A stretch of DNA of 64,000 nucleotides, taken from a virus. The first letter of the stretch is position 1. Each line of letters opens with the position of its first letter. Position numbers and translations under genes: made by a program. The notes under the pieces are model-generated. The model searched no databases. It was not told the origin of the DNA and saw only the letters and a list, made by a program, of their open reading frames with translations. The stretch spans positions 1 to 64,000 of the IMG/VR virus record IMGVR_UViG_3300013127_000002; one strand, written 5' to 3'. Shown piece by piece: positions 1 through 64,000 of the stretch.

Positions 1-2
1 AG

Positions 3-797
3 GGCCGTACGAGGGCGGGACAAGCTGAGTGCATCTTGAAAGTTCTCCAGAAACGGGGCGGCCCCATGACCGACCACGAACTCCTCATCGCCGTAAAACA
101 GGAGTACCCAAAAACGTTTTCCGGGTGTACCTCCTTGAAAACCACCCTGAAGTACATCACAAAAATTCTCCGATATCCGGGTATCTACCGTCTTACCTCC
201 GCCGCGGGTGTGAGGTGGAGAAAGTCATATACGTGCACCCCGCCTGGTCAGAATGTGGAGCCTCTCTCTGCGCCTGACCCGTCTGAGTGCGGGTCTCCAT
301 CAAGACCACACACGACGTTGCTGGAAGGCAACATTCTGGATACCCTCGCGAAAACACGCTACATCAGTCTTGAGGACTTGTGCGGCCGTCTTTTAAGTAA
401 GTACGGAGCGAGTGTCTCGAAGAATACCGTAGATCAGACTCTTGCAACCCTGTACAACGCGGGGGTCATTGAGTGTAAGGTGTATACGGACGGCAAGACA
501 GTCTGGAAACTTCCGTATAGCAAAGATGGAGCCATGAGGGGCGCCTCCAACTGGGAGTCCAAGATACTAAGCGTCTTGGAAGTTCACCGTGAAGATGTGT
601 ATATCCCGGCCGTCCAAATCGCAGAAGAAATTTGCTTACTGTACTATGACGAGGTTTATCCCGGCATAGCGGATTCAAGAGAAAAGACCAGACGGGTTCT
701 GGGGTCGGTGAGTACGCGACTCTCGAAGTTGTCCGTGTTAGGGAAGCCGGTTGTTTGTAACCGCACAATCCATCCCTTCGGGTATAAGCTTGCATAA
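3..797 (+). CDS. Hypothetical protein with repeated winged-helix-like domains (probably 5'-truncated by the window edge)
   Basis: Frame is open from the window start. Repeated 'ILxxL...L..L...G' helix/wing pattern; C-terminal half resembles the 897..1925 product. Confidence 0.6.
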   Translation, partial: GRTRAGQAECILKVLQKRGGPMTDHELLIAVKQEYPKTFSGCTSLKTTLKYITKILRYPGIYRLTSAAGVRWRKSYTCTPPGQNVEPLSAPDPSECGSPSRPHTTLLEGNILDTLAKTRYISLEDLCGRLLSKYGASVSKNTVDQTLATLYNAGVIECKVYTDGKTVWKLPYSKDGAMRGASNWESKILSVLEVHREDVYIPAVQIAEEICLLYYDEVYPGIADSREKTRRVLGSVSTRLSKLSVLGKPVVCNRTIHPFGYKLA

Positions 798-831
798 AGA
801 GTCGGAACGGGCATCCGCGTTTACGGCGTAA

Positions 832-864
832 TGCTGTGACGCTGGTGCCTTTCTTTTTGGTACA
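832..864 (+). promoter_or_regulatory. Phage repeat motif TGCTGTGACGCTGGTGC + CCTTTCTTTTTGGTA, putative early promoter/operator
   Basis: The 17-mer is identical at 13193-13209. CCTTTCTTTT(T)GGTA recurs at 5868 and 13240, each time intergenic; here and at 5868 an AAGGAGG RBS follows. Confidence 0.55.
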
Positions 865-896
865 AGTCGGTAACCAAACAACCAAGGAGGAGTGCC

Positions 897-1925
897 ATGA
901 GCGAAGACGTTCTGAAATTGCTGCGCGACGTAACCGCTCTTTACGAAACGACGCAGACGAGTCCCGGCATGGTGAGCACCATCGTACGGGCAACCCTGGA
1001 GAGCGCCCTGCACGAGCACGTGGTGCGACTGGTAGACGCGCTGGGCAAGGAATTCCCGAACCACTTCGTGCCCAAGAGCGAGTACGAGAAGCTGGTGGAT
1101 GACGAGGTCCTGAAGTACAAGGACAAGCTGCTCGCGGCGTTCCACAGTCGTGTCCCGATGTCCGCCTCTTACGCGGCAGTGACCGCCGACCTTCAATTCC
1201 TGACAGTAAACGGTGTTGGCCGAATCACCGACGCTCTCCTGCGAGAGGGCCGGATCGCGGAGATCGGGTACAAGAACGGTGCGATGACGTACGTCTGTGC
1301 TGATACCGACCGGGACGCCGCCCCCGTCGAGGTGGTTGAGGTGAAGGACGACAACGTCTACGAACTCACCTCGACCGTCTCGAACAGGTACCTGGATCTT
1401 GTCGAGTCCATCCTGGTGGGTAACAGGTACCAGACAGAGTACGAGATCTACGAGAAGGCACGCGACATCATCGCGAGCGCCCCCGCCGACCCGCGGTTCA
1501 AGTACACCCACCTGAATACCTCTACCCTGAGTCTCGCGCTGATGGAACTGAGTAAGAAGGGCCGCGCCGTACGCAAGCGCATGCACACCAGCGGTTCCGG
1601 AGTGGGACAGGCCACCTGGAAGACACCAACCCGTCACTACAAGAAGATGCGCAGCGGCGAGTGGAAGAAACGAATCGTGGACTTCCTCGACTCTTCCGGA
1701 GGGATGCGCTTCTCCAACAGCGCTCTCATCATGCAGTTGCAGGAGAAGTACCCGGAGGCCGACCACGGCCGTATCAGCTCGGCGCTCGACCGTCTCGCCA
1801 AGGACGGCAAGCTCAGGCGCTTCCATCGCCGGAAGATAGGAGAGAAGCGCTACGAGTACTGGACAACCCCTCCGTCGCCCGGGCCTCTCCCCATGCCGCC
1901 ATCATCCTCGAAGAAAAAGAAGTGA
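897..1925 (+). CDS. Multi winged-helix putative DNA-binding protein
   Basis: AAGGAGG RBS, 342 aa, repeated wHTH-like units (e.g. RISSALDRLAKDGKL). Confidence 0.65.
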   Translation: MSEDVLKLLRDVTALYETTQTSPGMVSTIVRATLESALHEHVVRLVDALGKEFPNHFVPKSEYEKLVDDEVLKYKDKLLAAFHSRVPMSASYAAVTADLQFLTVNGVGRITDALLREGRIAEIGYKNGAMTYVCADTDRDAAPVEVVEVKDDNVYELTSTVSNRYLDLVESILVGNRYQTEYEIYEKARDIIASAPADPRFKYTHLNTSTLSLALMELSKKGRAVRKRMHTSGSGVGQATWKTPTRHYKKMRSGEWKKRIVDFLDSSGGMRFSNSALIMQLQEKYPEADHGRISSALDRLAKDGKLRRFHRRKIGEKRYEYWTTPPSPGPLPMPPSSSKKKK

Positions 1926-1932
1926 GGCGGCC

Positions 1933-2055
1933 ATGTACATCATCATCATCGGACTGATCGTCGGCATGGCGATCTCGTTTGGAGTGGGCTTCTGGGCGGG
2001 GTACCTGACGCACCACATCAAGAAGGAGAAGAAGAATGTCATACAAGCAGGGTGA
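1933..2055 (+). CDS. Small single-TM membrane protein (40 aa)
   Basis: GAGG RBS; MYIIIIGLIVGMAISFGVGFWAGYL hydrophobic stretch followed by a basic tail. Confidence 0.6.
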   Translation: MYIIIIGLIVGMAISFGVGFWAGYLTHHIKKEKKNVIQAG

Positions 2056-2857
2056 CCGCGTTCTCATCCTCGATAGCGATCCTGTTTACGCCGGAAAGTC
2101 CGGCATTGTCCGCTCGTTCAGGGATGGGCAGATCGAAGTGGAGTTCGACAACGGGAAAGGTACCTTCGTCTTTTTCCGGGATGTTCAGCTCCTTGTCCAG
2201 CCCAACGCCAAGGTCGTACACGCGTACAAGGTCGGGGACCGCGTTCTCGGGGAATTCTTTAACGGGGAAAGGGCAGAAGGTACCGTAACCAAACTTCACC
2301 CTCCGGGCTATCCCGGCAAGATAGCTGTTCGCTTCGACAACTACGACAGTTACCAGGGTGCGGGGGATTACCACGCGTGGGATCCCCGGACCTTGATACC
2401 TGTGTCCGCGAACGTGCCTGAGGAGTCGGCCGAGGAGATCGAGCACCAGCAGAAGACCGTATACGCCGCACTCAGACTCACGACCGTCTCGGCGACATTC
2501 GTCTTGGCGTCGGGGCGCGTGGTTCACATGCCGGATCCCGTCGGCGACAACTGGGTGCTGGACGACCTGAACGTCTTTCCCGAGGGGACCGGCGTTTCCG
2601 TAACGACGGACCGCATCAACATTTCCAACGTCCTGCTCAAGGACATGGACACCGACATGCCGATCAACCGCGTCAACCACGAGCAGGGAAGGTGCTGGCT
2701 GAAGGACATGGAACGAATCGTCAATGCGCGGGACAGGAAGAGCCCGTTCGAAGAGCGCTTTGCCTGCATCACGGTACTTCGCTACTTCAAGGTGAAGCTC
2801 CCCGAGCCCGAGACCGACAACCTGTCGCTCCCAACTCTCCGCGCATACCTGTGGTAA
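2036..2857 (+). CDS. Protein with two KOW/SH3-like barrel repeats
   Basis: Two 'YK(Q/V)GDRVL...G.V......I.V.FDN' repeats. Confidence 0.65.
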   Translation: MSYKQGDRVLILDSDPVYAGKSGIVRSFRDGQIEVEFDNGKGTFVFFRDVQLLVQPNAKVVHAYKVGDRVLGEFFNGERAEGTVTKLHPPGYPGKIAVRFDNYDSYQGAGDYHAWDPRTLIPVSANVPEESAEEIEHQQKTVYAALRLTTVSATFVLASGRVVHMPDPVGDNWVLDDLNVFPEGTGVSVTTDRINISNVLLKDMDTDMPINRVNHEQGRCWLKDMERIVNARDRKSPFEERFACITVLRYFKVKLPEPETDNLSLPTLRAYLW

Positions 2858-2880
2858 CCGCGGAAGAAAGGTCAGAAGGA

Positions 2881-3312
2881 ATGAAGAAGATCACGCTCTG
2901 CTTCCCGGAAGGGGAAATCGATGGAAAGTTCTCCGTCATGAAGGTCGAGGTCGAGGGCTACCCCTTCGACTCCGAACGCATGGCCAGCATCATGACGGAC
3001 TTCACCTCGGCGTACGGCAGCTTCCTCGTGGGTACTTCGAACAACAACCCCGACATAGCCGAGATCGCGCTGTACAACATCGTCGTGCCGCAGATCAAGG
3101 GAATCATCGAGGCCGCGCGTCTCGGAGACGTCGACATGCTGCCCGGATCCAACAACGAGGGCGAGTGTCCGCTCACCGACTTCGCCGGCGGCAAGATCAG
3201 CGCGGAGGAGATCAACGCCCGTCTCGGAAAGGCGAAACCCACCCTCCAGGACCGTGTCGTGGCGGAGGCGCTCCGCAAGGCCAAGGACATCAAGGGAGGT
3301 TCCGATGCGTAA
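2881..3312 (+). CDS. Hypothetical protein (paralog family with 3305 and 11707 genes)
   Basis: AAGGA RBS before ATG 2881; shared E(V/I)E(G/N)Y...D(F/L/M)T motif. Confidence 0.65.
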   Translation: MKKITLCFPEGEIDGKFSVMKVEVEGYPFDSERMASIMTDFTSAYGSFLVGTSNNNPDIAEIALYNIVVPQIKGIIEAARLGDVDMLPGSNNEGECPLTDFAGGKISAEEINARLGKAKPTLQDRVVAEALRKAKDIKGGSDA

Positions 3313-3643
3313 GATCACCATCACGTCCGAGGACATCATCAGGGGAGAGGACCAGGATCTCATCCAGACCCTGGAGGTCGAGAACTACGCCGGGGACGAC
3401 TTCACGGCACACCTCTTCCACGACCTCACCTCTTCCCTCTCCGCGGTGATCATCGAGCACATCCTGCCCGGGAAAGCAGACAACGTCATCGACCTCATCG
3501 CCCGGCAATTGCGGGATTCGGTCGAGAGGGCCAAGCAGGGCCATATCACCACTCACGCCGGGTCCGTCGGCACCCCGGCGGAGAAGTTGATACTCGACAA
3601 CGCCCTCGGGTTCCGCGGCATGAGCAGGAAGGTGAAGAGCTGA
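3305..3643 (+). CDS. Hypothetical protein (paralog of the upstream gene)
   Basis: GGAGG RBS; MRKITI...EVENY...DLTSS. Confidence 0.65.
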   Translation: MRKITITSEDIIRGEDQDLIQTLEVENYAGDDFTAHLFHDLTSSLSAVIIEHILPGKADNVIDLIARQLRDSVERAKQGHITTHAGSVGTPAEKLILDNALGFRGMSRKVKS

Positions 3644-3825
3644 TGCCCAGCTTCCGCCGGCACCTGCGAGGGCTCAAAGCCTACATCGAAGCAGAGGCCG
3701 CACGTCAGGTGTTCGTCCCGACGTGCGCCTTCTGCAACATGCCCGTAAGAGGAAATCGGTGTCAGAACTGCGGAGCGCCGGTACCCAAAGAAACAGGACC
3801 GGTAATCAAGCGCAAGAAGGAGTAA
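3643..3825 (+). CDS. Small zinc-ribbon protein
   Basis: CxxC...CxxC; start overlaps upstream stop (TGATG). Confidence 0.6.
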   Translation: MPSFRRHLRGLKAYIEAEAARQVFVPTCAFCNMPVRGNRCQNCGAPVPKETGPVIKRKKE

Positions 3826-3827
3826 AG

Positions 3828-4130
3828 ATGGGATACTACCTCAACCCGCCCGGTGCGGGTACGCACGGAAAGAGCACCTGGTGTGAGGAGAACGGCATCA
3901 GCCTGGACGGGCTCGGGCTCCCCACGTGGGAGCAGATCCCCAAGGACTGCTGCGTGATCTTCGTGGTCAACAACGGCCCGTTCGAGGCCGCCGCCATCGC
4001 ATACAAGAAGGACGAGTACGAGTACTTACAGGACCCCGGGGCGGTCGGCGGCCGTCCGGTGAAGCACTTCATGATCGAGAAGAAGAAAGCGGTCGACATC
4101 GGCGCGATCAAGATGGGAGACTTTCAGTGA
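3828..4130 (+). CDS. Hypothetical phage protein
   Basis: AAGGAG RBS; VVNNGPFEAAAIAY motif. Confidence 0.65.
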   Translation: MGYYLNPPGAGTHGKSTWCEENGISLDGLGLPTWEQIPKDCCVIFVVNNGPFEAAAIAYKKDEYEYLQDPGAVGGRPVKHFMIEKKKAVDIGAIKMGDFQ

Positions 4131-4501
4131 CGAAAAAAGAGCTCGAAGCCAAACTCGTCGCTCTTGGCGATGATGTTTCCGACTATCAAAAGCGCAGCGT
4201 TGTGTGCGCACTCGTTGGGCACAGTCGCGTCGTCTCTATGTGCTTCGGCTACGTGAACTGCGGCCGGTGCGAGGACCAGATCGGCGATACCCTCGGCGGA
4301 GCTTCGGACATGTCCCAACGCGTCGTCATAGGGCACCGGGACAATGAGACAGGAGGTGTGTGCTCTACCTGTCTCGCGAACTACAAGAAACTCAAGTGGG
4401 AAGACAAGGCATACCTGCCCGAGGAGACGCGAAACAAGCTCCTCAACGGGTTGGGGCTCAAACCCGCGGTCAAGAAAACCGCGAACAGGAGAAAGAGATG
4501 A
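4127..4501 (+). CDS. Cys/His-rich hypothetical protein
   Basis: GTG start coupled to upstream stop; CALVGHS, CGRC, CSTC. Confidence 0.6.
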   Translation: MTKKELEAKLVALGDDVSDYQKRSVVCALVGHSRVVSMCFGYVNCGRCEDQIGDTLGGASDMSQRVVIGHRDNETGGVCSTCLANYKKLKWEDKAYLPEETRNKLLNGLGLKPAVKKTANRRKR

Positions 4502-4878
4502 CCGAAGAAACCAAGGACCAGGTCGAGACGAAACCCGAAGGCGCGTTCGTCAGCTCACTAAAGCGCAACAACAAGCAGATCAAGGACGACCGGGCGACCT
4601 CGATCTCCGAGGACGCCGAGACCGCATACCGCCGGTGCATCGAGGACCTCGTCGCCGACATGCGGCGCATGCGGCGCGACCGCATCAACATGCTCGACCT
4701 CTCGCCGGAGAACACCTTCTCCCTGATGCTCGGCAAGGACTTCGACGGCAAGAAGTTCGTCGAGGCCGACACCAAGATCGGCATCGACCTCCGGAACATG
4801 GAGATCAAGCTGGAGCTCATGCAGAAGCAGTACGAGTTCCTCTTCGGCCGTTCGGCGCCGCAGTTGGAGGTGCGGTAA
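4498..4878 (+). CDS. Coiled-coil protein, first gene of the vWA/PurA-like module
   Basis: 126 aa helical protein, translationally coupled to the vWA gene (TAATG). Confidence 0.7.
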   Translation: MTEETKDQVETKPEGAFVSSLKRNNKQIKDDRATSISEDAETAYRRCIEDLVADMRRMRRDRINMLDLSPENTFSLMLGKDFDGKKFVEADTKIGIDLRNMEIKLELMQKQYEFLFGRSAPQLEVR

Positions 4879-5807
4879 TGGGGGGAGGAAGCTACGTCTA
4901 CAACAGCAGCATGCGGCGCCGGGCGGACAAGGGCTGGTCCTCGACATCTCAGCTCCAGGATGCCGGCATCGCCGTTCCCAAGGGTTACGCCCAGAAGAAC
5001 ATCAACGAGGTCTTCCGGCAGCGGCAGATCGAGAGCAGGATGAACCCCTTCAACGTCCTGCTGCGGGAGAGCCGGGATTCGTCCGAGCACCCGGAATCGC
5101 TGGCCATCGTGATCGCCCTCGATGTCACGGGCTCGATGGGCACCGTCCCGCACCACCTGGTGCAGGAGGGCCTGCCGCACATCATGAAGAAGCTCATCGA
5201 GAACGGCGTCCCGCACCCGCAGGTGCTGTTCACGGCGGTGGGGGACCACCACTGTGACGGCGCCCCCTTCCAGGTGGGGCAGTTCGAGAGCAGCGACGAG
5301 CTGCTCGACCAGTGGCTCACCAGCGTCTACCTGGAGGGCGGCGGGGGTGGCAACGGCGGCGAGAGCTACCCGCTGGCCTGGTACTTTGCCGGGCAGCGCA
5401 CCGCGGTCGACTGCATGGAGAAGCGGCAGCAGAAGGGGTTCATGTTCACCATCGGGGACGAGAACTACCACGACGACTACCACGGCGACCACATGAAGGC
5501 GATGTTCGGAGACCAGTCCGAATACCCGCACAACACCACGGCCTCCCAGCTCCTCGCCAAGGCGCAGGAGAAGTACAACTGCTACCACATCCACATCGGG
5601 GAGACCTCCTCGGGCCACGACATCACCGCCGTGAACCGCTGGCGCGAGCTGATGGGCCCGAACCTTCTGGTCGCGGAGAGGTACACGCAGGTAGCGGAGC
5701 AGATCGCCGAGGCCATCCTGCGCACCTACAAGGCGCAGGGCGTGCAGGCGAAACCGAGTGACGTCGTGACGCCGGTGCCGGACAAGCCCTCCGACCAGAT
5801 GCTGTAG
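4878..5807 (+). CDS. von Willebrand factor A (vWA) domain protein
   Basis: MIDAS-like DVTGSMG, plus GGGGNGGESY and FTIGDE. Confidence 0.85.
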   Translation: MGGGSYVYNSSMRRRADKGWSSTSQLQDAGIAVPKGYAQKNINEVFRQRQIESRMNPFNVLLRESRDSSEHPESLAIVIALDVTGSMGTVPHHLVQEGLPHIMKKLIENGVPHPQVLFTAVGDHHCDGAPFQVGQFESSDELLDQWLTSVYLEGGGGGNGGESYPLAWYFAGQRTAVDCMEKRQQKGFMFTIGDENYHDDYHGDHMKAMFGDQSEYPHNTTASQLLAKAQEKYNCYHIHIGETSSGHDITAVNRWRELMGPNLLVAERYTQVAEQIAEAILRTYKAQGVQAKPSDVVTPVPDKPSDQML

Positions 5808-5820
5808 ACCAACCTGAAAT

Positions 5821-5852
5821 GCCCGGGCGTAGCCTCGTCGCTGCGCCCGGGT
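5821..5852 (+). terminator. GC-rich hairpin between vWA and PurA-like genes
   Basis: GCCCGGGCGTAGC / GCTGCGCCCGGGT stem with weak T-tail. Confidence 0.45.
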
Positions 5853-5867
5853 TTCCTCCTATCCAAG

Positions 5868-5890
5868 CCTTTCTTTTTGGTATCAGAATG
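5868..5890 (+). promoter_or_regulatory. CCTTTCTTTTTGGTA motif, putative promoter
   Basis: Same motif as at 848 and 13240. Confidence 0.5.
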
Positions 5891-5918
5891 TGACCCACAA
5901 CAACTGAAGGAGGAGACA

Positions 5919-7160
5919 ATGAAGGTAGTATTGGGAGCTGCGTTCGGCGACGAGGGCAAGGGACGCGTTGTCGACGCGCTCTGCGCCAGATCCCGGGTTC
6001 TCCCGGGCATGGTGCGTTTCTCCGGCGGCCATCAGGCCGCGCATCGTGTGGTCGTCGGGAGGAAGGAGCACATCTTCGCGCACTTCGGGAGCGGCACTCT
6101 CAGGGGGGCGCCGACATACTGGTCAAAGTACTGCCCCGTGGCGCCGGTGCATCTCATGAACGAGCTGGTTGCTCTGGAGCAGATCGGCATCGAGGCCCCG
6201 GTCATGCACATCGACGGGCACTGCGCCGTGACGACCCCGTATGATGTGATGTGGGGACGTCGTCAGAAGTACCTCATGGGGGAGCACGGCTCGTGCGGCA
6301 TGGGCATCTACCCTACCTGGCAGAGAGAGCGCAACGGCTGTCACTTCCTGTTCGAGGACATCATGCACCCCGAGATCGTCCGGATGAAGCTCAAGCAGGT
6401 CGAGGAGTACTACCGTGCGGCGTTGGAGAAGCCGGACAGTGAGGCGGAAGAGCAGTTCCTCGGGGACTGCTCCCTGGTTGCCGGCTACGTGCGCGACGGT
6501 GCTTTCTATCTCACGTACAGTCTGAACGAATTCGTGCTGCACCACCAATCGGCGCGAGAAGCAGACGGGTTCAACAACACCACGCAAGGTCCGTACAGTG
6601 ACGATCCGGACGACCGGGAAGACTTCCCCCTGATCTTCGAAGGCTCACAAGGCTTGTTGCTCGACATGGACTACGGCTTCTTCCCGCACGTCACGCCCAG
6701 CAATACCGGCATGCAGAACGTGGTTGAGATGCTGGGTCCCTCGTACCGGGAAGAGAACATCGAGACCTGGCTCGTCACACGCGCCTACTCGACGCGCCAC
6801 GGCCACGGGCCGTTCCTGCCCCGGGCATTCGCTAACGACACCTACGAGATCAAGAACCCACACGAGAAGAACGGGGACGGGGGTCCTCAAGGGAAGTTCC
6901 GCACGGGCCCCCTCTCCCTGGACCTGCTCCGTTACGCCGTAAATAAAGACGCGTACCTCAGGCAGTTCGGTGTCGACAACGTCGTAGTCACGTGCAGGGA
7001 TCTCATGCAGGGGAAGACGCTGGTCATCGACAAGGGGGTCCTGTGCGAGTGCCGCGGGGACCATGAGTTCTTCGTGGATATCAAACGTGCAACCAGAGCG
7101 AGAAACATCTGGATCAGCACCAGCCCAGACGGGGAGATCCCGCTAGAGAGAGTGGAGTAA
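5919..7160 (+). CDS. Divergent adenylosuccinate synthetase-family protein (PurA-like)
   Basis: GAAFGDEGKG P-loop, FEGSQGLLLD, FPHVTPSNT, RAYSTRHGHGPF; lacks the TTGRxR aspartate-binding loop. Confidence 0.88.
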   Translation: MKVVLGAAFGDEGKGRVVDALCARSRVLPGMVRFSGGHQAAHRVVVGRKEHIFAHFGSGTLRGAPTYWSKYCPVAPVHLMNELVALEQIGIEAPVMHIDGHCAVTTPYDVMWGRRQKYLMGEHGSCGMGIYPTWQRERNGCHFLFEDIMHPEIVRMKLKQVEEYYRAALEKPDSEAEEQFLGDCSLVAGYVRDGAFYLTYSLNEFVLHHQSAREADGFNNTTQGPYSDDPDDREDFPLIFEGSQGLLLDMDYGFFPHVTPSNTGMQNVVEMLGPSYREENIETWLVTRAYSTRHGHGPFLPRAFANDTYEIKNPHEKNGDGGPQGKFRTGPLSLDLLRYAVNKDAYLRQFGVDNVVVTCRDLMQGKTLVIDKGVLCECRGDHEFFVDIKRATRARNIWISTSPDGEIPLERVE

Positions 7161-7165
7161 AGACC

Positions 7166-7318
7166 ATGCGCAAGTTCGTGTGCCACAACTGTGAGAACAA
7201 GGGAGACGAGGGGGTATGCACCCTGTCGGTGGAGGAGACACTGAACGCACCGATCTGGTGTCCGTTCCCGGTAACCGGACGTCCTCCGGATCCCGCAAAC
7301 TGGGAGGAAGAGGAATGA
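7166..7318 (+). CDS. Small Cys-rich protein (50 aa)
   Basis: GGAG RBS; CHNC...C...CP; fills the gap and couples to the next gene. Confidence 0.55.
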   Translation: MRKFVCHNCENKGDEGVCTLSVEETLNAPIWCPFPVTGRPPDPANWEEEE

Positions 7319-7584
7319 GGATCAGCAAGTACGAGGGGGACCCCCTCATCCTGCGACAGGGCGTCGCCGACGCCACGCTCGAAGATGGCCGCACCGTAGA
7401 GGTCTCGATGTGCATCAGCAGCGGAGCCCTCATCGGGATGATCCATGACGTCAAGGGAAAGCACGTCTCCACATACCGGATCTCGCCGCACGACTTTATC
7501 ACGTCGATGCTGGACTGCGAGGAGGGGAAAGAGGAGTTCGTGCTTATCGAGAAGGAGAAGAAGGATGGACAAAAAGCAGTATGA
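7315..7584 (+). CDS. Hypothetical protein
   Basis: ATGA coupling, GAGGA RBS. Confidence 0.6.
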   Translation: MRISKYEGDPLILRQGVADATLEDGRTVEVSMCISSGALIGMIHDVKGKHVSTYRISPHDFITSMLDCEEGKEEFVLIEKEKKDGQKAV

Positions 7585-7987
7585 CGCCATCGTCGACATC
7601 CTCGGAAATGCCGAACGTGATGACCTCATCTCGGCTCTGGAGCAGGACCGCTTCATCAAGTTCAAAAAACGCAAAAAGCTCTACGTCTTCATGGACTACA
7701 GGACCGGCCGGTTGCTCGGGCAGTACCCCGACGACGAAGGCGGCTTGTACGCCCTCTTCGACATGCCCGAAGAGCACAACAGCATGGGACGCCTCACCTA
7801 CTCCACTACCATCAAGCGGGCCAAGGAGTGGCTGAAGTGGTTTCTGAGCGAGGCGGACCCCAAGATCATGCACTTCGCGCTGCACGATGACCTCATCAAC
7901 GAAACCGCGGTGCTCGGCATCGCGCAGTACGAGATAAAGAAGTTCGTGACGAACCCGCCCGCGTCGGCGGTCGGCGAGGAGGAATAA
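7565..7987 (+). CDS. Hypothetical protein
   Basis: AAGGAG RBS, codon usage like neighbours. Confidence 0.6.
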   Translation: MDKKQYDAIVDILGNAERDDLISALEQDRFIKFKKRKKLYVFMDYRTGRLLGQYPDDEGGLYALFDMPEEHNSMGRLTYSTTIKRAKEWLKWFLSEADPKIMHFALHDDLINETAVLGIAQYEIKKFVTNPPASAVGEEE

Positions 7988-7989
7988 AC

Positions 7990-8223
7990 ATGAGCGCCTA
8001 CGCAACCGCGCTGAAAGAGTCGAGCAAGGAAGCGCGGCTTGAAGAGGCGTTGCGGCAGCATGACCGGGCAGAGAAGGCGGAGAAGGAGCTCGCCGCGGCG
8101 CAGGCGGTCATCCTGCACTGCGAAGAGGACATCAACTGGATGATGAACAACGAGAAGCTCTTGAACCCCGAGGTGTTCAAGTACCTCCACGACGCTGTGG
8201 AGAAATTGGAGGTGCCGACATGA
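7990..8223 (+). CDS. Hypothetical coiled-coil protein
   Basis: GGAGG RBS. Confidence 0.6.
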   Translation: MSAYATALKESSKEARLEEALRQHDRAEKAEKELAAAQAVILHCEEDINWMMNNEKLLNPEVFKYLHDAVEKLEVPT

Positions 8224-8546
8224 TTTACACCGTGGCGGGTGCGGCGGTCACAGGGGTGGTCATCCTCCTGTTGTACTACCTGCTGAGCGCCCGCAAGAAC
8301 ATCCGCAGGCTCACGGAACGCCTCACGGAAGTATCCCAAAAGCGGTCAGAGGATTCTCAGAAATCCAACCAGCAGCTCAACATGCGCAACGACACCATCA
8401 AGCGCCTGCTCCATGAGCAGTACGAACCGGAGACGCTGGCGTTCTTCATCCACCTGACCAATTCCAGCAGCTACATCCCGGACAGCGTCTTCGACAAGGT
8501 GGAAGCGCACCAGGCATTTATCATGAAGAAAAAGAGGGAGGACTGA
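8220..8546 (+). CDS. N-terminal TM-anchored protein
   Basis: Hydrophobic N-terminus followed by coiled coil. Confidence 0.6.
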   Translation: MIYTVAGAAVTGVVILLLYYLLSARKNIRRLTERLTEVSQKRSEDSQKSNQQLNMRNDTIKRLLHEQYEPETLAFFIHLTNSSSYIPDSVFDKVEAHQAFIMKKKRED

Positions 8547-8549
8547 CCT

Positions 8550-8798
8550 ATGGGAACCCACACCGCACTCTCCCCGCAGCAGGTCCAGAACTGGCGAGTG
8601 GCCCTGTCCCTGGAGATGGGGCCTCTCGCCTACGCCCTGCCCGAGGAGGCCATTATCGAGCTGCGAGACCGGATGCAGAACCATTTCAACCAACCGTCCG
8701 TCTCGGCGCCGGTTGAGCCGCCGGCCGCCCCCGCGCACAAGTCGACGAGGTCCTCCAGCTGGCCGCCCAAGCTGGGGGATCTCATCAAGAAAGGATGA
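8550..8798 (+). CDS. Hypothetical protein
   Basis: GGAGG RBS. Confidence 0.6.
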   Translation: MGTHTALSPQQVQNWRVALSLEMGPLAYALPEEAIIELRDRMQNHFNQPSVSAPVEPPAAPAHKSTRSSSWPPKLGDLIKKG

Positions 8799-8801
8799 CA
8801 G

Positions 8802-9323
8802 ATGCCTCAGGAAGATGATCTGAAGAAGCGTCTCGCCACGGCTCACGAGACCGTGGACGCCCTCACCCGGGACAACCTCAACCTGCTGTCACAACTCGAC
8901 CGTATCGAACAGACCCGGCTGGACGCCGCTGTTCGGTACGCCAAGCAGCAGGCGGAAACCAGGAAGCACATCGCAACACTGGTGGCCAAGACAGACCGGT
9001 TGCAGGCAGCATACGATGACGGAGAGGAGGGGTACGCCTGGTTGCAGTCCAACCTGCCGACCAGGTACCTCGGGAAGAACGTGGTCAACTCCGCCGCGGA
9101 CTGGCTTCGCTCGTTGCTCTCGGAGAACGCGCACCTGCTCACGAGCAGAGAGGGCTGGGCCGCACGCTCCAAGGAGCAGTTCGACCGGATAGGGGTTGCT
9201 CTGGATGCCGTGCGGGAGAAGCGCCCGTCCGGTGAGCCCGCCCGGGATGACGCCACAGAAGTCGAGGCGTTGGTGGTTGAGGTGGCGCGGCTATTGGGAG
9301 AAAAGCGAGGGATAAAGGAGTAA
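8802..9323 (+). CDS. Hypothetical coiled-coil protein
   Basis: Packed ORF with AAGGA RBS. Confidence 0.6.
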   Translation: MPQEDDLKKRLATAHETVDALTRDNLNLLSQLDRIEQTRLDAAVRYAKQQAETRKHIATLVAKTDRLQAAYDDGEEGYAWLQSNLPTRYLGKNVVNSAADWLRSLLSENAHLLTSREGWAARSKEQFDRIGVALDAVREKRPSGEPARDDATEVEALVVEVARLLGEKRGIKE

Positions 9324-9328
9324 AACAG

Positions 9329-9769
9329 ATGACCGGAGCAGAAGTCTATATCATGGGAGAGAAGCACGGGTTACTCGGTAAAGTGCGCCATGATGGAGAT
9401 GACGTTGTGGAGTTCTTCAGCCCGGATAATCTCCGCAAGTTCTCGGAGGTCAAGGCAACGCCGCAGGATATCTGGAAGGCATACCGGGCGGAACGCAAGT
9501 TGCGCGGCTGGGAGGATTACCCCGAATCGGAGATAGACACCAAATACCCGGACGGGTTTGTGTTTCCGATTGAGGACTTTTACAGACACATATCTGATTC
9601 CTGTCCGGAAGATTGTTCGGAGTTCTTCCCCGTAATCACAGAGGGTCTTTTGGCCGAGCGCGACGAAGAGGATGGCCTGTTGTGCAGTTATTCCGATTAC
9701 GTTGCGTTCATTTATCAGAAGGACGGAAACTACGTGCTTCATGAGACGTCGTCATTCTACGATGAATAA
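9329..9769 (+). CDS. Hypothetical acidic protein (lower GC)
   Basis: AAGGAG RBS. Confidence 0.6.
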   Translation: MTGAEVYIMGEKHGLLGKVRHDGDDVVEFFSPDNLRKFSEVKATPQDIWKAYRAERKLRGWEDYPESEIDTKYPDGFVFPIEDFYRHISDSCPEDCSEFFPVITEGLLAERDEEDGLLCSYSDYVAFIYQKDGNYVLHETSSFYDE

Positions 9770-9828
9770 AGGTATGGTTGCACATGCATCTGGGGGGTCC
9801 CGGACGACCTCCGGGGCGAGGAGAAGAA

Positions 9829-10035
9829 ATGAAACGGCTTAGATGGTTTTGGCTCAGGCTAACGTGCCACCATAACGAATGGGAATACAGGCGCATTTAC
9901 GGTGACGAGATCAATATGCTCGGGCATCGTGTCGAGATGACGTGCAGGAAGTGCGGAAAGTCAAAATTGCGCCATCGTGTTCCAGAGGGTTGGTTTTATA
10001 TGCGCCGCCCTGCGGGGAGAGGAGGAGTGAGATGA
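9829..10035 (+). CDS. Small His/Cys protein (C-x-H...CxxCG)
   Basis: LTCHHNEW...CRKCGK; RBS lies in the repeat. Confidence 0.6.
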   Translation: MKRLRWFWLRLTCHHNEWEYRRIYGDEINMLGHRVEMTCRKCGKSKLRHRVPEGWFYMRRPAGRGGVR

Positions 10036-10340
10036 GTACGCAGCATGATTTGCGGGGCGCGGTGGCGATGGTCTGCCAGGCGTTGCGGCGACGGGCGGAG
10101 GAGTGTCCGGTGCTCGGGGACATGGCCAACGAACTGGAAGCCTCGGCCATGGAGACGCTGGGGGCGCTGACCGAGGCGCGGGAGGCGCAGGCCGAGTGCG
10201 AGCGGCTGCGGGCAGAAATCGAATCGCGTTACACCGTCGATGAGGTGGCAAGCTGGTTATTCGAATACCGTGGTTCGTATCGCAAAAAGACTTTACGCGC
10301 TTGGGTTGACGAGAAGCGCGCCGCCCTGCGGGGCGAGTAG
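10032..10340 (+). CDS. Hypothetical protein ending RAALRGE
   Basis: GGAGGAG RBS. Confidence 0.6.
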   Translation: MSTQHDLRGAVAMVCQALRRRAEECPVLGDMANELEASAMETLGALTEAREAQAECERLRAEIESRYTVDEVASWLFEYRGSYRKKTLRAWVDEKRAALRGE

Positions 10341-10349
10341 GAGGGGAAG

Positions 10350-10538
10350 ATGAGCGACCGAGAGACATACGGACCCGGCCCGACCGACTACGGGCGCAAG
10401 GTGGGGATGACCGAGATTGGGGAACTGCGGCTCACCCTGGCGGCGACACAGGCGCGGCTGGCCAAAGTCGAGCGGGAACGGGACGAGGCGCGGGCCGAGT
10501 GCGAGCGGCTGCGTGCCGCCCTGCGGGGCGAGGAGTAA
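10350..10538 (+). CDS. Hypothetical coiled-coil protein ending RAALRGEE
   Basis: Shares EAR..AECERLRA with the upstream gene. Confidence 0.6.
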   Translation: MSDRETYGPGPTDYGRKVGMTEIGELRLTLAATQARLAKVERERDEARAECERLRAALRGEE

Positions 10539-10540
10539 AC

Positions 10541-10765
10541 ATGTTATATGTCGCGATAGCTTGTGTAGGAGTAGTGACCGGATTCCTTTTAGGCGTCGGT
10601 CTGTCAAGGCTTGATCGTTTCATAAAGCGCGAAAAAAACGACTTTCAGCGCGGGGTGCTAGAAATACTCGTACAACGCAAGGACGGGTCGCGGCGATGGA
10701 TTGTGATCGATGTGGAGGAAACGGGAATGAGTACGGAATATTCCAAAGACACATTAGGTCTTTAA
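10541..10765 (+). CDS. Small membrane protein (lower GC)
   Basis: N-terminal TM helix. Confidence 0.55.
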   Translation: MLYVAIACVGVVTGFLLGVGLSRLDRFIKREKNDFQRGVLEILVQRKDGSRRWIVIDVEETGMSTEYSKDTLGL

Positions 10766-10776
10766 GGAGATCCCAA

Positions 10777-11154
10777 ATGGACCGATTTGTTGATCTGAAA
10801 AACGGAATCATCCGTGACACGAAGACTGGCCTGGAGTGGCAGGCCGAGCCACTCCAGCCTGCCCCTTGGCAAGAACAGATGGACGCGGCTGCGCGCCTGG
10901 ACCTCGGCGACCACACCGACTGGCGGTTGCCTACTGTTGAGGAGCTGGTTGCGTTGATCGACTACTCGAAGAGCAATCCGGCTTCTGAGTTCCCAAGGAT
11001 GCCGTCCGACTGGTTCTGGTCGTCGTCAGCGCGTGCCGCGTCCGCGTCCTACGCGTGGGGCGTGGCCTTCAGCTACGGCGGCGTGTACGACGACGGCAAG
11101 ACGCTCGGCAACTACGCCCGCTGTGTTCGCGGTGCCGCCCTCAGGGGCGAGTAG
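10777..11154 (+). CDS. DUF1566 / Lcl C-terminal (CLec-fold) domain protein
   Basis: RF.D..NG.I.D..TGL.WQ, DWRLPT.EEL, WSSS, AW.V.F..G, RCVR motifs. Confidence 0.88.
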   Translation: MDRFVDLKNGIIRDTKTGLEWQAEPLQPAPWQEQMDAAARLDLGDHTDWRLPTVEELVALIDYSKSNPASEFPRMPSDWFWSSSARAASASYAWGVAFSYGGVYDDGKTLGNYARCVRGAALRGE

Positions 11155-11169
11155 GAGGAGGAGGACGAG

Positions 11170-11367
11170 ATGAAAAAGATCGAAAGAGTCTACGGGCACA
11201 AAACCAAGTACGGGAAGTTCTACCACATTTTCACGACTGATCCCGGCGTCCTTTGCTGTCGAGATCTCGACGCGGACGACAGCAAGCGTAAATTGTGGAC
11301 GAAAATCCCTGCCGAGCAACGGTGCCGACAGTGCGATGCCGAAATGAAGAAAGAATACGGCGAGTAG
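11170..11367 (+). CDS. Small Cys-rich hypothetical protein
   Basis: RBS lies in the repeat; CRQC. Confidence 0.55.
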   Translation: MKKIERVYGHKTKYGKFYHIFTTDPGVLCCRDLDADDSKRKLWTKIPAEQRCRQCDAEMKKEYGE

Positions 11368-11375
11368 GAGGGGAC

Positions 11376-11666
11376 ATGAGCGGTAAACAGTGCAAAACCC
11401 CGGGGTGCGGGTCGCACGCGGTCAACCCGCACTTGCACGGGCGCGAGCCGGGCGCGGACCTCGACCTGTGCGACATCTGCTACTGGAGGACGAGGGCCGA
11501 GAAGCTGCTGGAGGAACGCGACATCGAAGCCGGCCTCGCGGAGCAGTTCCGCAAGGCACTGTACGTGATCGCCGACGGGGACGCGCAGACATGGCCGGGA
11601 TGTTCATCCCGCCGGGTTGCTGCGCTCGCGCTCGGGAGAGCGGAAGACGATATCAACCGGGGATGA
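11376..11666 (+). CDS. Zn-binding hypothetical phage protein
   Basis: CxxPGCGSHA...CDICYW. Confidence 0.6.
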   Translation: MSGKQCKTPGCGSHAVNPHLHGREPGADLDLCDICYWRTRAEKLLEERDIEAGLAEQFRKALYVIADGDAQTWPGCSSRRVAALALGRAEDDINRG

Positions 11667-11706
11667 ACACCAGGATGAAACCGCCTGAGAAAGGAGCAAG
11701 AAGAAG

Positions 11707-12108
11707 ATGACCGAGGAAGATGACAACGCCAACGGTAACGACAACGCCAACAACATCTACGGCAACGATGACGACGCCCTCGCACAGAAGCTGGGAACCG
11801 TGCGAACGGTGAACATCAAGCACACCGTCACCGGGGAGACCGCGGTGCGGGAGGAGATCCACATCGAGGGGTATCCGTCTGGGGCCACGACTACGCTCAT
11901 GGTCGACATGACGACGGCGTTCGTCTCGATCCTGTGCCAGCACACCCCGCGGGGGGAGGCCACGCGGGCTCTCCTCGGGTCGTTCATGCCCGCGGCCCTG
12001 CGGGAAATCGAGAACTACGAGAAGAGAAACCACATCGAGCCGGAGGCGAACAACCTCCTCAGCTCGCTCATGACCCAGATGGCAATGGGGCGGCGAAACG
12101 AGAGCTGA
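11707..12108 (+). CDS. Hypothetical protein (paralog of 2881/3305 genes; N/D-rich N-terminus)
   Basis: AAGGAG RBS; IHIEGY...DMTT. Confidence 0.6.
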   Translation: MTEEDDNANGNDNANNIYGNDDDALAQKLGTVRTVNIKHTVTGETAVREEIHIEGYPSGATTTLMVDMTTAFVSILCQHTPRGEATRALLGSFMPAALREIENYEKRNHIEPEANNLLSSLMTQMAMGRRNES

Positions 12109-12156
12109 CACCGGCGTCACCGGGTTTAGCGGGAAACGAAGGTACGGGATTTTCAT

Positions 12157-12193
12157 GGTCCGGACTACATATCGTAGGCCGGGCCCTTTTTTT
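12157..12193 (+). terminator. Rho-independent terminator closing the early gene block
   Basis: GGTCCGGACTAC/GTAGGCCGGGCC stem followed by T7. Confidence 0.75.
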
Positions 12194-13440
12194 ATGTCTT
12201 CGACATGATTGAGGAAACAGTAAAATAAAAAGTCTCAGAATGTAGGCAAGGTATACAAAGGTGCGTATACGGTGTCGGTATCTGTGCGGGGAGGGGGGAG
12301 AAGGTATGGAGTAGGCGGGGATACACACACAAAAAAAGATGACAAATATCAGTTTTTGTCCTTGTTTTACTCCACATGTAAATCCAGCGTGAGTGAACGG
12401 AGGACGGAAATTACACCCCGGATTTAGTGTAAAAACAATAACGGTGTTCTGATGGAAAGAGTAAGTGGTCGAGGTGATTGAGGAAGCAGGAGAAATAAAA
12501 GTAGTAGGACCAAAAACAGAGATGAAAAAGCGAGGTAAAATCGGAAAAAGAGAGTTGATACGCTAAGTGCTGGTTTTTTCTCTGAAAAGGTTGATGGCAT
12601 GCGCTAGCACGTAACCCTGCGTTCGTCGTTAAGATTCTTTAATGTTTAAGAGTTACGCGGCTTTACTGTTACGCCGGTGCTGTCACATTGATCTAGATTG
12701 TAATAAAAAACAAGGGCATACGATATCAAGCTATCTTACTTACTTACTTACTCTTTTTATAAAAGAAGAGAGAAGATATAGGGAGAATGGGGGGAAAGGG
12801 CATAGGGGGGTATTAGATTTGTTCTAGGGGCATGGGGGAGAGATCGTAAGACGATAATACCAAAACCCGTAACCTCTTGATATTATTGGTGTCGTTAGAT
12901 GTAGTATATAGTAGGTACGAAGTGAAATGAAGAAAAAAGTGTATTACCCCCCCTAGCACTTATCCTGGCGCTTCGGAGCTGATTGGACGGGGTTTCTAAA
13001 AGATGAACGATTCCGCTGGCGTGTAATTCATCGTGCGACCGTTTTGATTTAGTACAATCCAGATGAGTGTGACAAATTCTTACGCCAAAGGTTTGCGTTA
13101 TTTTCAATGGTTTCAAGGTAGTTACCGGCAACCGGGCCTCTTCAGGGTCTTCAGAAAACGCCGTGACGCCGTGACGCCGGTGGAATCGCCTGTGCTGTGA
13201 CGCTGGTGCGAGGCGGGCTGTTTCCTTAATGATATCGCACCTTTCTTTTGGTATATATAATGGCTATGGGAATGAGTATTTGTAAGGTTTCCGAAAAACC
13301 CAATAGTTATCTGCGAGACCCGATTTTTCCCTGCTTTTTCATCTCTGTATTTGTGGCTGTAACTTTTAATTTGTTTTCGAGTTGTTGACTTTCGCATACT
13401 TAAGTGCTATAGGGGGTAATGTAATATTTGTGCGCACAAT
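12194..13440. other. AT-rich non-coding region, candidate replication origin or genome terminus/packaging region
   Basis: About 1.25 kb without credible ORFs, sharp GC drop, 22-bp inverted repeat (12681-12702 / 13053-13074), TTAC tandem repeat (12735-12752), GTGACGCCG repeats. Confidence 0.55.
13385..13413 (+). promoter_or_regulatory. Sigma70-like promoter
   Basis: TTGACT-17 bp-TATAGG with TG at the extended -10 position, upstream of the AAGGAG RBS of the 13466 gene. Confidence 0.55.
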
Positions 13441-13465
13441 GTAAGAAGCATCGTAAGGAGAAATC

Positions 13466-15415
13466 ATGACACGAAATGAATTCCGAAGTATGGTCGTATC
13501 GGGCACCGTGACGGCCGCCCAAACCCGGGAATTGATGGTCGACGTCGTGACGGGGATCACCCGCATGGTGGAGTCGAGGGCTGCCGCAGACCTTACGAAG
13601 ACCTTGAGGATGGCGCACCCTCAGAAGGGCACCATCACACGCGACGAGGCCGAGACCCGGTTCACGGGGCAGCTCATTGAAGCCGGCGGCATCGGGTTCT
13701 TTGCGCGGGGCAAGCGCAACTACCAGGTGGTCCTCCACTGGCCGTCCATCTTCAAGGAAGGACTGACACATCCGCGGGCGGTGCAGACACGGATGGTGTG
13801 GGCGTTTCAGGCGCTCGTGCGGCGGCGCTCACCTCTGCTCTTCAGTCTTTTACGGCGTAAACTGATCACCGAGAATGCAATGTTCGATCTCGGGGACGAC
13901 AAGGCTGATGGTGAATTCCAGGAAGAGGCGCTGAAGGCGGTCATCCCCGTCAACTACGACGAGATGGTTCTCTATGAGGGGTTGGTGAACCAGTTCAGCC
14001 AGATACCTGATCTCGGACGTGTGGCGGGCAAGGCGCTGGCTCGCACGCTTGAGAGCGTGGGCCTGCCCATGCGGAACCAGTACAACGTGCTGAGCGCGTG
14101 GAAGCACGTGCTCCCTCCCATCCCCAAGGGACCTTCGCTCTTTCATGCCAGCACGCTGGTCCCCCGGGCGAAGCTGGCGCTGTTCCGTGAGATTCTTCAG
14201 GCCGGCAAGGAAATCTCTCCGCCGGACATTGTCGTGGACACGTTCGGATTCGGAACTGCGAAGTACAGTCCCGAGATGTACGACGTATTGACGATTCCGC
14301 ACTACGCACTCCCGGATGGCAAGCTTGGTGTGTGCCGGCGTACCCGTACAGTAGATGGCGCGGAGGTACGCTACATCATCATGAACTTCCCGCTTCTCGT
14401 CGAACAGATGAAGCGGGAGGACCTGTTCACCTGGGTGGGGAAGCAGTCGCGCGGCTACTTTCAGCATCACCCGGAGATGTCTTTCATCGAACATGTGCGA
14501 GCGCTTTGGACAGCGCAGTACCCGCTGCTCGTTCGCAAGAGCGCCGCGGACTTCGACGTTGACCGCATATGGCCGAATGTAGATCCCAGTACTGTCTTTG
14601 CCGTTCCTGTTTCGACCTTCGAGCACTACCGGCAAGTCGCACGGAAGATGGAGGCTGTACGGAAAAAGAACAAGAAGAAGATGCTGCCCAAGCGGCGGAG
14701 CCCTTCTTTCAAGGGGATTGTTCAGCTGATGCTCGGCCCCATTATGGAAGCGGGCGGGGCGGTCTTTGCCGTCCGTGCGGTCTTCCGGGAAGGAGAGGTG
14801 TACTTCTCCCCTGCTTGGGAAGCGGACTTCGATGACGCCTTCTTTGCTCCGCGGAATTACGTAGACGCAGGGGACAAGCTGCACGACGGCACCATAAGGA
14901 ACGAAGCTACCGGTGAGTACTACTACACGATCTCGCGGTACGCTAAGTTCGAAGGTACCCCGGTCAGTCAGTACACAGAGTTGAAGGTGCAACTGAAGAA
15001 CTACTTCGACGGGATGACCAAGCACCAGTTTCAGTACATGCACCGGTCGTTGAAGATGAGTCCGGCGAGAGAAGGATTCGTTCCTTATGGAGCGCAGAGC
15101 CGCAAGTTCGGGAAGATCAAATTCTTCAGTGTTCAAGAAGACCATATCATCACGCACTACCTGCGTCCGGGCAACATTACCGCCGTTGTGGCGGATATCC
15201 AGGAGATCGACCCGCTGAAAACACGAGCGGATATCATCTACCGTGCGCACCAGCTCCGGGAGATACTCATCGGAGACGGACAGTACGAACTCAACAGCTT
15301 GCCACACGTGAACTACAGTTCTATTCTTGGTAAAAGATTAAGTGACCTGAAGACCCGCAAGGAAAGGGAAGAAAGTGAAAAAGCCCAACAGACATCTCAA
15401 AGTGACGATCTCTGA
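13466..15415 (+). CDS. Large hypothetical protein (649 aa)
   Basis: AAGGAG RBS, long ORF, no recognised motif. Confidence 0.75.
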   Translation: MTRNEFRSMVVSGTVTAAQTRELMVDVVTGITRMVESRAAADLTKTLRMAHPQKGTITRDEAETRFTGQLIEAGGIGFFARGKRNYQVVLHWPSIFKEGLTHPRAVQTRMVWAFQALVRRRSPLLFSLLRRKLITENAMFDLGDDKADGEFQEEALKAVIPVNYDEMVLYEGLVNQFSQIPDLGRVAGKALARTLESVGLPMRNQYNVLSAWKHVLPPIPKGPSLFHASTLVPRAKLALFREILQAGKEISPPDIVVDTFGFGTAKYSPEMYDVLTIPHYALPDGKLGVCRRTRTVDGAEVRYIIMNFPLLVEQMKREDLFTWVGKQSRGYFQHHPEMSFIEHVRALWTAQYPLLVRKSAADFDVDRIWPNVDPSTVFAVPVSTFEHYRQVARKMEAVRKKNKKKMLPKRRSPSFKGIVQLMLGPIMEAGGAVFAVRAVFREGEVYFSPAWEADFDDAFFAPRNYVDAGDKLHDGTIRNEATGEYYYTISRYAKFEGTPVSQYTELKVQLKNYFDGMTKHQFQYMHRSLKMSPAREGFVPYGAQSRKFGKIKFFSVQEDHIITHYLRPGNITAVVADIQEIDPLKTRADIIYRAHQLREILIGDGQYELNSLPHVNYSSILGKRLSDLKTRKEREESEKAQQTSQSDDL

Positions 15416-15881
15416 AGTGGTGACGCCGGCGCCTGATCCCGACGACGAAACAGAGGACAACCCCAATTTCAGGGGCGTGATCAACATGCCCACGAAGTTG
15501 GAGGTCGCGTACGTGAGAAAGCTGAAGGGCGGTCCACGGTGCGCAGACCCGCTGCATCCGGTCTACGTTGATAGCCTGGTAGAGGCGTTGGCGTACATGA
15601 TCTCTCTTACAGTTGAAAATCCGCAGGATGTTCCTATCCTCGCCAACATGGTATTCGGTCACCTATCCAAGAGAGTCCAGACGTATTCCGGCGCCCGCTT
15701 TCCGGACATGTACGCGAAGCTCCTGGAGCAGACGTCTTCGATGCACAAAGATCCCGGCAAGCTCATGGAACGCAAGCAGGCGTTTGCTGAGCACTTCACC
15801 ATGCAGCTGAACGGCTACGAGAAGCCGTGTGCTGCGTGCAACCAGTCATGCGAATTCAAGAGTGAGTTCGACAAGGAGTGA
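15375..15881 (+). CDS. Hypothetical protein with C-terminal Cys cluster
   Basis: ORF; CAACNQSC. Confidence 0.6.
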   Translation: MKKPNRHLKVTISEVVTPAPDPDDETEDNPNFRGVINMPTKLEVAYVRKLKGGPRCADPLHPVYVDSLVEALAYMISLTVENPQDVPILANMVFGHLSKRVQTYSGARFPDMYAKLLEQTSSMHKDPGKLMERKQAFAEHFTMQLNGYEKPCAACNQSCEFKSEFDKE

Positions 15882-15887
15882 AAGAGA

Positions 15888-16112
15888 ATGGGAATGGAGA
15901 TCCGTCCGCTCGATCTTCTGGAGTTCGATGAAGATGTTCCGGCCCCGGAGCCGACGTCGACTCCAAGTACGTCCTTTTCCCCTTTGGGGGTGCTCATCGG
16001 TGCCGCGCTGTCGCGTCTGATGAAAGAGGAGGAGCGTCCTGCTTTGCCTAATATTCGTATCGAGCTGCCCGCGGGTGTCAAAAAGTTCGAGATCCGCATT
16101 CGCTACCGTTAG
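15888..16112 (+). CDS. Hypothetical protein
   Basis: AAGGAG RBS. Confidence 0.55.
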   Translation: MGMEIRPLDLLEFDEDVPAPEPTSTPSTSFSPLGVLIGAALSRLMKEEERPALPNIRIELPAGVKKFEIRIRYR

Positions 16113-16124
16113 GGAGTAAACAAC

Positions 16125-16370
16125 ATGCACGAAGAGTCCGCGGTGATCCCGATTCTCTGTCCCATGTTCTACAAGGGCGAGCGCTGCAACGGCGTTCTCA
16201 ATCGCAAGAGTATCTTCCATACGGACATGGCTACGCATCAGGGAGTCGACCTGAACCACATCACGGAAACGTTTGTTTGCGCGACCTGCAAGGCAACAGT
16301 GTATCGCGCTTACCAGTGGCGAGTGCCTCCGGAGGCACCAGCGTCACAGAGCAACAGCGAGAAGGAGTGA
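16125..16370 (+). CDS. Zinc-ribbon protein
   Basis: CP...C...CxxC; GGGAG RBS. Confidence 0.6.
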   Translation: MHEESAVIPILCPMFYKGERCNGVLNRKSIFHTDMATHQGVDLNHITETFVCATCKATVYRAYQWRVPPEAPASQSNSEKE

Positions 16371-16377
16371 CCGCGCG

Positions 16378-16569
16378 ATGGCAAGCAACACCAGGAGAAT
16401 AGTCCGCGACCACATCAAGCCCTACACCGGTGCCACCGTGTTTGCGGGGCAGATGCAAGAGCTCGGATGGAACATCATCAAGTTGGAGCGCAATGACCCT
16501 GTGGTGAGAGTCTTCTACGAGAAGGAGTTTCAAGATGGAGATGCCCGAATGGCTGACGAAAGCCGATGA
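16378..16569 (+). CDS. Hypothetical protein
   Basis: AAGGAG RBS. Confidence 0.55.
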   Translation: MASNTRRIVRDHIKPYTGATVFAGQMQELGWNIIKLERNDPVVRVFYEKEFQDGDARMADESR

Positions 16570-16741
16570 GCTTGCCAAGTCCCACGACCCTCTTCCGAAG
16601 AACAAGCTGTACCCGCTGAAGAAACTGCACAGGAATCTGGAAGCGTATCAGGAGCTCCTCATCGAGCTCATCACAACCGTGAGAGCGATCAAGGTCGCGA
16701 TCGCGAAGAAGATCAAAACGATGGAACGTTATGGCTACTAG
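16541..16741 (+). CDS. Hypothetical helical protein
   Basis: Packed ORF. Confidence 0.5.
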   Translation: MPEWLTKADELAKSHDPLPKNKLYPLKKLHRNLEAYQELLIELITTVRAIKVAIAKKIKTMERYGY

Positions 16742-17480
16742 CCTGAAGACGGCCGCCGAGCAGGCCCGGGCGCTGAAGGAGCGCTCGGGTCTGACCGTGA
16801 TGGAAACCGTCTACGTAGAAATCCGCGCAGCGGAAGGTGGCGACGACGCGAAGCTCCTCGTTCGGGAGATGGCGACGATCTACGCCACGCTCGCAAAGAA
16901 ACACGGTCTCGAAGGAGACATCATTGATGACAGACCTGGGCAGATGGTGCTGGAGTTCTACGGCACCAACGCTCAGGTCTTATTTAGCCGTGAGTCCGGG
17001 GGTCACCGGTGGCAGCGTATCCCCCCTACGGAGAAGCGCGGCCGTGTCCACACATCTACCGTCACCGTTGCTGTAATGTCCCCGCCGCCGGAGCTGCCGA
17101 CGCTCAACCTGGCACACATCCATGAAGAACTCTACCGCAAGGCTGCGGGCAATGGCGGTCAGAACAACAACAAGGTGGCGACGGCTTGCCGCCTTACGCA
17201 CATACCGAGCGGTCTTCGCGTAGAGTGCTGCTCGGAGCGCTCACAGAAAACGAACCGTGACCGGGCGATGAATCTGCTCATCTCCAAGCTGTATACGCTG
17301 CACCAATCCAAGATAGACAATGAGAGAGCCGGCGACCGCAAGGCGCAAGTAGGTAGCGGCATGCGGGGCGACAAAATACGCACGTACAGGGTACAAGATG
17401 ATAGAGCGACCGATCATCGAACAAACAAGAAGACCTCGCTGGAGAAAGTCATGCGAGGAGGATTGGAGGCGTTGTTCTAA
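16731..17480 (+). CDS. Class-I peptide chain release factor, RF1-type, lacking N-terminal domain 1
   Basis: EIRAAEGG.DA, E.G.HR.QRIPPTE.RGRVHTST (PxT), GGQ, SQ..NR..A, KIRTY, DHR. Confidence 0.9.
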   Translation: MATSLKTAAEQARALKERSGLTVMETVYVEIRAAEGGDDAKLLVREMATIYATLAKKHGLEGDIIDDRPGQMVLEFYGTNAQVLFSRESGGHRWQRIPPTEKRGRVHTSTVTVAVMSPPPELPTLNLAHIHEELYRKAAGNGGQNNNKVATACRLTHIPSGLRVECCSERSQKTNRDRAMNLLISKLYTLHQSKIDNERAGDRKAQVGSGMRGDKIRTYRVQDDRATDHRTNKKTSLEKVMRGGLEALF

Positions 17481-17725
17481 TGAAGTATCGCAAGAAGCCC
17501 GTTGTCATCGAGGCCGTTCAGTTCACAGGGAAAAACGATGCTGAAGTCATGGCGTTCTGCCCGACCGCGCGTGACCCGGTGGACAAGAAGCCGAACCTCA
17601 TCATCCCGACGCTGGAAGGCGAGCATCTGTGCTCCGTGGGCGACTGGATCATCAAGGGAGTGAAGGGTGAGTTCTATCCGTGCAAGCCCGACATCTTCGA
17701 AGCCACGTACGAGAGGGCGGAATGA
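17480..17725 (+). CDS. Conserved phage protein (KKPV..EA...TLEG...GDWIIKG.KGEFYPCKPDIF family)
   Basis: Widespread phage motif. Confidence 0.8.
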   Translation: MKYRKKPVVIEAVQFTGKNDAEVMAFCPTARDPVDKKPNLIIPTLEGEHLCSVGDWIIKGVKGEFYPCKPDIFEATYERAE

Positions 17726-17866
17726 AGCGCCTTGTTCTAGTGCTCGTAGGCTGGCCGTGCTCTCTGCATGAGTGCCCGTCCGAGTTCTTCCTGTTCAATC
17801 CGGAGCAGTGCTCGCGGCGTCCTATCGCCGATGGGCTATCACACTGAGGAAGGAGGCAAGCGGAGA

Positions 17867-18160
17867 ATGAAAACGAAGAAAAAGAAAACGCCGCAGGAGA
17901 AGCCGGTCGAGTCGACGATCCGAGTGGACTTCGTCCAAGCCGCCGGTACGGCTATCCCGCTCTGCTGGATACCCGCTCCCGACGTAAAGGCGCTCATCAA
18001 GTTTCTTACCACGCATGCGCCGTTGATAGACCAGGACCGCGTTGTCCGGGCGCAGTACTACGCTGTTGCGGACGTACTCGGCCAGTACGTGCGTGAAGCG
18101 GAAGCGCGCAATGACAAGTCCGAAACGCGGGGGTTCACTTACCCAGACAAGGACAAGTAG
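17867..18160 (+). CDS. Hypothetical protein
   Basis: GGAG RBS. Confidence 0.55.
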   Translation: MKTKKKKTPQEKPVESTIRVDFVQAAGTAIPLCWIPAPDVKALIKFLTTHAPLIDQDRVVRAQYYAVADVLGQYVREAEARNDKSETRGFTYPDKDK

Positions 18161-18496
18161 ATGTCGAGTGACCGTACTCTTCTGATAGACGATCTCCGCG
18201 GTTTCAGCGGAGTGGACATCATCGCGCGCAACTACTACGACGGTGTGTGGGAGCTTCAACACCACGGGCCGTGGAACACTCTCTACCTTGATTACGATTT
18301 CGGGGACACGGGGTCGTACGATCCCGAGCGCGGGCGTAACATGAACGGACACGACGTGCTTGTCTGGCTGGAGAACCACCCGGAGCACATGCCGGAGATG
18401 ATCGTGATCGTCAGCGATAATCCGAATGGTCGTGAGCAAATGAACCGGGCACTCAAGTCGATGGCGGAGAGGTTCCGCTTCTCCCCTGCACTCTGA
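18161..18496 (+). CDS. Cyclic-phosphate processing receiver-domain (cREC-like) protein
   Basis: LLIDDLR, ARNY, LYLDYDFG, NGHDVL.WL, SDNP.GR..M pattern. Confidence 0.75.
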   Translation: MSSDRTLLIDDLRGFSGVDIIARNYYDGVWELQHHGPWNTLYLDYDFGDTGSYDPERGRNMNGHDVLVWLENHPEHMPEMIVIVSDNPNGREQMNRALKSMAERFRFSPAL

Positions 18497-18506
18497 ATTT
18501 CTGGAC

Positions 18507-18547
18507 GCTACCCGTCAGTCGCGTGTATAACGTGTCTGACGGGTAGC
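18507..18547. repeat. Perfect 12-bp inverted repeat enclosing TATAAC
   Basis: GCTACCCGTCAG ... CTGACGGGTAGC. Confidence 0.75.
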
Positions 18548-18564
18548 AACAGGAGTATAAGACA

Positions 18565-18789
18565 GTGACAGACGAATCGATCGCGAATCCCGAAACCCAA
18601 GCACGTGTGCTCGATTTTTTTGGCTGTCGCAAAGGTGGCGTTGTTCCTCCCGGCATGCGGCGTGTCGTCTCAGACATCGTCAAGAAGAACGCGGATTCTC
18701 TCAATGAATCCATTCTCGAACACGAGAAGAAGAACGTCCCGGAAGAGCCGGTTGCAACATCCAAAAAGCGCAAGCCCAAGCACAAGTAG
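18565..18789 (+). CDS. Hypothetical protein
   Basis: AGGAG RBS, GTG start. Confidence 0.55.
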   Translation: MTDESIANPETQARVLDFFGCRKGGVVPPGMRRVVSDIVKKNADSLNESILEHEKKNVPEEPVATSKKRKPKHK

Positions 18790-18838
18790 TACGGTATACT
18801 GATGCTTGTAGGGACGTGCATGTCCCAAGGAGGAATCC

Positions 18839-19018
18839 ATGGCGGACCAGGAGCTCAATCCCCTTCAGCAGGCAAAGCAGAAGCTTGCTGAGAACATGAC
18901 GATGAAAAACGTTCTGGCTTCTTTGCGGGGAGTTATCGCGAAGAATGCCCCTGACACTCTTCCTCGATTTGACAACTACAAGCAGAGCCTGCGGGATCGC
19001 GGTATACAGGTGGACTGA
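18839..19018 (+). CDS. Hypothetical protein (59 aa)
   Basis: AAGGAGG RBS; MADQELNPLQQAKQKL... Confidence 0.65.
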   Translation: MADQELNPLQQAKQKLAENMTMKNVLASLRGVIAKNAPDTLPRFDNYKQSLRDRGIQVD

Positions 19019-19052
19019 GCAGGCCGCGGGTACCGGAAAGGAGCGAGGCGCC

Positions 19053-19526
19053 GTGCCAAAAGACCACAGCAGTGTTATTCCTGGAGCACCTCCCGTTGAA
19101 CTTGCAAAGAATGGCATCAAGGTCACGATCCGGTGGAAGTTCATCGCTGCTATAGTCAGTACCGCTGTCGGGGCCTTGGGTGTAGCGGGCGTCACCGCAG
19201 TTGTGGGGGTCAACTTTGCTTCTGCTACAGAGCTGTCCGAGTTCAAGTCCGACCAGGACATGCAGCACTCGCGTATCAACAAGACTCTCGAAGACCAGGA
19301 TACGCACGCCAAAGCCCAAGACACGCGAATAGAAGAGATCAGCAAGACTGTGTCCTCGGTGCAGACGATCCAGCAGCGGGACGTGGCTCGCAATGAAGCC
19401 CGGCGCCTTACCGAGAAGATCCCCAAACGCGAAGAAAGAGAAGAGACCTACGACCGTCTCTACGAGCTCAACCTCAAGAGGTTACAGCGCGGAGATGACC
19501 CGTGCGGTTCTGTCAGCTGTGACTAG
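19053..19526 (+). CDS. TM + coiled-coil membrane protein (possible lysis accessory)
   Basis: One TM helix, then coiled coil and C-terminal Cys pair. Confidence 0.55.
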   Translation: MPKDHSSVIPGAPPVELAKNGIKVTIRWKFIAAIVSTAVGALGVAGVTAVVGVNFASATELSEFKSDQDMQHSRINKTLEDQDTHAKAQDTRIEEISKTVSSVQTIQQRDVARNEARRLTEKIPKREEREETYDRLYELNLKRLQRGDDPCGSVSCD

Positions 19527-19558
19527 CTCTTCCCCCGGTTTTTCGCTACACTCTTAGC

Positions 19559-20566
19559 ATGATGACGAAAACCCAGCAAATCATCGCCGGGCTGATCAAG
19601 CATGCCGAGAAGACGGCGATGCACGGTTACCCGGACTACCAGATGACCGAACCGCAGCAGCCGCCCCTCCCACAGATGTCCATCGACATGTACGGCAACG
19701 CCGGGTACTTCGCAGGCAATCCTGACCCTGATCCGATGGAGGAGGCGGTTCCTGTTCCTCCTTCCACGGACGCCCCGGCGCGTGGCCTTCTCAGCGGCTT
19801 CCCCGGCCGCTTCGTTGCCGGCGGCGCTATGGCGGGCAGTTTTGCCGGTAAGTCCCTTGTCGAGGATTCACTGAAGCGCGAAGGCCGCATGATCAACTTC
19901 CTCCAGGGGAAGGGCGGGCCCGGCTCTCCGGTGGTTCAGGATATTCTCTTGAAGGGTTTGGAGAAGGGGAAGATCGCGCCGGACCAGCTCTCCGAAGCGC
20001 GTGCGATGCTGACCGACCCGAACCGCTTGAAGAACGAGTACTTCAAGTCACCAGGAGCGTGGGAGCAAGCGCTCAAGAAATCTCGCAAAGCGTACTGGCA
20101 GTCCATGGGCAAAGGCCCAGGACTCGGCATTCTCGGCGGCGCGGCGTTGGGTCTGGGAGCAGGGGTGTTGTACAACAAGTTCTTCAACAAGGAGTCCGCG
20201 GACCGTGGGCCGGGCCTGCTCAGCAAGTTTTCCGAGTCGGCACGTACGCTGTACCCGACAGTCTACGAGCTGCAACGTCAAGGTGTTCAACCTGGACGCG
20301 GCTATCCTCTCAGTACCAGAGCTTTCAAGGCACCACCGCCCAAGCCGGAGTTTGTGGAGACCGCGTGGCGCGGCTACACGCCCAAGCCCTCTCCGTATGC
20401 CGCTACGGCGTTGCACGAAGTTCCGATGATGTCGTCGCATCCGTTGTCGAGAGCTGCGGCGGTGACGCAAGATGTGACGCGCGCTGCCAGGATACCCGCG
20501 CTCCAGGAGGTTACGCGCGTAGGCAAGGGAATACTCGGAGTGACTAGCCGGGGCCGTATTCGATGA
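19559..20566 (+). CDS. Leader-tagged glycine-zipper protein (variant leader; internal KTA/KES sites)
   Basis: MMTKTQQIIAGLIKHAEKTA; GLGILGGAALGLGAG. Confidence 0.7.
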   Translation: MMTKTQQIIAGLIKHAEKTAMHGYPDYQMTEPQQPPLPQMSIDMYGNAGYFAGNPDPDPMEEAVPVPPSTDAPARGLLSGFPGRFVAGGAMAGSFAGKSLVEDSLKREGRMINFLQGKGGPGSPVVQDILLKGLEKGKIAPDQLSEARAMLTDPNRLKNEYFKSPGAWEQALKKSRKAYWQSMGKGPGLGILGGAALGLGAGVLYNKFFNKESADRGPGLLSKFSESARTLYPTVYELQRQGVQPGRGYPLSTRAFKAPPPKPEFVETAWRGYTPKPSPYAATALHEVPMMSSHPLSRAAAVTQDVTRAARIPALQEVTRVGKGILGVTSRGRIR

Positions 20567-20760
20567 AGATCATCGACACAGAGATTGGTTCGGTAGTCAG
20601 TCTTTACGTTGTAAAGTGCGATTGCGGGTACGTGTTCAAGTCCCGGACAGACCGCTGGAAGATGACATGCCCTGGTTGTCAGAAGTCCGCGAGAACTCGG
20701 GATCTTGATGACCAGGATTACGGGTTGCGTGACACGGACGATTTCGAGGACCCAACGTGA
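20563..20760 (+). CDS. Zinc-ribbon protein
   Basis: CDCG...CPGC. Confidence 0.6.
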   Translation: MKIIDTEIGSVVSLYVVKCDCGYVFKSRTDRWKMTCPGCQKSARTRDLDDQDYGLRDTDDFEDPT

Positions 20761-21200
20761 TAAAGACTTCATCCCAGATTGCCGACGAAGTGTTGACCAA
20801 GCTGGCTGTGAACTTCCTGCGTCAGGCAGTGAAGGGTCAGAAGTCCACGCAGCGGGCCATCCAGGCACCAGCGAAACTGCGTGAGCCCAAATCCGTTATC
20901 GCAGCGCCTAAGCCGAAGGCGCCGAAGACGCAGTCTCCCGCACCCCCGAAGCTCCCGGCACCTGAAAAGAAGACACTGAAGCCGGCGAAGGTCGAGGGTG
21001 TGGCGGTCCCGAAAGCGGTGGTAGAGCCGGTGAAGGCACCGGAGCCGAAGCTGACGCAGCCGGGAAAGACGCTGACTCCACCTAAGGCTCCGCAGACGGC
21101 GACGAAAGCGCAGGTACCGCCCGGCACCAAGAAGACGACGAGTCCGTCTGAACAGCAACAGGCGGGTGCGGGGTACTTCAATACCCGTCCAGGGTCGTAA
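20757..21200 (+). CDS. Leader-tagged Lys/Pro/Ala-rich protein (histone H1-like composition)
   Basis: MIKTSSQIADEVLTKLA leader. Confidence 0.7.
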   Translation: MIKTSSQIADEVLTKLAVNFLRQAVKGQKSTQRAIQAPAKLREPKSVIAAPKPKAPKTQSPAPPKLPAPEKKTLKPAKVEGVAVPKAVVEPVKAPEPKLTQPGKTLTPPKAPQTATKAQVPPGTKKTTSPSEQQQAGAGYFNTRPGS

Positions 21201-21210
21201 GAGGTATTCG

Positions 21211-21405
21211 ATGAAGTACATTCTCGCTCTACTGACCACCGCAATTCTAATGACCAGCGGGTGCACGCCGGCCGCTCTCAAGTACGCCCAAGGACGCAAC
21301 CCCGGGTGCCAGGTCACAACGTTACAGCGCACTGGTGCCTCGACGGCTGTGCTGATACAATGTCCTGGACAAGACCCAAGGACGGAAACGTTCACGGAGA
21401 GATAA
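21211..21405 (+). CDS. Small lipoprotein
   Basis: Signal peptide with lipobox-like LMTSGC; GAGG RBS. Confidence 0.6.
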   Translation: MKYILALLTTAILMTSGCTPAALKYAQGRNPGCQVTTLQRTGASTAVLIQCPGQDPRTETFTER

Positions 21406-21421
21406 GGACAGGAGGTGCGTT

Positions 21422-21793
21422 ATGCTGAAAACAGCCAACCAAATAGGTAGCGAAGTCCTGACCAAGCTCGCAGACCTGAGTGACTCTCAGCGGTTTTCGC
21501 GAAACGTGGTAGGTACCTTGGGCGTTCTTCCGTACGTGGGGGGACTCGCCGCCCCGATTTATGCCGGCGCTACTGCACCAAAGGGTGAGGGTTGGAGCCG
21601 TGCTGGTGGCGTTCTTGGTTGGGAGATGCTTGGTAGCGTTCCTGGTTATGCGGCGTTGCTGGCGGGTCGGGGTATGGGGAACGCAGGTCTCCAATTCGGC
21701 GGATTGGCCGCGGGTCTTCTGGGACAAGGACTCGGTGCGGGATACGGGATGCATCGTGCTATAGCGGCTGAAAACGAAGCGCGAGGGCGGTGA
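21422..21793 (+). CDS. Leader-tagged glycine-zipper membrane protein
   Basis: MLKTANQIGSEVLTKLA; several GxxxG helices. Confidence 0.75.
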   Translation: MLKTANQIGSEVLTKLADLSDSQRFSRNVVGTLGVLPYVGGLAAPIYAGATAPKGEGWSRAGGVLGWEMLGSVPGYAALLAGRGMGNAGLQFGGLAAGLLGQGLGAGYGMHRAIAAENEARGR

Positions 21794-21831
21794 TGATCAA
21801 GACAGCATCCGAAACGTTTACGGAGATGTAG
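21793..21831 (+). pseudogene. Leader-only remnant MIKTASETFTEM*
   Basis: ATGATCAAGACAGCATCC matches the leader DNA; cargo absent. Confidence 0.55.
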
Positions 21832-21835
21832 GAAC

Positions 21836-22546
21836 ATGCAGAAGACGGCATCCGACATTGGGAACGAAGTTCTGATGAAGCTCGCGCTCTCGCCGGAATA
21901 CATCCAGCGGGCGTTGTCGGGACGTACCCTACGGCAGATGGTGTACGGCAAGACGACGCCCCACAACCTCGAAGGGTTCGGGAACATGATCGCCGATGTC
22001 GCTGCGGCGTCTCCTCGTGCCGCTCGTGCGACGGGAGCTCCGGCATCTCGGGCCGAGATACTTTCCCAGCTGGCGGAAATGCCCGCGGCGGATAGAGCAG
22101 AAGCCAACCGGTTCTTCCGGGAGGTGGCGAACACTGTTGAAAGTGTCCCCATGTCGGCGCGTGTACAGCTAGCCCCAGAGGTAGCAGCGGCCATGCCGGG
22201 GGCGGGAGCGGCGGGTATCAATCTGGGCGTGCCTTCGTTGGCGCAGCGACTTCGCATCAACCGGTTGTCGCGTCGTGCGGGTGTTGGCGCGCCGTTTGGT
22301 ACACATGAGCATTCCGTGTGGGCAGGCGATGTGCGTCCGCGCGCAACAGCTTCTCCTGAGGTCGCTGCTCCGGCAGCCGCTGCTTCCCCAGCAGCCGCCG
22401 CTCCAGTGTCCGTAGGTGGCGGCGGAGGCGGAGGCGGAGGCGGCGGAGGCGGTGGCAGCTCGATGGCTCCATGGCTGATCGGTGGCTTGGGTGCGGCCGG
22501 ACTCGGTGGAGCAGGGTATGGCCTTTACCGAGCGACGAGAGACTGA
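21836..22546 (+). CDS. Leader-tagged protein with poly-Gly linker and C-terminal Gly-zipper TM
   Basis: MQKTASDIGNEVLMKLA; Gly14 at 22415-22456. Confidence 0.75.
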   Translation: MQKTASDIGNEVLMKLALSPEYIQRALSGRTLRQMVYGKTTPHNLEGFGNMIADVAAASPRAARATGAPASRAEILSQLAEMPAADRAEANRFFREVANTVESVPMSARVQLAPEVAAAMPGAGAAGINLGVPSLAQRLRINRLSRRAGVGAPFGTHEHSVWAGDVRPRATASPEVAAPAAAASPAAAAPVSVGGGGGGGGGGGGGGSSMAPWLIGGLGAAGLGGAGYGLYRATRD

Positions 22547-22547
22547 A

Positions 22548-22820
22548 GTGCAAAAAACAGCATCCCAGATCGGCAACGAGGTTCTCAACAAGGTGGCTTC
22601 AGTCGAGGAAGCTGCGGAGAACACGTTGAGAGAAGTGCGGGACATGCACCAGCGAAGCGCGTTAAAGTACCAGGCGGCCATGCGCGAGAACCAGGCGGCG
22701 GCGGCGTCACACATTGCGCGCAACAAACTGTTGAAAGGTTTGGGAATCGCAGGTGCTCTCGGTTTGGGCGGCTATGCTCTTTACCAGCTTGGAAAAGATG
22801 ATGATCAAGACCGCGTCTGA
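22548..22820 (+). CDS. Leader-tagged Gly-zipper protein
   Basis: GTG start MQKTASQIGNEVLNKVA; GLGIAGALGLGG. Confidence 0.75.
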   Translation: MQKTASQIGNEVLNKVASVEEAAENTLREVRDMHQRSALKYQAAMRENQAAAASHIARNKLLKGLGIAGALGLGGYALYQLGKDDDQDRV

Positions 22821-23046
22821 TATCGGTAACGAGGTTCTGGGGAAGCTGGGCTACCTGTCTCCGCAGGATATTCTCATGCAGCATAATCCCGGTATGGGGA
22901 TGCCGCAGACGCCGATGCCCATGATGCAGCAGCCGGGAATGGGTTTTGGCGGCGGGTACTCTCCGTACGACCAGATGATGATGCAGCAACAAGCGGGCGG
23001 GATGCCCGGTGGAGGACCGTACGGTGGATATCCACCCGGGTACTGA
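22798..23046 (+). CDS. Leader-tagged M/Q/P/G/Y low-complexity peptide
   Basis: MMIKTASDIGNEVLGKLG. Confidence 0.7.
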   Translation: MMIKTASDIGNEVLGKLGYLSPQDILMQHNPGMGMPQTPMPMMQQPGMGFGGGYSPYDQMMMQQQAGGMPGGGPYGGYPPGY

Positions 23047-23049
23047 GAC

Positions 23050-23526
23050 ATGCAGAAGACAGCATCCCAGATCGGGAACGAGATCCTCTTCAAGCTGGCT
23101 CAAGGTTACGAGCAGATGGACCCGAGCTACTACGAGGAGCCTGCTCCCCGCAAGCGGCGTTGGCCGGCGGCGGTCGGTGGTGCTGCTGTCGGCGGACTTG
23201 CGGCGCATCACCTCCTGCCGAGCCAGATGGTGAAGGACTACCGGAGTGCGGCGGGCAGCATCGAGGGCAAGGCACAGGCGTCTCTCGAAGCACACAAGCC
23301 GCATTACGACGCGCTGACAGACACGTACAAGAAGGAGATCCCCGGCCACGGCGTAACGGTGAGAGATGTCACCGCCGAGGGCAGGCCCTTCACGAAGAAG
23401 ATGCCGGCGCACATGGCGCAGAAGTATCTCAAGAGCCGGGCGTTTGCGGAGGCGATGCCCCGCACGCTTCTCGGTGCTGGACTCGGGCTCGGCGCGGGGA
23501 TTCTCGCGTCGAACGCCATGGACTAA
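23050..23526 (+). CDS. Leader-tagged Gly-zipper protein
   Basis: MQKTASQIGNEILFKLA; two Gly-rich hydrophobic segments. Confidence 0.75.
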   Translation: MQKTASQIGNEILFKLAQGYEQMDPSYYEEPAPRKRRWPAAVGGAAVGGLAAHHLLPSQMVKDYRSAAGSIEGKAQASLEAHKPHYDALTDTYKKEIPGHGVTVRDVTAEGRPFTKKMPAHMAQKYLKSRAFAEAMPRTLLGAGLGLGAGILASNAMD

Positions 23527-23536
23527 GGAGACGGGG

Positions 23537-23962
23537 ATGTTCAGCAGCTACCAACAGGGTTACATTTTCGGGATGCAGAAGCTGGGCATGTCGCACGGCT
23601 ATGAGGACATCCCGAGGACGCCGACCCCGGAAGAGTACGCACGTCGTGTCGCGGATGCGGAGTGGCGGGCGAACAACGCGGCGGCCAGCAAGGCTGTGTA
23701 CGAGGATGTTCTCAAGAAGAAGAACTTCACTATCGATGAGCTCAACCGGGGCTTTGCTGATCAGAAGCAGCACTACCTAGACCAGACCGCCAAGCTCCGA
23801 GGTGAGCACGGCGCGATGTCGCAGGAGCTGGGTAACATGGGACGTCCGACCCGGTGGTTCGGCAAGCTGTCGCCAATGAAGAAGGGACTTGTCGGCGGAG
23901 CCGCAGGGCTCGGGACGCTCGGACTCGGACTTGGTCTGGGTCACGCGCTGTCGGGAGATTGA
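23537..23962 (+). CDS. Type-2 leader Gly-zipper protein
   Basis: MFSSYQQGYIFGMQKLG; AAGGAG RBS. Confidence 0.75.
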   Translation: MFSSYQQGYIFGMQKLGMSHGYEDIPRTPTPEEYARRVADAEWRANNAAASKAVYEDVLKKKNFTIDELNRGFADQKQHYLDQTAKLRGEHGAMSQELGNMGRPTRWFGKLSPMKKGLVGGAAGLGTLGLGLGLGHALSGD

Positions 23963-23965
23963 TGA

Positions 23966-24262
23966 GTGACACCGTACGCGAAAGGGTGGTGTTCCGCGCT
24001 GGTAAAGCTGGGGCTGTCGAGCTCCGCCGTAGCGGCGACGTCTGGCACCACTTCGGGGGCAAAGCCCGGGGCGACGACGAACACGACAACGGCGCCGAAG
24101 CAGTCGAAGCCGTGGCAGTGGTCGGCCGCGAACAACATCGAACCGAAGTTGCACGAGAACGCGTGGTCGCACGCGCAGAAGGATCTGGACACAGGTGAGT
24201 CCCGCGTGATGGCGAAGTTCGATGCGTCACAGAGACAGCCGCAACTCCCGGTGGGAGGGTGA
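23966..24262 (+). CDS. Type-2 leader protein
   Basis: MTPYAKGWCSALVKLG. Confidence 0.65.
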   Translation: MTPYAKGWCSALVKLGLSSSAVAATSGTTSGAKPGATTNTTTAPKQSKPWQWSAANNIEPKLHENAWSHAQKDLDTGESRVMAKFDASQRQPQLPVGG

Positions 24263-24263
24263 A

Positions 24264-24605
24264 ATGACGAAGACAGCGGAACAGATCTCCCTGGAGATTC
24301 TCCAAAAACTCGCGCAGTCGGGCGAAGAGAAGAGCCCAGTTCTGCGGGGCCTCGCGGGAGCGGGAATCGGCGGCGCGGCTGGCGGGTTGACGGGGTTCGG
24401 GTCGGCGGTGCATCATGGGGTGAACAACCCAGAGCTCCGCAAGGTCATCGAACAGCAACATGTTCACGGCGCGAAGACTCTGAGGCCCGGACAGGTTGCG
24501 AAGATGAATCGCTTCGGAGAGATGGGACGAGCAAGAACAGGCAAGGGCGCCCTCATCGGCGCAGGACTCGGCGCAGGACTCGGAGTGCTGTCCGCGCTTT
24601 CATAG
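24264..24605 (+). CDS. Leader-tagged Gly-zipper protein
   Basis: MTKTAEQISLEILQKLA; GALIGAGLGAGLG. Confidence 0.75.
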   Translation: MTKTAEQISLEILQKLAQSGEEKSPVLRGLAGAGIGGAAGGLTGFGSAVHHGVNNPELRKVIEQQHVHGAKTLRPGQVAKMNRFGEMGRARTGKGALIGAGLGAGLGVLSALS

Positions 24606-24614
24606 AGGTGAAAG

Positions 24615-24920
24615 ATGAACGCATTTCAACAGGGTTACTTGTACGGACTGTGGAAGTTGGGCTTCTCCGAGGAGTTTGCTGCGGCGCAGCCGCCGATGTC
24701 CCACGAGGAGTTCCTCGCGGCCAAGGGCGCAACGACACCCCCGAAGGGGGTTTCGGCAGCAGCCAAGAGTGAAGCGGGCAAGGCGGCGAAGGGCGGCAAG
24801 GGTCTCGCGCACCACGGACGTCAACTTGGCGCGACGATCGCGAAGCACCCCGGCAAGGCGGCACTCATCGGTGGTGCCGGCCTGCTCGGTGCCGGCCTGC
24901 TCGGGCGTGCAACAGCGTAG
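24615..24920 (+). CDS. Type-2 leader Gly-zipper protein
   Basis: MNAFQQGYLYGLWKLG; ALIGGAGLLGAGLLG. Confidence 0.75.
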   Translation: MNAFQQGYLYGLWKLGFSEEFAAAQPPMSHEEFLAAKGATTPPKGVSAAAKSEAGKAAKGGKGLAHHGRQLGATIAKHPGKAALIGGAGLLGAGLLGRATA

Positions 24921-24930
24921 GAGAGGTGTC

Positions 24931-25275
24931 ATGCTGAAGACTGCATCGCAGATCTCCGACGAGGTGCTGTGGAAGCTCGCCGCGGCGTGGCAGCGTCGTG
25001 CTGCTCAAGTGGGAGTACCCCAGCAACAGATCAATGCAGCCACGCAGACTCTCAAGGCACAGCGGCCTGACGCGCTTGCGGTGAAGCAGCGTCAGCTGGC
25101 TGCCCGGGGTCCGGCGGTGAAGCCCGGTGGCGGGCTCATGGGCGGCATCAAGAACCTGTGGAGCAAGCCGCTCGGCAAGGCGGGGCTGATCGGCGGTGCT
25201 GCGGCTCTCGGCTACGGCGCCTACAAAGCCTTCGGCGGAGGGCAGAAGCCGCAGCAGCAGTACGGAGGCTACTGA
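24931..25275 (+). CDS. Leader-tagged Gly-zipper protein
   Basis: MLKTASQISDEVLWKLA; GLIGGAAALGYG. Confidence 0.75.
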   Translation: MLKTASQISDEVLWKLAAAWQRRAAQVGVPQQQINAATQTLKAQRPDALAVKQRQLAARGPAVKPGGGLMGGIKNLWSKPLGKAGLIGGAAALGYGAYKAFGGGQKPQQQYGGY

Positions 25276-25730
25276 TGTACAAGCTCGCAGCGTGGGAACA
25301 GGGGTACATAGAGGCGCTCATCAAGCTGGGTATTGCCTACGGTCCTGGCGCGGCGGGGATCATGACGTCCGCGGACATGTACGTCCCCGAGCACAAGCCT
25401 CCGACGACATCTCTCGCCCAGCGGAAGTCTGAGATGGAAGCGTCTACCGGCGCAGCCAGGCAGAAGCGTGTCGCTGATCGGATTGCCATGGGTGAGAAGG
25501 CGACCAGCCCCGGCGGCAAGGCACTCGCAGCTCCTCTCAAGTTCCACGAGCACCCGATTACGCGTCAGGTGCAGATCAGCCCGGAGTACAGGGAGTACGC
25601 GAACCAGATGCGCGCAAAGGCCCCGGGCGTAGGGGCCGGCCCGGCCGCGGCGTCCAAGGCGTCACCTCTCAAGCGCATTGCCGGGGGGCTCACGAGTCTC
25701 GTTTCCAGGGGCAAGGTTCGCGCAGCCTAG
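25275..25730 (+). CDS. Type-2 leader basic protein
   Basis: MYKLAAWEQGYIEALIKLG. Confidence 0.7.
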   Translation: MYKLAAWEQGYIEALIKLGIAYGPGAAGIMTSADMYVPEHKPPTTSLAQRKSEMEASTGAARQKRVADRIAMGEKATSPGGKALAAPLKFHEHPITRQVQISPEYREYANQMRAKAPGVGAGPAAASKASPLKRIAGGLTSLVSRGKVRAA

Positions 25731-25784
25731 TTCTTCCCCTCTTCTTGCCGTTGACGTATACTCCTCCTTAGTAGGAGGAAATAC

Positions 25785-26333
25785 ATGCCATATCCATTCC
25801 CGTCCCCTGCATCCTTGCCGCCGTTGGGCGCGAGTCTCGATCTCGCTGTGGCGTTGGAGTTCGACGTGGGAACCCCCGTGTCCGACAAGGCGGCCAAGCT
25901 GGGACAGATGCTGTCGATTCCGTACGACCAGGTCATCATGATGACGCACGACATGGAGGCGACCTGGCGGGATAATGACATCTCTGTTCCGATCCGAGAT
26001 GATTTGATCACGCTCTACACGCCGCTGGCGGACCCTGAAACCTCCTACGTTGTGGGGATCATCATCACCTGCGAGATGGGAGAGGCGGTTCTCTATTTCT
26101 GCACGGACCTCGCCGAGACCGGGGCGTTCGACCCCCCGGACTACCACTACATGATCCCGACGCCGATCACTTCAGGCGGGTGTTTCATCTACGTGAACAA
26201 CCACGACTACGAGCGCGCAAACAACTGGCAGGGGCAGGTGGATGTGCCGATCTACATCGGGGAGATTCTCGCCGGGGCGTTTCTGCCGACGCGGTTGACG
26301 TCGTACGTTTTCCTGCACACGAAGGGAGTATGA
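25785..26333 (+). CDS. Hypothetical acidic beta-rich protein (putative virion)
   Basis: AGGAGG RBS; TATACT -10-like motif upstream. Confidence 0.65.
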   Translation: MPYPFPSPASLPPLGASLDLAVALEFDVGTPVSDKAAKLGQMLSIPYDQVIMMTHDMEATWRDNDISVPIRDDLITLYTPLADPETSYVVGIIITCEMGEAVLYFCTDLAETGAFDPPDYHYMIPTPITSGGCFIYVNNHDYERANNWQGQVDVPIYIGEILAGAFLPTRLTSYVFLHTKGV

Positions 26334-26336
26334 CTG

Positions 26337-26939
26337 ATGCACACCCGAGCACCCATTCTCGGACAGTTCATGGAATTGACCCGAGGAAAAGTCACGATGT
26401 CTGCGCAGGCTACATTCCCGGCGGGCGGACTGGCAACGGCAGATCAGAAGCCGGTCGTCACGTGGGCGCTTGAGCACTACCCGTTCTCGATGCGCATTGG
26501 CGGATACGTGGATATCGGGGCGACTGACCCCGCCAGGGATCTGGATGACTTCACCAAGATCGCTCCGCTTTACATGGATGAGGCGATAAAGGATGGCGGG
26601 GAACCGCAGCTCGCGGGGATCAATCCCGTGAAGGCGATCCTCATTCGTTGCTTGGTCGGGTCGGGGTTGATATACGTCAACGTTTTTCCGGGCGATCCTC
26701 CGGCTCCGCCTCCTCCGATTTCGGAGAGCGTGAAGCAGGCGGTGTTCCCGCTGCACGCGGGTGTCGGACTGTTCTACTACACGTTCCCGCGGAGAGACCC
26801 GTGGCGTTGTGTATTTTCGTCGGACAACTCCGGCCCCCCTCTGGTTACAGAGAAGATCACGATTCCGTCGTGTATCATCGACCTGGGGCTGCGGACGTTC
26901 GAAGACAGCAACCGCTTCCAGATGGAACTTTTTAGGTAA
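26337..26939 (+). CDS. Hypothetical beta-rich protein (putative virion)
   Basis: Packed ORF, similar composition to the upstream gene. Confidence 0.65.
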   Translation: MHTRAPILGQFMELTRGKVTMSAQATFPAGGLATADQKPVVTWALEHYPFSMRIGGYVDIGATDPARDLDDFTKIAPLYMDEAIKDGGEPQLAGINPVKAILIRCLVGSGLIYVNVFPGDPPAPPPPISESVKQAVFPLHAGVGLFYYTFPRRDPWRCVFSSDNSGPPLVTEKITIPSCIIDLGLRTFEDSNRFQMELFR

Positions 26940-26948
26940 CAAGGTGGT

Positions 26949-28688
26949 GTGATGCCTTTCAAGAGCGAAGCGCAGCGCCGTAAGTTTCACGTCATGGCCG
27001 AGCGGGGAGAGATCTCCGAGAAGAAGGTCAGTGAGTGGGAGCACGAGACTCCCAAGAAGGTGAAGGAAAACTTGCCTTACCATGTAAAGAAGTCCTCTCA
27101 GGAGATCGCCAACGAGGTTCTGTCGAAGCTGGGTGCCAACCTGCCCAAAAACATCGGCGTTTTCACTGCGGGATCGGGTGGGCCTAAGGCTTTGGAGCGT
27201 GTCATGAAAGCAGAGCGCTCCATCCCACGACCTCCCCCGGCGAAGCCGGATGTCCCGATCGAGTGGCGGAAGTCGATGGCGCAACGCCCCGCGCCGCAGA
27301 ACGAGATGTTGAAGTTTTTCTCTCTCAAGGAAGGACAGATCCCGGCGTCCCCGAACTCACCCGTGGGGTCTTCAGGCATGCCTACCGAGACCCCGACGGC
27401 TGCCAGCGTGGGCATGGGGAAAGGCAACCAGGCTCCGGCGTTCGGCCAGCCCGGCAAGATGGGCAGCGCTCTCGGTCTTCTCGGCAAGTTCGCGTCGGCA
27501 GATCCGTCAGCTGTGGAGGCCGCGGTTCTCAAGGCTTCTGGACCCGGTGGTGGTTCGAAGCTCTGGCAGAGTCTCACAGGTCTCTCGGATGATGTTCTAC
27601 TGGCCGGGATGAACATGAAGGAGAAACAGCGCCGGGCCCTGGAGCGTGGCTCTGAGAAGAACGCGGCTGAGACTCTGGCGTCTTCGATACTGATGCTCAC
27701 GAAGATGAGCGAGGTTCCGAAGAAGCAGACCGAGGACAAGCTCAAGGGCGGACTTGCCGACAACAAGCCGGCCAGTGACTTCGACCCGGACCAGATGGAG
27801 ATGGGCAAGAAGGTCGAGCTCGAACACACGGATGACCCGCAGCTCGCAGAGGAGATCGCGAAGGACCACCTCGACGAGATCAAGGACTACTACACCCGTC
27901 TGAACAAGATGGAGGACGAGGCACCGAAGAGCGCGGCAGCGGCGTGTGACACCCCCGGCGAGAAGATCCGGAGCAAGGGCAAGGGTCGTGGGGAGGCTCA
28001 CGGCAAGGGAGAAGGCCCGCTGGGTCGAGTCCGCCAGATGTTGGAAGACGAAGAGAAGAAGGCGGCGCTGACACGTGCCGAGCGAGGCATCTACGAAAAC
28101 GAAGACGCGAAACGCCGGCATTTCAGCGCCATGATGGCCAGCGAATCTCCCATGAAGACCGCAGAGATGCTTCGAGAGTCGCCGCTCTATTCGTCAACCC
28201 CGCTCCCACAGTCTTCGCCTTCGGATATTCTCCAGCTTCTCAAGGCACAGGCGTTGATCGAGCAGCAACAGCAGCAGATGAAGATGGGACAGATCAACGA
28301 CCCGGGTGACGGGCCGCACCTCCCGTATCAGATGGAAAATGAGAATTCCGGCGACCAGATGCCGATGGGCGACATCCAGGCAAAGATGCAGCAGCAAGCG
28401 ATGCTGGAGCGTCTCTACGCCGAGCAGATGCGGGCCAAGCAGGTCGAGGACACGTACAAGGGCAAGGTCCGCAGGGGTGAGCTCATCGGCGGGATTGGCG
28501 GCTTGCTGGGTGGCGGACTCCTGGGTCACGTTGTCAGCGCCGGCACGGGCGTCCACATGCCTGCGACGTTCCTTAGTGCCGGAGCTGGTGGTTTACTCGG
28601 TAAACACATCGGCCAGGGCATCGGACAACAGCAGGGTTTGGAGTATCTCCACCAGTACAGCGGGGTGCCGTGGGGGATCCAAAGATGA
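26949..28688 (+). CDS. Modular polyprotein-like protein: MPFKSxAQRR module, internal leader, DUF5661-like module, Gly zipper
   Basis: Internal KKSSQEIANEVLSKLG; GLAD...G.KVE.EHT.D...A.EIA.DHL.E...YYT.L..ME; many KxA/KxG junctions. Confidence 0.75.
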   Translation: MMPFKSEAQRRKFHVMAERGEISEKKVSEWEHETPKKVKENLPYHVKKSSQEIANEVLSKLGANLPKNIGVFTAGSGGPKALERVMKAERSIPRPPPAKPDVPIEWRKSMAQRPAPQNEMLKFFSLKEGQIPASPNSPVGSSGMPTETPTAASVGMGKGNQAPAFGQPGKMGSALGLLGKFASADPSAVEAAVLKASGPGGGSKLWQSLTGLSDDVLLAGMNMKEKQRRALERGSEKNAAETLASSILMLTKMSEVPKKQTEDKLKGGLADNKPASDFDPDQMEMGKKVELEHTDDPQLAEEIAKDHLDEIKDYYTRLNKMEDEAPKSAAAACDTPGEKIRSKGKGRGEAHGKGEGPLGRVRQMLEDEEKKAALTRAERGIYENEDAKRRHFSAMMASESPMKTAEMLRESPLYSSTPLPQSSPSDILQLLKAQALIEQQQQQMKMGQINDPGDGPHLPYQMENENSGDQMPMGDIQAKMQQQAMLERLYAEQMRAKQVEDTYKGKVRRGELIGGIGGLLGGGLLGHVVSAGTGVHMPATFLSAGAGGLLGKHIGQGIGQQQGLEYLHQYSGVPWGIQR

Positions 28689-29635
28689 AGCACGTTGTCA
28701 CCCAGATCGTTCAGGCAACACAACAGCTGAACGAGAAACGATCGTCCATCTCCCAGCTGTTAGGGAGTGCGGAGCGTTCTCCTGTGTGGCATGACGTGGC
28801 GGAAATCGGCGGGTTGGGCCTTCTTGCCGCACCCTCTGTTGCTGACCTGGCGGGTGATCCCTGGAAAGAGAAGAACAAGGCACTGGCTGAGATCGCAGGA
28901 CTCGGCATTCTTGCTGCTCCATCGGCGCACAACCTCATCGGAAAGATCAGACAGCCGAAGGTTGCCGCGGATGAGCGCATCGGAGGGCCATACCTCCGGT
29001 ACGACAACGAAACGTCGAACAAGGCGATCGGAATGCCCCCCGAGGAGCCGCAGTCCCCGGCCTTCTCAAGACCCGAACCTCCGTACAACGGCGGCTACAC
29101 GATGAACGATGTCAGCCTGCCGCGCTACCAGTTCGAAGTGTCCGAGCAGCCGACGTTGGGGACGTCGAAGGCGCTGCCTTCCGCGAAAGAGTCTGTTGCG
29201 TCTGTTATCGACAAGATTGCCCAGGGCGTAGACGACATGAACCAGGAGATGGCGCCGTACTACTCCCAGCAGCCGCAGTACATAGTGCTCCCGCCGCGGG
29301 AGAAGCCGTCCGGGTCTTTCGTGCCTCCCTTCGTGGGTGCGGCTGTCGGCGCACCTCTCGGGTGGCATGTCGGAGAACAGATGGGCCTGTCCAAGTACCC
29401 CGGGTACAAGACGCTGGATAAGGCCGTGGACTGGCTGGGCAATCAGAGCTCGAAGCTCCCGAACTCGCCGCTGGTTCGTGATGCTGCTGACGTAGCCGGC
29501 GGAACCTTGTGGGGCAAGTACCAAGGCTTCAAGATGCTCGGGCCGATTGGTATGTACCGCTTGGGCGGTGCGGCGCTGGGTCTCGGTGGTGGGCTTCTGG
29601 CAGGTGCGCTGGTCAACAAGGCGATGGAAGACTAA
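28685..29635 (+). CDS. Modular Gly-zipper protein
   Basis: Duplicated AEI.GLG.LAAPS; internal KVAA and KIAQG; C-terminal zipper. Confidence 0.7.
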   Translation: MKHVVTQIVQATQQLNEKRSSISQLLGSAERSPVWHDVAEIGGLGLLAAPSVADLAGDPWKEKNKALAEIAGLGILAAPSAHNLIGKIRQPKVAADERIGGPYLRYDNETSNKAIGMPPEEPQSPAFSRPEPPYNGGYTMNDVSLPRYQFEVSEQPTLGTSKALPSAKESVASVIDKIAQGVDDMNQEMAPYYSQQPQYIVLPPREKPSGSFVPPFVGAAVGAPLGWHVGEQMGLSKYPGYKTLDKAVDWLGNQSSKLPNSPLVRDAADVAGGTLWGKYQGFKMLGPIGMYRLGGAALGLGGGLLAGALVNKAMED

Positions 29636-29637
29636 CA

Positions 29638-30507
29638 ATGAACGAGTACTTTTCCCGCGGTGTCTACGCGGCGCTCACCAAATTGGGGATGAGTCCCGAG
29701 GTGCTCGCCGAGCATCATGCTCGGATCATTAACGCCGCGAAGCGACAAGGTCACAAAGTTCCGACGTTCGCCGAGCTTAACGAGATCCTGCCCCCCGGCT
29801 GGGAGAAGAAGTACAAGGGCTCCTGGCAGGAAGCGTATCTCGGATCCGACTGGCTGAAGCAGCGCAACTCCGAAGTGCTGGAAGCCAAAGAGAGAGCACG
29901 TGAGAACGCGGCGTACCAGGCGGCACGGGCACGTCAGTCTGCGTCTTCTTCAAGGCGGCGGCAGTCGACAGGTGCGTCTTCTTATGACCCGTGGGAGGAG
30001 TACGCACGAAAGGAGTACGCACGAGCTCGTGAGGCAGGGCGGTGGGAGGAGTACGCACGAGAGGAGTACGCACGAGCTCGTGAGGCAGGGCGGCAGAAAG
30101 CAAAAGAGTCTCCTTACTCCAAGGCTTGGGAGGACTACAAAGCTCGAAGAGCGGAAGAGCAGGCCGAGTACGCGTCGCAGAAGGCAGAGAATGACCGCAA
30201 GTGGGAGGAGTCGAAGCGCCGCTGGGCCGAACAAGACGCCGAGTCGGCCCGTCGCTACGCTGCGCGCCAGGCCAAGTACGATGCCGCGCAGAACGCAGCA
30301 GCCGCACGACGTCGTGCGGCGCAGAGTGAGTTCCACAGTAGCTTCGAGGGTGGAGGAGGTTCGTCTTCCCGCCCGCGCTCTGGTGGTACTAGCGGCTTGG
30401 GTCTCGCCATCGGGTTAGGGGTGCCACTCACCGTAGCCCTGGCGTATGGACTGTCCGGAAGTTCGGACAGCAGCAAGAAGAAGGCTAAGAAGCGGGCAGC
30501 TCGCTGA
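29638..30507 (+). CDS. Type-2 leader coiled-coil protein with C-terminal TM
   Basis: MNEYFSRGVYAALTKLG; tandem repeat; GLGLAIGLG. Confidence 0.7.
   Translation: MNEYFSRGVYAALTKLGMSPEVLAEHHARIINAAKRQGHKVPTFAELNEILPPGWEKKYKGSWQEAYLGSDWLKQRNSEVLEAKERARENAAYQAARARQSASSSRRRQSTGASSYDPWEEYARKEYARAREAGRWEEYAREEYARAREAGRQKAKESPYSKAWEDYKARRAEEQAEYASQKAENDRKWEESKRRWAEQDAESARRYAARQAKYDAAQNAAAARRRAAQSEFHSSFEGGGGSSSRPRSGGTSGLGLAIGLGVPLTVALAYGLSGSSDSSKKKAKKRAAR
29991..30092 (+). repeat. 51-bp tandem duplication (2 copies, 1 mismatch), in frame
   Basis: Encodes WEEYAR(K/E)EYARAREAGR twice. Confidence 0.9.
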
Positions 30508-31051
30508 TAGCCTTCTTGAACCACTCCCTCACTTTTGCTTCAGGCCAAGCGTACAGGTAATCGGGCCCGCTCAACACCTTCACGTAGTGTTCGATGTCCG
30601 GGGACCATCCGTACTTCTTTTCTATTTTGTATTCGACGAGAAATGCCTCTCTCTCGAACCTGAAGCGGAACCATGAACGCCACGCAGGAAGTGGTACAAA
30701 TAGATAGAGGAACAGGAACGGCCACATCCCGATCGACGCCTCTCCCAGACCGAGCGCCGCGCACTGTTTCACGTGGACTGTTTCATGTTTCAGGGTGATG
30801 TAGTCACTGAACGTGACGTGCTTCAAGTCGGTGGACTCGGGGTACGCGATGAGGGGGCCGAGGGTTGTGGCCCGTCGCATGAAGTCGCTTTTCTTGAAGC
30901 CCCGCACGACCCAGAAGATCCAGTCTATTGCTTTCCAGAACCAGCGGTGACGTGCCTTTGTCGTTACAAAACCGCCGTACCTTTCGTCGAGTTCGTCACA
31001 GTCGAGGTTGAACCAGGTCTGGATCACCTCGGGATTTTGAGGAAGAGTCAT
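30485..31051 (-). CDS. Putative zinc metallopeptidase (HExxH...E), membrane-associated
   Basis: HETVH..Q followed by a hydrophobic segment and FEREAF; GGAGG RBS. Confidence 0.7.
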   Translation of the reverse strand: MTLPQNPEVIQTWFNLDCDELDERYGGFVTTKARHRWFWKAIDWIFWVVRGFKKSDFMRRATTLGPLIAYPESTDLKHVTFSDYITLKHETVHVKQCAALGLGEASIGMWPFLFLYLFVPLPAWRSWFRFRFEREAFLVEYKIEKKYGWSPDIEHYVKVLSGPDYLYAWPEAKVREWFKKAISELPAS

Positions 31052-31184
31052 GTTGCACCTCCATGACTAGGAGTGTAGCACGCTGAAAACAGAAAGGAGT
31101 TAGGTATGAGCATTGGCATTACGAGCGCATATTTGACGACCTCTTCGTCGTACTTGAGACGTACGGCGAGAAAGGGAAAAGCCG

Positions 31185-32468
31185 ATGAACAACTTCCATT
31201 TCAGAAGATTCCGCGATCAGTGCCAGCGGTACATCGACGAGTACACGGACATCTGGCAGGCGGGATTGCCAGAGTACAGTGGGGACTTCTCCACAGCAGC
31301 GAGAGACTACTTCCACCAGATGGCAGAGAGGTTTCATGATCAGGAGAGGTCGTGGGGATCGGTGGAAAAGAATATCAGGAGCAACCTGATCATCTACCCG
31401 GTGTTCGAGAGCATCATCCGGCGTTGTCCTGTGCCGCACAGCTACTCGGCGCTGGTGTCGATGCCGGAGTTACATTGGCTCACGCAGTTCTTGAGTGTTA
31501 CGGTCGCGCCTGCCGAGTCAGTGGACGCGTTCATGGAGAGTCTCCTGACTACGCTCATGATGTGGTTCATGAACCACAGCATGCGGGGATGCGGGGACAA
31601 GGCTTACGTCGTAAAGCCGGATCTCCGGTGGGCGCTGGAGAACACGGAGCTCAAGGGGTTTCCGTCTGACGACCTGCGGCTTCCGTTTCCGGTTATCTAC
31701 ATCGACGCGGAGGGGTTCATCGATGTCTATAACCCGCTTACCGGCATGCACAAGTCACTCGGTGTTTACGTCATGGAAGACAACACCAGGACGCCGAGAG
31801 TCTGGCGTCTCCTCATTGTCGGCAAGGGCAAGTCCGACAGTGCGCTGGGACCGGAGTACGACGACGCGCTCTACCACTACCAGATTCTGTTTCCCGAAGG
31901 GGGCACGGTTGACGACGCCCTCCAGTACTCCTTTGACTTCATGGTGGGCAAGGAGACTCAGACAATCGAGGTCGAGTTCGACGGGCGCAAGTTGAAGGTA
32001 CAGAGCAGCTTCGGACGGGAGGAGAACAGGGAGAGTTTCATCATGATGTGGCAGAACCTTGTGCATCTGTTCAAGTATGTGATGAACGTGATCGTGTATA
32101 CGACGACGCAGGATGCAGATGTCAGACTCAGGGCCACGTCTCCGGCGTATCTGGCGCTCAGGGAGCGTGCGATGAAGACGTCTGGTGAAAAACGGAGGCG
32201 CCTCTTCGACCGACTGAAGGGTATCGAGCCAAACAACGCGTTTGTTCTCGGCGGGAACATCACCATCGACCGGCAGCCCAAAGAAGCTTCAGATTTGGTA
32301 GAAGAACATGAACGCCGGAAGCAACGTGTGCGCTCGTTGGTGAGCGGTCACTATCACACGTACAGGATCGGCACCGGCCGGACGGAGTCGATCAGGAAGT
32401 GGCTGTCCCCGTACTGGCGGGGACCTGAGCACGCGCCTCTTACGACCAAGACGCGCGTCGTGAAGTGA
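31185..32468 (+). CDS. Hypothetical phage protein (C-terminal V.GH...G.GR....KW..PYW.G motif)
   Basis: 427 aa ORF; motif typical of a phage hypothetical family. Confidence 0.7.
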   Translation: MNNFHFRRFRDQCQRYIDEYTDIWQAGLPEYSGDFSTAARDYFHQMAERFHDQERSWGSVEKNIRSNLIIYPVFESIIRRCPVPHSYSALVSMPELHWLTQFLSVTVAPAESVDAFMESLLTTLMMWFMNHSMRGCGDKAYVVKPDLRWALENTELKGFPSDDLRLPFPVIYIDAEGFIDVYNPLTGMHKSLGVYVMEDNTRTPRVWRLLIVGKGKSDSALGPEYDDALYHYQILFPEGGTVDDALQYSFDFMVGKETQTIEVEFDGRKLKVQSSFGREENRESFIMMWQNLVHLFKYVMNVIVYTTTQDADVRLRATSPAYLALRERAMKTSGEKRRRLFDRLKGIEPNNAFVLGGNITIDRQPKEASDLVEEHERRKQRVRSLVSGHYHTYRIGTGRTESIRKWLSPYWRGPEHAPLTTKTRVVK

Positions 32469-32477
32469 GGAGGTTGC

Positions 32478-32702
32478 ATGGAGAAAAAGATAGTCGATAC
32501 TCCGGAGATCCCTCCGGGACTTGAAGACCACTTGACTGTCCGCAACGGTAAGGTGGTACGGAAGAAGTGGGACATGTTGGGAATTCCTTCTCCGCAGGAA
32601 GCGGTCGAGGCGCTCAAGAGGGCGGGCATGCTTACCGACGAGGACGAGCGCCAGGTGCTTAAGGAAGCGGGTATGCTCGACGATGAGGAGGAACATGAGT
32701 AG
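32478..32702 (+). CDS. Hypothetical protein
   Basis: GGAGG RBS. Confidence 0.6.
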   Translation: MEKKIVDTPEIPPGLEDHLTVRNGKVVRKKWDMLGIPSPQEAVEALKRAGMLTDEDERQVLKEAGMLDDEEEHE

Positions 32703-32886
32703 CGCGGAAAGATCCCAGAACAAGAAGCGCAACGCGATCGGCGACCAGTACCCTGATGTCACGCACATCCGGTCGGAGGAGAACAAGACCGAGGCCCTGT
32801 GCAAGGCGTCGTCCCCGAAGGCGATGCGGTTCGTTCCGGCCGACAAGGCGACGTGCCGGTCTTGCCGCAGGAGGAACGCGAAATGA
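32695..32886 (+). CDS. Small His/Cys zinc-binding protein
   Basis: H...LC...TCRSC. Confidence 0.6.
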   Translation: MSSAERSQNKKRNAIGDQYPDVTHIRSEENKTEALCKASSPKAMRFVPADKATCRSCRRRNAK

Positions 32887-33080
32887 GCTACCGGTGCAAG
32901 AAGTGCAACGCGATCGTTCCCTAGAACGCGGCGATGCTGCGTATCACCAAGTACAGGACCGTGAAGACCGCGGAGTCCGAGAGGCTGTGGCGGGAGATCG
33001 AGTCCGAGATGTCCGTCTGCGCCGAGTGCTTCAAGACGCACACGACGCAGGACCTTGCCGAGAAGTTCAAGAACGGTTAA
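32883..33080 (+). pseudogene. Zn-finger ORF interrupted by an in-frame TAG (32922-32924)
   Basis: MSYRCKKCNAIVP*NAAML...CAECFK...; ATGA-coupled start. Confidence 0.6.
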
Positions 33081-33117
33081 CCTGGAGTCAACGGGTGTCC
33101 AACCCGTCTCCATAATC

Positions 33118-33256
33118 GGCACTGCGCCCCGGGGAGGGTTAAATCCCCGCGAGGTTGCCGGAGGGGTCGAGCGGTAAGTGAGCGTGCACGCGTTCCGGAC
33201 ACGAAGTCGCGCAACGATCCGATGAACCCCTTCCGCACTTCGCGACGAGCGGTGCC
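33118..33256 (+). ncRNA. Candidate structured RNA (unclassified)
   Basis: Nested stems GGCACTGC/GCGGTGCC, GGGGA/TCCCC, CGCGAGGT..GC.GGAGGGG/CCCCTTCCGCACTTCGCG. Confidence 0.4.
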
Positions 33257-33276
33257 CCCTACACTCAGGAGGCGAG

Positions 33277-33603
33277 ATGTCAGGAGCAGAAAGAAAGATG
33301 GCGCGGGCGAAACAAAAGAAGGGCGGGGTGAAGATCGAGATCGATTACACGCAGCTCGGCGAGATGCTCATGCCGCGGATGCTTGAAATCCTCAAGCAGA
33401 CCCTCCCGCAGAAGGAGACGTACGAGAAGGCCATCGCCGAGCTGAATTCCGCGAACGTTGATCTCCAACAGAAGAACAAGGTACTTCTCGACCAGCTCGA
33501 AAAGTACAACAAGGAGATCGACGGGTCCTTCCAGGACCACGAAAACCGGCTCCAAGCTCTGGAGGGTAAACGAGAGCAGGTCACACCCGAGACCACACCG
33601 TAA
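33277..33603 (+). CDS. Coiled-coil protein
   Basis: AGGAGG RBS; heptad pattern. Confidence 0.65.
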   Translation: MSGAERKMARAKQKKGGVKIEIDYTQLGEMLMPRMLEILKQTLPQKETYEKAIAELNSANVDLQQKNKVLLDQLEKYNKEIDGSFQDHENRLQALEGKREQVTPETTP

Positions 33604-33681
33604 TACCTGAGATTCCACGAGAGACAAAAGAGAGAAAAAACCAGCAGCGCGGTATGGCACCGTGCGGGAAGGGAAATCGCT

Positions 33682-34299
33682 ATGGCAAGATTCTTCACGA
33701 ACACAGCCCCCGGGATCATCGTTCAGACGGACCCCTACACCTTCGTTCCCGTGGGCAATGAGCTGGGGCGACACGTGCGTGTTGCGTGCGGCAAAAAGAC
33801 GCCGCCGGACCTGGTTCGCAAGAAGGTGGAGGGGATGCAGTTCGAGCGGGCGTTCATCGAGCGCGGGAGCTACATGCGCCTGAAGCCCAAGCTGATCGAG
33901 GAGGGGGTCGGAGGAGAGGAGCAGCCGGTGCGGCAGGAGCAGAAGGACCGCGTTCTCCTGGTCAACGAGCGGGAGAACGACACCATGAACGCGATCGTTC
34001 TGGTGCAGCTGCCCAGCGGCTACAAGGGCGACAGCGTCATCAGCGTTCACGACAAGGCGCAGATCATCGCGGACTGTTTCGTCGGACACGGCGTGAGAGG
34101 CTCCCTCGGGGTGAGCCACCACGTCCTCGCCTACATGGCACCCGGCGGGGAGTTGCGCGGCCAGGTCACGGGCCACCGGGTCAAGAACCCGTGCAACCGT
34201 TGGGTCTTCGACGGTGAAGAGATCGTCTGCATCGAAGGTGGCGAGGACGTGTTCTACAACGCGTCCGAACACACCGCCCGCCTCGACACCCTCCCCTAG
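33682..34299 (+). CDS. Hypothetical protein
   Basis: 205 aa ORF with typical codon bias; converges with the minus-strand block. Confidence 0.7.
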   Translation: MARFFTNTAPGIIVQTDPYTFVPVGNELGRHVRVACGKKTPPDLVRKKVEGMQFERAFIERGSYMRLKPKLIEEGVGGEEQPVRQEQKDRVLLVNERENDTMNAIVLVQLPSGYKGDSVISVHDKAQIIADCFVGHGVRGSLGVSHHVLAYMAPGGELRGQVTGHRVKNPCNRWVFDGEEIVCIEGGEDVFYNASEHTARLDTLP

Positions 34300-34592
34300 T
34301 TCGGGGGCATCAACTCTTCGAAGTCCATTTGACGAGGAGGCTTCCCATCGGGGGAGCTTTCTTTTGCCTCGCCGTCGATGATGATCCCCCGGGCAGTGAG
34401 CTTGACGCGCTGGAGGCGGTGAGTCTCACCGTCGGTCATTTCGATGAAGCCTTGCACGTCCGGGTGTGCAGCATCGATCTCGATGTTCATTCTCCGTACG
34501 TGCCCGAGGAGCTTGCCGCCCGGGCTAAAAAGAAGGGCGTCACTGATTAGGCCCGTCGGACTCTGGATCCGGTACGTCCCGTTTTTCAACAT
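34296..34592 (-). CDS. Hypothetical protein
   Basis: AAGGA RBS. Confidence 0.6.
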   Translation of the reverse strand: MLKNGTYRIQSPTGLISDALLFSPGGKLLGHVRRMNIEIDAAHPDVQGFIEMTDGETHRLQRVKLTARGIIIDGEAKESSPDGKPPRQMDFEELMPPN

Positions 34593-34872
34593 TGGCGTTT
34601 CCTTTGTTGTAGTTGAGTGCCGCCATGCGGACGAACTTGTCGACGTCTGCCTGTCTGCTGTTGAAGGAAACAGCGACGAATCCCATGACGAAGACGATGC
34701 CGACCATGAAGGCCGAGAGAGACCAGCCGATCTCGTCTTGCTTGACGAGTGCTACGATTGCCATTGCGGCGAGCATCGCGTCCACCACGAAGAACGCGAT
34801 GAACTTCTTGCTGGCATACCATGCTTTCTCGAACACCTCACGAGTCAGCTCTCTTTTTTCCATCTTCGTCAT
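34540..34872 (-). CDS. Two-TM membrane protein (holin-like)
   Basis: SKKF motif followed by two hydrophobic helices; AAGGAG RBS. Confidence 0.55.
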   Translation of the reverse strand: MTKMEKRELTREVFEKAWYASKKFIAFFVVDAMLAAMAIVALVKQDEIGWSLSAFMVGIVFVMGFVAVSFNSRQADVDKFVRMAALNYNKGNANVEKRDVPDPESDGPNQ

Positions 34873-34888
34873 GGGTCGTCTCCTTGTT

Positions 34889-35128
34889 TCAGTGGGATTC
34901 CACCGTTTGTGGAAGCACGTGTTCCTTGATGGTGACAGTATACGTCCGCGGCTTCGCCCTCACCACCATTCCGAGTTCCTGGTCCCACTCCAGCCCGCGG
35001 TCGATGCTGTAGATGACATCGAAGATGTCAGGCTCCTTCTCCATCGACTGGCGGAGCCTGCCCAGTGTCTCGATCAGGTTGTCCATCACCTTGAGCATCG
35101 AGTCCTTCATTTCCACCGTCAGCTCCAT
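34889..35128 (-). CDS. Hypothetical protein
   Basis: AGGAG RBS. Confidence 0.55.
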   Translation of the reverse strand: MELTVEMKDSMLKVMDNLIETLGRLRQSMEKEPDIFDVIYSIDRGLEWDQELGMVVRAKPRTYTVTIKEHVLPQTVESH

Positions 35129-35891
35129 TGTTCTTCTCCTGTTCCGGCGTCTCGATCACGACGTTCTCCCCGCGGTTCTTGGCTTCCATCCCCAGAAGGA
35201 TACCCGCGAGTTTCTGCCGGGCGCTGCGGAGCATCTTCATGCTCTGGCAGCTATCACACTTCAGGTCGACCTGTTGGACGTTTCGCTTCTCCCCGTCGAT
35301 GCGGTAGAAGCGTTCCTGGATGTTCAGGCCGAACAGCTTCACGGACTTCTCCCAGCGCTCCTGGGACAGCTTGTTGTACTCGTCCGCCTTTGCCTTGAGT
35401 GTCTTCTCCAGGGTCTCACACTCCTGGAAGAGGGTCTCGATCTTCTCCGAGAGTTCCTTCAGCTCGGGCTCCTCGTTGAAGAGGCCGGCGGTGCGGGTAG
35501 CGACGTGCTTCTCGCACTCGTGGTCGGAGCGGAAGACCAGGGTGATTGCTTCCGACATCGCGGCGTAGAGTTCGTCTTCATGCCCCGGAGGCACGGGGAT
35601 CTCCTGCGACTTCTGCAACATCGTGTTCAGCTGCGAGGCTTCTCGCGGCATCTGACAGCCGGAGTGGGCTTTCAGGACCTGCATGGCTCCTTTGCCGTCG
35701 GGTAGCGGGTTGAACCGCTCCTTGCTCGCGGTCTGTTGCTGGGCCATGCCTGGGGGCATTCCAGGCATTCCGGGCATCCCGCCCATAGCGCCTGGGGGCA
35801 TGCGGCCGGCCAGCTGCTTCACCATCTCGGGGCTCATTCCGGGAGGGAGTCCTCCCATGCCTGGAGGCATCGGTCCTCTACGTCCGCTCAT
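35028..35891 (-). CDS. Coiled-coil protein with M/P/G low-complexity N-terminus and Cys/His sites
   Basis: MSGRRGPMPPGMGG...; HSGC, HEC, CDSC. Confidence 0.7.
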   Translation of the reverse strand: MSGRRGPMPPGMGGLPPGMSPEMVKQLAGRMPPGAMGGMPGMPGMPPGMAQQQTASKERFNPLPDGKGAMQVLKAHSGCQMPREASQLNTMLQKSQEIPVPPGHEDELYAAMSEAITLVFRSDHECEKHVATRTAGLFNEEPELKELSEKIETLFQECETLEKTLKAKADEYNKLSQERWEKSVKLFGLNIQERFYRIDGEKRNVQQVDLKCDSCQSMKMLRSARQKLAGILLGMEAKNRGENVVIETPEQEKNNGADGGNEGLDAQGDGQPDRDTGQAPPVDGEGA

Positions 35892-36324
35892 CCTCTTGCT
35901 CCTTTTCTTTTTCCTCTTGCGGGGGGAGATCCACACAGATCTCGTTATGGATGCTATAGCTTCCGGTCGTTAACGTCAATACCGGCTCCTGGATAACGGT
36001 GCCTTTTCGTTCGAAACGGATAGCAGGCTCATCCAGGTCCTTCGGAGTCCACCCTTGATCCTCCATGAAGACGTAAGACAGGATCCTTCTGTCGAGTATC
36101 GAAACCTCGATAGGACTATTCTTGGTGATCTCGTGTGTGCAGATGACTCCGCGTAGAATGTACTTTCTCTCCGAGGTCGATACACGGTTCATGGCTTGGG
36201 CTTCGCCTACCGCGGAGTCCCAGGTCAAAACGATTTGCGTGATGATCGACGGGTCTTCAGACGGGTCGGTTTCTACTACTTGGCCTACTCGGGGGTTATC
36301 CGGGAACTGTGGCATCGTATCCAC
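35878..36324 (-). CDS. Hypothetical protein
   Basis: AGGAG RBS. Confidence 0.6.
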   Translation of the reverse strand: MDTMPQFPDNPRVGQVVETDPSEDPSIITQIVLTWDSAVGEAQAMNRVSTSERKYILRGVICTHEITKNSPIEVSILDRRILSYVFMEDQGWTPKDLDEPAIRFERKGTVIQEPVLTLTTGSYSIHNEICVDLPPQEEKEKEQEDERT

Positions 36325-36857
36325 TCCTCTACGTTGACAGTGATTTCCTTGAACATCTCTTCCTGCCGACCCTCCAGGTTGATGAATGCCGTGCGGAACA
36401 GGTCGAACGGGATCTTCTCTACGGAGGTCTCGCTGGCGTGTTGCATCATTGAGGTGCCCTTGTTCGGGTTGTCAGGACGTTGGATAAGGATGAGGTCCCC
36501 GCCGAACTTGTTGACTATCGCTTCAGCCTCGTTTGGAAAGCGCACATCCGTAATGACGATTTTTTCGAACGGGTGATTAAGGAGTTCTCTCCCGAGGTGG
36601 GTTACCCAGATATCCGGGTCATAGGCACGCCCGACTTCTGTGCCCAACTGTTGTAATAGCGTTCTGACCTTTTCTGGTTTGGCTGAGACGCGAAGAACCT
36701 CCCACGGCACTCCGAAGTAGTCGTGCGCGATCTCCTTGATCGGGTCGGCCAACGCCATCCGGATGAACCCGTGTTTGTTTACCAGGTAATCCGCGACCAT
36801 GTCCTTGCCTGCCCCGGCATGGCCGCAGATTCCCAGAACGTAGTTGATACTACACAT
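36285..36857 (-). CDS. Deoxynucleoside monophosphate kinase (T4 gp1/T5-like)
   Basis: GHAGAGKD P-loop, ADPIKE, R.LLQ.LGTE, ITDVRFPNE, HASE. Confidence 0.9.
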   Translation of the reverse strand: MCSINYVLGICGHAGAGKDMVADYLVNKHGFIRMALADPIKEIAHDYFGVPWEVLRVSAKPEKVRTLLQQLGTEVGRAYDPDIWVTHLGRELLNHPFEKIVITDVRFPNEAEAIVNKFGGDLILIQRPDNPNKGTSMMQHASETSVEKIPFDLFRTAFINLEGRQEEMFKEITVNVEEWIRCHSSRITPE

Positions 36858-37164
36858 CTTCCTCATCTTCGGGCTCTGGTGGCGGAGCTGGAGGCTCCGG
36901 AAGGTCAACCGTGTTTTCGGTTTCCACGACGTCCACTCTCTCGGCAGCAGCGATTCCGTCATCGAGTCCGATGAGCAGGAAGCGTTTGCCCTGGTTCCTC
37001 AGAAGGAACACGGGCAGGACGTTCTTCTTCTCGTCGAGGACGACGTCTTCCAGGTAGACTATCTTCTGGAAGACGGACGGGATGGAATCCTTCCACGTCC
37101 CATCGACGATGAGGATGCTCCCGGAGTCAGTCTCTACATGTCCTATCAGTTTCTGGTCTCCCAT
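36850..37164 (-). CDS. Hypothetical protein
   Basis: AAGGAG RBS; IG.V..DSG.ILIVD. Confidence 0.6.
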   Translation of the reverse strand: MGDQKLIGHVETDSGSILIVDGTWKDSIPSVFQKIVYLEDVVLDEKKNVLPVFLLRNQGKRFLLIGLDDGIAAAERVDVVETENTVDLPEPPAPPPEPEDEEDV

Positions 37165-37175
37165 GTTCGCTCCTT

Positions 37176-38336
37176 CTATCTGGTACGTTCTACCCGGTAG
37201 CGAGGTTTCTTTCTAGACGTATCGATTATGACGTGGCCTCGCTCGATCTCGTCCTTCCGAGCACCTAGCCAGCGTGCTACGGATGTGATTTTCGAGTCGT
37301 ACACGAGTGCCCTGTCTGTGCGTGGGTTCCATCCAGGCCACAACATCCAGGGACGCGGGTGTGGTTCCTTTATCTTGTAGCGGTACGAGTACTGGATGGC
37401 CCGGCGGGTCATCTCTTGGATACCCATGTGGATCCCGGGAACCATTGAGGTCTGTTTGTTGAACCGGTCACGGCTGAGTTTCTTGATCGAGGTTCTCAGC
37501 TGCCACGGTCCGATGTCGCTCTTCCCGCAGATCTTCACCTTCTTACCGTTGGGCATCGTTGTCGTGGCGCTGGGGTAGTATGAGTCCTGCAAGATGGCCC
37601 ACACGGTTTCCCGGTCGTAGGAAAGCTGGAACTTTTCCACGAGCTTCTTCGACACCTTGCGTCTGGTAGTTTTGCCGTGCCAGGTTTCCGAAACGAGACG
37701 TCTCTCTTCAGATTCCGACGCCCACTTGCGAGTGGGGTAATCGAGAGCACACGGATCGAAGCCTCCTTCGTTTGCGTGAGACGCGAATACCCCCCAGAGA
37801 GGCATGGTGACTCCAGTACGTTTCTCGACGTCTTCCATCGACGATAAGAACAGCGCCGCCCACTCCCCGGCTTGCTGGACGACGTCTTCTGTGGGGACTG
37901 CTTTTCCGCACTTCTGCCAAAAGACCGCGCGGGGTTTGTTTTTGCCGGCGGGCACAGTACGCGAGCGTAGAATTGCGACGGAAAGACGGTAGAGCAACGT
38001 GGCTTCAGGGCCGGGATTAGCCCAAAGGTTATCCAGATCAATGTTTCCGACAATCTCGTTTTCGATACGTGTTTTCCATTCATCTGACAGGTCAGGGGCA
38101 GGTTCTTCCTCCTCTGCTTGAATGGACTCTTCGGCGAAGTTCTCTGACTCTATCCTGAGGATTTCTTCGATATCAGGGATAAGCTCCCCTGCCATCTGTA
38201 TGTCGTCTTGCGCTTCTCGGTTGAACGAGCTCCCGGATGGGTTGTCGGGGGCTTCTAGTTCGTCGGTCAGTGCTACTGCGGCTCCCATTAACATGGCCGC
38301 GATGGTACAGGCGATTAACGATACGGGCACTCTCAT
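37176..38336 (-). CDS. Signal-peptide-bearing lysozyme/transglycosylase-like protein
   Basis: N-terminal signal; acidic linker; ANEGGFDP and SDIGPWQL resemble the SLT E..S/G-F and D.G..Q motifs. Confidence 0.5.
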   Translation of the reverse strand: MRVPVSLIACTIAAMLMGAAVALTDELEAPDNPSGSSFNREAQDDIQMAGELIPDIEEILRIESENFAEESIQAEEEEPAPDLSDEWKTRIENEIVGNIDLDNLWANPGPEATLLYRLSVAILRSRTVPAGKNKPRAVFWQKCGKAVPTEDVVQQAGEWAALFLSSMEDVEKRTGVTMPLWGVFASHANEGGFDPCALDYPTRKWASESEERRLVSETWHGKTTRRKVSKKLVEKFQLSYDRETVWAILQDSYYPSATTTMPNGKKVKICGKSDIGPWQLRTSIKKLSRDRFNKQTSMVPGIHMGIQEMTRRAIQYSYRYKIKEPHPRPWMLWPGWNPRTDRALVYDSKITSVARWLGARKDEIERGHVIIDTSRKKPRYRVERTR

Positions 38337-38458
38337 GTTACCTCCTCCCTCGGACCCCTGCGGGCCGGGATTGGTGTAAAGCACACTTTTTGTGCAGACG
38401 AACTCCTTTCGTTTGATGTGTGTGTAGGCCGATTATAGCGGAAAGAGCGGAGAGGGTG

Positions 38459-38806
38459 CTAGGCTTTCTTGACGTTTTCCTGGAACCAGGACCAGACGTC
38501 CTTGCAGATGTTATCGAACTTCACGAGTCCGTCGGGATAGAAGTGCCGATTGTTGCAGTTTTCCAGGTAGACCGCTGCCACGATCTCCTCCTGGGTCAGA
38601 CCATGGTCCTGGCCGTACAGTCGGATGTAATCGTTGAGGGACTGAGTACAAGCCCCTACCCTCTTGAAGAAGTCTGCTTCTTGGGCTTGTGCCATCGCTT
38701 GTGACGCCTTGTTGGGGTCCTGTTTGCTGCCAGGAACGCGTGTTGCTTCGATTTTCTTCCATCCACCGTTGCCGTCGGGGACAGACACCATTTCGTTTTC
38801 GGACAT
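38459..38806 (-). CDS. Hypothetical protein
   Basis: Packed ORF. Confidence 0.6.
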   Translation of the reverse strand: MSENEMVSVPDGNGGWKKIEATRVPGSKQDPNKASQAMAQAQEADFFKRVGACTQSLNDYIRLYGQDHGLTQEEIVAAVYLENCNNRHFYPDGLVKFDNICKDVWSWFQENVKKA

Positions 38807-39066
38807 CACTCTTCCACTCCTCTCTTCTCCCACCACGGGCACGTGGTGATGATGTCGTTCTCGTGCACCATGAAGATCTTGGCTTGCATGGTCGGGAGTT
38901 CTTCTACGATCGCCCCGGGAGGAAAGACGTGGTCCCCTACCTTGTTTTTCGGGTAGACCGACCGCTTCAGGCAGGGACCGCTGTGCAGCTTTTTCGGGGG
39001 AGCGTTCTTCTGCACTTTTCTCAGGGCCCAGTAATACTTGCAGGTACCGCAGGATTTCGTCGCCAT
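38806..39066 (-). CDS. Cys-rich hypothetical protein
   Basis: CGTCKY...C...C. Confidence 0.6.
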   Translation of the reverse strand: MATKSCGTCKYYWALRKVQKNAPPKKLHSGPCLKRSVYPKNKVGDHVFPPGAIVEELPTMQAKIFMVHENDIITTCPWWEKRGVEE

Positions 39067-39071
39067 GTTGT

Positions 39072-39536
39072 TTATCCTCTCACGTGGAGTTTTGCTTTGT
39101 GCTTTGCCAGAAGACTGGTGACCGGGAGACTGTGCAGGGCGTGTGCGATTCGCCTGAACGCCGTGGCCTCGGTTTGCATGACCCCGGTCGAGACCACAAT
39201 CACCGCAGTCTTGGAGCGCAGAACCATCTCCCCGGGTTCCGCGATGTAGGCAATTGTTGGGCGCAGTACTTTTATACCACATTCTCGCAGTTCTGCGCGA
39301 AAGCGCTCGTTTACTTCGTAAAGAAGTTTGGACAGGCGCTCGGAAACTTCTCCGATTTCGTCGTCATCTGCGTCATCGAGATCACCGAAACTCACGCCGA
39401 AGGAGTCTCCATCCAGCCGTACACGGAGTTCGCTCGGTGGCATTTCGGGGTCGGCGTCTTTCTTGAGGAATTTCGGGTCTTCCTTTCCCGGTTCAGGTTC
39501 TCGGTACGGGTTGAAGATCCCTGCGGGGTTGTTCAT
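39072..39536 (-). CDS. Hypothetical protein
   Basis: AAGGAG RBS. Confidence 0.6.
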   Translation of the reverse strand: MNNPAGIFNPYREPEPGKEDPKFLKKDADPEMPPSELRVRLDGDSFGVSFGDLDDADDDEIGEVSERLSKLLYEVNERFRAELRECGIKVLRPTIAYIAEPGEMVLRSKTAVIVVSTGVMQTEATAFRRIAHALHSLPVTSLLAKHKAKLHVRG

Positions 39537-39748
39537 GATAGTCCTACTCCTTTCGAGAGATCAGGATCGCGGCAGTCTATGTGGACAAGTTCAAACTCTT
39601 CGAGGAAGAAAGCTCCGAGCGATGCTAGATTCAGAGGGTGAACGCCCACATGGTCGATGATGAACGCTTGCGTTACACGATCGCCGGGTTCGAACCGCTT
39701 TCGGCATCGACCGCAGGTGGTTGAGTCTACTGTTGGGTGGTGTGCCAT
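39533..39748 (-). CDS. Zinc-finger protein (CxxC...HxxC)
   Basis: CGRC...GDRV...HIDC. Confidence 0.65.
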   Translation of the reverse strand: MAHHPTVDSTTCGRCRKRFEPGDRVTQAFIIDHVGVHPLNLASLGAFFLEEFELVHIDCRDPDLSKGVGLS

Positions 39749-39753
39749 GTTCG

Positions 39754-39787
39754 AAAAAAAAGAGCGACTCCGCCGTTAAGCGGAGTC
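39754..39787 (-). terminator. Rho-independent terminator
   Basis: GACTCCGC/GCGGAGTC stem followed by T8 on the minus strand. Confidence 0.7.
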
Positions 39788-39797
39788 TGCTCGGTTC

Positions 39798-39947
39798 TTA
39801 CTTCTTGCCCAGATCGGCGAGAAGCTTCTTGGTGATGCGAACCTTCGTGCCGCAGGACTTGCATACCCCGATCTCTCCGGGCATGGCCACGACCTTGGTG
39901 TCGCACTTGGGGCAGGGCACTACTTTCGAACCGGGTTGCCTGGGCAT
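39798..39947 (-). CDS. Small zinc-ribbon protein (49 aa)
   Basis: AAGGAG RBS; CPKC...CKSCG. Confidence 0.65.
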   Translation of the reverse strand: MPRQPGSKVVPCPKCDTKVVAMPGEIGVCKSCGTKVRITKKLLADLGKK

Positions 39948-39968
39948 CGTCTTTCTCCTTTTTGCTGG

Positions 39969-42263
39969 TTAATGTCCGTTAACGTCTGTTAACGGCTCAT
40001 TAAGGAAGTTAACAGCTGTAAAGAAGTTGTCAACCACGTTTTCGAATCCCAAGGATAAAACGATCATCTTTCCGTAACCTGCTGGCCCATACGGTTTGCC
40101 TGATGCGACTTTCTTTTCGAGCTTGTCCCAATTTGAGGCATGCGCTTCCGGGTTTGAGGTCGAGGTCCAGAGCCGGGTGTCCAGGATCGCAATGACCCCC
40201 TTGTCGGACGTCGAGCGGATAAGTCGTCCTGTTCCTTGTCGGAGGTCGAAGATCATCTTCGGAACGTAAACGTCGTGGAACCAACTCTTCCCCGCGCGCT
40301 TGACCAACTCCTTGATGACGGCGTCAGACTGGTTGGGGAAAGGCAGCTTGGGGATGATGACGAGTCGCAGCTTCTCTCCTACGACGTCGATCCCCTCCCA
40401 GAAACTCTTCAGCCCGAATAGCACGCTCTTGGGAGTGTTTCGGTACTCTTCTAGAAGGGCTTCCGCGCCTTCATCCTGTTGTGCGAGCAGGTTGAGCCCG
40501 TAACTCTTGAAGTGCTCTTCGGTCATTGCCTTCACGTCTCGGAGGTCTGTCCTTGCCGTGAAGAGTACAAAGGCGTCTCCGTTCGAGTACCGGCACAGCC
40601 GGAGGATCTCCATGGAGACGGCCTTCAACCAGTTCTCGTGGTTGGCCTGGTCAGACGGATTCGGGATCGGCGTGTCGTACGTGTAGCGGGGCGTGTAGAG
40701 CCGCGCCTGTCTGTTGTAGTCGAAGGGGCTCTCGTAGAAGCGCTCGACGGTGTTGTATTTGTCTAAAGTGGTGATTGTTCGGGTTCTTGGAGTCGCGGGT
40801 ACCCTCGGAAGAGGTGTAAGATCCAACCCTATGCGTTTCTTGAAGTAGTCGAACTTCTTGTTCACGGCCAGCGTGGCGGAGACGAATGCCTTGGTATTGA
40901 TCTTCTCCAGCGCGGCCTGTACCAGCGGGCCAATTTCGATGGGTGTTCGGATGAGGTGAGCGTCTCCGTTGCGCTCTTCGTACAGGAGAACAAATTGTTT
41001 TTCAGGATCAGGTGTCTGGAGCTGTAGGACCAACTCTTCAAGGGACTTCATCCTGCTGCACATTTTCTTCAGCTTGCTTATGCCCAGGAAGACGTGGGCC
41101 TGCGAGTACTCCCCTGTCGCAGTATTGGACATCTTGCTCATGGTGGTCTCGAACAGCGCACTCATGACTTTGAGTCGGTCCGTGTAGTCTTTCATCATGG
41201 AGGCCGCGACTTCTCGCAGCTTGTCCTGATTGATGACCTTGGAGGATGAGTCCATGTAGTCCCGCGCATACGCGGCTAAAGACGTTATGCCGTCTTGAAG
41301 TTTGGAGAGTCCTCCCAGCAGGTTCGAGGCGGACGTGTTTGCCAGATCCTCGATCATCATTTCAAGGTCGTGGTCTTCCCGGAGAATCCGCATGGATTTC
41401 TTGAAGTGGTTTACGCTGACCGTGTCTGTGTAAGCGGAACGTACCGCTTCTTCGAAGTGGTGGGCCTCGTCTACGATGAGAATGTCGAATCTACCGAGAA
41501 TCTTTTCCCCGTACCGAAGCTGGTAGGCCAGCACGTGGTGGTTGGTCACGATGATGTTGTAGTTCTTCGGTTTGGGACGACAAGCGATCCGGCACCCGCC
41601 CATGTTCGGACAATTGTCGGTTGAGATGTCTGCGAAGTGGTCGGACAGCTCAGGAAAATCGGACCGCTCGATCCAGGTCCTGAGGACCCCGTACTTCACC
41701 CCGGTAGTGATGTAGGCGAGTCTGCGTAGGAGTGCAGCACTCTTCTCCTTGTTGAAGGGGTTTTTCTTCAACACCTCTGATACGAGGTCCGGACAGAGAT
41801 AGTTAGTCTTGCCTTTGATGTTGATGAAGTTGAACTTTCCGTCCGTTTCCGCGTCGAGAGATTCCTCGTCTCCTTCGGTGTTGTTATCGAAGCTGGCGGC
41901 AACGTACGGCATCTTCTCTCTCAGAGTTGGCAAGTCCTTGTCGTAGAGCTGGTGTTGCAGGGTTTTCTTGGCTGTGGCGATGACCAGTCTCTTCCCGGAC
42001 AGGATTCCGGGGACCAGGTAGCCGTAGCTCTTTCCGATGCCCGTACCGCCTTCGGCCAGGAGGATCTCTCCGTTATCGATCGCGTGCTCGATGTCCACAG
42101 CCAGCCGGTACTGTCCTTCTCTTTTTTCTTTTCCGATGCTGAACTTTCCGTCCCGGAACACGTCATCGGCGGTTGTGCTGAATGGTTTTCGGCAGATGGT
42201 GCACAGCTTGATGTCTTTGGCTCCGTCCCACGGCAGGACCAGGCCGCACGTTTTACAAATCAT
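39969..42263 (-). CDS. dinG: DinG/YoaA-family ATP-dependent helicase
   Basis: Q motif REGQ, GTGIGKS, DEAH, SATL, FWEGIDV.G, LPFP, QGTGRLIR; Fe-S Cys; N-terminal Zn ribbon. Confidence 0.92.
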   Translation of the reverse strand: MICKTCGLVLPWDGAKDIKLCTICRKPFSTTADDVFRDGKFSIGKEKREGQYRLAVDIEHAIDNGEILLAEGGTGIGKSYGYLVPGILSGKRLVIATAKKTLQHQLYDKDLPTLREKMPYVAASFDNNTEGDEESLDAETDGKFNFINIKGKTNYLCPDLVSEVLKKNPFNKEKSAALLRRLAYITTGVKYGVLRTWIERSDFPELSDHFADISTDNCPNMGGCRIACRPKPKNYNIIVTNHHVLAYQLRYGEKILGRFDILIVDEAHHFEEAVRSAYTDTVSVNHFKKSMRILREDHDLEMMIEDLANTSASNLLGGLSKLQDGITSLAAYARDYMDSSSKVINQDKLREVAASMMKDYTDRLKVMSALFETTMSKMSNTATGEYSQAHVFLGISKLKKMCSRMKSLEELVLQLQTPDPEKQFVLLYEERNGDAHLIRTPIEIGPLVQAALEKINTKAFVSATLAVNKKFDYFKKRIGLDLTPLPRVPATPRTRTITTLDKYNTVERFYESPFDYNRQARLYTPRYTYDTPIPNPSDQANHENWLKAVSMEILRLCRYSNGDAFVLFTARTDLRDVKAMTEEHFKSYGLNLLAQQDEGAEALLEEYRNTPKSVLFGLKSFWEGIDVVGEKLRLVIIPKLPFPNQSDAVIKELVKRAGKSWFHDVYVPKMIFDLRQGTGRLIRSTSDKGVIAILDTRLWTSTSNPEAHASNWDKLEKKVASGKPYGPAGYGKMIVLSLGFENVVDNFFTAVNFLNEPLTDVNGH

Positions 42264-42823
42264 TTTCCTCCTAGTGCGAGCCTGTGTGCTCGACTAATGT
42301 GTCGTAGAAACGCAAAGTAGATCTCGTCGGACGAGTGCCGGGAAACGTACGACGGGTGGAACGTGAGAATGGCGGTGATGTCACCCCGGTAGTAGACGAC
42401 TTTTCCGCTGTTATCCACAACTGGAATCCTGTGCGGGTTTTCTCCCAGGATGAACGCCTGTGCGAACCTTCCCAGGGCGACAATGACCTTTGGCTTTACG
42501 GCGGAAAGTTGCTTGACCAAGAAGGGTCGACAGTTGTTCAGCTCCTCGTCAGTCGGGTTCCTGTTTTCGGGTGGCCGGCACTTTACACAGTTGAGGATGT
42601 TGTACTCTCCGGGTTTGAATCCTACCCGGGACATGCAGGATCTCAGCAAGGTTCCGGCACGGCCGATGAATGGCACACCTTGTTCGTCTTCTTTCTCCCC
42701 CGGGGCCTCCCCGAGAAAGACGCACGGCGCGGGGACTGCTCCTTCCCCGATCACGACGTTCCGTCTCCCGAGGGCCAGCTCGGGGCACTTCTGGCAGGTT
42801 AGCATCTGCTCGGTGAGCTTCAT
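42260..42823 (-). CDS. udg: Uracil-DNA glycosylase family 4
   Basis: CxxC, GEAPG, G.PF.G.AG, KCRPP.NR, HPS. Confidence 0.92.
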   Translation of the reverse strand: MKLTEQMLTCQKCPELALGRRNVVIGEGAVPAPCVFLGEAPGEKEDEQGVPFIGRAGTLLRSCMSRVGFKPGEYNILNCVKCRPPENRNPTDEELNNCRPFLVKQLSAVKPKVIVALGRFAQAFILGENPHRIPVVDNSGKVVYYRGDITAILTFHPSYVSRHSSDEIYFAFLRHISRAHRLALGGK

Positions 42824-42910
42824 TTGGTGACCCTCCTTGGTTGGCGCTTGTCTTTTACCACAGAATATCTTAAAGCTTGGTTAACCCCTCTTTAACAAGG
42901 AGATATTCAA

Positions 42911-43561
42911 ATGGCAGATCCCACCACCAAGGCGCCGCCCCTCATCGGGCATTTCGACGGACAGGCTCGCGGACCGCAGCAGAACTCCCCGCGCGTACCG
43001 CGCAAGGAACCGCCATCAGGGGAACCGAATGACCCGGCGGACAAGGCCGTCCAAGAGACCATGGACATTGTCGACAAGCAGATCCTGGAACCCATGATCA
43101 AGGAAGGTACGCCGGAAGGGGTTGCTGAGACCTACGAGGAAGGGCTGAAGAAGGTCGGGCTGACACTGGCGGATGCCCGGGCCATCATGGAGCAGGTTCT
43201 CGTCAACAACTTCTACGAAGAGACCTACTACATCCAGAGCCTTCCGGTGACCTTCAGGACGCGGAGCTACCACGACACCGTGCGGCTTCACAAGTTCCTG
43301 ACTGCGGAGAGCCCGGTCTACCAGGCGAGCATCCAGGATCTCATTGCCCGACACAACCTGGCGGCGGCGCTCAAGAAGTACGGGGACCGGGAATTTGCGT
43401 TTCCGGATGATGCATCGAAGGCGGAAGATGCGTTCGACGAACGGATGACCTTCGTGGAGAGTCGGGTCGAGCACGTCACTACACGCCTCATGAAGCTGGC
43501 CTACAAGTTCGACGAGAAGCTGACGAAGGTCTTCGCTGACGGGGCTCCCCAGGATTTTTGA
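42911..43561 (+). CDS. Tail assembly chaperone (gpG-like)
   Basis: Two ORFs upstream of the tape measure gene; ends in slippery G GAT TTT TGA. Confidence 0.7.
   Translation: MADPTTKAPPLIGHFDGQARGPQQNSPRVPRKEPPSGEPNDPADKAVQETMDIVDKQILEPMIKEGTPEGVAETYEEGLKKVGLTLADARAIMEQVLVNNFYEETYYIQSLPVTFRTRSYHDTVRLHKFLTAESPVYQASIQDLIARHNLAAALKKYGDREFAFPDDASKAEDAFDERMTFVESRVEHVTTRLMKLAYKFDEKLTKVFADGAPQDF
43552..43558 (+). other. Programmed -1 frameshift site GGATTTT
   Basis: Next ORF is in the -1 frame and lacks a convincing own start/RBS; classic G/GT arrangement. Confidence 0.7.
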
Positions 43562-43980
43562 ACGCGGCAACGGGGCAGGTTAGAGCGTATGCATTTCTGC
43601 ATAACGCTCCGTTGCCGGATGCAGGGTCATTCCAGGAACGACTTCTCAACGAGGTCATCGTTCGCGAGCGCAACGCGCAGTTCGCGATGGTGTCCTTGAT
43701 GGCTCGTTTGCTGGGTACGATCGCCGGGATCCAGCCGAAATCGATGGTGCTCCTGCTCGAAGAGTATAGGGAAGAACTCTTCCAGTTGCGCTATAATCCA
43801 AGGTACAGGAGCGTCAGTCGAGTCCTGGCTGACATGGAGATGTCGAAGGCGGCGGAAGAGACTCGGATGATGCGGCGGGTTGCGGCCATGACGATTTCCG
43901 ACGAGGAACTCGAAAAGTTCCGGCGGGATTCGCGCGAGAAAGCCGAAAAGAAAAAGAAGAAGAAAAAGGCTAAGGGCTGA
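43558..43980 (+). CDS. Tail chaperone frameshift extension (gpT-like)
   Basis: -1 frame ORF that abuts the tape measure start. Confidence 0.65.
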   Translation: MNAATGQVRAYAFLHNAPLPDAGSFQERLLNEVIVRERNAQFAMVSLMARLLGTIAGIQPKSMVLLLEEYREELFQLRYNPRYRSVSRVLADMEMSKAAEETRMMRRVAAMTISDEELEKFRRDSREKAEKKKKKKKAKG

Positions 43981-46900
43981 TGCCGTACGACGATACTACT
44001 ACGAACTCAATGCAGGTTAGTCTGGGTCTGACTCCGGGATGGACACCGCCTCAGCCGATGTTCGTTCCCCCCGCGATGGCGGCGCAACAGCTTCAGAATC
44101 AGGCCAGCCAGCAGTTGGCGGCGGGGACGGCGATGACGCGTCTTCCGTCTGCGGCCCCGGTTGGGCTGTTCAACCAGCAGTTCCAGCAGCAGTTCCAGGG
44201 CATCCAGGCCCAGCAGTCCTACAACCCGTACATGGCGCAGGCCCTGTCGGGGAACATGCTCGGTGCGGGAATGGGGGCTATGGGAGGGTACTCTCCCGGG
44301 ATGTTGCCCTCTCCTCTCATGATGACGCCACCGTCTACCGGAGCCTTCCGGCCCATGCCGCAGTTGTCGATGTCCCCGATCCCGCCCCAGCAGGTAGCAC
44401 CTATCATGCCAGGGCCGTTTGTACCCCGGCTTCCGCAGCCGATGTTCCAGACGGCGTGGGACCGGGAGCTTCAACAGCGAGACTTCCGGGAGGATAAACT
44501 CTATTCCATGGCCTCCCAGGCACCCAGAGGCATGGGCATGGCCGCGGGGTTTGGTGCTGGAGCCGCGGCCGGCGCCGCGGTAGGTGGGATGTTCGGCGGG
44601 GTTGGTCGGGTAGTAGGGGCGTTAGGTGGAGGTGCCCTCGCAGGGATCAGCGGTTTTGCAGGGTCTGCGGGGGAGATGGCGATGTCCCCGATGCGGCCGT
44701 CCCTCGATGTTCACGAGATGGGCGCGTCTCTACAGAGGATGTCCCAGCAGTGGATGCTGACCGGGCCGCAGATGCATCAGCAAGGTGCGGGATTCTCCCG
44801 GTTGTCGTCGTTGCATCTGGCAGACCAGATTCGCACGATGTCCACGGAACGCGGGTTCAAGGCGGAGACGGGTGAGGCGTTCAATCGCGAAGACTTGATG
44901 AAGATCACCGAGCAGTCCGGGCGGGCCGGGCTCATGGACATGGAGCAGGGCACCGAGGCGGTGCGTAACAATCTTCGTCAGGTGAGCCGGGTTATCCGTC
45001 GTTTCATGCAGCTGACTGGGGATCCGGATGTCGTAAGTGTCATCCGGGAGATGGGACAGATGCGTGCGTTCGGCATGTCCGTTAACGACATGGAGCGTGC
45101 AGCACAGAACATGAAGTCGTATGCTCGGGCGGCGGGTGTTTCGGTTCAGGGACTTCAGCAGATGGGTGGCGTGCCGGGTGCGATGACGTACACACAGGTG
45201 GGGCTGTCGGCCGCGTCCGGGATGGAGATGGGAAATTACGCGTTTGCGGCAGCACGACAAGCAGTAGCTACCGGCACGTACAACCCGAGAGAGCTGGCGA
45301 TGATGGGCGGGGTCTCGGGTATCGCGCAGAGAAACGTGCAGGCGCAGGCGGCGCTCACGTCCATGCCTCTCTTCGGCGCTGCGGTCGGCGGGTACGGGCA
45401 GGGCGGCTGGGGAGTCAACTACGGGCAGCTTGCCCAGGTGGCCCGAGGAGGACAAGGCGGTCTCGGAGCGACCGGGATGGTCATGGGCGCGGTGCAGAAC
45501 ATCGGGCAGGCAGTCGCACAGGGAGGTATCGGAGCCCTGGCGGAGTTTCCGATCAGACAGCGTTTCCTCCAGGAGCAGGCGGCCCAGTCCATGCATCCTG
45601 CTCAGCAGATGGCCATGCGGTTCAAGATGGCCATGCAGACGGGTCAGACTCTCGGTTTACAAGGTAAAGCTGCTTTCACGACCGGGGCCCGGGCGCTGTA
45701 CGGGGATGAAGTTGCCGAGCAGATGTTCATGGAAGCTCGCAACCCGCAGGCGTTCCGGGAGCAGGCGGCTATGCTCCGGAGAGAGAACCAGGAGATTGCC
45801 CGGGAACAACGCGCTTCGGTCATGTCGAACGCTCCGGGGTTTGCGGATACTCTTGGACGCCGACTGGGGATCTCTACGTCTACCCGTGGAGTCTTTACTG
45901 GTGGTGGGTCTATCGGCAATGCGTTGAGCGATTTGGGTACGTCCTTCTCGCACAACGCACTCTTCCACTATTTTGAAGATGTAGAGGCTCGCAAGAACGG
46001 TGAGCGCATCAATCGAGTGTCCGCCTTGGCGGGTATCGAGACAGAGGCACAACGCCGGAATGTAGTCAAAGCCGTCCGCGGCGGACTGTTGCAGGGTAGT
46101 ACCGTAAAGAGGATGGCCGCGGGGGCACGAGGTGCAGAAGCCGAGATCGGGATGGCGCAGGCTGGTGATGTACTCTCGCTGGCGAATGCCCAGCTGGGTG
46201 ACCTCATGGCAGACCAACAGACTGGTGCCAGAATGGCCAGTGCGGTAGCGGGAGTGGCGGCTTTCATTCCTATTCCTCCGCTGAGTGCTGCCATGGCCGG
46301 GATGTCTGCCGCGATGGGTGTTATGGGTCAAGAGGGCATGACCGCCAAGGCGTACATGGAGGCTACGGGAGGTACCGAGAATTATCTTCCTAGGACTCTA
46401 CAGGAAGCAGAACAGCGTAATTTTGTTATCACAGCTTCTCGTAATGTGACGACCGAAGGTATCCGCGGGATGGCTTCCGCTGTAGGTAAGAGGTTTGGTG
46501 TCGGGGAAGACAAAATGGTGTTGTCCATGGGGACGGCTGCGTCGGAGCTCGCGAAGCTGGCGAGAGGTAAAGTGGCGCTGGTTGGCCAAGACAAAAACCT
46601 ATCCATGAAGGACGTTACGTCCGCGATATTCAAGGGGCTGACCTCTACAGGCATGTCGGCAAGTCAAGCAACCGAGATGATCAAGGGGATGAGCAGAGAG
46701 CAGCTGGCGCAGTACACGGGTACGGTCATGCGTGACGCGCAGGCTCAAGGAGGAACGGAGACAGCCGCTATTTTCCAAAGGTTCAAAGATCAAGCAGGGC
46801 TTCTTACGGGAGGGGGTGTAACCGGAAAGAAACTCGAAGAAGATCTGGCAGCGCGTGCCGCGGGATATGAGCGCATGGCGGGTTGGGGTGAAGAGGGAGA

Positions 46901-47672
46901 TGTCGGCGCCATGACTATACGCGGTAAAGCGCGTGAGTACTCTACAGAGGAGTTCCTGGGACTGGCGTACGCGGCGGCGGAGTCGGACGAGCGTCGGGAA
47001 GAGATTGTGAAGCTGGCCAAGGAATCCGGAGTCAAGGACATCACAGGATTCACCGAGGCAGGAAAAGCACGATTCCGCGGCCTGGGAACACAAGAAGCCA
47101 AAGAAGCGATGACGGCGCTTGTTAAGGGGAATACTGCGGAGCAGCTTGCGGGGTTCAGCAAGACCAAGCTGCGAGAAGCCGGATTTGGGTCCTTCAAGTT
47201 GGGCGCGAGGAAACTTGGAAAGTCGTTGGGTATCGCAGGACTCGGAGGAGAGACCGGAGACTTCCAATCTGTATTTGCCGAGCTTGCTACGACCTCTAAT
47301 ATCTCGAAGTTGAGCAAGAGTGAAGCAACCAAGGATCTTGCGGGTCTTCTGGACAAGTACCGAACAGCTACTGGAACGGCAAAAGACAATCTGGAAGCAC
47401 AACTCCAAGGTGCGCTTTCCGAGATGGGGAGTCAGGACTTCAAGCCGGGAGATACCTTGGAGTCCTTGTCGGAGGCGGAAGGAACCGCGGCAGACCAGAA
47501 CAGGACGGCGGCAGACTCGCTTGAAGGTCTTGCGGAAACACTGGAAGATGTTGGTTTTGACGACTTCAAAGCCGGGGCCGTGGACTTCTTGGAGGGGGCG
47601 AAGAAGTTGAAAGAAGCCATGGAAACTGAGACAATGAGTAGGGTTCTCGATGAGGTCAAAGAAAAAGAATGA
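43980..47672 (+). CDS. Tape measure protein
   Basis: 1230 aa, Ala/Gly/Met-rich helical, Gly-rich TM-like segments, follows chaperones. Confidence 0.75.
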   Translation: MPYDDTTTNSMQVSLGLTPGWTPPQPMFVPPAMAAQQLQNQASQQLAAGTAMTRLPSAAPVGLFNQQFQQQFQGIQAQQSYNPYMAQALSGNMLGAGMGAMGGYSPGMLPSPLMMTPPSTGAFRPMPQLSMSPIPPQQVAPIMPGPFVPRLPQPMFQTAWDRELQQRDFREDKLYSMASQAPRGMGMAAGFGAGAAAGAAVGGMFGGVGRVVGALGGGALAGISGFAGSAGEMAMSPMRPSLDVHEMGASLQRMSQQWMLTGPQMHQQGAGFSRLSSLHLADQIRTMSTERGFKAETGEAFNREDLMKITEQSGRAGLMDMEQGTEAVRNNLRQVSRVIRRFMQLTGDPDVVSVIREMGQMRAFGMSVNDMERAAQNMKSYARAAGVSVQGLQQMGGVPGAMTYTQVGLSAASGMEMGNYAFAAARQAVATGTYNPRELAMMGGVSGIAQRNVQAQAALTSMPLFGAAVGGYGQGGWGVNYGQLAQVARGGQGGLGATGMVMGAVQNIGQAVAQGGIGALAEFPIRQRFLQEQAAQSMHPAQQMAMRFKMAMQTGQTLGLQGKAAFTTGARALYGDEVAEQMFMEARNPQAFREQAAMLRRENQEIAREQRASVMSNAPGFADTLGRRLGISTSTRGVFTGGGSIGNALSDLGTSFSHNALFHYFEDVEARKNGERINRVSALAGIETEAQRRNVVKAVRGGLLQGSTVKRMAAGARGAEAEIGMAQAGDVLSLANAQLGDLMADQQTGARMASAVAGVAAFIPIPPLSAAMAGMSAAMGVMGQEGMTAKAYMEATGGTENYLPRTLQEAEQRNFVITASRNVTTEGIRGMASAVGKRFGVGEDKMVLSMGTAASELAKLARGKVALVGQDKNLSMKDVTSAIFKGLTSTGMSASQATEMIKGMSREQLAQYTGTVMRDAQAQGGTETAAIFQRFKDQAGLLTGGGVTGKKLEEDLAARAAGYERMAGWGEEGDVGAMTIRGKAREYSTEEFLGLAYAAAESDERREEIVKLAKESGVKDITGFTEAGKARFRGLGTQEAKEAMTALVKGNTAEQLAGFSKTKLREAGFGSFKLGARKLGKSLGIAGLGGETGDFQSVFAELATTSNISKLSKSEATKDLAGLLDKYRTATGTAKDNLEAQLQGALSEMGSQDFKPGDTLESLSEAEGTAADQNRTAADSLEGLAETLEDVGFDDFKAGAVDFLEGAKKLKEAMETETMSRVLDEVKEKE

Positions 47673-47893
47673 CGAATCTCAATCCACGTGTACGTAGAAT
47701 CCCACCCCGGGCAGAGAGCCTGGTGAGGTACATCAATGACGTGATCGTGCACAATCTCCGTGTGGGAAGTGACGAGGACATCATCATCAACCTTCCTGCG
47801 ACGGTCTCTTTGGCGTACATGGTGACGTACGAGACCGGAACTATTGCGGTTCAAGAGTTTGGAAACGACGTTGTTTTTGTGCCTGCGCAGTAG
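47669..47893 (+). CDS. Hypothetical protein
   Basis: ATGA coupling. Confidence 0.55.
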   Translation: MTNLNPRVRRIPPRAESLVRYINDVIVHNLRVGSDEDIIINLPATVSLAYMVTYETGTIAVQEFGNDVVFVPAQ

Positions 47894-47901
47894 AGGAGCT
47901 G

Positions 47902-48984
47902 ATGGCCGACCAACCTAAATCCTGGCAGTTTCTCGGCCCGTTTGGGGCGGATGTTTACGAGAATATTCACAAGCAGGCCGCCCTTGTAAAACCGTCTGGC
48001 GGGGATGAGCTGCTCAATAATTCTGTTTATGCCAGTAAGTACGGTGTACGTTCCCGGTTTCCGAGAAGCACCCCCAAGTACGCCAGGTACAACAGAGTGC
48101 GCCATCACGAGTTTCTTGAGACCACGGCGAGGATGTACATCCGGGCAAATAGCGCGAGTCCAAAATATATAACGAAACTCGTGAACGATATGGGTTCAGA
48201 CCAGCACATCAAGGCGATTGCGCGGGTACTGGTCGGGGGACAGCAAACTGACGACAAGGGGATTATAACGAATGCATCTCCGGTTGGGGGGAGTGGGTAC
48301 ATCGATTTCTTGTTGCAACAAGCGGCCCACTCTTTCAATGAGAAGGTGCAGGTGATCGAGACCCTGTCCGACAATTACGTCGCGTTCTTCTTTGGGCAGT
48401 CTGCGCCGATCTTTCAGTATAGCGGTACGTTGATGAACACGTACCAGGATGACTGGATGATCAACATGCTGCGGCTGTACCGGGAGATCGCGCGAGGATC
48501 CCAGCTTGCTCGACGCGGGCTCATGTTCTACCTCAAGTACGACTCTATGATCATCTCTGGCTCGTTGCTGAACCTCAACTTTACGTTGTCCGGGGATACT
48601 GAAATTGCTGTGCCGTTCGGGTTCAATTTCCTCGTGCGAAAGATACACATCATTTACGGAGGTCTTGAGCCTGCTACGGACTTCACGCTGGACAATACGA
48701 TAGACATTGTGAATTCCCAGTCATTCTTTCCTTCAGGATATGCTCCCAATGAGAGTGGGAGGGCAGCAGTGCAGGGGAAGATCAACGACAGTCTGGAATT
48801 GGACAGCACGTATGGGGCCAGTACTACGAATGCGGTTTCATCGGCCTCCCTCAACAAGCCTAAGAATGCGGAAGGGACGCCGGTTGATATCAAGGCGGAC
48901 GGAGACCCCACACCTGCGGTTAAGGTTGAAGATTACGGCGTACAAAAAGCCTACGATGACGCGGGGGCGGTGGGTTTAGGTTGA
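47902..48984 (+). CDS. Putative tail tube-initiator / baseplate hub-associated protein
   Basis: Follows TMP; EKVQ..ET...FFG..AP.FQYSG.L beta pattern. Confidence 0.55.
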   Translation: MADQPKSWQFLGPFGADVYENIHKQAALVKPSGGDELLNNSVYASKYGVRSRFPRSTPKYARYNRVRHHEFLETTARMYIRANSASPKYITKLVNDMGSDQHIKAIARVLVGGQQTDDKGIITNASPVGGSGYIDFLLQQAAHSFNEKVQVIETLSDNYVAFFFGQSAPIFQYSGTLMNTYQDDWMINMLRLYREIARGSQLARRGLMFYLKYDSMIISGSLLNLNFTLSGDTEIAVPFGFNFLVRKIHIIYGGLEPATDFTLDNTIDIVNSQSFFPSGYAPNESGRAAVQGKINDSLELDSTYGASTTNAVSSASLNKPKNAEGTPVDIKADGDPTPAVKVEDYGVQKAYDDAGAVGLG

Positions 48985-48997
48985 CGAGGAGGACCGG

Positions 48998-51682
48998 ATG
49001 AGTGCAGTTTTCAGAATCAGCCAAGGTGTGCCGTTCCCGCTGTACGGACGGTCACGTGATGATATCCAGCCGTTCTCGCTTGGTGGGATTGTTACCCTGG
49101 ATGCCGCGGACCTGACGCATTTCAGCTATGCCTGGGACATTCTCGGTAAGCCGATCGACGGACTTTCTCCTGTTCTCGTTCCCGCAGGGCCGATTTGCCA
49201 ACTCCAGGCGGAAGAGCGGGGTGGGTATCTCGTGCGTCTGACGGTAGACGCCGGGCTCCCGACCGAGGATGTCTCTATTCTCTATCTTGGTCTCCCGCTG
49301 GCGAATAGTGGCCTACCCCTTCCCGCGGTGTACGAGACCAACTTCGATAACATCCCTCCTCCGAACGACGGGAGTCAGGGTTGGTGGTACAAAGTCGAGC
49401 GGTGGATGAAGTGGGTTGACGCTGCTGTAGGCGCGGGTTTGGGAGATCTTCCTCAGACGCAAACCGTGTATGTGGACGGCGGTCGTACAGACGTTTACGT
49501 AGAGACAGGAACGTTTGCGTTCCCGTACAAGACCATTCAACCTGCCATACTGCTGGCACAGACTCTTGCGGACGCTGTTGGTGGTGAAGCGTGTGTTCAT
49601 ATTCGTCCGTGGTTATACACAGAGGCGGATGTTCTTCTTCCCGCCAACGTACATATTGACGGGGAGATGGGCGCGGAGTTGCGTCCGGGAGTTAATGGCA
49701 ACGGGTTCATTGTTGTGCCCGGGGCGTTTACTGCGGCGCTGGGTGTAACATTCATTCGGGGCTTCAATGTGGCTGGGCGGGGTCTAGGCAATTACGGGTT
49801 GAAGATCACAGATGGGGGAGCGCCGCCTCCTCCGCATGGATTGCCCACAGTTGCGCATCTTGACGGAGGTATAGGGGCCTACGACCAGGCGTGTCCAGTA
49901 CTCGTAGAGGCAGGAGCGTTTTACGTTACTGACGCGGGGGGCACTTATGGGGATAATACTAATCCCTACGGCGTAGTAGTTCAGCCCGGCGGTTTTGCCC
50001 CACCATTTGGGGCTTTCGCTATGGTGGGAAAGTGGAACATTGGGGCCTGTCTAAGTCCCTTCAAGGTTGGTCCCAATGGGGCGGTAATATCTTCCGGGAC
50101 GAGTCTTACTGATGACGGATCGAGTCCGTTAATCTCCTATATCGAAATCGACGGAGGACTTGCTCCGGACATGGCTCTGTTTATAGGACAGAACCTGCGG
50201 CTACAGGGCAGTGCTCTGTCCATGGTTCGTGGTATTCGCAATTCAGTAGTAACACTCAATTCTTCGGAAGGTGGAATGGCGTTCTTCGGGGGTTTCCAGG
50301 GAGACATCTTCGATTTTTCGGGCAATGTCCTGAACCTGGCGGGAGGTGTATACCGTACTACAGAGGGTCACGGCCTTGTTTTGGATGGAACAGTGAATCC
50401 CGTACACTGTGAGTGTCGCGATACGGATATCACTGCGGACAAGTATTCTGATCCACTCAACTCCCAGGTTTTGTGGACGCGAGGAGTGGTTACGCTCCAG
50501 ACGTTCGATACACGCTTCCGGGCGGACCAGCAAGTTGACGGGCGTGTGATTTCTAGGTTTGATCATATTGGAAATGATGTACAGATCAATGGCGGCATGG
50601 TTGAGGGCGGGAGTACCGGGGGAGGACCTCCAGCAACAGTTATTGGTATTCTTAGTGGCGGGGTGTGGCTGACGGGTGGTTGTGATGTTGGTACTTACCA
50701 GCCTAATGATATCGCTATAAACGTAGCTCCCGGGGCGACACTATTTCGGGGACACTCCAATGCTCGTGCCGGGCAAATAGTGATTGCGGGTAGTGAGGTT
50801 CCGCTCACATCCACAATGGCCAATCTTGTTTTAGGTAAGTTTGATGCCCGCACCAAGTGGACGTCTCGCGCTACTCTTGCAGAGGTAGCCGCAGAACCTT
50901 TCGAATATGAGCACGGATCCATTGTTGTAGTTACTGGAGGCGCCAAGCCCCTGGTCTATATCAACTACGGTACCAACGCCGTTCGCGATTGGCGGCTGCT
51001 TGGGAGTGACTATGTCCGGGCACAGATGGAGGCGTGTGGGGTTGTCGATATCTCTACGGGGTTTCCTATAGTAATGCCTATACCGTTTACGGTTACGACC
51101 TATCTAGATACTCCTCCTTACGCATTTCTCCCAGGAGGGATATTCCGGTTAGATGAGGACGGGGATTATCGTCTGTCCTATAACTTGCCGTTCAAGACCG
51201 ATTCAGGATTTCTTGCCGGAACATCAGTAGGGGCTCGTTGGGAATACAGTTTGGATTCCGGGGCCAGTTGGAGTGCGATTACTCAGACGACCACTTTCGA
51301 TACCGTGCACGGGGATAGTCATGATAGTGGTTCTTTGAGTCTCCCTCCGTATGAGGTTTTCTTGTCATCCCGGATGTGGTTACGTGTGGTGGGGTTCCAT
51401 ACTATACCCACGGGCGTAATTGCTCCGTCGTTGGTAAACCATAACACCTCAGGAATAACGCCGCCCGCAGACCCAGACCCCAAGAACTGGGCATGGGCCA
51501 GAATCGAGCGGGGATCAGTAGGTGGGAGTGGAGGAGGGGCTCGCCCAGCGTTCGTCACTGCGGTTGGGAACCCGAATGTTTTGTTGATTCCAGGTGTTGC
51601 GGGAGATTTCTATCGTGATTCTTTTGCCGATATTCTTTATATTTGTCAGGCTAGTGGGACAGGAAATTGGCGTGTTCTTTAG
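48998..51682 (+). CDS. Tail fibre/spike-like protein (Ig-like N-terminus, beta-helix-like middle)
   Basis: V.VD...G....PYKTIQ.A motif; Gly-rich beta repeats. Confidence 0.65.
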   Translation: MSAVFRISQGVPFPLYGRSRDDIQPFSLGGIVTLDAADLTHFSYAWDILGKPIDGLSPVLVPAGPICQLQAEERGGYLVRLTVDAGLPTEDVSILYLGLPLANSGLPLPAVYETNFDNIPPPNDGSQGWWYKVERWMKWVDAAVGAGLGDLPQTQTVYVDGGRTDVYVETGTFAFPYKTIQPAILLAQTLADAVGGEACVHIRPWLYTEADVLLPANVHIDGEMGAELRPGVNGNGFIVVPGAFTAALGVTFIRGFNVAGRGLGNYGLKITDGGAPPPPHGLPTVAHLDGGIGAYDQACPVLVEAGAFYVTDAGGTYGDNTNPYGVVVQPGGFAPPFGAFAMVGKWNIGACLSPFKVGPNGAVISSGTSLTDDGSSPLISYIEIDGGLAPDMALFIGQNLRLQGSALSMVRGIRNSVVTLNSSEGGMAFFGGFQGDIFDFSGNVLNLAGGVYRTTEGHGLVLDGTVNPVHCECRDTDITADKYSDPLNSQVLWTRGVVTLQTFDTRFRADQQVDGRVISRFDHIGNDVQINGGMVEGGSTGGGPPATVIGILSGGVWLTGGCDVGTYQPNDIAINVAPGATLFRGHSNARAGQIVIAGSEVPLTSTMANLVLGKFDARTKWTSRATLAEVAAEPFEYEHGSIVVVTGGAKPLVYINYGTNAVRDWRLLGSDYVRAQMEACGVVDISTGFPIVMPIPFTVTTYLDTPPYAFLPGGIFRLDEDGDYRLSYNLPFKTDSGFLAGTSVGARWEYSLDSGASWSAITQTTTFDTVHGDSHDSGSLSLPPYEVFLSSRMWLRVVGFHTIPTGVIAPSLVNHNTSGITPPADPDPKNWAWARIERGSVGGSGGGARPAFVTAVGNPNVLLIPGVAGDFYRDSFADILYICQASGTGNWRVL

Positions 51683-51776
51683 TTCTTTAGTGCGGTGATT
51701 CTTTGCAGTATAATTTACGGAGTAAACCAAGATTTCGGGGACGTTGAACGTCCTCGTTCGATAAAGGAGCAGGTCC

Positions 51777-54098
51777 ATGGGATTCCCGAATCAAACACCT
51801 TGGAGGCAACACAACTTCATTGGTGAATTTGCGAACTCTGGTTCGGACGCTGAGGCGATAGCGTGGCTTACGACAGTAGGATGGACCGCGGGTGCCGGTC
51901 TCCTTTACTGGGACACCACTAACGGACAGTTCCGTATCCGCAAGTCTTCGGGATGGGACACGCTGGAGACAGGAACGCCAGCTACGCCTACCCTGGCAGC
52001 GGTGCTGGCTGCGGGCAATTCTGCTGGTACTTACACCATCGACATGAACAGTCACAAGATCACCGGACTGTCTACGCCTAGCGACCCGAGCGATGCTGTT
52101 AACAAAAGCTATGTAGACGGGTTAGTTCAAGGTATCGATTGGCAAGAGTCCGTTCTTGGAGAGGAGTCTACACCTCCTGGTACTCCCGGTACTGGAGATC
52201 GTTATCTTGTCGTAGCTACGGCTACTGGAGACTGGGCGGGACATGAGGATGACATTGCCGAGTATAACGGAGCAAGCTGGGACTTCACATCTCCCAATGA
52301 CGGCATGGCCGCCTGGATTGAAGATGACGATAAGCTCAAGGTTTACAATGGTACATCGTGGGTAACGTTCGGTTCGACTGTTGACCACACTACTCTCAGC
52401 AGCCTGAACTCGGTCAGTTACTACCACCTAACGCAGGCCGAATACAACTCGGTAACGGGCCACCTTTCGTCCACTAGCAATCCACACAGTACCACGCTTG
52501 ATCAGGCTTATACGGCGGGCCAGTCGATAGACGTAGACACGGCCGATCTGTCCGTAGGGTTTACCGGAGCGTACTCCTTCTTAGTCAACCTCGGAGGGAT
52601 TACGGGTGACGCGGACGGCTTCTTTATTGAAGATTCGTCGGGAAAGTATTTCCGTATTACCAAAAACAACACGGATGCGACGCTTGATTGGACGGTGGAC
52701 GTAGGCGGGGTCAATATCTATGGCGGTTCGAGTATGGTCTTTGAGACCGCCCCCGGTTCGGGTATCAGTATTTCGGCCGGAAAGGGACTTACGCTTGCAG
52801 CCACCACTAGTGCCATGCTGCGCGGCGTAGTCGCAACTCTGCGGAGCGAGAATACGGGAACCGGATCGGCAGAAACAAATATTCAAGCAGAGGCGCTAGG
52901 TGGGGCTGCGGGGGATGACGCCACTATTGAAATAAACGCCATTGCGGCGGGGTCCGGTGTCAGTACTCTATATATTGGTCGGGATGCTGCTCTAACAGCC
53001 ATTGCCGATGCTGTGTATATAGGCGACGCAAGTGGTTTTATCCAGATAGGTCATGGAGGATCATCTGACGCGCAGGGTGTTGCGATCTACGGTGGTTCCG
53101 GTGGGTTGGCGCTCCATAACAAGAATGGTGATACCCATGTCGTAGCGTCTGATGACGTTACAGTTACTGCGGGTGTCGGTCTCACACTGGAAATCAACGT
53201 TGACGATACTGCGACACATACGATAACCATCAGCGCAGAGAACGCAAACGTAGCAGGCAAAGCTTACATAGATATCTATTCTGATGACGAGGCCAAGCTC
53301 CGATCTACTGCCGGGACCGTAATAGTCAGTGCCTATGGGGATCTGTTCCTCCAGACCAGTAATGGAGACATGGTTCTCTCGGATCAGTTCAAGGCAGGGT
53401 CAACTTATGTTGGTGAGCTGCATCTGTCCAATTCCAGCGCGGAGTGGTCGCTGTTCGAGACTAATTTCGGCGAGGTGTCGATCCTCAACGCGATCAATCA
53501 GGCATACGCTTCTGCGGGCGGCGTGAATCTGGATGGCGCCTACAACAACTTCGGGGCGGCGGCTGCGGTAGTGGTCATCGACCGGGCGCAGAGCCAAACG
53601 ACAGAATTGGTCTGGCAACTTGAGGATGGCCGGAGCATGTTCGTGCGTGCCGGGGCGTCGGGGAATACTTGGGAATGGCGTGAGGCACGAACGTGGGGTA
53701 TGGATGTTTTCGGTGTCTTCGGCACCTTCAATTTGGATATCAGCTCGTTTGTCTTGGATGCTGATACAGGTATTTCGATCAAGACTACGGGAGGTGGTGG
53801 CGGTGCCATAGATCTAGACTCTGTAGGGTCGATGACTTTGAAAGATGTAAATCTTACAGCATCCATCTTCCTGTCAGAGTCGGGAGTAACTGGCCTCGCT
53901 GCGGGCTTCACCGCGACAAGCATTATCGGAGCCATCAACGAGCTGGAGACTGAAGCTGTAAAGGTGTCCTCCAACGCAGGTAATCCCAACAGCACAGTGA
54001 CCGGGAAGATCGGAGATCTTTGTTGGGATAGTACCAACTCGGTAATGTACTGCAAGAGCACCGCTACCGGGAATACCGGTTGGGTAGTCATCGGGTAG
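51777..54098 (+). CDS. Tail fibre protein with DUF2793-like domain
   Basis: DAVNK.YVD; TPP....GDRYLV....TG.WAG....IA.Y.G..W.F..P..G; Ser/Gly/Thr beta repeats. Confidence 0.75.
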   Translation: MGFPNQTPWRQHNFIGEFANSGSDAEAIAWLTTVGWTAGAGLLYWDTTNGQFRIRKSSGWDTLETGTPATPTLAAVLAAGNSAGTYTIDMNSHKITGLSTPSDPSDAVNKSYVDGLVQGIDWQESVLGEESTPPGTPGTGDRYLVVATATGDWAGHEDDIAEYNGASWDFTSPNDGMAAWIEDDDKLKVYNGTSWVTFGSTVDHTTLSSLNSVSYYHLTQAEYNSVTGHLSSTSNPHSTTLDQAYTAGQSIDVDTADLSVGFTGAYSFLVNLGGITGDADGFFIEDSSGKYFRITKNNTDATLDWTVDVGGVNIYGGSSMVFETAPGSGISISAGKGLTLAATTSAMLRGVVATLRSENTGTGSAETNIQAEALGGAAGDDATIEINAIAAGSGVSTLYIGRDAALTAIADAVYIGDASGFIQIGHGGSSDAQGVAIYGGSGGLALHNKNGDTHVVASDDVTVTAGVGLTLEINVDDTATHTITISAENANVAGKAYIDIYSDDEAKLRSTAGTVIVSAYGDLFLQTSNGDMVLSDQFKAGSTYVGELHLSNSSAEWSLFETNFGEVSILNAINQAYASAGGVNLDGAYNNFGAAAAVVVIDRAQSQTTELVWQLEDGRSMFVRAGASGNTWEWREARTWGMDVFGVFGTFNLDISSFVLDADTGISIKTTGGGGGAIDLDSVGSMTLKDVNLTASIFLSESGVTGLAAGFTATSIIGAINELETEAVKVSSNAGNPNSTVTGKIGDLCWDSTNSVMYCKSTATGNTGWVVIG

Positions 54099-54101
54099 TT
54101 C

Positions 54102-54449
54102 ATGCCTCTTACTCGACCATATGGTCAAGCGAATTATATGGGCGAGTGGCCTGTCGAGACGGGTGTCGGTAGCGTTCTGGAATTCATTCAAGCCAACAAG
54201 TGGGACTCTGTCGGGGATGGGACTGGAGATCCTCGTCCTGGCATGTACTACTACAATACGGCAACAGGAAAGTACCGATATGCCGACGCTACCGGCACCT
54301 GGATCAGTGAGCACGACGCATCTTTCCCAAGTGATGTTATCCAAGACGGAGACGTGCTTTTTGTGGAAGATGGACGACAGTATTTGGTATACGGAAAGCT
54401 AACGCTAGATGGTGAGTACCGAATAGACGGTACAGGGGTAGTGCTATAA
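54102..54449 (+). CDS. Virion structural protein, similar to N-terminus of the upstream fibre
   Basis: N(F/Y).GE...W...G..Y..T..G..R shared motif. Confidence 0.6.
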   Translation: MPLTRPYGQANYMGEWPVETGVGSVLEFIQANKWDSVGDGTGDPRPGMYYYNTATGKYRYADATGTWISEHDASFPSDVIQDGDVLFVEDGRQYLVYGKLTLDGEYRIDGTGVVL

Positions 54450-55444
54450 TGGGCGAACTCAATATAAAGAATGCGGATACGCACGATACGCCCTCGTCGG
54501 GCTACACCAAGCTTTATCCAAAAACAGATGGCAAGTTCTATGTCAAAGACGATGCCGGTGTTGAGGTTGCGCTTGGAGCAGACGCATTATCTCTAGACAG
54601 TGTTCCCCTTGATATCGCTGATTTGACCAACGGGGCGAAGCTTTATTACGACGAAGCAAGTGACGAATGGAAGAACGAGCCGCTGCCACTGCTGACCTAC
54701 GGAGCATTAATAACGGCGGATTGGGCCCCCACATGGGCACAGTTGTATGCTAACGGACCTGTGATCCTGGCCTACCCCTCTACCGGGCCTATCACAATCA
54801 CATTGCCAGCACCAAGCGGTCTTCCGGAAGACGGCATGCTGCGGCGTGCGTGGGTGGGTAATTTTGGGGGGCTGTACTCTGTAAAGGTTGTGATTGCTGG
54901 TGGCGGGACTTTTGTAGACGGGCTGTCTCAGTTGTGGGTTGATGGTAATGGTACAGCAGTACATTTGGGTGCTGTCAATGGGGCAGTAGCTGACACCTGG
55001 ATGAGAATTTCGACACTGCGCAATGTTTTACAGATTCGCCGGGCCGCCACTTGGGCTGCCGCTAATTTTTCCAGTGCTACCCCGTTGCCTTTTGCTACGC
55101 AGGATTTTGAGGGGAACCCTTACATCATGGATTGGGCGAGCGAGATTCCTTCGCGCCTCAGTGCAGTTCTTGGCGGCACGTACTGGATTGCTGGTTTTGC
55201 CAACATCGATTCCACGGGCGGAGTAACCTGGAATGTAGCGTGTTGGTTGCGTAAGAATGGTACCACGGAGATTCCAGGAACACGGTTGAGAGGGGGCAAC
55301 TACGGAGGAGAAGACGATAGTGTTACTCTGCCTCAAACTCGCGTGTCATTGGCCGCGGGAGACTATTTGGAGTGGGTATTTCAACAGACTGGTCTGACAG
55401 GAACACTATATTCAGCAACAATGTCCTCGGAGATTTTGGTATGA
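54449..55444 (+). CDS. Fibre/receptor-binding protein with C1q-like C-terminus
   Basis: TP.SG..KLY.K.DG.FY; G.Y.I...L.KNG...L.AGDY.E. Confidence 0.6.
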   Translation: MGELNIKNADTHDTPSSGYTKLYPKTDGKFYVKDDAGVEVALGADALSLDSVPLDIADLTNGAKLYYDEASDEWKNEPLPLLTYGALITADWAPTWAQLYANGPVILAYPSTGPITITLPAPSGLPEDGMLRRAWVGNFGGLYSVKVVIAGGGTFVDGLSQLWVDGNGTAVHLGAVNGAVADTWMRISTLRNVLQIRRAATWAAANFSSATPLPFATQDFEGNPYIMDWASEIPSRLSAVLGGTYWIAGFANIDSTGGVTWNVACWLRKNGTTEIPGTRLRGGNYGGEDDSVTLPQTRVSLAAGDYLEWVFQQTGLTGTLYSATMSSEILV

Positions 55445-55899
55445 AATACCGCTATGACAATCTAGTTCCGCTGGCGTGCCTGGCGTATGTAGAGGACAAA
55501 GTCCACACATCTGCCATGACTGATAAGGCATACACGGATATATCACTCAATCCGGAAGAGGGTTGGCTGGATATCTGGTTCGACACTAACTTGTCTGTAG
55601 GGGACAAGACAATTCTCGATGGTATTGTAAGTGACAGCCAGGGGATCATCCTTATCAAGAAGCCCCGTACCCGGATCATGGCCGAGATACTTTTCACGGC
55701 CGAACCAGATCCAGCGCAATTGTCGCGATTGCTTGATGCGCTCGACAGCTACCCGTCTGTGGCTATTGCTTTGGATGGTATGAATTACGAGCTAGCTCGG
55801 ATGCGCGTAGCGAAGGTGCTTGCAGACGGAGCAATTACGGAAGATGATTATGATTTGGTTATGGCTATAATCCCGGCAAGCAAGTACCAGACTCTCTAA
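55441..55899 (+). CDS. Putative tail fibre assembly/accessory protein
   Basis: Coupled to the fibre gene. Confidence 0.5.
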   Translation: MKYRYDNLVPLACLAYVEDKVHTSAMTDKAYTDISLNPEEGWLDIWFDTNLSVGDKTILDGIVSDSQGIILIKKPRTRIMAEILFTAEPDPAQLSRLLDALDSYPSVAIALDGMNYELARMRVAKVLADGAITEDDYDLVMAIIPASKYQTL

Positions 55900-55974
55900 T
55901 CTCTCTAAACAAGAGTTGTCTTTTAGTAGCGTGTCTGCTAAACATATCTCTATCATCTCAAAAAGGAGCATGTT

Positions 55975-56502
55975 ATGCCCAAGAACGTAGAGCTGGACCT
56001 CAAGAGAATTGACATGTTGTTTAACCTTTTGACCTCTCTCGGGAGCATACAACAGGCCAAGTTGTCTTACGCTATCGCCAAGAACAAGAACCACCTCAAG
56101 ACGTTTTTAGAGGCATACCAAGAGGCAATCAAGCCTCCGCAGACTGTTTTGGATTTCGAAAAAGCCCGACAGAAACTTCTGGAAGAAAGTGCAGAGAAGG
56201 ACTCCAAGGGCAAGCCTAAGAAGGTTCCTGTTCCTGGGCGTACCGGGGTTTGGCAGTATATTCTGGCCAACGAGGAGGATTATCAGGATGCCCTGGAGGC
56301 TCTCAAGTTGGAGCATGAACAGGGGGTTCATGACCTAGAAGAGCTGGAAGCGAAACAGAAGCAGCTATTGGAGGAGATGGAGACCGTGAGCCTTCATCAA
56401 ATCAAGTACTCTGATCTCAAAGAAGATGCGCAAGGTAACTTCCCGATTAGCTCATCGCAGTTGAGTGATTTGTTGGATATTGGTATTATTGTAGAGGATT
56501 GA
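55975..56502 (+). CDS. Hypothetical helical phage protein
   Basis: AAGGAG RBS; KLSYAIAKN motif. Confidence 0.65.
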   Translation: MPKNVELDLKRIDMLFNLLTSLGSIQQAKLSYAIAKNKNHLKTFLEAYQEAIKPPQTVLDFEKARQKLLEESAEKDSKGKPKKVPVPGRTGVWQYILANEEDYQDALEALKLEHEQGVHDLEELEAKQKQLLEEMETVSLHQIKYSDLKEDAQGNFPISSSQLSDLLDIGIIVED

Positions 56503-56524
56503 TTTTCCTTCATGAGGCTAGCAC

Positions 56525-56956
56525 ATGACCTATTTTGGCGGTTGCGGAATCGATTCCTGCGGGAGGTCTGAGTGCGGTAACGCCAAGAGTGACATCGAGC
56601 CTCGCTTTTCTTTTTCCCAGCCTCCTGATCACTCGCGCAACAACCCCGTAAACGTCCAGTTGAAGTTCAACACGTATTGTTTTTCCAGTTATCTGGATGA
56701 GCATGATTCTACGTTTATGGTGGAGATCAGTGAAGACGGTGGTCTGACGTTCAACGTGGCGTACTCGGCCTTGGCTTTTGTAGCTCCGTATGACGGAGCC
56801 AACTCGAAGCTACGCCATACCGACGGGCAGACTACAACGTTCTGGATCCAGAAGACGATCCCTTGGCCTATCCGTACCAAGGTGATTATCCGGTTGACCG
56901 GGAAGGACGAATACGGCAATCCTGTAAGCAAGACCCTTCCTGTGAAATGGAGCTGA
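56525..56956 (+). CDS. Ig-like structural protein
   Basis: Beta-sandwich pattern in the tail module. Confidence 0.55.
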   Translation: MTYFGGCGIDSCGRSECGNAKSDIEPRFSFSQPPDHSRNNPVNVQLKFNTYCFSSYLDEHDSTFMVEISEDGGLTFNVAYSALAFVAPYDGANSKLRHTDGQTTTFWIQKTIPWPIRTKVIIRLTGKDEYGNPVSKTLPVKWS

Positions 56957-56957
56957 G

Positions 56958-57452
56958 ATGCCGTACGAATGGGAGTTCGAAACTTCCGGACGCCCGCTGA
57001 CCCCCCTCGGGAAGAAGTGCCACCGCGGCCCGATGATCGATGTCGAGGTTCGGATGTCCAAGCCGTGCTTGTCGATTCCCGAAGCCGAGCGCTTGCGGCA
57101 GCACCTCTTACAGCACATCGTGGATATCAATTACGTTGCTGTGCAGACGCGAGAAACGATTCTCAGGACGCTCAACAGCAACCTTGGTCCCATGTTCTTC
57201 AAGCTGTATTCGCGTGCTAAGGGGTTACAGGTAGAAATCTGCGAGAAGCGGAACAGCTTGATCATCGACGAAGAGCTGAAGGTCAATGACGTTTTCTACA
57301 GACAGGTGGTGGAGTCGTTGAAGAAATACAACGTATCGAAGCAGCACCTGGACCTGATGCTGGAGGGACTCGCGTCCAACAGCGCCATCATGCGTGTTGC
57401 CGCACGGTGCTCAGTGGTTCTGATGGTCACCTTCGTCGAGATGGACCTGTAA
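56958..57452 (+). CDS. Hypothetical protein
   Basis: Packed ORF. Confidence 0.6.
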   Translation: MPYEWEFETSGRPLTPLGKKCHRGPMIDVEVRMSKPCLSIPEAERLRQHLLQHIVDINYVAVQTRETILRTLNSNLGPMFFKLYSRAKGLQVEICEKRNSLIIDEELKVNDVFYRQVVESLKKYNVSKQHLDLMLEGLASNSAIMRVAARCSVVLMVTFVEMDL

Positions 57453-57453
57453 G

Positions 57454-60400
57454 ATGTCAGAGGCGTTCACTAATTACACCGTAAACTATCCGCACCAGGC
57501 GGCGTGGATTGTGTACATGAACGGGCTGGAGGTTCCAGTCAGTAGCGTCTTCTGCGACTTCGGGGTCAACAAGATCCCGTCTTGCACTATCGACATGCCA
57601 CCGGATCCCCGCCTGACACGTTTGGGATTCGAGGACCGGATTGAGGTTGATGTCTTCTACTTGGACGAATTCCACAATCCTGACAATCCCGAGTTCTGTC
57701 TCATGGGCGAGTTTGACATCATGGGGTGGGCGTATTCGAATTCAGGATCGGGGAGGAGTCTCCGGTTCATGTGTGTCGGTACGGTCCAGATCTTCCAGCA
57801 GCTCAACATGTTTTACATGTCGGCAGTTGACGATATTGTTAACGCGTACTTGCCCGCGACAGACACCTCGGCCACTACGGTCACTCCCATGGTCTACTTT
57901 CCGGCGTCCCTGTTCCTGCAAGGTATCATGCCGAGGTTGACTGCGGAGAAGGATGTTGAGGGGGATACAGAAGTCGTAACAAGAACAGACTTTATCAAGA
58001 CCCCGTATCAATTCATCCGCAACATATTCAAGTCGATGTTGGGGAAGGTAGATGTAGGTAACGCGGACGTTAACGCTACTTCCGATCCTGCGAACATGGT
58101 TCCCCAGAGTGCCACTTCAGCGCCGGGGAGGAATTTCTTTGCCAGGTACATGAAGAGGAGGGACATCTATCGCCGGTTTGTGGGTCTTCCGTTTATAGAC
58201 AGGGACATGCAGAACCCTGTAGATGGTTGTTTTCCGCTTATCAAAGCTGTGCAGGGCACCGAGGTGCTCAATGCCATACAGAGTCAGCTCGGGGCGTCTA
58301 TCGGGTCTGCGGGGACCATCTGGGAACTTTTGCGTTCGGTACTCGGTACCATGTATATGGAGGTTGTTTCCATCCCGGCCCCCACCATCGCCATGGCGGA
58401 AAAAGAGACCGGGGTGATGGTCGATCTCTTCAAGGGTGAGCGCAATAGCGGGGATTTGATGGGAGTCATTGCGTCGAACTTCATTAAACCGCAGTGTTTC
58501 TTCGGACTCCCACCGACATGCAACATCATCTTTCCTTCGATGGTAGAGTCGTTGCATATCGAGGAGAACTACACTAATCAACCAACTCGCGTGTATCTAG
58601 GAGAGCAATTTCTATCGAACATCCTGGCGGCTAAGGCGTCGGGCAGTGCGGCACAATTGGTGACGAGTACCCTCACTACCGGATATCCCCCCGTTGTGAA
58701 GTCCCGCATGAAGCAATACATGCTCGACGCAAAGCAGAACACCAAGAACTTCCTGATCTGGCCAGAAGAGTTTTTCAGAGGTCCAGTAGTCAAGCAGGCT
58801 GCGGCTCCTCCGTGGTTGTGGATGCTCGACAAGTTCCGGGCGGCCATCGAGGGTACTTACGGTACGGGTACTGGAACTGGAGGCGGGGGAGCTGGATGGC
58901 AGTCCATGGGTGCGCGGAAAATGCGGAAGTTCATAGAGCCCTACATCCAGGAAGCGGTGTCGAATTGGCAGGTAGACCGTTACTGGATCTTGTCGACGAT
59001 TGCAAAAGAGTCCGGGTTCCATGTGCATGACGGTCGCATTCCTTCTCCGAAGGGTCAGATTTCCCGCGGTCTGATGCAGGTCAACACGGACTTGTTCTAC
59101 AACATGATCAAGCTTCTCCGAAAAGAGGGAAAGATTCCCAAGGACATGACGGATGAGCAGATCAGCTACAACGATCCTAAGTGGAACATTTTTGCAGGTG
59201 TTCGGTATGCACGACAGGTCATGAACATCTGCAAGTTGAATCCGAAGAACGTGAACCGGCAGAACCTGTTTTTCGATCCGACAAAGCCCATCAACGACAT
59301 GCACGTATTCATTGTTGGATACGGTGGGGGTATTGGTAAGGGCAAGTGGATGAAGAAGCAGATGGACGCTGGCAAGAAGCTCGGAGATTTACGGCGTACA
59401 GCAGTTAGTCGTCCTGGCAACGAGGGGTGGCAGAATTTTCTGGAGCGTGCGACTGCGAGAATGGCAAAGGCGTGGGATGCCATCAAGGCGGACGACTTGC
59501 AGATGCAGGCCAGCGAAGACCCGGCGCAAGATCTCAAAGATGTTGCTGGTGGTGATCTTCTGGCAGAAGAATACGCAGCAGGTAATCCGGACGTGGGTTC
59601 TTCACAGATGACGCCGGATCCTACGGAGAACAAGGAAAAGCCAAAGCAGATTCCCGATCCTGCACAATCGCAGAACAAGTCGGAATCCAGCCAGACTACA
59701 TCACAAACGTCTTCTTCGTCTCAGGGAGATTTCTACGACCCGTCCAAAAAACCACAACAGCCTCAGTCCATCCCGGACGCGCCCCCGGAGCAATCCCAAG
59801 TAGTAGACACTACAATCGCAGGGATGAGCCAGATGGAGCAAGATGGGCTCGGTCAACTATTTGATTACTATGCTCAGTACGAGTACTTCCGGTCTCGGTA
59901 TGAGAACCGGATTGGTGGTGCGACACTGGCGTTCAACCCGTATATAGTGCCGGCGTTTCCGGCGGTGCTGTTTGACTCGAAGTATTCCGGCGTGAGCACG
60001 ATCGGGTACATCATGAATGTTACGCACCAGATGTCCGCGAATGCGAATGCTTGCATGATGTCGACTACGGTGAATACGGCTTTCCAGCGTACCCTTCCTG
60101 AGTTTCTCGGCGATATGCGTACGGGCTGGGACGCGGCTTTCTGGGCAGACAGGCCCTTCCCGTACACGTGTTTCCCGATCGATCCGATTCCGGATGTCGC
60201 GGCGATCTTCCAGCAATTGTCGATGGCTAATCTCTTCTACGCGAAATTCTTTCACAGGGCAGCTTTGGATGTTCCGATTCCTGAAAATAAGATGGAAGAA
60301 GAGGCCAAAGCACAGGCGGAAGAGGACTGGGCTACTGAGTCCAGTGAAGCGGAGAATGCGATAGCGGATGAGAACAAGAAAGCAATGGCGGAGGCGGCCG

Positions 60401-61071
60401 GGACTACCTACCAAGATTCTGCGGTCATGGACGCAGAACAACGTAAAGAGAAGTTGAAGTCTTATAAAGGCCCGGCTTTTGTTTTCAATCTCCATCAGAT
60501 GATCAGCATCGTTAAGAAGAATCCCGAAGGTAGAGTGGTCGAAGAGGACGTACCGTTCTGGGAGTTTACCGAGGACATGGAGATCAAACCCAACCCCCGG
60601 TACCGGGAACTCTTCCGGAGTTATGACGCGGCTATGGGGTACGTTTCTCGGCCAGTCTGTACCCTCCGCGAGTACATTGCGTTGAAGCACGGGATGTCTG
60701 TAGCGGCGGCCATCGAAGCAGGGTTTGTTACAGGAGAAGAGAGGTCGTTTTACAGTCATCTCTTGAATTCTCAGGGGATAAAAAAGTTGAAAAAGGGTGG
60801 GAATACGGCCCAAGGTGGTGCCGTATTCTGGGCGAGGATCTTTACCCTCCACCAAGGTCCTGGAAGTCAGAGCGGTGACATTCAGACGATAATTCAGAAG
60901 TACTCTAACATCGGGCCGGCGGAGGAGAACTACCCGCCCATGGACCCCTGGTACATGATCGACAGGGCAAACAATCTGCCGCAGACCCGGCAAGACTGGG
61001 ATAGTATATTGTTGAGCTACCGCAATACCGTGCGGGCTCAGGGCGGGGACAAGGGAGTCCCGAGGCGTTAA
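57454..61071 (+). CDS. Baseplate hub (gp27/gpD-like) with inserted lytic transglycosylase (SLT) domain
   Basis: IAKESGF, RGLMQV, DPKWNIFAGVRY (~58920-59330); hub-like FNPYIVPAFP..L...GYI..V.H. Confidence 0.7.
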   Translation: MSEAFTNYTVNYPHQAAWIVYMNGLEVPVSSVFCDFGVNKIPSCTIDMPPDPRLTRLGFEDRIEVDVFYLDEFHNPDNPEFCLMGEFDIMGWAYSNSGSGRSLRFMCVGTVQIFQQLNMFYMSAVDDIVNAYLPATDTSATTVTPMVYFPASLFLQGIMPRLTAEKDVEGDTEVVTRTDFIKTPYQFIRNIFKSMLGKVDVGNADVNATSDPANMVPQSATSAPGRNFFARYMKRRDIYRRFVGLPFIDRDMQNPVDGCFPLIKAVQGTEVLNAIQSQLGASIGSAGTIWELLRSVLGTMYMEVVSIPAPTIAMAEKETGVMVDLFKGERNSGDLMGVIASNFIKPQCFFGLPPTCNIIFPSMVESLHIEENYTNQPTRVYLGEQFLSNILAAKASGSAAQLVTSTLTTGYPPVVKSRMKQYMLDAKQNTKNFLIWPEEFFRGPVVKQAAAPPWLWMLDKFRAAIEGTYGTGTGTGGGGAGWQSMGARKMRKFIEPYIQEAVSNWQVDRYWILSTIAKESGFHVHDGRIPSPKGQISRGLMQVNTDLFYNMIKLLRKEGKIPKDMTDEQISYNDPKWNIFAGVRYARQVMNICKLNPKNVNRQNLFFDPTKPINDMHVFIVGYGGGIGKGKWMKKQMDAGKKLGDLRRTAVSRPGNEGWQNFLERATARMAKAWDAIKADDLQMQASEDPAQDLKDVAGGDLLAEEYAAGNPDVGSSQMTPDPTENKEKPKQIPDPAQSQNKSESSQTTSQTSSSSQGDFYDPSKKPQQPQSIPDAPPEQSQVVDTTIAGMSQMEQDGLGQLFDYYAQYEYFRSRYENRIGGATLAFNPYIVPAFPAVLFDSKYSGVSTIGYIMNVTHQMSANANACMMSTTVNTAFQRTLPEFLGDMRTGWDAAFWADRPFPYTCFPIDPIPDVAAIFQQLSMANLFYAKFFHRAALDVPIPENKMEEEAKAQAEEDWATESSEAENAIADENKKAMAEAAGTTYQDSAVMDAEQRKEKLKSYKGPAFVFNLHQMISIVKKNPEGRVVEEDVPFWEFTEDMEIKPNPRYRELFRSYDAAMGYVSRPVCTLREYIALKHGMSVAAAIEAGFVTGEERSFYSHLLNSQGIKKLKKGGNTAQGGAVFWARIFTLHQGPGSQSGDIQTIIQKYSNIGPAEENYPPMDPWYMIDRANNLPQTRQDWDSILLSYRNTVRAQGGDKGVPRR

Positions 61072-61073
61072 CA

Positions 61074-61775
61074 ATGACCCTTCAACGGCAACAGCAGGAC
61101 CTGGAACTCTGGCGACAGTGGAAGCAGTCGAACGACCCGGAGCATCTCAAGCTTCTGTTGGATCGCATGAATCCCCTAGTTCAACGGGAGGTCCAGAAGT
61201 GGGGTGCTGCGGTTCCCCGGGAGGCTCTCGAATCGAAGGGCAGGCTTCTGACGGTGCAAGCTCTCCGTACGTACGATCCGAGTAGAGGTGCGGCGATTGG
61301 CACACACGTAACGAGCAGGTTACGGAAGCTGTCCCGGGACGTGTATCCGTACCAGAACGTTGCTCGGTTGCCGGAAAACAAGCAGCTCCTTTACAATACG
61401 TTTCAGGTTGCGACGAACAACCTGATTGACCAACACGGAAGAGAGCCGACAGTGGACGAGCTGTCGGATGAGTTGAAGTGGCACCCCAAGAAAGTAGCTG
61501 ATTTCCAGAAGTCGTTTAGTCGAAAAGAGCTCGTGGAATCTGCCGGCGCTTTCATGGAGGAAGGGTCCGCGGATGAGGGGTTGGTGGATTTCTACCACCA
61601 CGGTTTGGCCCCGGCGGATAAGCTCATGTTTGAAGATCTCATAGGATTCAAAGGCCGGTCTGCTCTGAATAACGCCCAGTTGATGAAGAAGTACGATCTC
61701 ACACAGGGACAGCTCAGCTACAAGAAGCGCAAGTTCATCAACGACCTCCGAGACATTCAACAAGGACGACGCTGA
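61074..61775 (+). CDS. Phage RNA polymerase sigma-70 family factor
   Basis: YDPSRGA...T.V...L (region 2), RLPE, GREPT.DEL...L.W (region 3), C-terminal HTH. Confidence 0.85.
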   Translation: MTLQRQQQDLELWRQWKQSNDPEHLKLLLDRMNPLVQREVQKWGAAVPREALESKGRLLTVQALRTYDPSRGAAIGTHVTSRLRKLSRDVYPYQNVARLPENKQLLYNTFQVATNNLIDQHGREPTVDELSDELKWHPKKVADFQKSFSRKELVESAGAFMEEGSADEGLVDFYHHGLAPADKLMFEDLIGFKGRSALNNAQLMKKYDLTQGQLSYKKRKFINDLRDIQQGRR

Positions 61776-63127
61776 TGGCGGATGAATCCCTCACGTCTCT
61801 GGCCAGCGGGGAAGTAGCGCAGGCGTTCATGGACCACATGGGCGGAGCTGCGTACATTCGGGATTACGTAGAGTCGGATGGCACGTGGATGGACATGGTG
61901 ACGCAGCTGACGCAATTCATGGAAAAGAACGTTGCGTACTACGTCAATGCCGGGGTTGTGGACGCCCCCGAAACCCAAAAACGGAGAATGATTAGCGAGG
62001 ATGGGTTTCCGGCGTACGTCAAGATCAACTATACCTTCCTTTCTCCAGGAGGATTTACGCCGTGGTCTTCGATAGAAGACCGTGAGATCAAACAAGTGGT
62101 TCTACACTCGTTCGGACAACAGTGGCATGCGTTCCAGAGCAGCGGCAAGTGGTTTGGTGTGATGAACAGTCCGGACAAGATGGAGATGTACTTCTATGAG
62201 GAGACCGGCCAGAAGATGCGCTGGATCCCCAAGGGGTCTGACCCCGACCAGGGTATGGCACACAAGGGGCGCCTAGCGGCAGCCCTGAACGCCTGCATGT
62301 TCCCCTCTCCAGGCACTGCCGGAGTACATTTCATCATCAGCAGGTCGGGGGATTTGTATATTCTGGCAGACTGTAACGACGTCATGAACTCCGCACAGGA
62401 TCTGAGCCCCACAGCATTGACGATTGCCTTGGAAGAGGCTTTGTACATCGAAGTGGAGAGCGGGCAATCCCGACCGGTTGCGACGTGGCTTCCTACGGGC
62501 AGTCCTTTAGGGACGGACGGGACGTTGGGATACTGGGATTGGTCCGAGCAACAGTACTTGACCCTCTCAATCCTTCTGAAGAAGTTGCAGACGGCGTATC
62601 CCGCGTTGGCGGTTCGGACCCACACAAGTTCGCCGGGCGAGGCTACGTCGGACTTTGTCGGCTATACAATGCATAGCCACATCTCAGGGGCGGACCCGCG
62701 GTATACCGACGTTTCCCCTCACCTCCAGACAGCAGATGCATGGACTGACTTGTTCGATCTGGTTGATCAACAGAAACAGATCACGGCCACCAACGTGTGG
62801 GTGTCTCCCGCGAAAGGGTACGAAGGTCGTCTTGCGTGGGCGGAGAACATCGTTGGGACGTTGCAGAATCTGGGCACCGCGGGGCTCACACAGCAGATGA
62901 TGACCAATCCTAGCCTGGTTTCCCTTATGGGAACATTGAGGGCGCATCGCGAGTTCCAGAACGACAATACCGCCTACAGGAAGAAGGCAGCGAAAAACGC
63001 GGCTCTGGCCAGTTCCGCCAAAAAGGTTCAGACTGGAATGGATCGTGCGGTTGACCGAGCGATGCAGTCTCCCCTGAACACTCCGTCCAAGGTCGAAGGC
63101 GAGTCCGAGTGTGAGTGGGATATATGA
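61775..63127 (+). CDS. N-acetylmuramoyl-L-alanine amidase (Amidase_2-like) domain protein
   Basis: VVLHS, GVHFIISRSG.LY, TIALEE, QY..L..L, HS.I...D..P. Confidence 0.7.
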   Translation: MADESLTSLASGEVAQAFMDHMGGAAYIRDYVESDGTWMDMVTQLTQFMEKNVAYYVNAGVVDAPETQKRRMISEDGFPAYVKINYTFLSPGGFTPWSSIEDREIKQVVLHSFGQQWHAFQSSGKWFGVMNSPDKMEMYFYEETGQKMRWIPKGSDPDQGMAHKGRLAAALNACMFPSPGTAGVHFIISRSGDLYILADCNDVMNSAQDLSPTALTIALEEALYIEVESGQSRPVATWLPTGSPLGTDGTLGYWDWSEQQYLTLSILLKKLQTAYPALAVRTHTSSPGEATSDFVGYTMHSHISGADPRYTDVSPHLQTADAWTDLFDLVDQQKQITATNVWVSPAKGYEGRLAWAENIVGTLQNLGTAGLTQQMMTNPSLVSLMGTLRAHREFQNDNTAYRKKAAKNAALASSAKKVQTGMDRAVDRAMQSPLNTPSKVEGESECEWDI

Positions 63128-63135
63128 GGTGATCG

Positions 63136-63588
63136 ATGCCGAGATACGACATCCACTTCCAGCCAGTCATGCCTCCCGAAGACCAGCGCGGGTTCAAGTC
63201 GTTCACGTTCGGCTTCACGTCTGCCCTGAGAGTCCGAGGGACACAATCACTGGTTAACCGTTGGGTGAAGACGTTCTACACTCCCAAGGGTAGTGATCTT
63301 TTGCATCCAGGTTACGGGACTGATTTCGGGAGTCTGGCAGGGTCGAACATCGTTAATGACTTCTCTACGCTCCAAGATACGGTTATCATGGCCATAGACG
63401 ATGCGAGCGAGCAGGTTCGCCGTCAGGACGAGGCCGAGTCTTTGGACGATGATGAATCCTTGGAGTCTGCGGAGCTGGGCAGTTTTGTTCCAACGTCTTC
63501 AAGAGACGGTTTCGACTTTTGGGTCGTTCTTACCAACCGACTGGGAACGAGCCTACAAGTGAAATTGACCACGTTGGCTTCGAGGTAA
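63136..63588 (+). CDS. Baseplate wedge gp25-like protein
   Basis: K.FYTPKGS...P.YGT motif. Confidence 0.75.
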   Translation: MPRYDIHFQPVMPPEDQRGFKSFTFGFTSALRVRGTQSLVNRWVKTFYTPKGSDLLHPGYGTDFGSLAGSNIVNDFSTLQDTVIMAIDDASEQVRRQDEAESLDDDESLESAELGSFVPTSSRDGFDFWVVLTNRLGTSLQVKLTTLASR

Positions 63589-63592
63589 ACAC

Positions 63593-64000
63593 ATGGCGCG
63601 TCAAATCACAGTCAGCCAGGAAGATCTCCAGAATGCCGAATCCTTTCTGGTTGAGTTTCTCGCAGAGTCAGTACCGGAAGCGTCTTTTGTTGAAGGCAGT
63701 GCGGTGCGGGATCTTGCCGTCAAGGCGTTCTCCTACATCTTCGCGTATCTCCGCAAGGAGAATGCGTTGTTGGACGCCAAGCGGTCTTTGAAGCAGGTTC
63801 TCGATGCTGCTACCAGCGGACAAGACATTACAAACGTCAATGACATCGTTGACGAGATCATGTCCAACTGGTTCATCACGCGTAGGGACGGTATCGTTGC
63901 GAGGTTGACTGCCACGTTGCATTTCAGCAAGAAGACTTCCGTATCGGTCCCCCAAGAGACGCGTTTCTGGAGGACCAGCACGCTGGCCTTCTACGTGGAT
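63593..64000 (+). CDS. Baseplate J/gp6-like protein (3'-truncated by the window edge)
   Basis: GS.VRDL.V...; VD....N.F..R..G..A pattern after the gp25-like gene. Confidence 0.7.
   Translation, partial: MARQITVSQEDLQNAESFLVEFLAESVPEASFVEGSAVRDLAVKAFSYIFAYLRKENALLDAKRSLKQVLDAATSGQDITNVNDIVDEIMSNWFITRRDGIVARLTATLHFSKKTSVSVPQETRFWRTSTLAFYVD

Follow-up and report, generated by a model that had tools for sequence, protein, structure and literature searches.

Two short peptide tags on unrelated proteins of an uncultured freshwater-sediment phage and their possible role in docking cargo to the assembling head

Introduction

Why should many otherwise unrelated proteins of a single phage share the same few residues? 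This question is raised by an array of tandem, same-strand genes in the window analyzed here, a 64,000-nucleotide stretch from the record of a large, uncultured freshwater-sediment phage (record length 87,842 bp, approximately 49% complete). According to the original prediction, about 16 proteins encoded by this array carry one of two N-terminal leaders that act as a modular address label, by which they are directed into the virion, cleaved after K-L-A/G and later ejected into the host envelope. In the present analysis, this interpretation as a whole was partly supported.

Results

Two Tag Types Are Confined to One Gene Array

Strict regular expressions were applied to all six reading frames of the entire 87,842-bp record. 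The type 1 tag, with the 15-residue consensus KTASQIxxEVLxKLA, yielded nine matches, eight of which were N-terminal (K codons at 20763, 21428, 21842, 22554, 22807, 23056, 24270, and 24937) and one internal (27090). Five matches, all N-terminal, were obtained for the type 2 tag, with consensus Y..GY....KLG (23549, 23975, 24624, 25293, and 29650). Both tags end in K-[LV]-[AG]. Every match fell within 20.7–29.7 kb on the plus strand; the proteins that carry the tags span 20.7–30.5 kb.

Profile HMMs of each leader, whose application to the whole record had been suggested in the original prediction, were searched against the 1,883 stop-to-stop segments of the record. The type 1 model gave nine matches with E values from 4e-11 to 4e-7 (next best, 5.3) and the type 2 model five matches with E values from 2e-7 to 4e-5 (next best, 0.51). 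As the copies in the window were included in the training sets, this result shows the absence of further copies; by six-frame regular expressions and profile HMMs, neither tag occurred outside the array in the 87.8-kb record. All type 1 leaders predicted at eight gene starts and inside the gene at 26949, and all five predicted type 2 leaders, were recovered by both methods. The array and its two leader types are thus real, but comprise 14 leader proteins instead of about 16, and a supposed variant leader at 19559 was detected by neither HMM.

Composition of the Array

The first type 1 gene (20757..21200, plus strand, as are all array genes below) starts with GTG and encodes a K/P/A-rich protein of 147 aa with a pI of 10.4 and no glycine zipper. 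Proteins of 123 aa (21422..21793; 21% Gly) and 236 aa (21836..22546; with a run of 14 Gly upstream of the zipper) both carry a C-terminal glycine zipper, as do a 90-aa protein with a GTG start (22548..22820) and a 158-aa protein (23050..23526). Counterparts of these last two are fused in frame in the homologue P0001, and six of the 12 metagenomic homologues of the 23050 protein contain two leader-like motifs. An 82-aa type 1 protein (22798..23046) is acidic (pI 4.7), with a low-complexity body rich in G, P, M, Q, and Y. The remaining N-terminal type 1 tags are found on a 113-aa protein with two glycine-zipper segments (24264..24605) and on a 114-aa protein with a C-terminal zipper and a homologue in metagenome locus L016 (24931..25275).

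Type 2 tags precede a 141-aa protein with an uncharged, Gly/Leu-rich C-terminal segment (23537..23962), a 98-aa protein with a GTG start and no C-terminal zipper (23966..24262), a 101-aa protein with a C-terminal zipper (24615..24920), a 151-aa protein without a zipper (25275..25730), and a 289-aa protein (29638..30507) with a charged, coiled-coil-like body and a hydrophobic C-terminal segment, which is 31% identical to a type 2 protein of locus L013. The internal type 1 tag (nt 27090–27134), found by regular expression and HMM, lies in a protein of 579 aa (26949..28688), in which a conserved N-terminal 'MPFKSEAQRRKF' domain is followed by the tag, a DUF5661 domain (aa 281–324), a Q-rich region, and a C-terminal glycine zipper. 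Homologues of this protein were found in L016, L023, L013, and L009.

Several leaderless genes are interspersed with or adjoin the tagged ones. A 321-aa protein with a C-terminal glycine zipper (28670..29635) is kept in L023 and L016, and a 64-aa lipoprotein-like protein (21211..21405), with an apparent signal peptide ending in LMTSGC, is conserved in L025 and L013. Two acidic proteins (25785..26939; 182 aa, pI 4.2, and 200 aa, pI 5.6) had no family match and were absent from the other leader loci. Array membership of the 335-aa protein at 19559..20566, which has an internal glycine zipper, is doubtful. Directly upstream of the array, 18945–19526 encodes a protein with a transmembrane segment and a coiled coil. 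The flanks are non-structural, with an RF-1 domain gene on the left and an AcrVA2-like gene on the right, which gives the array an early-looking neighbourhood.

Tags Are Conserved as Peptides and Precede Unrelated Bodies

At identical residues of the tags, codon identity was 0.46, as compared to 0.44 expected from codon usage, while DNA identity was 0.66 in the leaders and 0.27–0.28 in their flanks. The tags are conserved as protein only and not as a DNA repeat. Helical projection of type 1 gave a hydrophobic moment of 0.46 (z = +2.0 relative to its own shuffles); type 2 was not significantly amphipathic (z = 0.8).

The prediction that sequences downstream of KLA/KLG diverge completely was borne out, since not a single pair among 16 bodies matched at E ≤ 0.01. 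Glycine zippers were indeed common, occurring in the last 50 residues of 11 of the 16 array proteins and in none of 71 other genes of the record. When six leader proteins from the window were scanned with the Pfam glycine-zipper families PF13488 and PF05433, none matched.

The Type 1 Tag Occurs in Other Uncultured Phages

A DNA pattern for the type 1 tag retrieved 22 metagenome contigs, 20 of which contained a genuine leader, with GC contents ranging from 0.37 to 0.63. At these loci, a start codon underlies 30 of 33 distinct type 1 copies. Although retrieved with the type 1 pattern alone, six of the 20 loci also encoded type 2. An exhaustive HMM search of 1.84 billion proteins with a cut-off of E ≤ 1e-3 yielded representatives of 130 clusters, with the match beginning at residues 1–6 in 107; internal and tandem copies and one C-terminal copy were also encountered (P0046, P0079, and P0014). 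At least 120 of the 130 representatives had no Pfam family, and the remainder included MazG, GNAT, DUF5662 (three members), and glycine-zipper domains, the Pfam families for the latter matching three representatives. A C-terminal glycine zipper was present in 32 of the 130 families and missing from approximately three quarters. One metagenome locus encodes a tagged SNF2 helicase of 466 aa, whose best PHROG matches are the helicase parts of proteins of 1,881–4,647 residues, including a DarB-like antirestriction family.

Most tagged proteins are tiny and very basic, with a median pI of 9.96 and 89% above pI 9, versus a median of 6.34 and 24–26% above pI 9 for comparison genes of the present phage (p = 3e-15). 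Gene content and order vary among loci: L023 has two extra leader genes between the homologues of 26949 and 28670, gene order in L016 differs from that in the window, and in L011 leader genes lie between genes for a multisubunit RNA polymerase. The type 1 tag was found in no cultured phage, and 185,579 species genomes gave no tag match at N-termini. A literature search identified no paper on the motif, DUF5661, or DUF5662. Enrichment of the motif beyond this locus, on which the original prediction had staked its case, was thus observed in contigs and clusters from other phages. These results demonstrate that the tags are modular, widespread, and selected as peptides, that the two types travel together, that their cargo is basic and unrelated, and that the array gains and loses genes.

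A Neighboring HExxH Protein

Convergent to the array, a gene on the minus strand (30485..31051) encodes a 188-aa candidate metallopeptidase with an HExxH...E arrangement and no assigned family. In its family alignment, H89, H93, E133, and R134 never vary, and 18 of 20 sequences retain E90; HExxH with a conserved downstream Glu would be consistent with a gluzincin-type enzyme. The gene adjoins leader genes in the window, L016, L024, and L012, and occurs in only two of nine leader loci of at least 4 kb. Longest contigs of equal size were found for HExxH homologues and leader proteins (173,820; 14,007; 45,741; and 168,727 bp). PF13699 (eCIS_core) matched the HExxH stretch of two of five homologues at 13.7 and 17.3 bits, below the cut-off of 22; the protein of the window itself had no PF13699 match, and a profile search of the PDB retrieved nothing. 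An analogy with eCIS effector loading, drawn in the original prediction, finds an echo in these sub-threshold matches and in nothing further.

Discussion

Possible Docking to the Phage Head

We assign a probability of about 0.4 to the interpretation that the tags are short, modular docking peptides with one common receptor, most likely the core or scaffold of the nascent head. The best reading of the tag would be a position-independent docking helix, most plausibly a capsid-targeting signal like the capsid-targeting sequence (CTS) of phage T4. In this mechanism, type 1 would form a 15-residue amphipathic helix, and this phage and a scattering of other uncultured phages would place the leaders on many unrelated proteins, so that all of these bind a phage-made receptor in the assembling head. 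The cargo would consist largely of small, strongly basic proteins that are either disordered or equipped with a glycine zipper. Tagged proteins would travel in the capsid alongside the DNA and enter the next host with it. Most cargo of this phage ends in a weakly hydrophobic glycine-zipper helix and could thus insert in the host envelope after ejection. We infer the common receptor, its identity as the prohead, and the ejection of the cargo. Because no head protein was found in the approximately 49% complete record, the link to the capsid rests on analogy.

Selection at the peptide level, the helical moment, the spread of the tag over unrelated clusters, basic cargo, and the plasticity of the array all argue for head docking, and the first and third of these fit the predicted modular address label. 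Further support comes from co-occurrence of type 2, from the RNA-polymerase neighbors in L011, and from a match of the DUF5661 segment of the 26949 protein to a DUF2213 protein of Vibrio phage VPs20, whose gene sits between those for the terminase and a DUF2184 protein. Non-structural neighbors, absence of the tag from cultured phages, and the internal, tandem, and C-terminal copies count against it, and the lipoprotein-like and transmembrane/coiled-coil genes suggest a function at the envelope of the infected cell. The T4 ip genes likewise lie outside the head gene cluster. Searches of the approximately 49% complete record and of the complete genome of Arash, the nearest cultured relative, recovered no capsid, portal, or S77 or S78 protease. 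For Peptidase_S77 (PF03420), the genomes scanned were G000 (49% complete), G001 (36% complete), and Arash (complete), and none matched; as only half of G000 is present, the absence there is weak evidence.

Cleavage after K-L-A/G, as originally predicted, gained no support: no conserved residue follows the tag, and internal, tandem, and C-terminal copies occur. The terminal G/A of the tag may do no more than cap a helix. An [A/G/S]-x-E motif occurs in 30 of 33 type 1 copies, a count that is partly built in, as the search pattern prescribed the Glu of one copy at each locus. This Glu occupies a central rather than a terminal position in the conserved helix, and type 2 has none. If any proteolytic removal happens, [A/G/S]-x-E inside type 1 would be as good a candidate site as K-L-A/G.

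Alternative Explanations

An unlikely alternative, albeit one to be taken seriously, is that the tags attach their carriers to an assembly formed during infection that is not part of the virion. In that case, the array would supply tail-anchored proteins of the inner membrane, held there by the C-terminal glycine zipper while the N-terminal helix faces the cytoplasm. A common hub, for instance the DUF5661 protein, would gather them, or they would bundle with each other (type 1 with type 2), and they would act in envelope remodelling, superinfection exclusion, or lysis timing. Such an assembly would account for the zippers of the array (11/16 versus 0/71) and of 32 of 130 tagged families, the lipoprotein-like gene kept in L025 and L013, the transmembrane/coiled-coil gene upstream, the non-structural neighbors, the occurrence of tags at internal positions, the co-occurrence of both types, and the recurrence of the DUF5661 protein in the window, L016, L023, L013, and L009. 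It sits uneasily with the zipper-less majority of families, with soluble tagged enzymes (helicase, MazG, GNAT, and DUF5662) that are ill-suited to a membrane complex, and with disordered bodies whose extreme basicity better suits contact with nucleic acids. Considerably less probable is recognition of the tags by a dedicated processing or modifying enzyme, with the HExxH protein as candidate peptidase, following the logic of bacteriocin/RiPP leader peptides or that proposed for DUF4157 and eCIS toxins. The conserved position of its gene beside leader genes at four loci, the shared longest-contig sizes, and the sub-threshold PF13699 matches are consistent with this explanation, also in view of the role proposed for DUF4157 in one report (PMC8213781); its presence in only two of nine larger loci, the failure of the window protein to match PF13699 or any PDB profile hit, cargo of up to 466–579 aa, far above RiPP cores, and the lack of a conserved residue at the putative cut site are not.

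A role of the tag as degron or regulatory handle that sets the lifetime of early proteins, with recognition by, for example, a host AAA+ protease or chaperone, appears very improbable. A short, conserved N-terminal motif shared by unrelated proteins whose genes have an early-looking neighborhood would fit, but the same tag is used across GC contents of 0.37–0.63, and so probably in very different hosts, two tag types co-occur, internal and C-terminal copies exist, and the species genomes lacked N-terminal matches. Tandem genes on one strand might also suggest recent duplication or a DNA-level cassette junction without a function of its own. This explanation was refuted by randomised synonymous sites (0.46 versus 0.44 expected) and flanks at background identity, to which the unrelated bodies and the same peptide on 130 clusters elsewhere can be added, and it retains virtually no credibility.

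Returning to head docking, a more far-reaching version, which we put forward as speculation and consider doubtful, is that the type 1 amphipathic helix and the type 2 peptide form a two-tag address code, usable at any position and stackable in tandem, that would load well over 100 families of cargo, whether basic, disordered, membrane-inserting, or enzymatic, into heads of scattered uncultured phages, several of an approximately 175-kb class, without a recognisable T4-type protease.

Should the tags prove to be packaging labels, they would mark a large, almost wholly uncharacterised set of proteins delivered with phage DNA, including membrane-active peptides and candidate counter-defence enzymes, and injected proteins could be listed in metagenomes by sequence search alone. 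They would also provide a 15-residue, position-tolerant handle, independent of the T4 system, for loading foreign proteins. Even with a membrane assembly or an enzyme as the docking site instead, they still represent an undescribed, widespread system of short linear motifs on at least 130 protein families.

Comparison With Known Systems

Double-glycine leaders of bacteriocins and RiPPs end in G-G or G-A, unlike the K-[LV]-[AG] of the present tags, and no peptidase transporter or maturase was found among recurrent neighbors of leader genes in searches from which C39 itself was left out. The tags also differ in sequence from the MNWYK... and MNRYDIALGKKP... N-terminal tags of huge phages. With eCIS of the PVC/Afp type, the system has in common a contractile-tail particle, clustered and diverse cargo genes, and an adjoining HExxH protein. 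Packaging signals of eCIS comprise approximately 20–50 residues and have no motif in common with the present tags. One report links the HExxH domain DUF4157 to eCIS toxins and proposes that it functions in loading or maturation (PMC8213781). In contrast to a DNA-free, tail-like particle, the present record encodes a large terminase (85681–87309), and its HExxH protein falls below the PF13699 threshold.

Multisubunit RNA polymerase genes are typical of phiKZ-like phages, and their presence on tag contig L011 is a trait in common with giant phages. As in the propeptides of head and ejection proteins of phiKZ, 201phi2-1, and SPN3US, diverged proteins share a conserved N-terminus with a small-x-Glu motif. 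In two reports, proteases of T4, phiKZ, and SPN3US are described to cut after Glu (A-X-E in SPN3US, S-x-E in phiKZ), SPN3US gp53 and gp54 to have identical 15-residue N-termini, and giant-phage propeptides to be mostly 100–250 residues long (PMC10052503, PMC5694885). The present tag differs in comprising only 15 residues and in marking over 100 families. Homologues of the giant-phage propeptide proteins or of their protease were not found.

Differences from T4 include two tag types, a longer, 15-residue tag with a mid-tag Glu, internal, tandem, and C-terminal copies that are foreign to the CTS as to any classical N-terminal propeptide, the many cargo proteins with a C-terminal glycine zipper, the lack of a detected S77 protease, a GpA-like terminase, and a nearest cultured relative, Arash, that is not T4-like. 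Internal proteins of T4 are basic and diverse and, according to two reports, have only a CTS of 10–19 residues in common (PMC9026906, PMC3012670). Similar to this CTS, which the prohead protease gp21 removes from IPI, IPII, IPIII, and Alt, the present tags are short peptides on unrelated, basic, dispensable-looking proteins (13 N-terminal and one internal), and, like the T4 IP locus, the array varies in content between relatives (L016 and L023), its cargo being small and basic (median pI 9.96 versus 6.34). In the CTS sequence MKTYQEFIAE (PMC8442874) as in the type 1 start M-x-KTASQIADE, a nine-residue stretch leads from K-T to E, a resemblance short of demonstrated homology.

Two leader types mark unrelated proteins in the array

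Strict six-frame pattern searches of the whole record yielded nine type-1 and five type-2 leaders, the two short peptide tags of the array proteins, essentially at the positions given in the original prediction. All 14 matches were located on the plus strand, inside 20.7-29.7 kb. Profile HMMs set these copies apart from the rest by an E-value gap of at least six (type 1) or four (type 2) orders of magnitude; since the training sets included copies from the window, what is informative here is that no additional copies were detected. The variant leader proposed at 19559 was not detected by the HMMs, and the predicted set of approximately 16 tagged proteins was reduced to 14 (13 N-terminal, one internal). 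The protein encoded at 28670-29635 carried no leader.

Behind the tag, protein bodies were unrelated (no pairs at E ≤ 0.01 among 16). A Gly-zipper occurred within the last 50 residues of 11 of the 16 array proteins, as compared to none of the record's 71 other genes. At identical leader residues, codons matched in 46% of cases, where codon usage predicts 44%, and identity of the DNA flanking the leaders was at background. Leader conservation is therefore confined to the protein level; randomised synonymous codons and background flanks rule out that the leaders arose by recent duplication or at the junction of a DNA cassette, and the same comparison excludes a DNA-level artefact as the origin of the motif.

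The array was densely packed, with intergenic gaps of -23 to +54 nt. In a scan of 17.5-33.5 kb, promoter-like sites occurred at chance frequency (3 vs. 3.4 expected) and terminator-like sites were weak. Among individual leader proteins, that at 22798-23046 had a prion-like, acidic body rich in Q, M, G, P, and Y, and that at 21836-22546 an unbroken run of 14 Gly ahead of its zipper. No cultured phage matched the array in Megablast, and ten array proteins scanned against PHROGs and Pfam matched no PHROGs family and, in Pfam, DUF5661 only. Neither the 23050 protein nor alignment A1 retrieved a relative from viral or metagenome contigs.

The type-1 tag is widespread in metagenomes and travels with type 2

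A degenerate type-1 DNA pattern, in which 11 of the 15 positions were fixed, retrieved 22 JGI metagenome contigs. A genuine leader was present on 20 of these, and the GC content of the tag-bearing contigs ranged from 0.37 to 0.63. The consensus, M-x-KTASQIADEVLxKVA, nearly always directly followed the start codon (30 of 33 distinct copies were on a start codon), and positions left free by the pattern were conserved as well (Ser at 4, Ala/Gly/Ser at 7, Asp/Asn at 8, and the preceding Met). When a profile built from these 33 N-termini was run against 1.84 billion cluster representatives, 130 proteins matched at E ≤ 0.001, with 107 matches beginning at residues 1-6. These tagged representatives had a median length of 120 residues, and at most ten contained a Pfam family: DUF5662 (three), Gly-zipper_Omp (two), and, once each, Rick_17kDa_Anti, DUF5661 (the window's own protein), MazG, GNAT, and PsbN. 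One of the 130, P0077, was rejected as a spurious match to a repetitive protein. Three metagenomic DUF5662 proteins (P0034, P0046, and P0108) had an N-terminal type-1 tag or further tag copies behind the domain, which itself contained many conserved His and Asp residues.

In one genome from each of 185,579 prokaryotic species, the leader pattern matched three times, never N-terminally; one of these matches presumably represents a RadC-type helix-hairpin-helix. A consensus-like leader protein gave no tblastn match in 50,697 cultured-phage records, and the leader profile did not match Salmonella phage Arash, the nearest cultured relative. In IMG/VR, besides the window's record, there was one true match, locus L002, in a 64.9-kb record with an estimated completeness of 36%. 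A literature search returned no paper containing the motif, DUF5661, or DUF5662.

The type-2 leader (consensus M-T-P-Y-x-x-G-Y-x-x-h-h-x-K-L-G/A) was found, always on a start codon, in 6 of the 20 loci that had been collected with the type-1 pattern alone, among them four of the nine loci of at least 4 kb. This co-occurrence places type 2 in the same system as type 1, with which it has only the final stretch h-x-K-[LV]-[GA] in common.

Properties of the tag and of the tagged proteins

Hydrophobic residues of type-1 leaders recurred with the spacing of an amphipathic helix (mean moment 0.46, z = +2.0; 4.8% of shuffles as high); by the same measure, the moment of type 2 was not significant. Tagged proteins were richer in Ala, Gly, Pro, and Lys and strongly basic, with a median pI of 9.96 (10.15 after removal of the tag) and 89% above pI 9, as compared to a median of 6.34 and 24-26% above pI 9 for other genes of the same phage (Mann-Whitney p = 3e-15).

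The tag was not restricted to single N-terminal copies. Two leader-like motifs per chain were present in 6 of 12 homologues of the 23050 protein, three copies each in the metagenomic representatives P0014, P0046, and P0079, including one at the extreme C-terminus, and P0001 was an in-frame fusion of two adjoining array genes. In the window's 579-aa protein (26949) and its L009 homologue, the tag sits behind a conserved 45-residue N-terminal domain. The tag is thus modular, the peptide being held constant by selection while the sequence that follows it changes. Cleavage after K-L-A/G, as originally predicted, was not supported, because no residue past the tag was conserved and the tag also occurs internally and at a C-terminus; the final Gly/Ala may instead cap a helix. 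A motif [A/G/S]-x-E occurred mid-tag in 30 of 33 type-1 copies, its Glu being partly fixed by the search pattern, and was absent from type 2.

A 466-aa SNF2-type helicase in locus L007 (179-1579, minus strand) started with a full type-1 leader. Its top PHROGs matches fell on the helicase portions of very large proteins, among them, with weak E-values, a DarB-like antirestriction family. In L002, a SNF2-type helicase of approximately 466 aa (7173-8579, minus strand) had only a degenerate leader remnant at its N-terminus.

Gene neighbourhood of the leader loci

The array is bordered on its left by an RF-1-domain gene and a gene for a TM and coiled-coil protein, and on its right by a convergent gene for a 188-aa protein followed by an AcrVA2-like gene. 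The RF-1 (peptide chain release factor/peptidyl-tRNA hydrolase) protein (16731-17480, 249 aa) matched phrog_19918 (E 1.5e-46). The TM and coiled-coil protein, just upstream of the array (18945-19526), has a Cys-rich end, and a 64-aa lipoprotein-like gene lies within the array (21211-21405); judged from their sequences, these two may resemble a split i-spanin/o-spanin pair or a superinfection-exclusion lipoprotein. The 427-aa AcrVA2-like protein (31185-32468) was assigned through PF26125 clusters in the ESM Atlas (score 0.97, structural TM 0.56) and had a homologue with 57% identity in L016.

The convergent gene (30485-31051, minus strand) overlaps the 3' end of the last array gene by 23 nt. 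Among the protein and its 19 metagenomic homologues, H89 and H93 were invariant and E90 was present in 18 of 20; E133/R134, forty residues downstream, were also invariant, so that these residues form an HExxH...E, gluzincin-like pattern. The protein also has a hydrophobic middle stretch. It matched no Pfam or PHROG family, and phmmer and profile searches of the PDB were empty. Two of five homologues touched PF13699 (eCIS_core, the former DUF4157) below threshold; this family was not detected in the record, including the window's 188-aa protein.

A census of recurrent non-leader neighbours over the leader loci revealed no universal partner. The DUF5661 protein recurred in the window's locus, L016, L023, and L013, with an N-terminal match in L009; the 188-aa gene in the window's locus, L016, L024, and L012; and the small lipoprotein in the window's locus, L025, and L013. 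A family of approximately 180 aa, possibly related to permuted papain-like (YiiX-type) enzymes, was encoded directly upstream of leader genes in L013 (8498-8983, minus strand), L018 (1979-2530, plus strand), and L022, and had no PDB phmmer match. L016 retains homologues of 26949, 24931, 28670, 30485, and 31185 in a different order, and L023 has two other leader genes between its 26949 and 28670 homologues; the window's array is hyperplastic among its relatives. The two acidic leaderless proteins at 25785-26939 were rejected as a general tag receptor because they are missing from other leader loci.

In the 579-aa protein, the DUF5661 segment matched a DUF2213 protein of Vibrio phage VPs20; the gene for this DUF2213 protein sits between those for the terminase and a DUF2184 protein, a head-module position. 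In L011, RNA polymerase domains of the beta type (Rpb2) and the beta-prime type (Rpb1 N-terminal) are fused in one protein of 1,459 aa (2158-6537); this gene and a separate Rpb1_5 gene (9036-10871) have two type-1 and one type-2 leader genes between them. An IS605 OrfB/TnpB-type transposase with a Cas12f1-like TNB domain was found among leader genes in L017 (6136-7314) and also in L025.

Gene content and origin of the record

The window corresponds to the initial 64 kb of an IMG/VR virus record of 87,842 bp. This linear record (CheckV completeness estimate 49%) encodes a GpA-type large terminase (85681-87309), a baseplate-J-like protein (63593-65683), and a tail-fibre-like DUF2793 protein (51777-54098), as well as a class II ribonucleotide reductase, a helicase, a PurA/PurZ-like synthetase, a DUF2201 vWA-metallopeptidase, and a MoxR-like ATPase. 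For the adenylosuccinate-synthetase-like gene at 5877-7160, the top PHROG was annotated as a PurZ-type enzyme. The 649-aa ORF at 13466-15415 had no usable match in the ESM Atlas, and the product of 47902-48984 had no PDB phmmer match. Capsid, portal, and prohead-protease families (PF05065, PF05136, PF03420, and PF04586) were not detected in this approximately 49% complete record, and the head module therefore probably sits in the absent half of the genome.

By terminase, the nearest cultured phage was Arash (180.8 kb; 28.7% identity across 98% of the query), with Vibrio phages of approximately 187 kb also among the nearest cultured relatives; the terminase as query identified no relative among viral contigs. 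Array DNA was present in five freshwater-sediment metagenome runs (at least 97% of sampled words), four of which are possibly its source; two anchialine runs contained a fraction of 0.06-0.07 of the words, and none of the runs listed was an RNA run.

Possible function of the tag

A constant peptide, at several positions of the chain and in two co-travelling types, is combined with changing bodies, which are small, basic proteins as well as a few enzymes, in phages of widely differing GC content. In the simplest mechanism, the tag would dock these unrelated proteins onto one conserved, phage-made receptor. By analogy with phage T4, we tentatively propose that this receptor is the assembling head (probability approximately 0.4). 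The anatomy of the system fits the T4 precedent, in which capsid targeting sequences (CTS) mark diverse basic internal proteins from a variable locus; enzymes like the tagged ones are known to be injected by phages, DUF5661 is associated with a head module, and basic disordered proteins would suit co-packing with DNA.

Assembly at a membrane or hub in the infected cell is a less probable destination, to which the Gly-zippers, the lipoprotein in the array, the TM and coiled-coil protein upstream, and the non-structural neighbours would point. That the tag serves for recognition by an enzyme, with the HExxH protein as candidate peptidase, appears improbable: the HExxH gene recurs near leader genes, but in just two of nine longer loci. 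We attach very little weight to a role as degron.

Comparison with known targeting systems

In the T4 literature, capsid targeting sequences are described as peptides of 10-19 residues on diverse, basic internal proteins encoded in a variable locus (PMC9026906; PMC3012670; PMC5694885; PMC10229621). The present system resembles them in placing one short peptide on varied basic proteins in such a locus. The T4, phiKZ, and SPN3US proteases cut at sites like the type-1 [A/G/S]-x-E, the SPN3US motif being A-X-E (PMC10052503; PMC5694885); the type-1 Glu, however, was partly fixed by the search pattern and is located mid-tag, and type 2 has no such Glu. T4 offers a known system of this kind, and giant phages a less clear one. 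New are the occurrence of the tag on at least 130 protein clusters, in phages without a recognisable T4-type protease, its tolerance for internal or tandem placement, the class of Gly-zipper cargo, and these particular tags with their pairing of two types.
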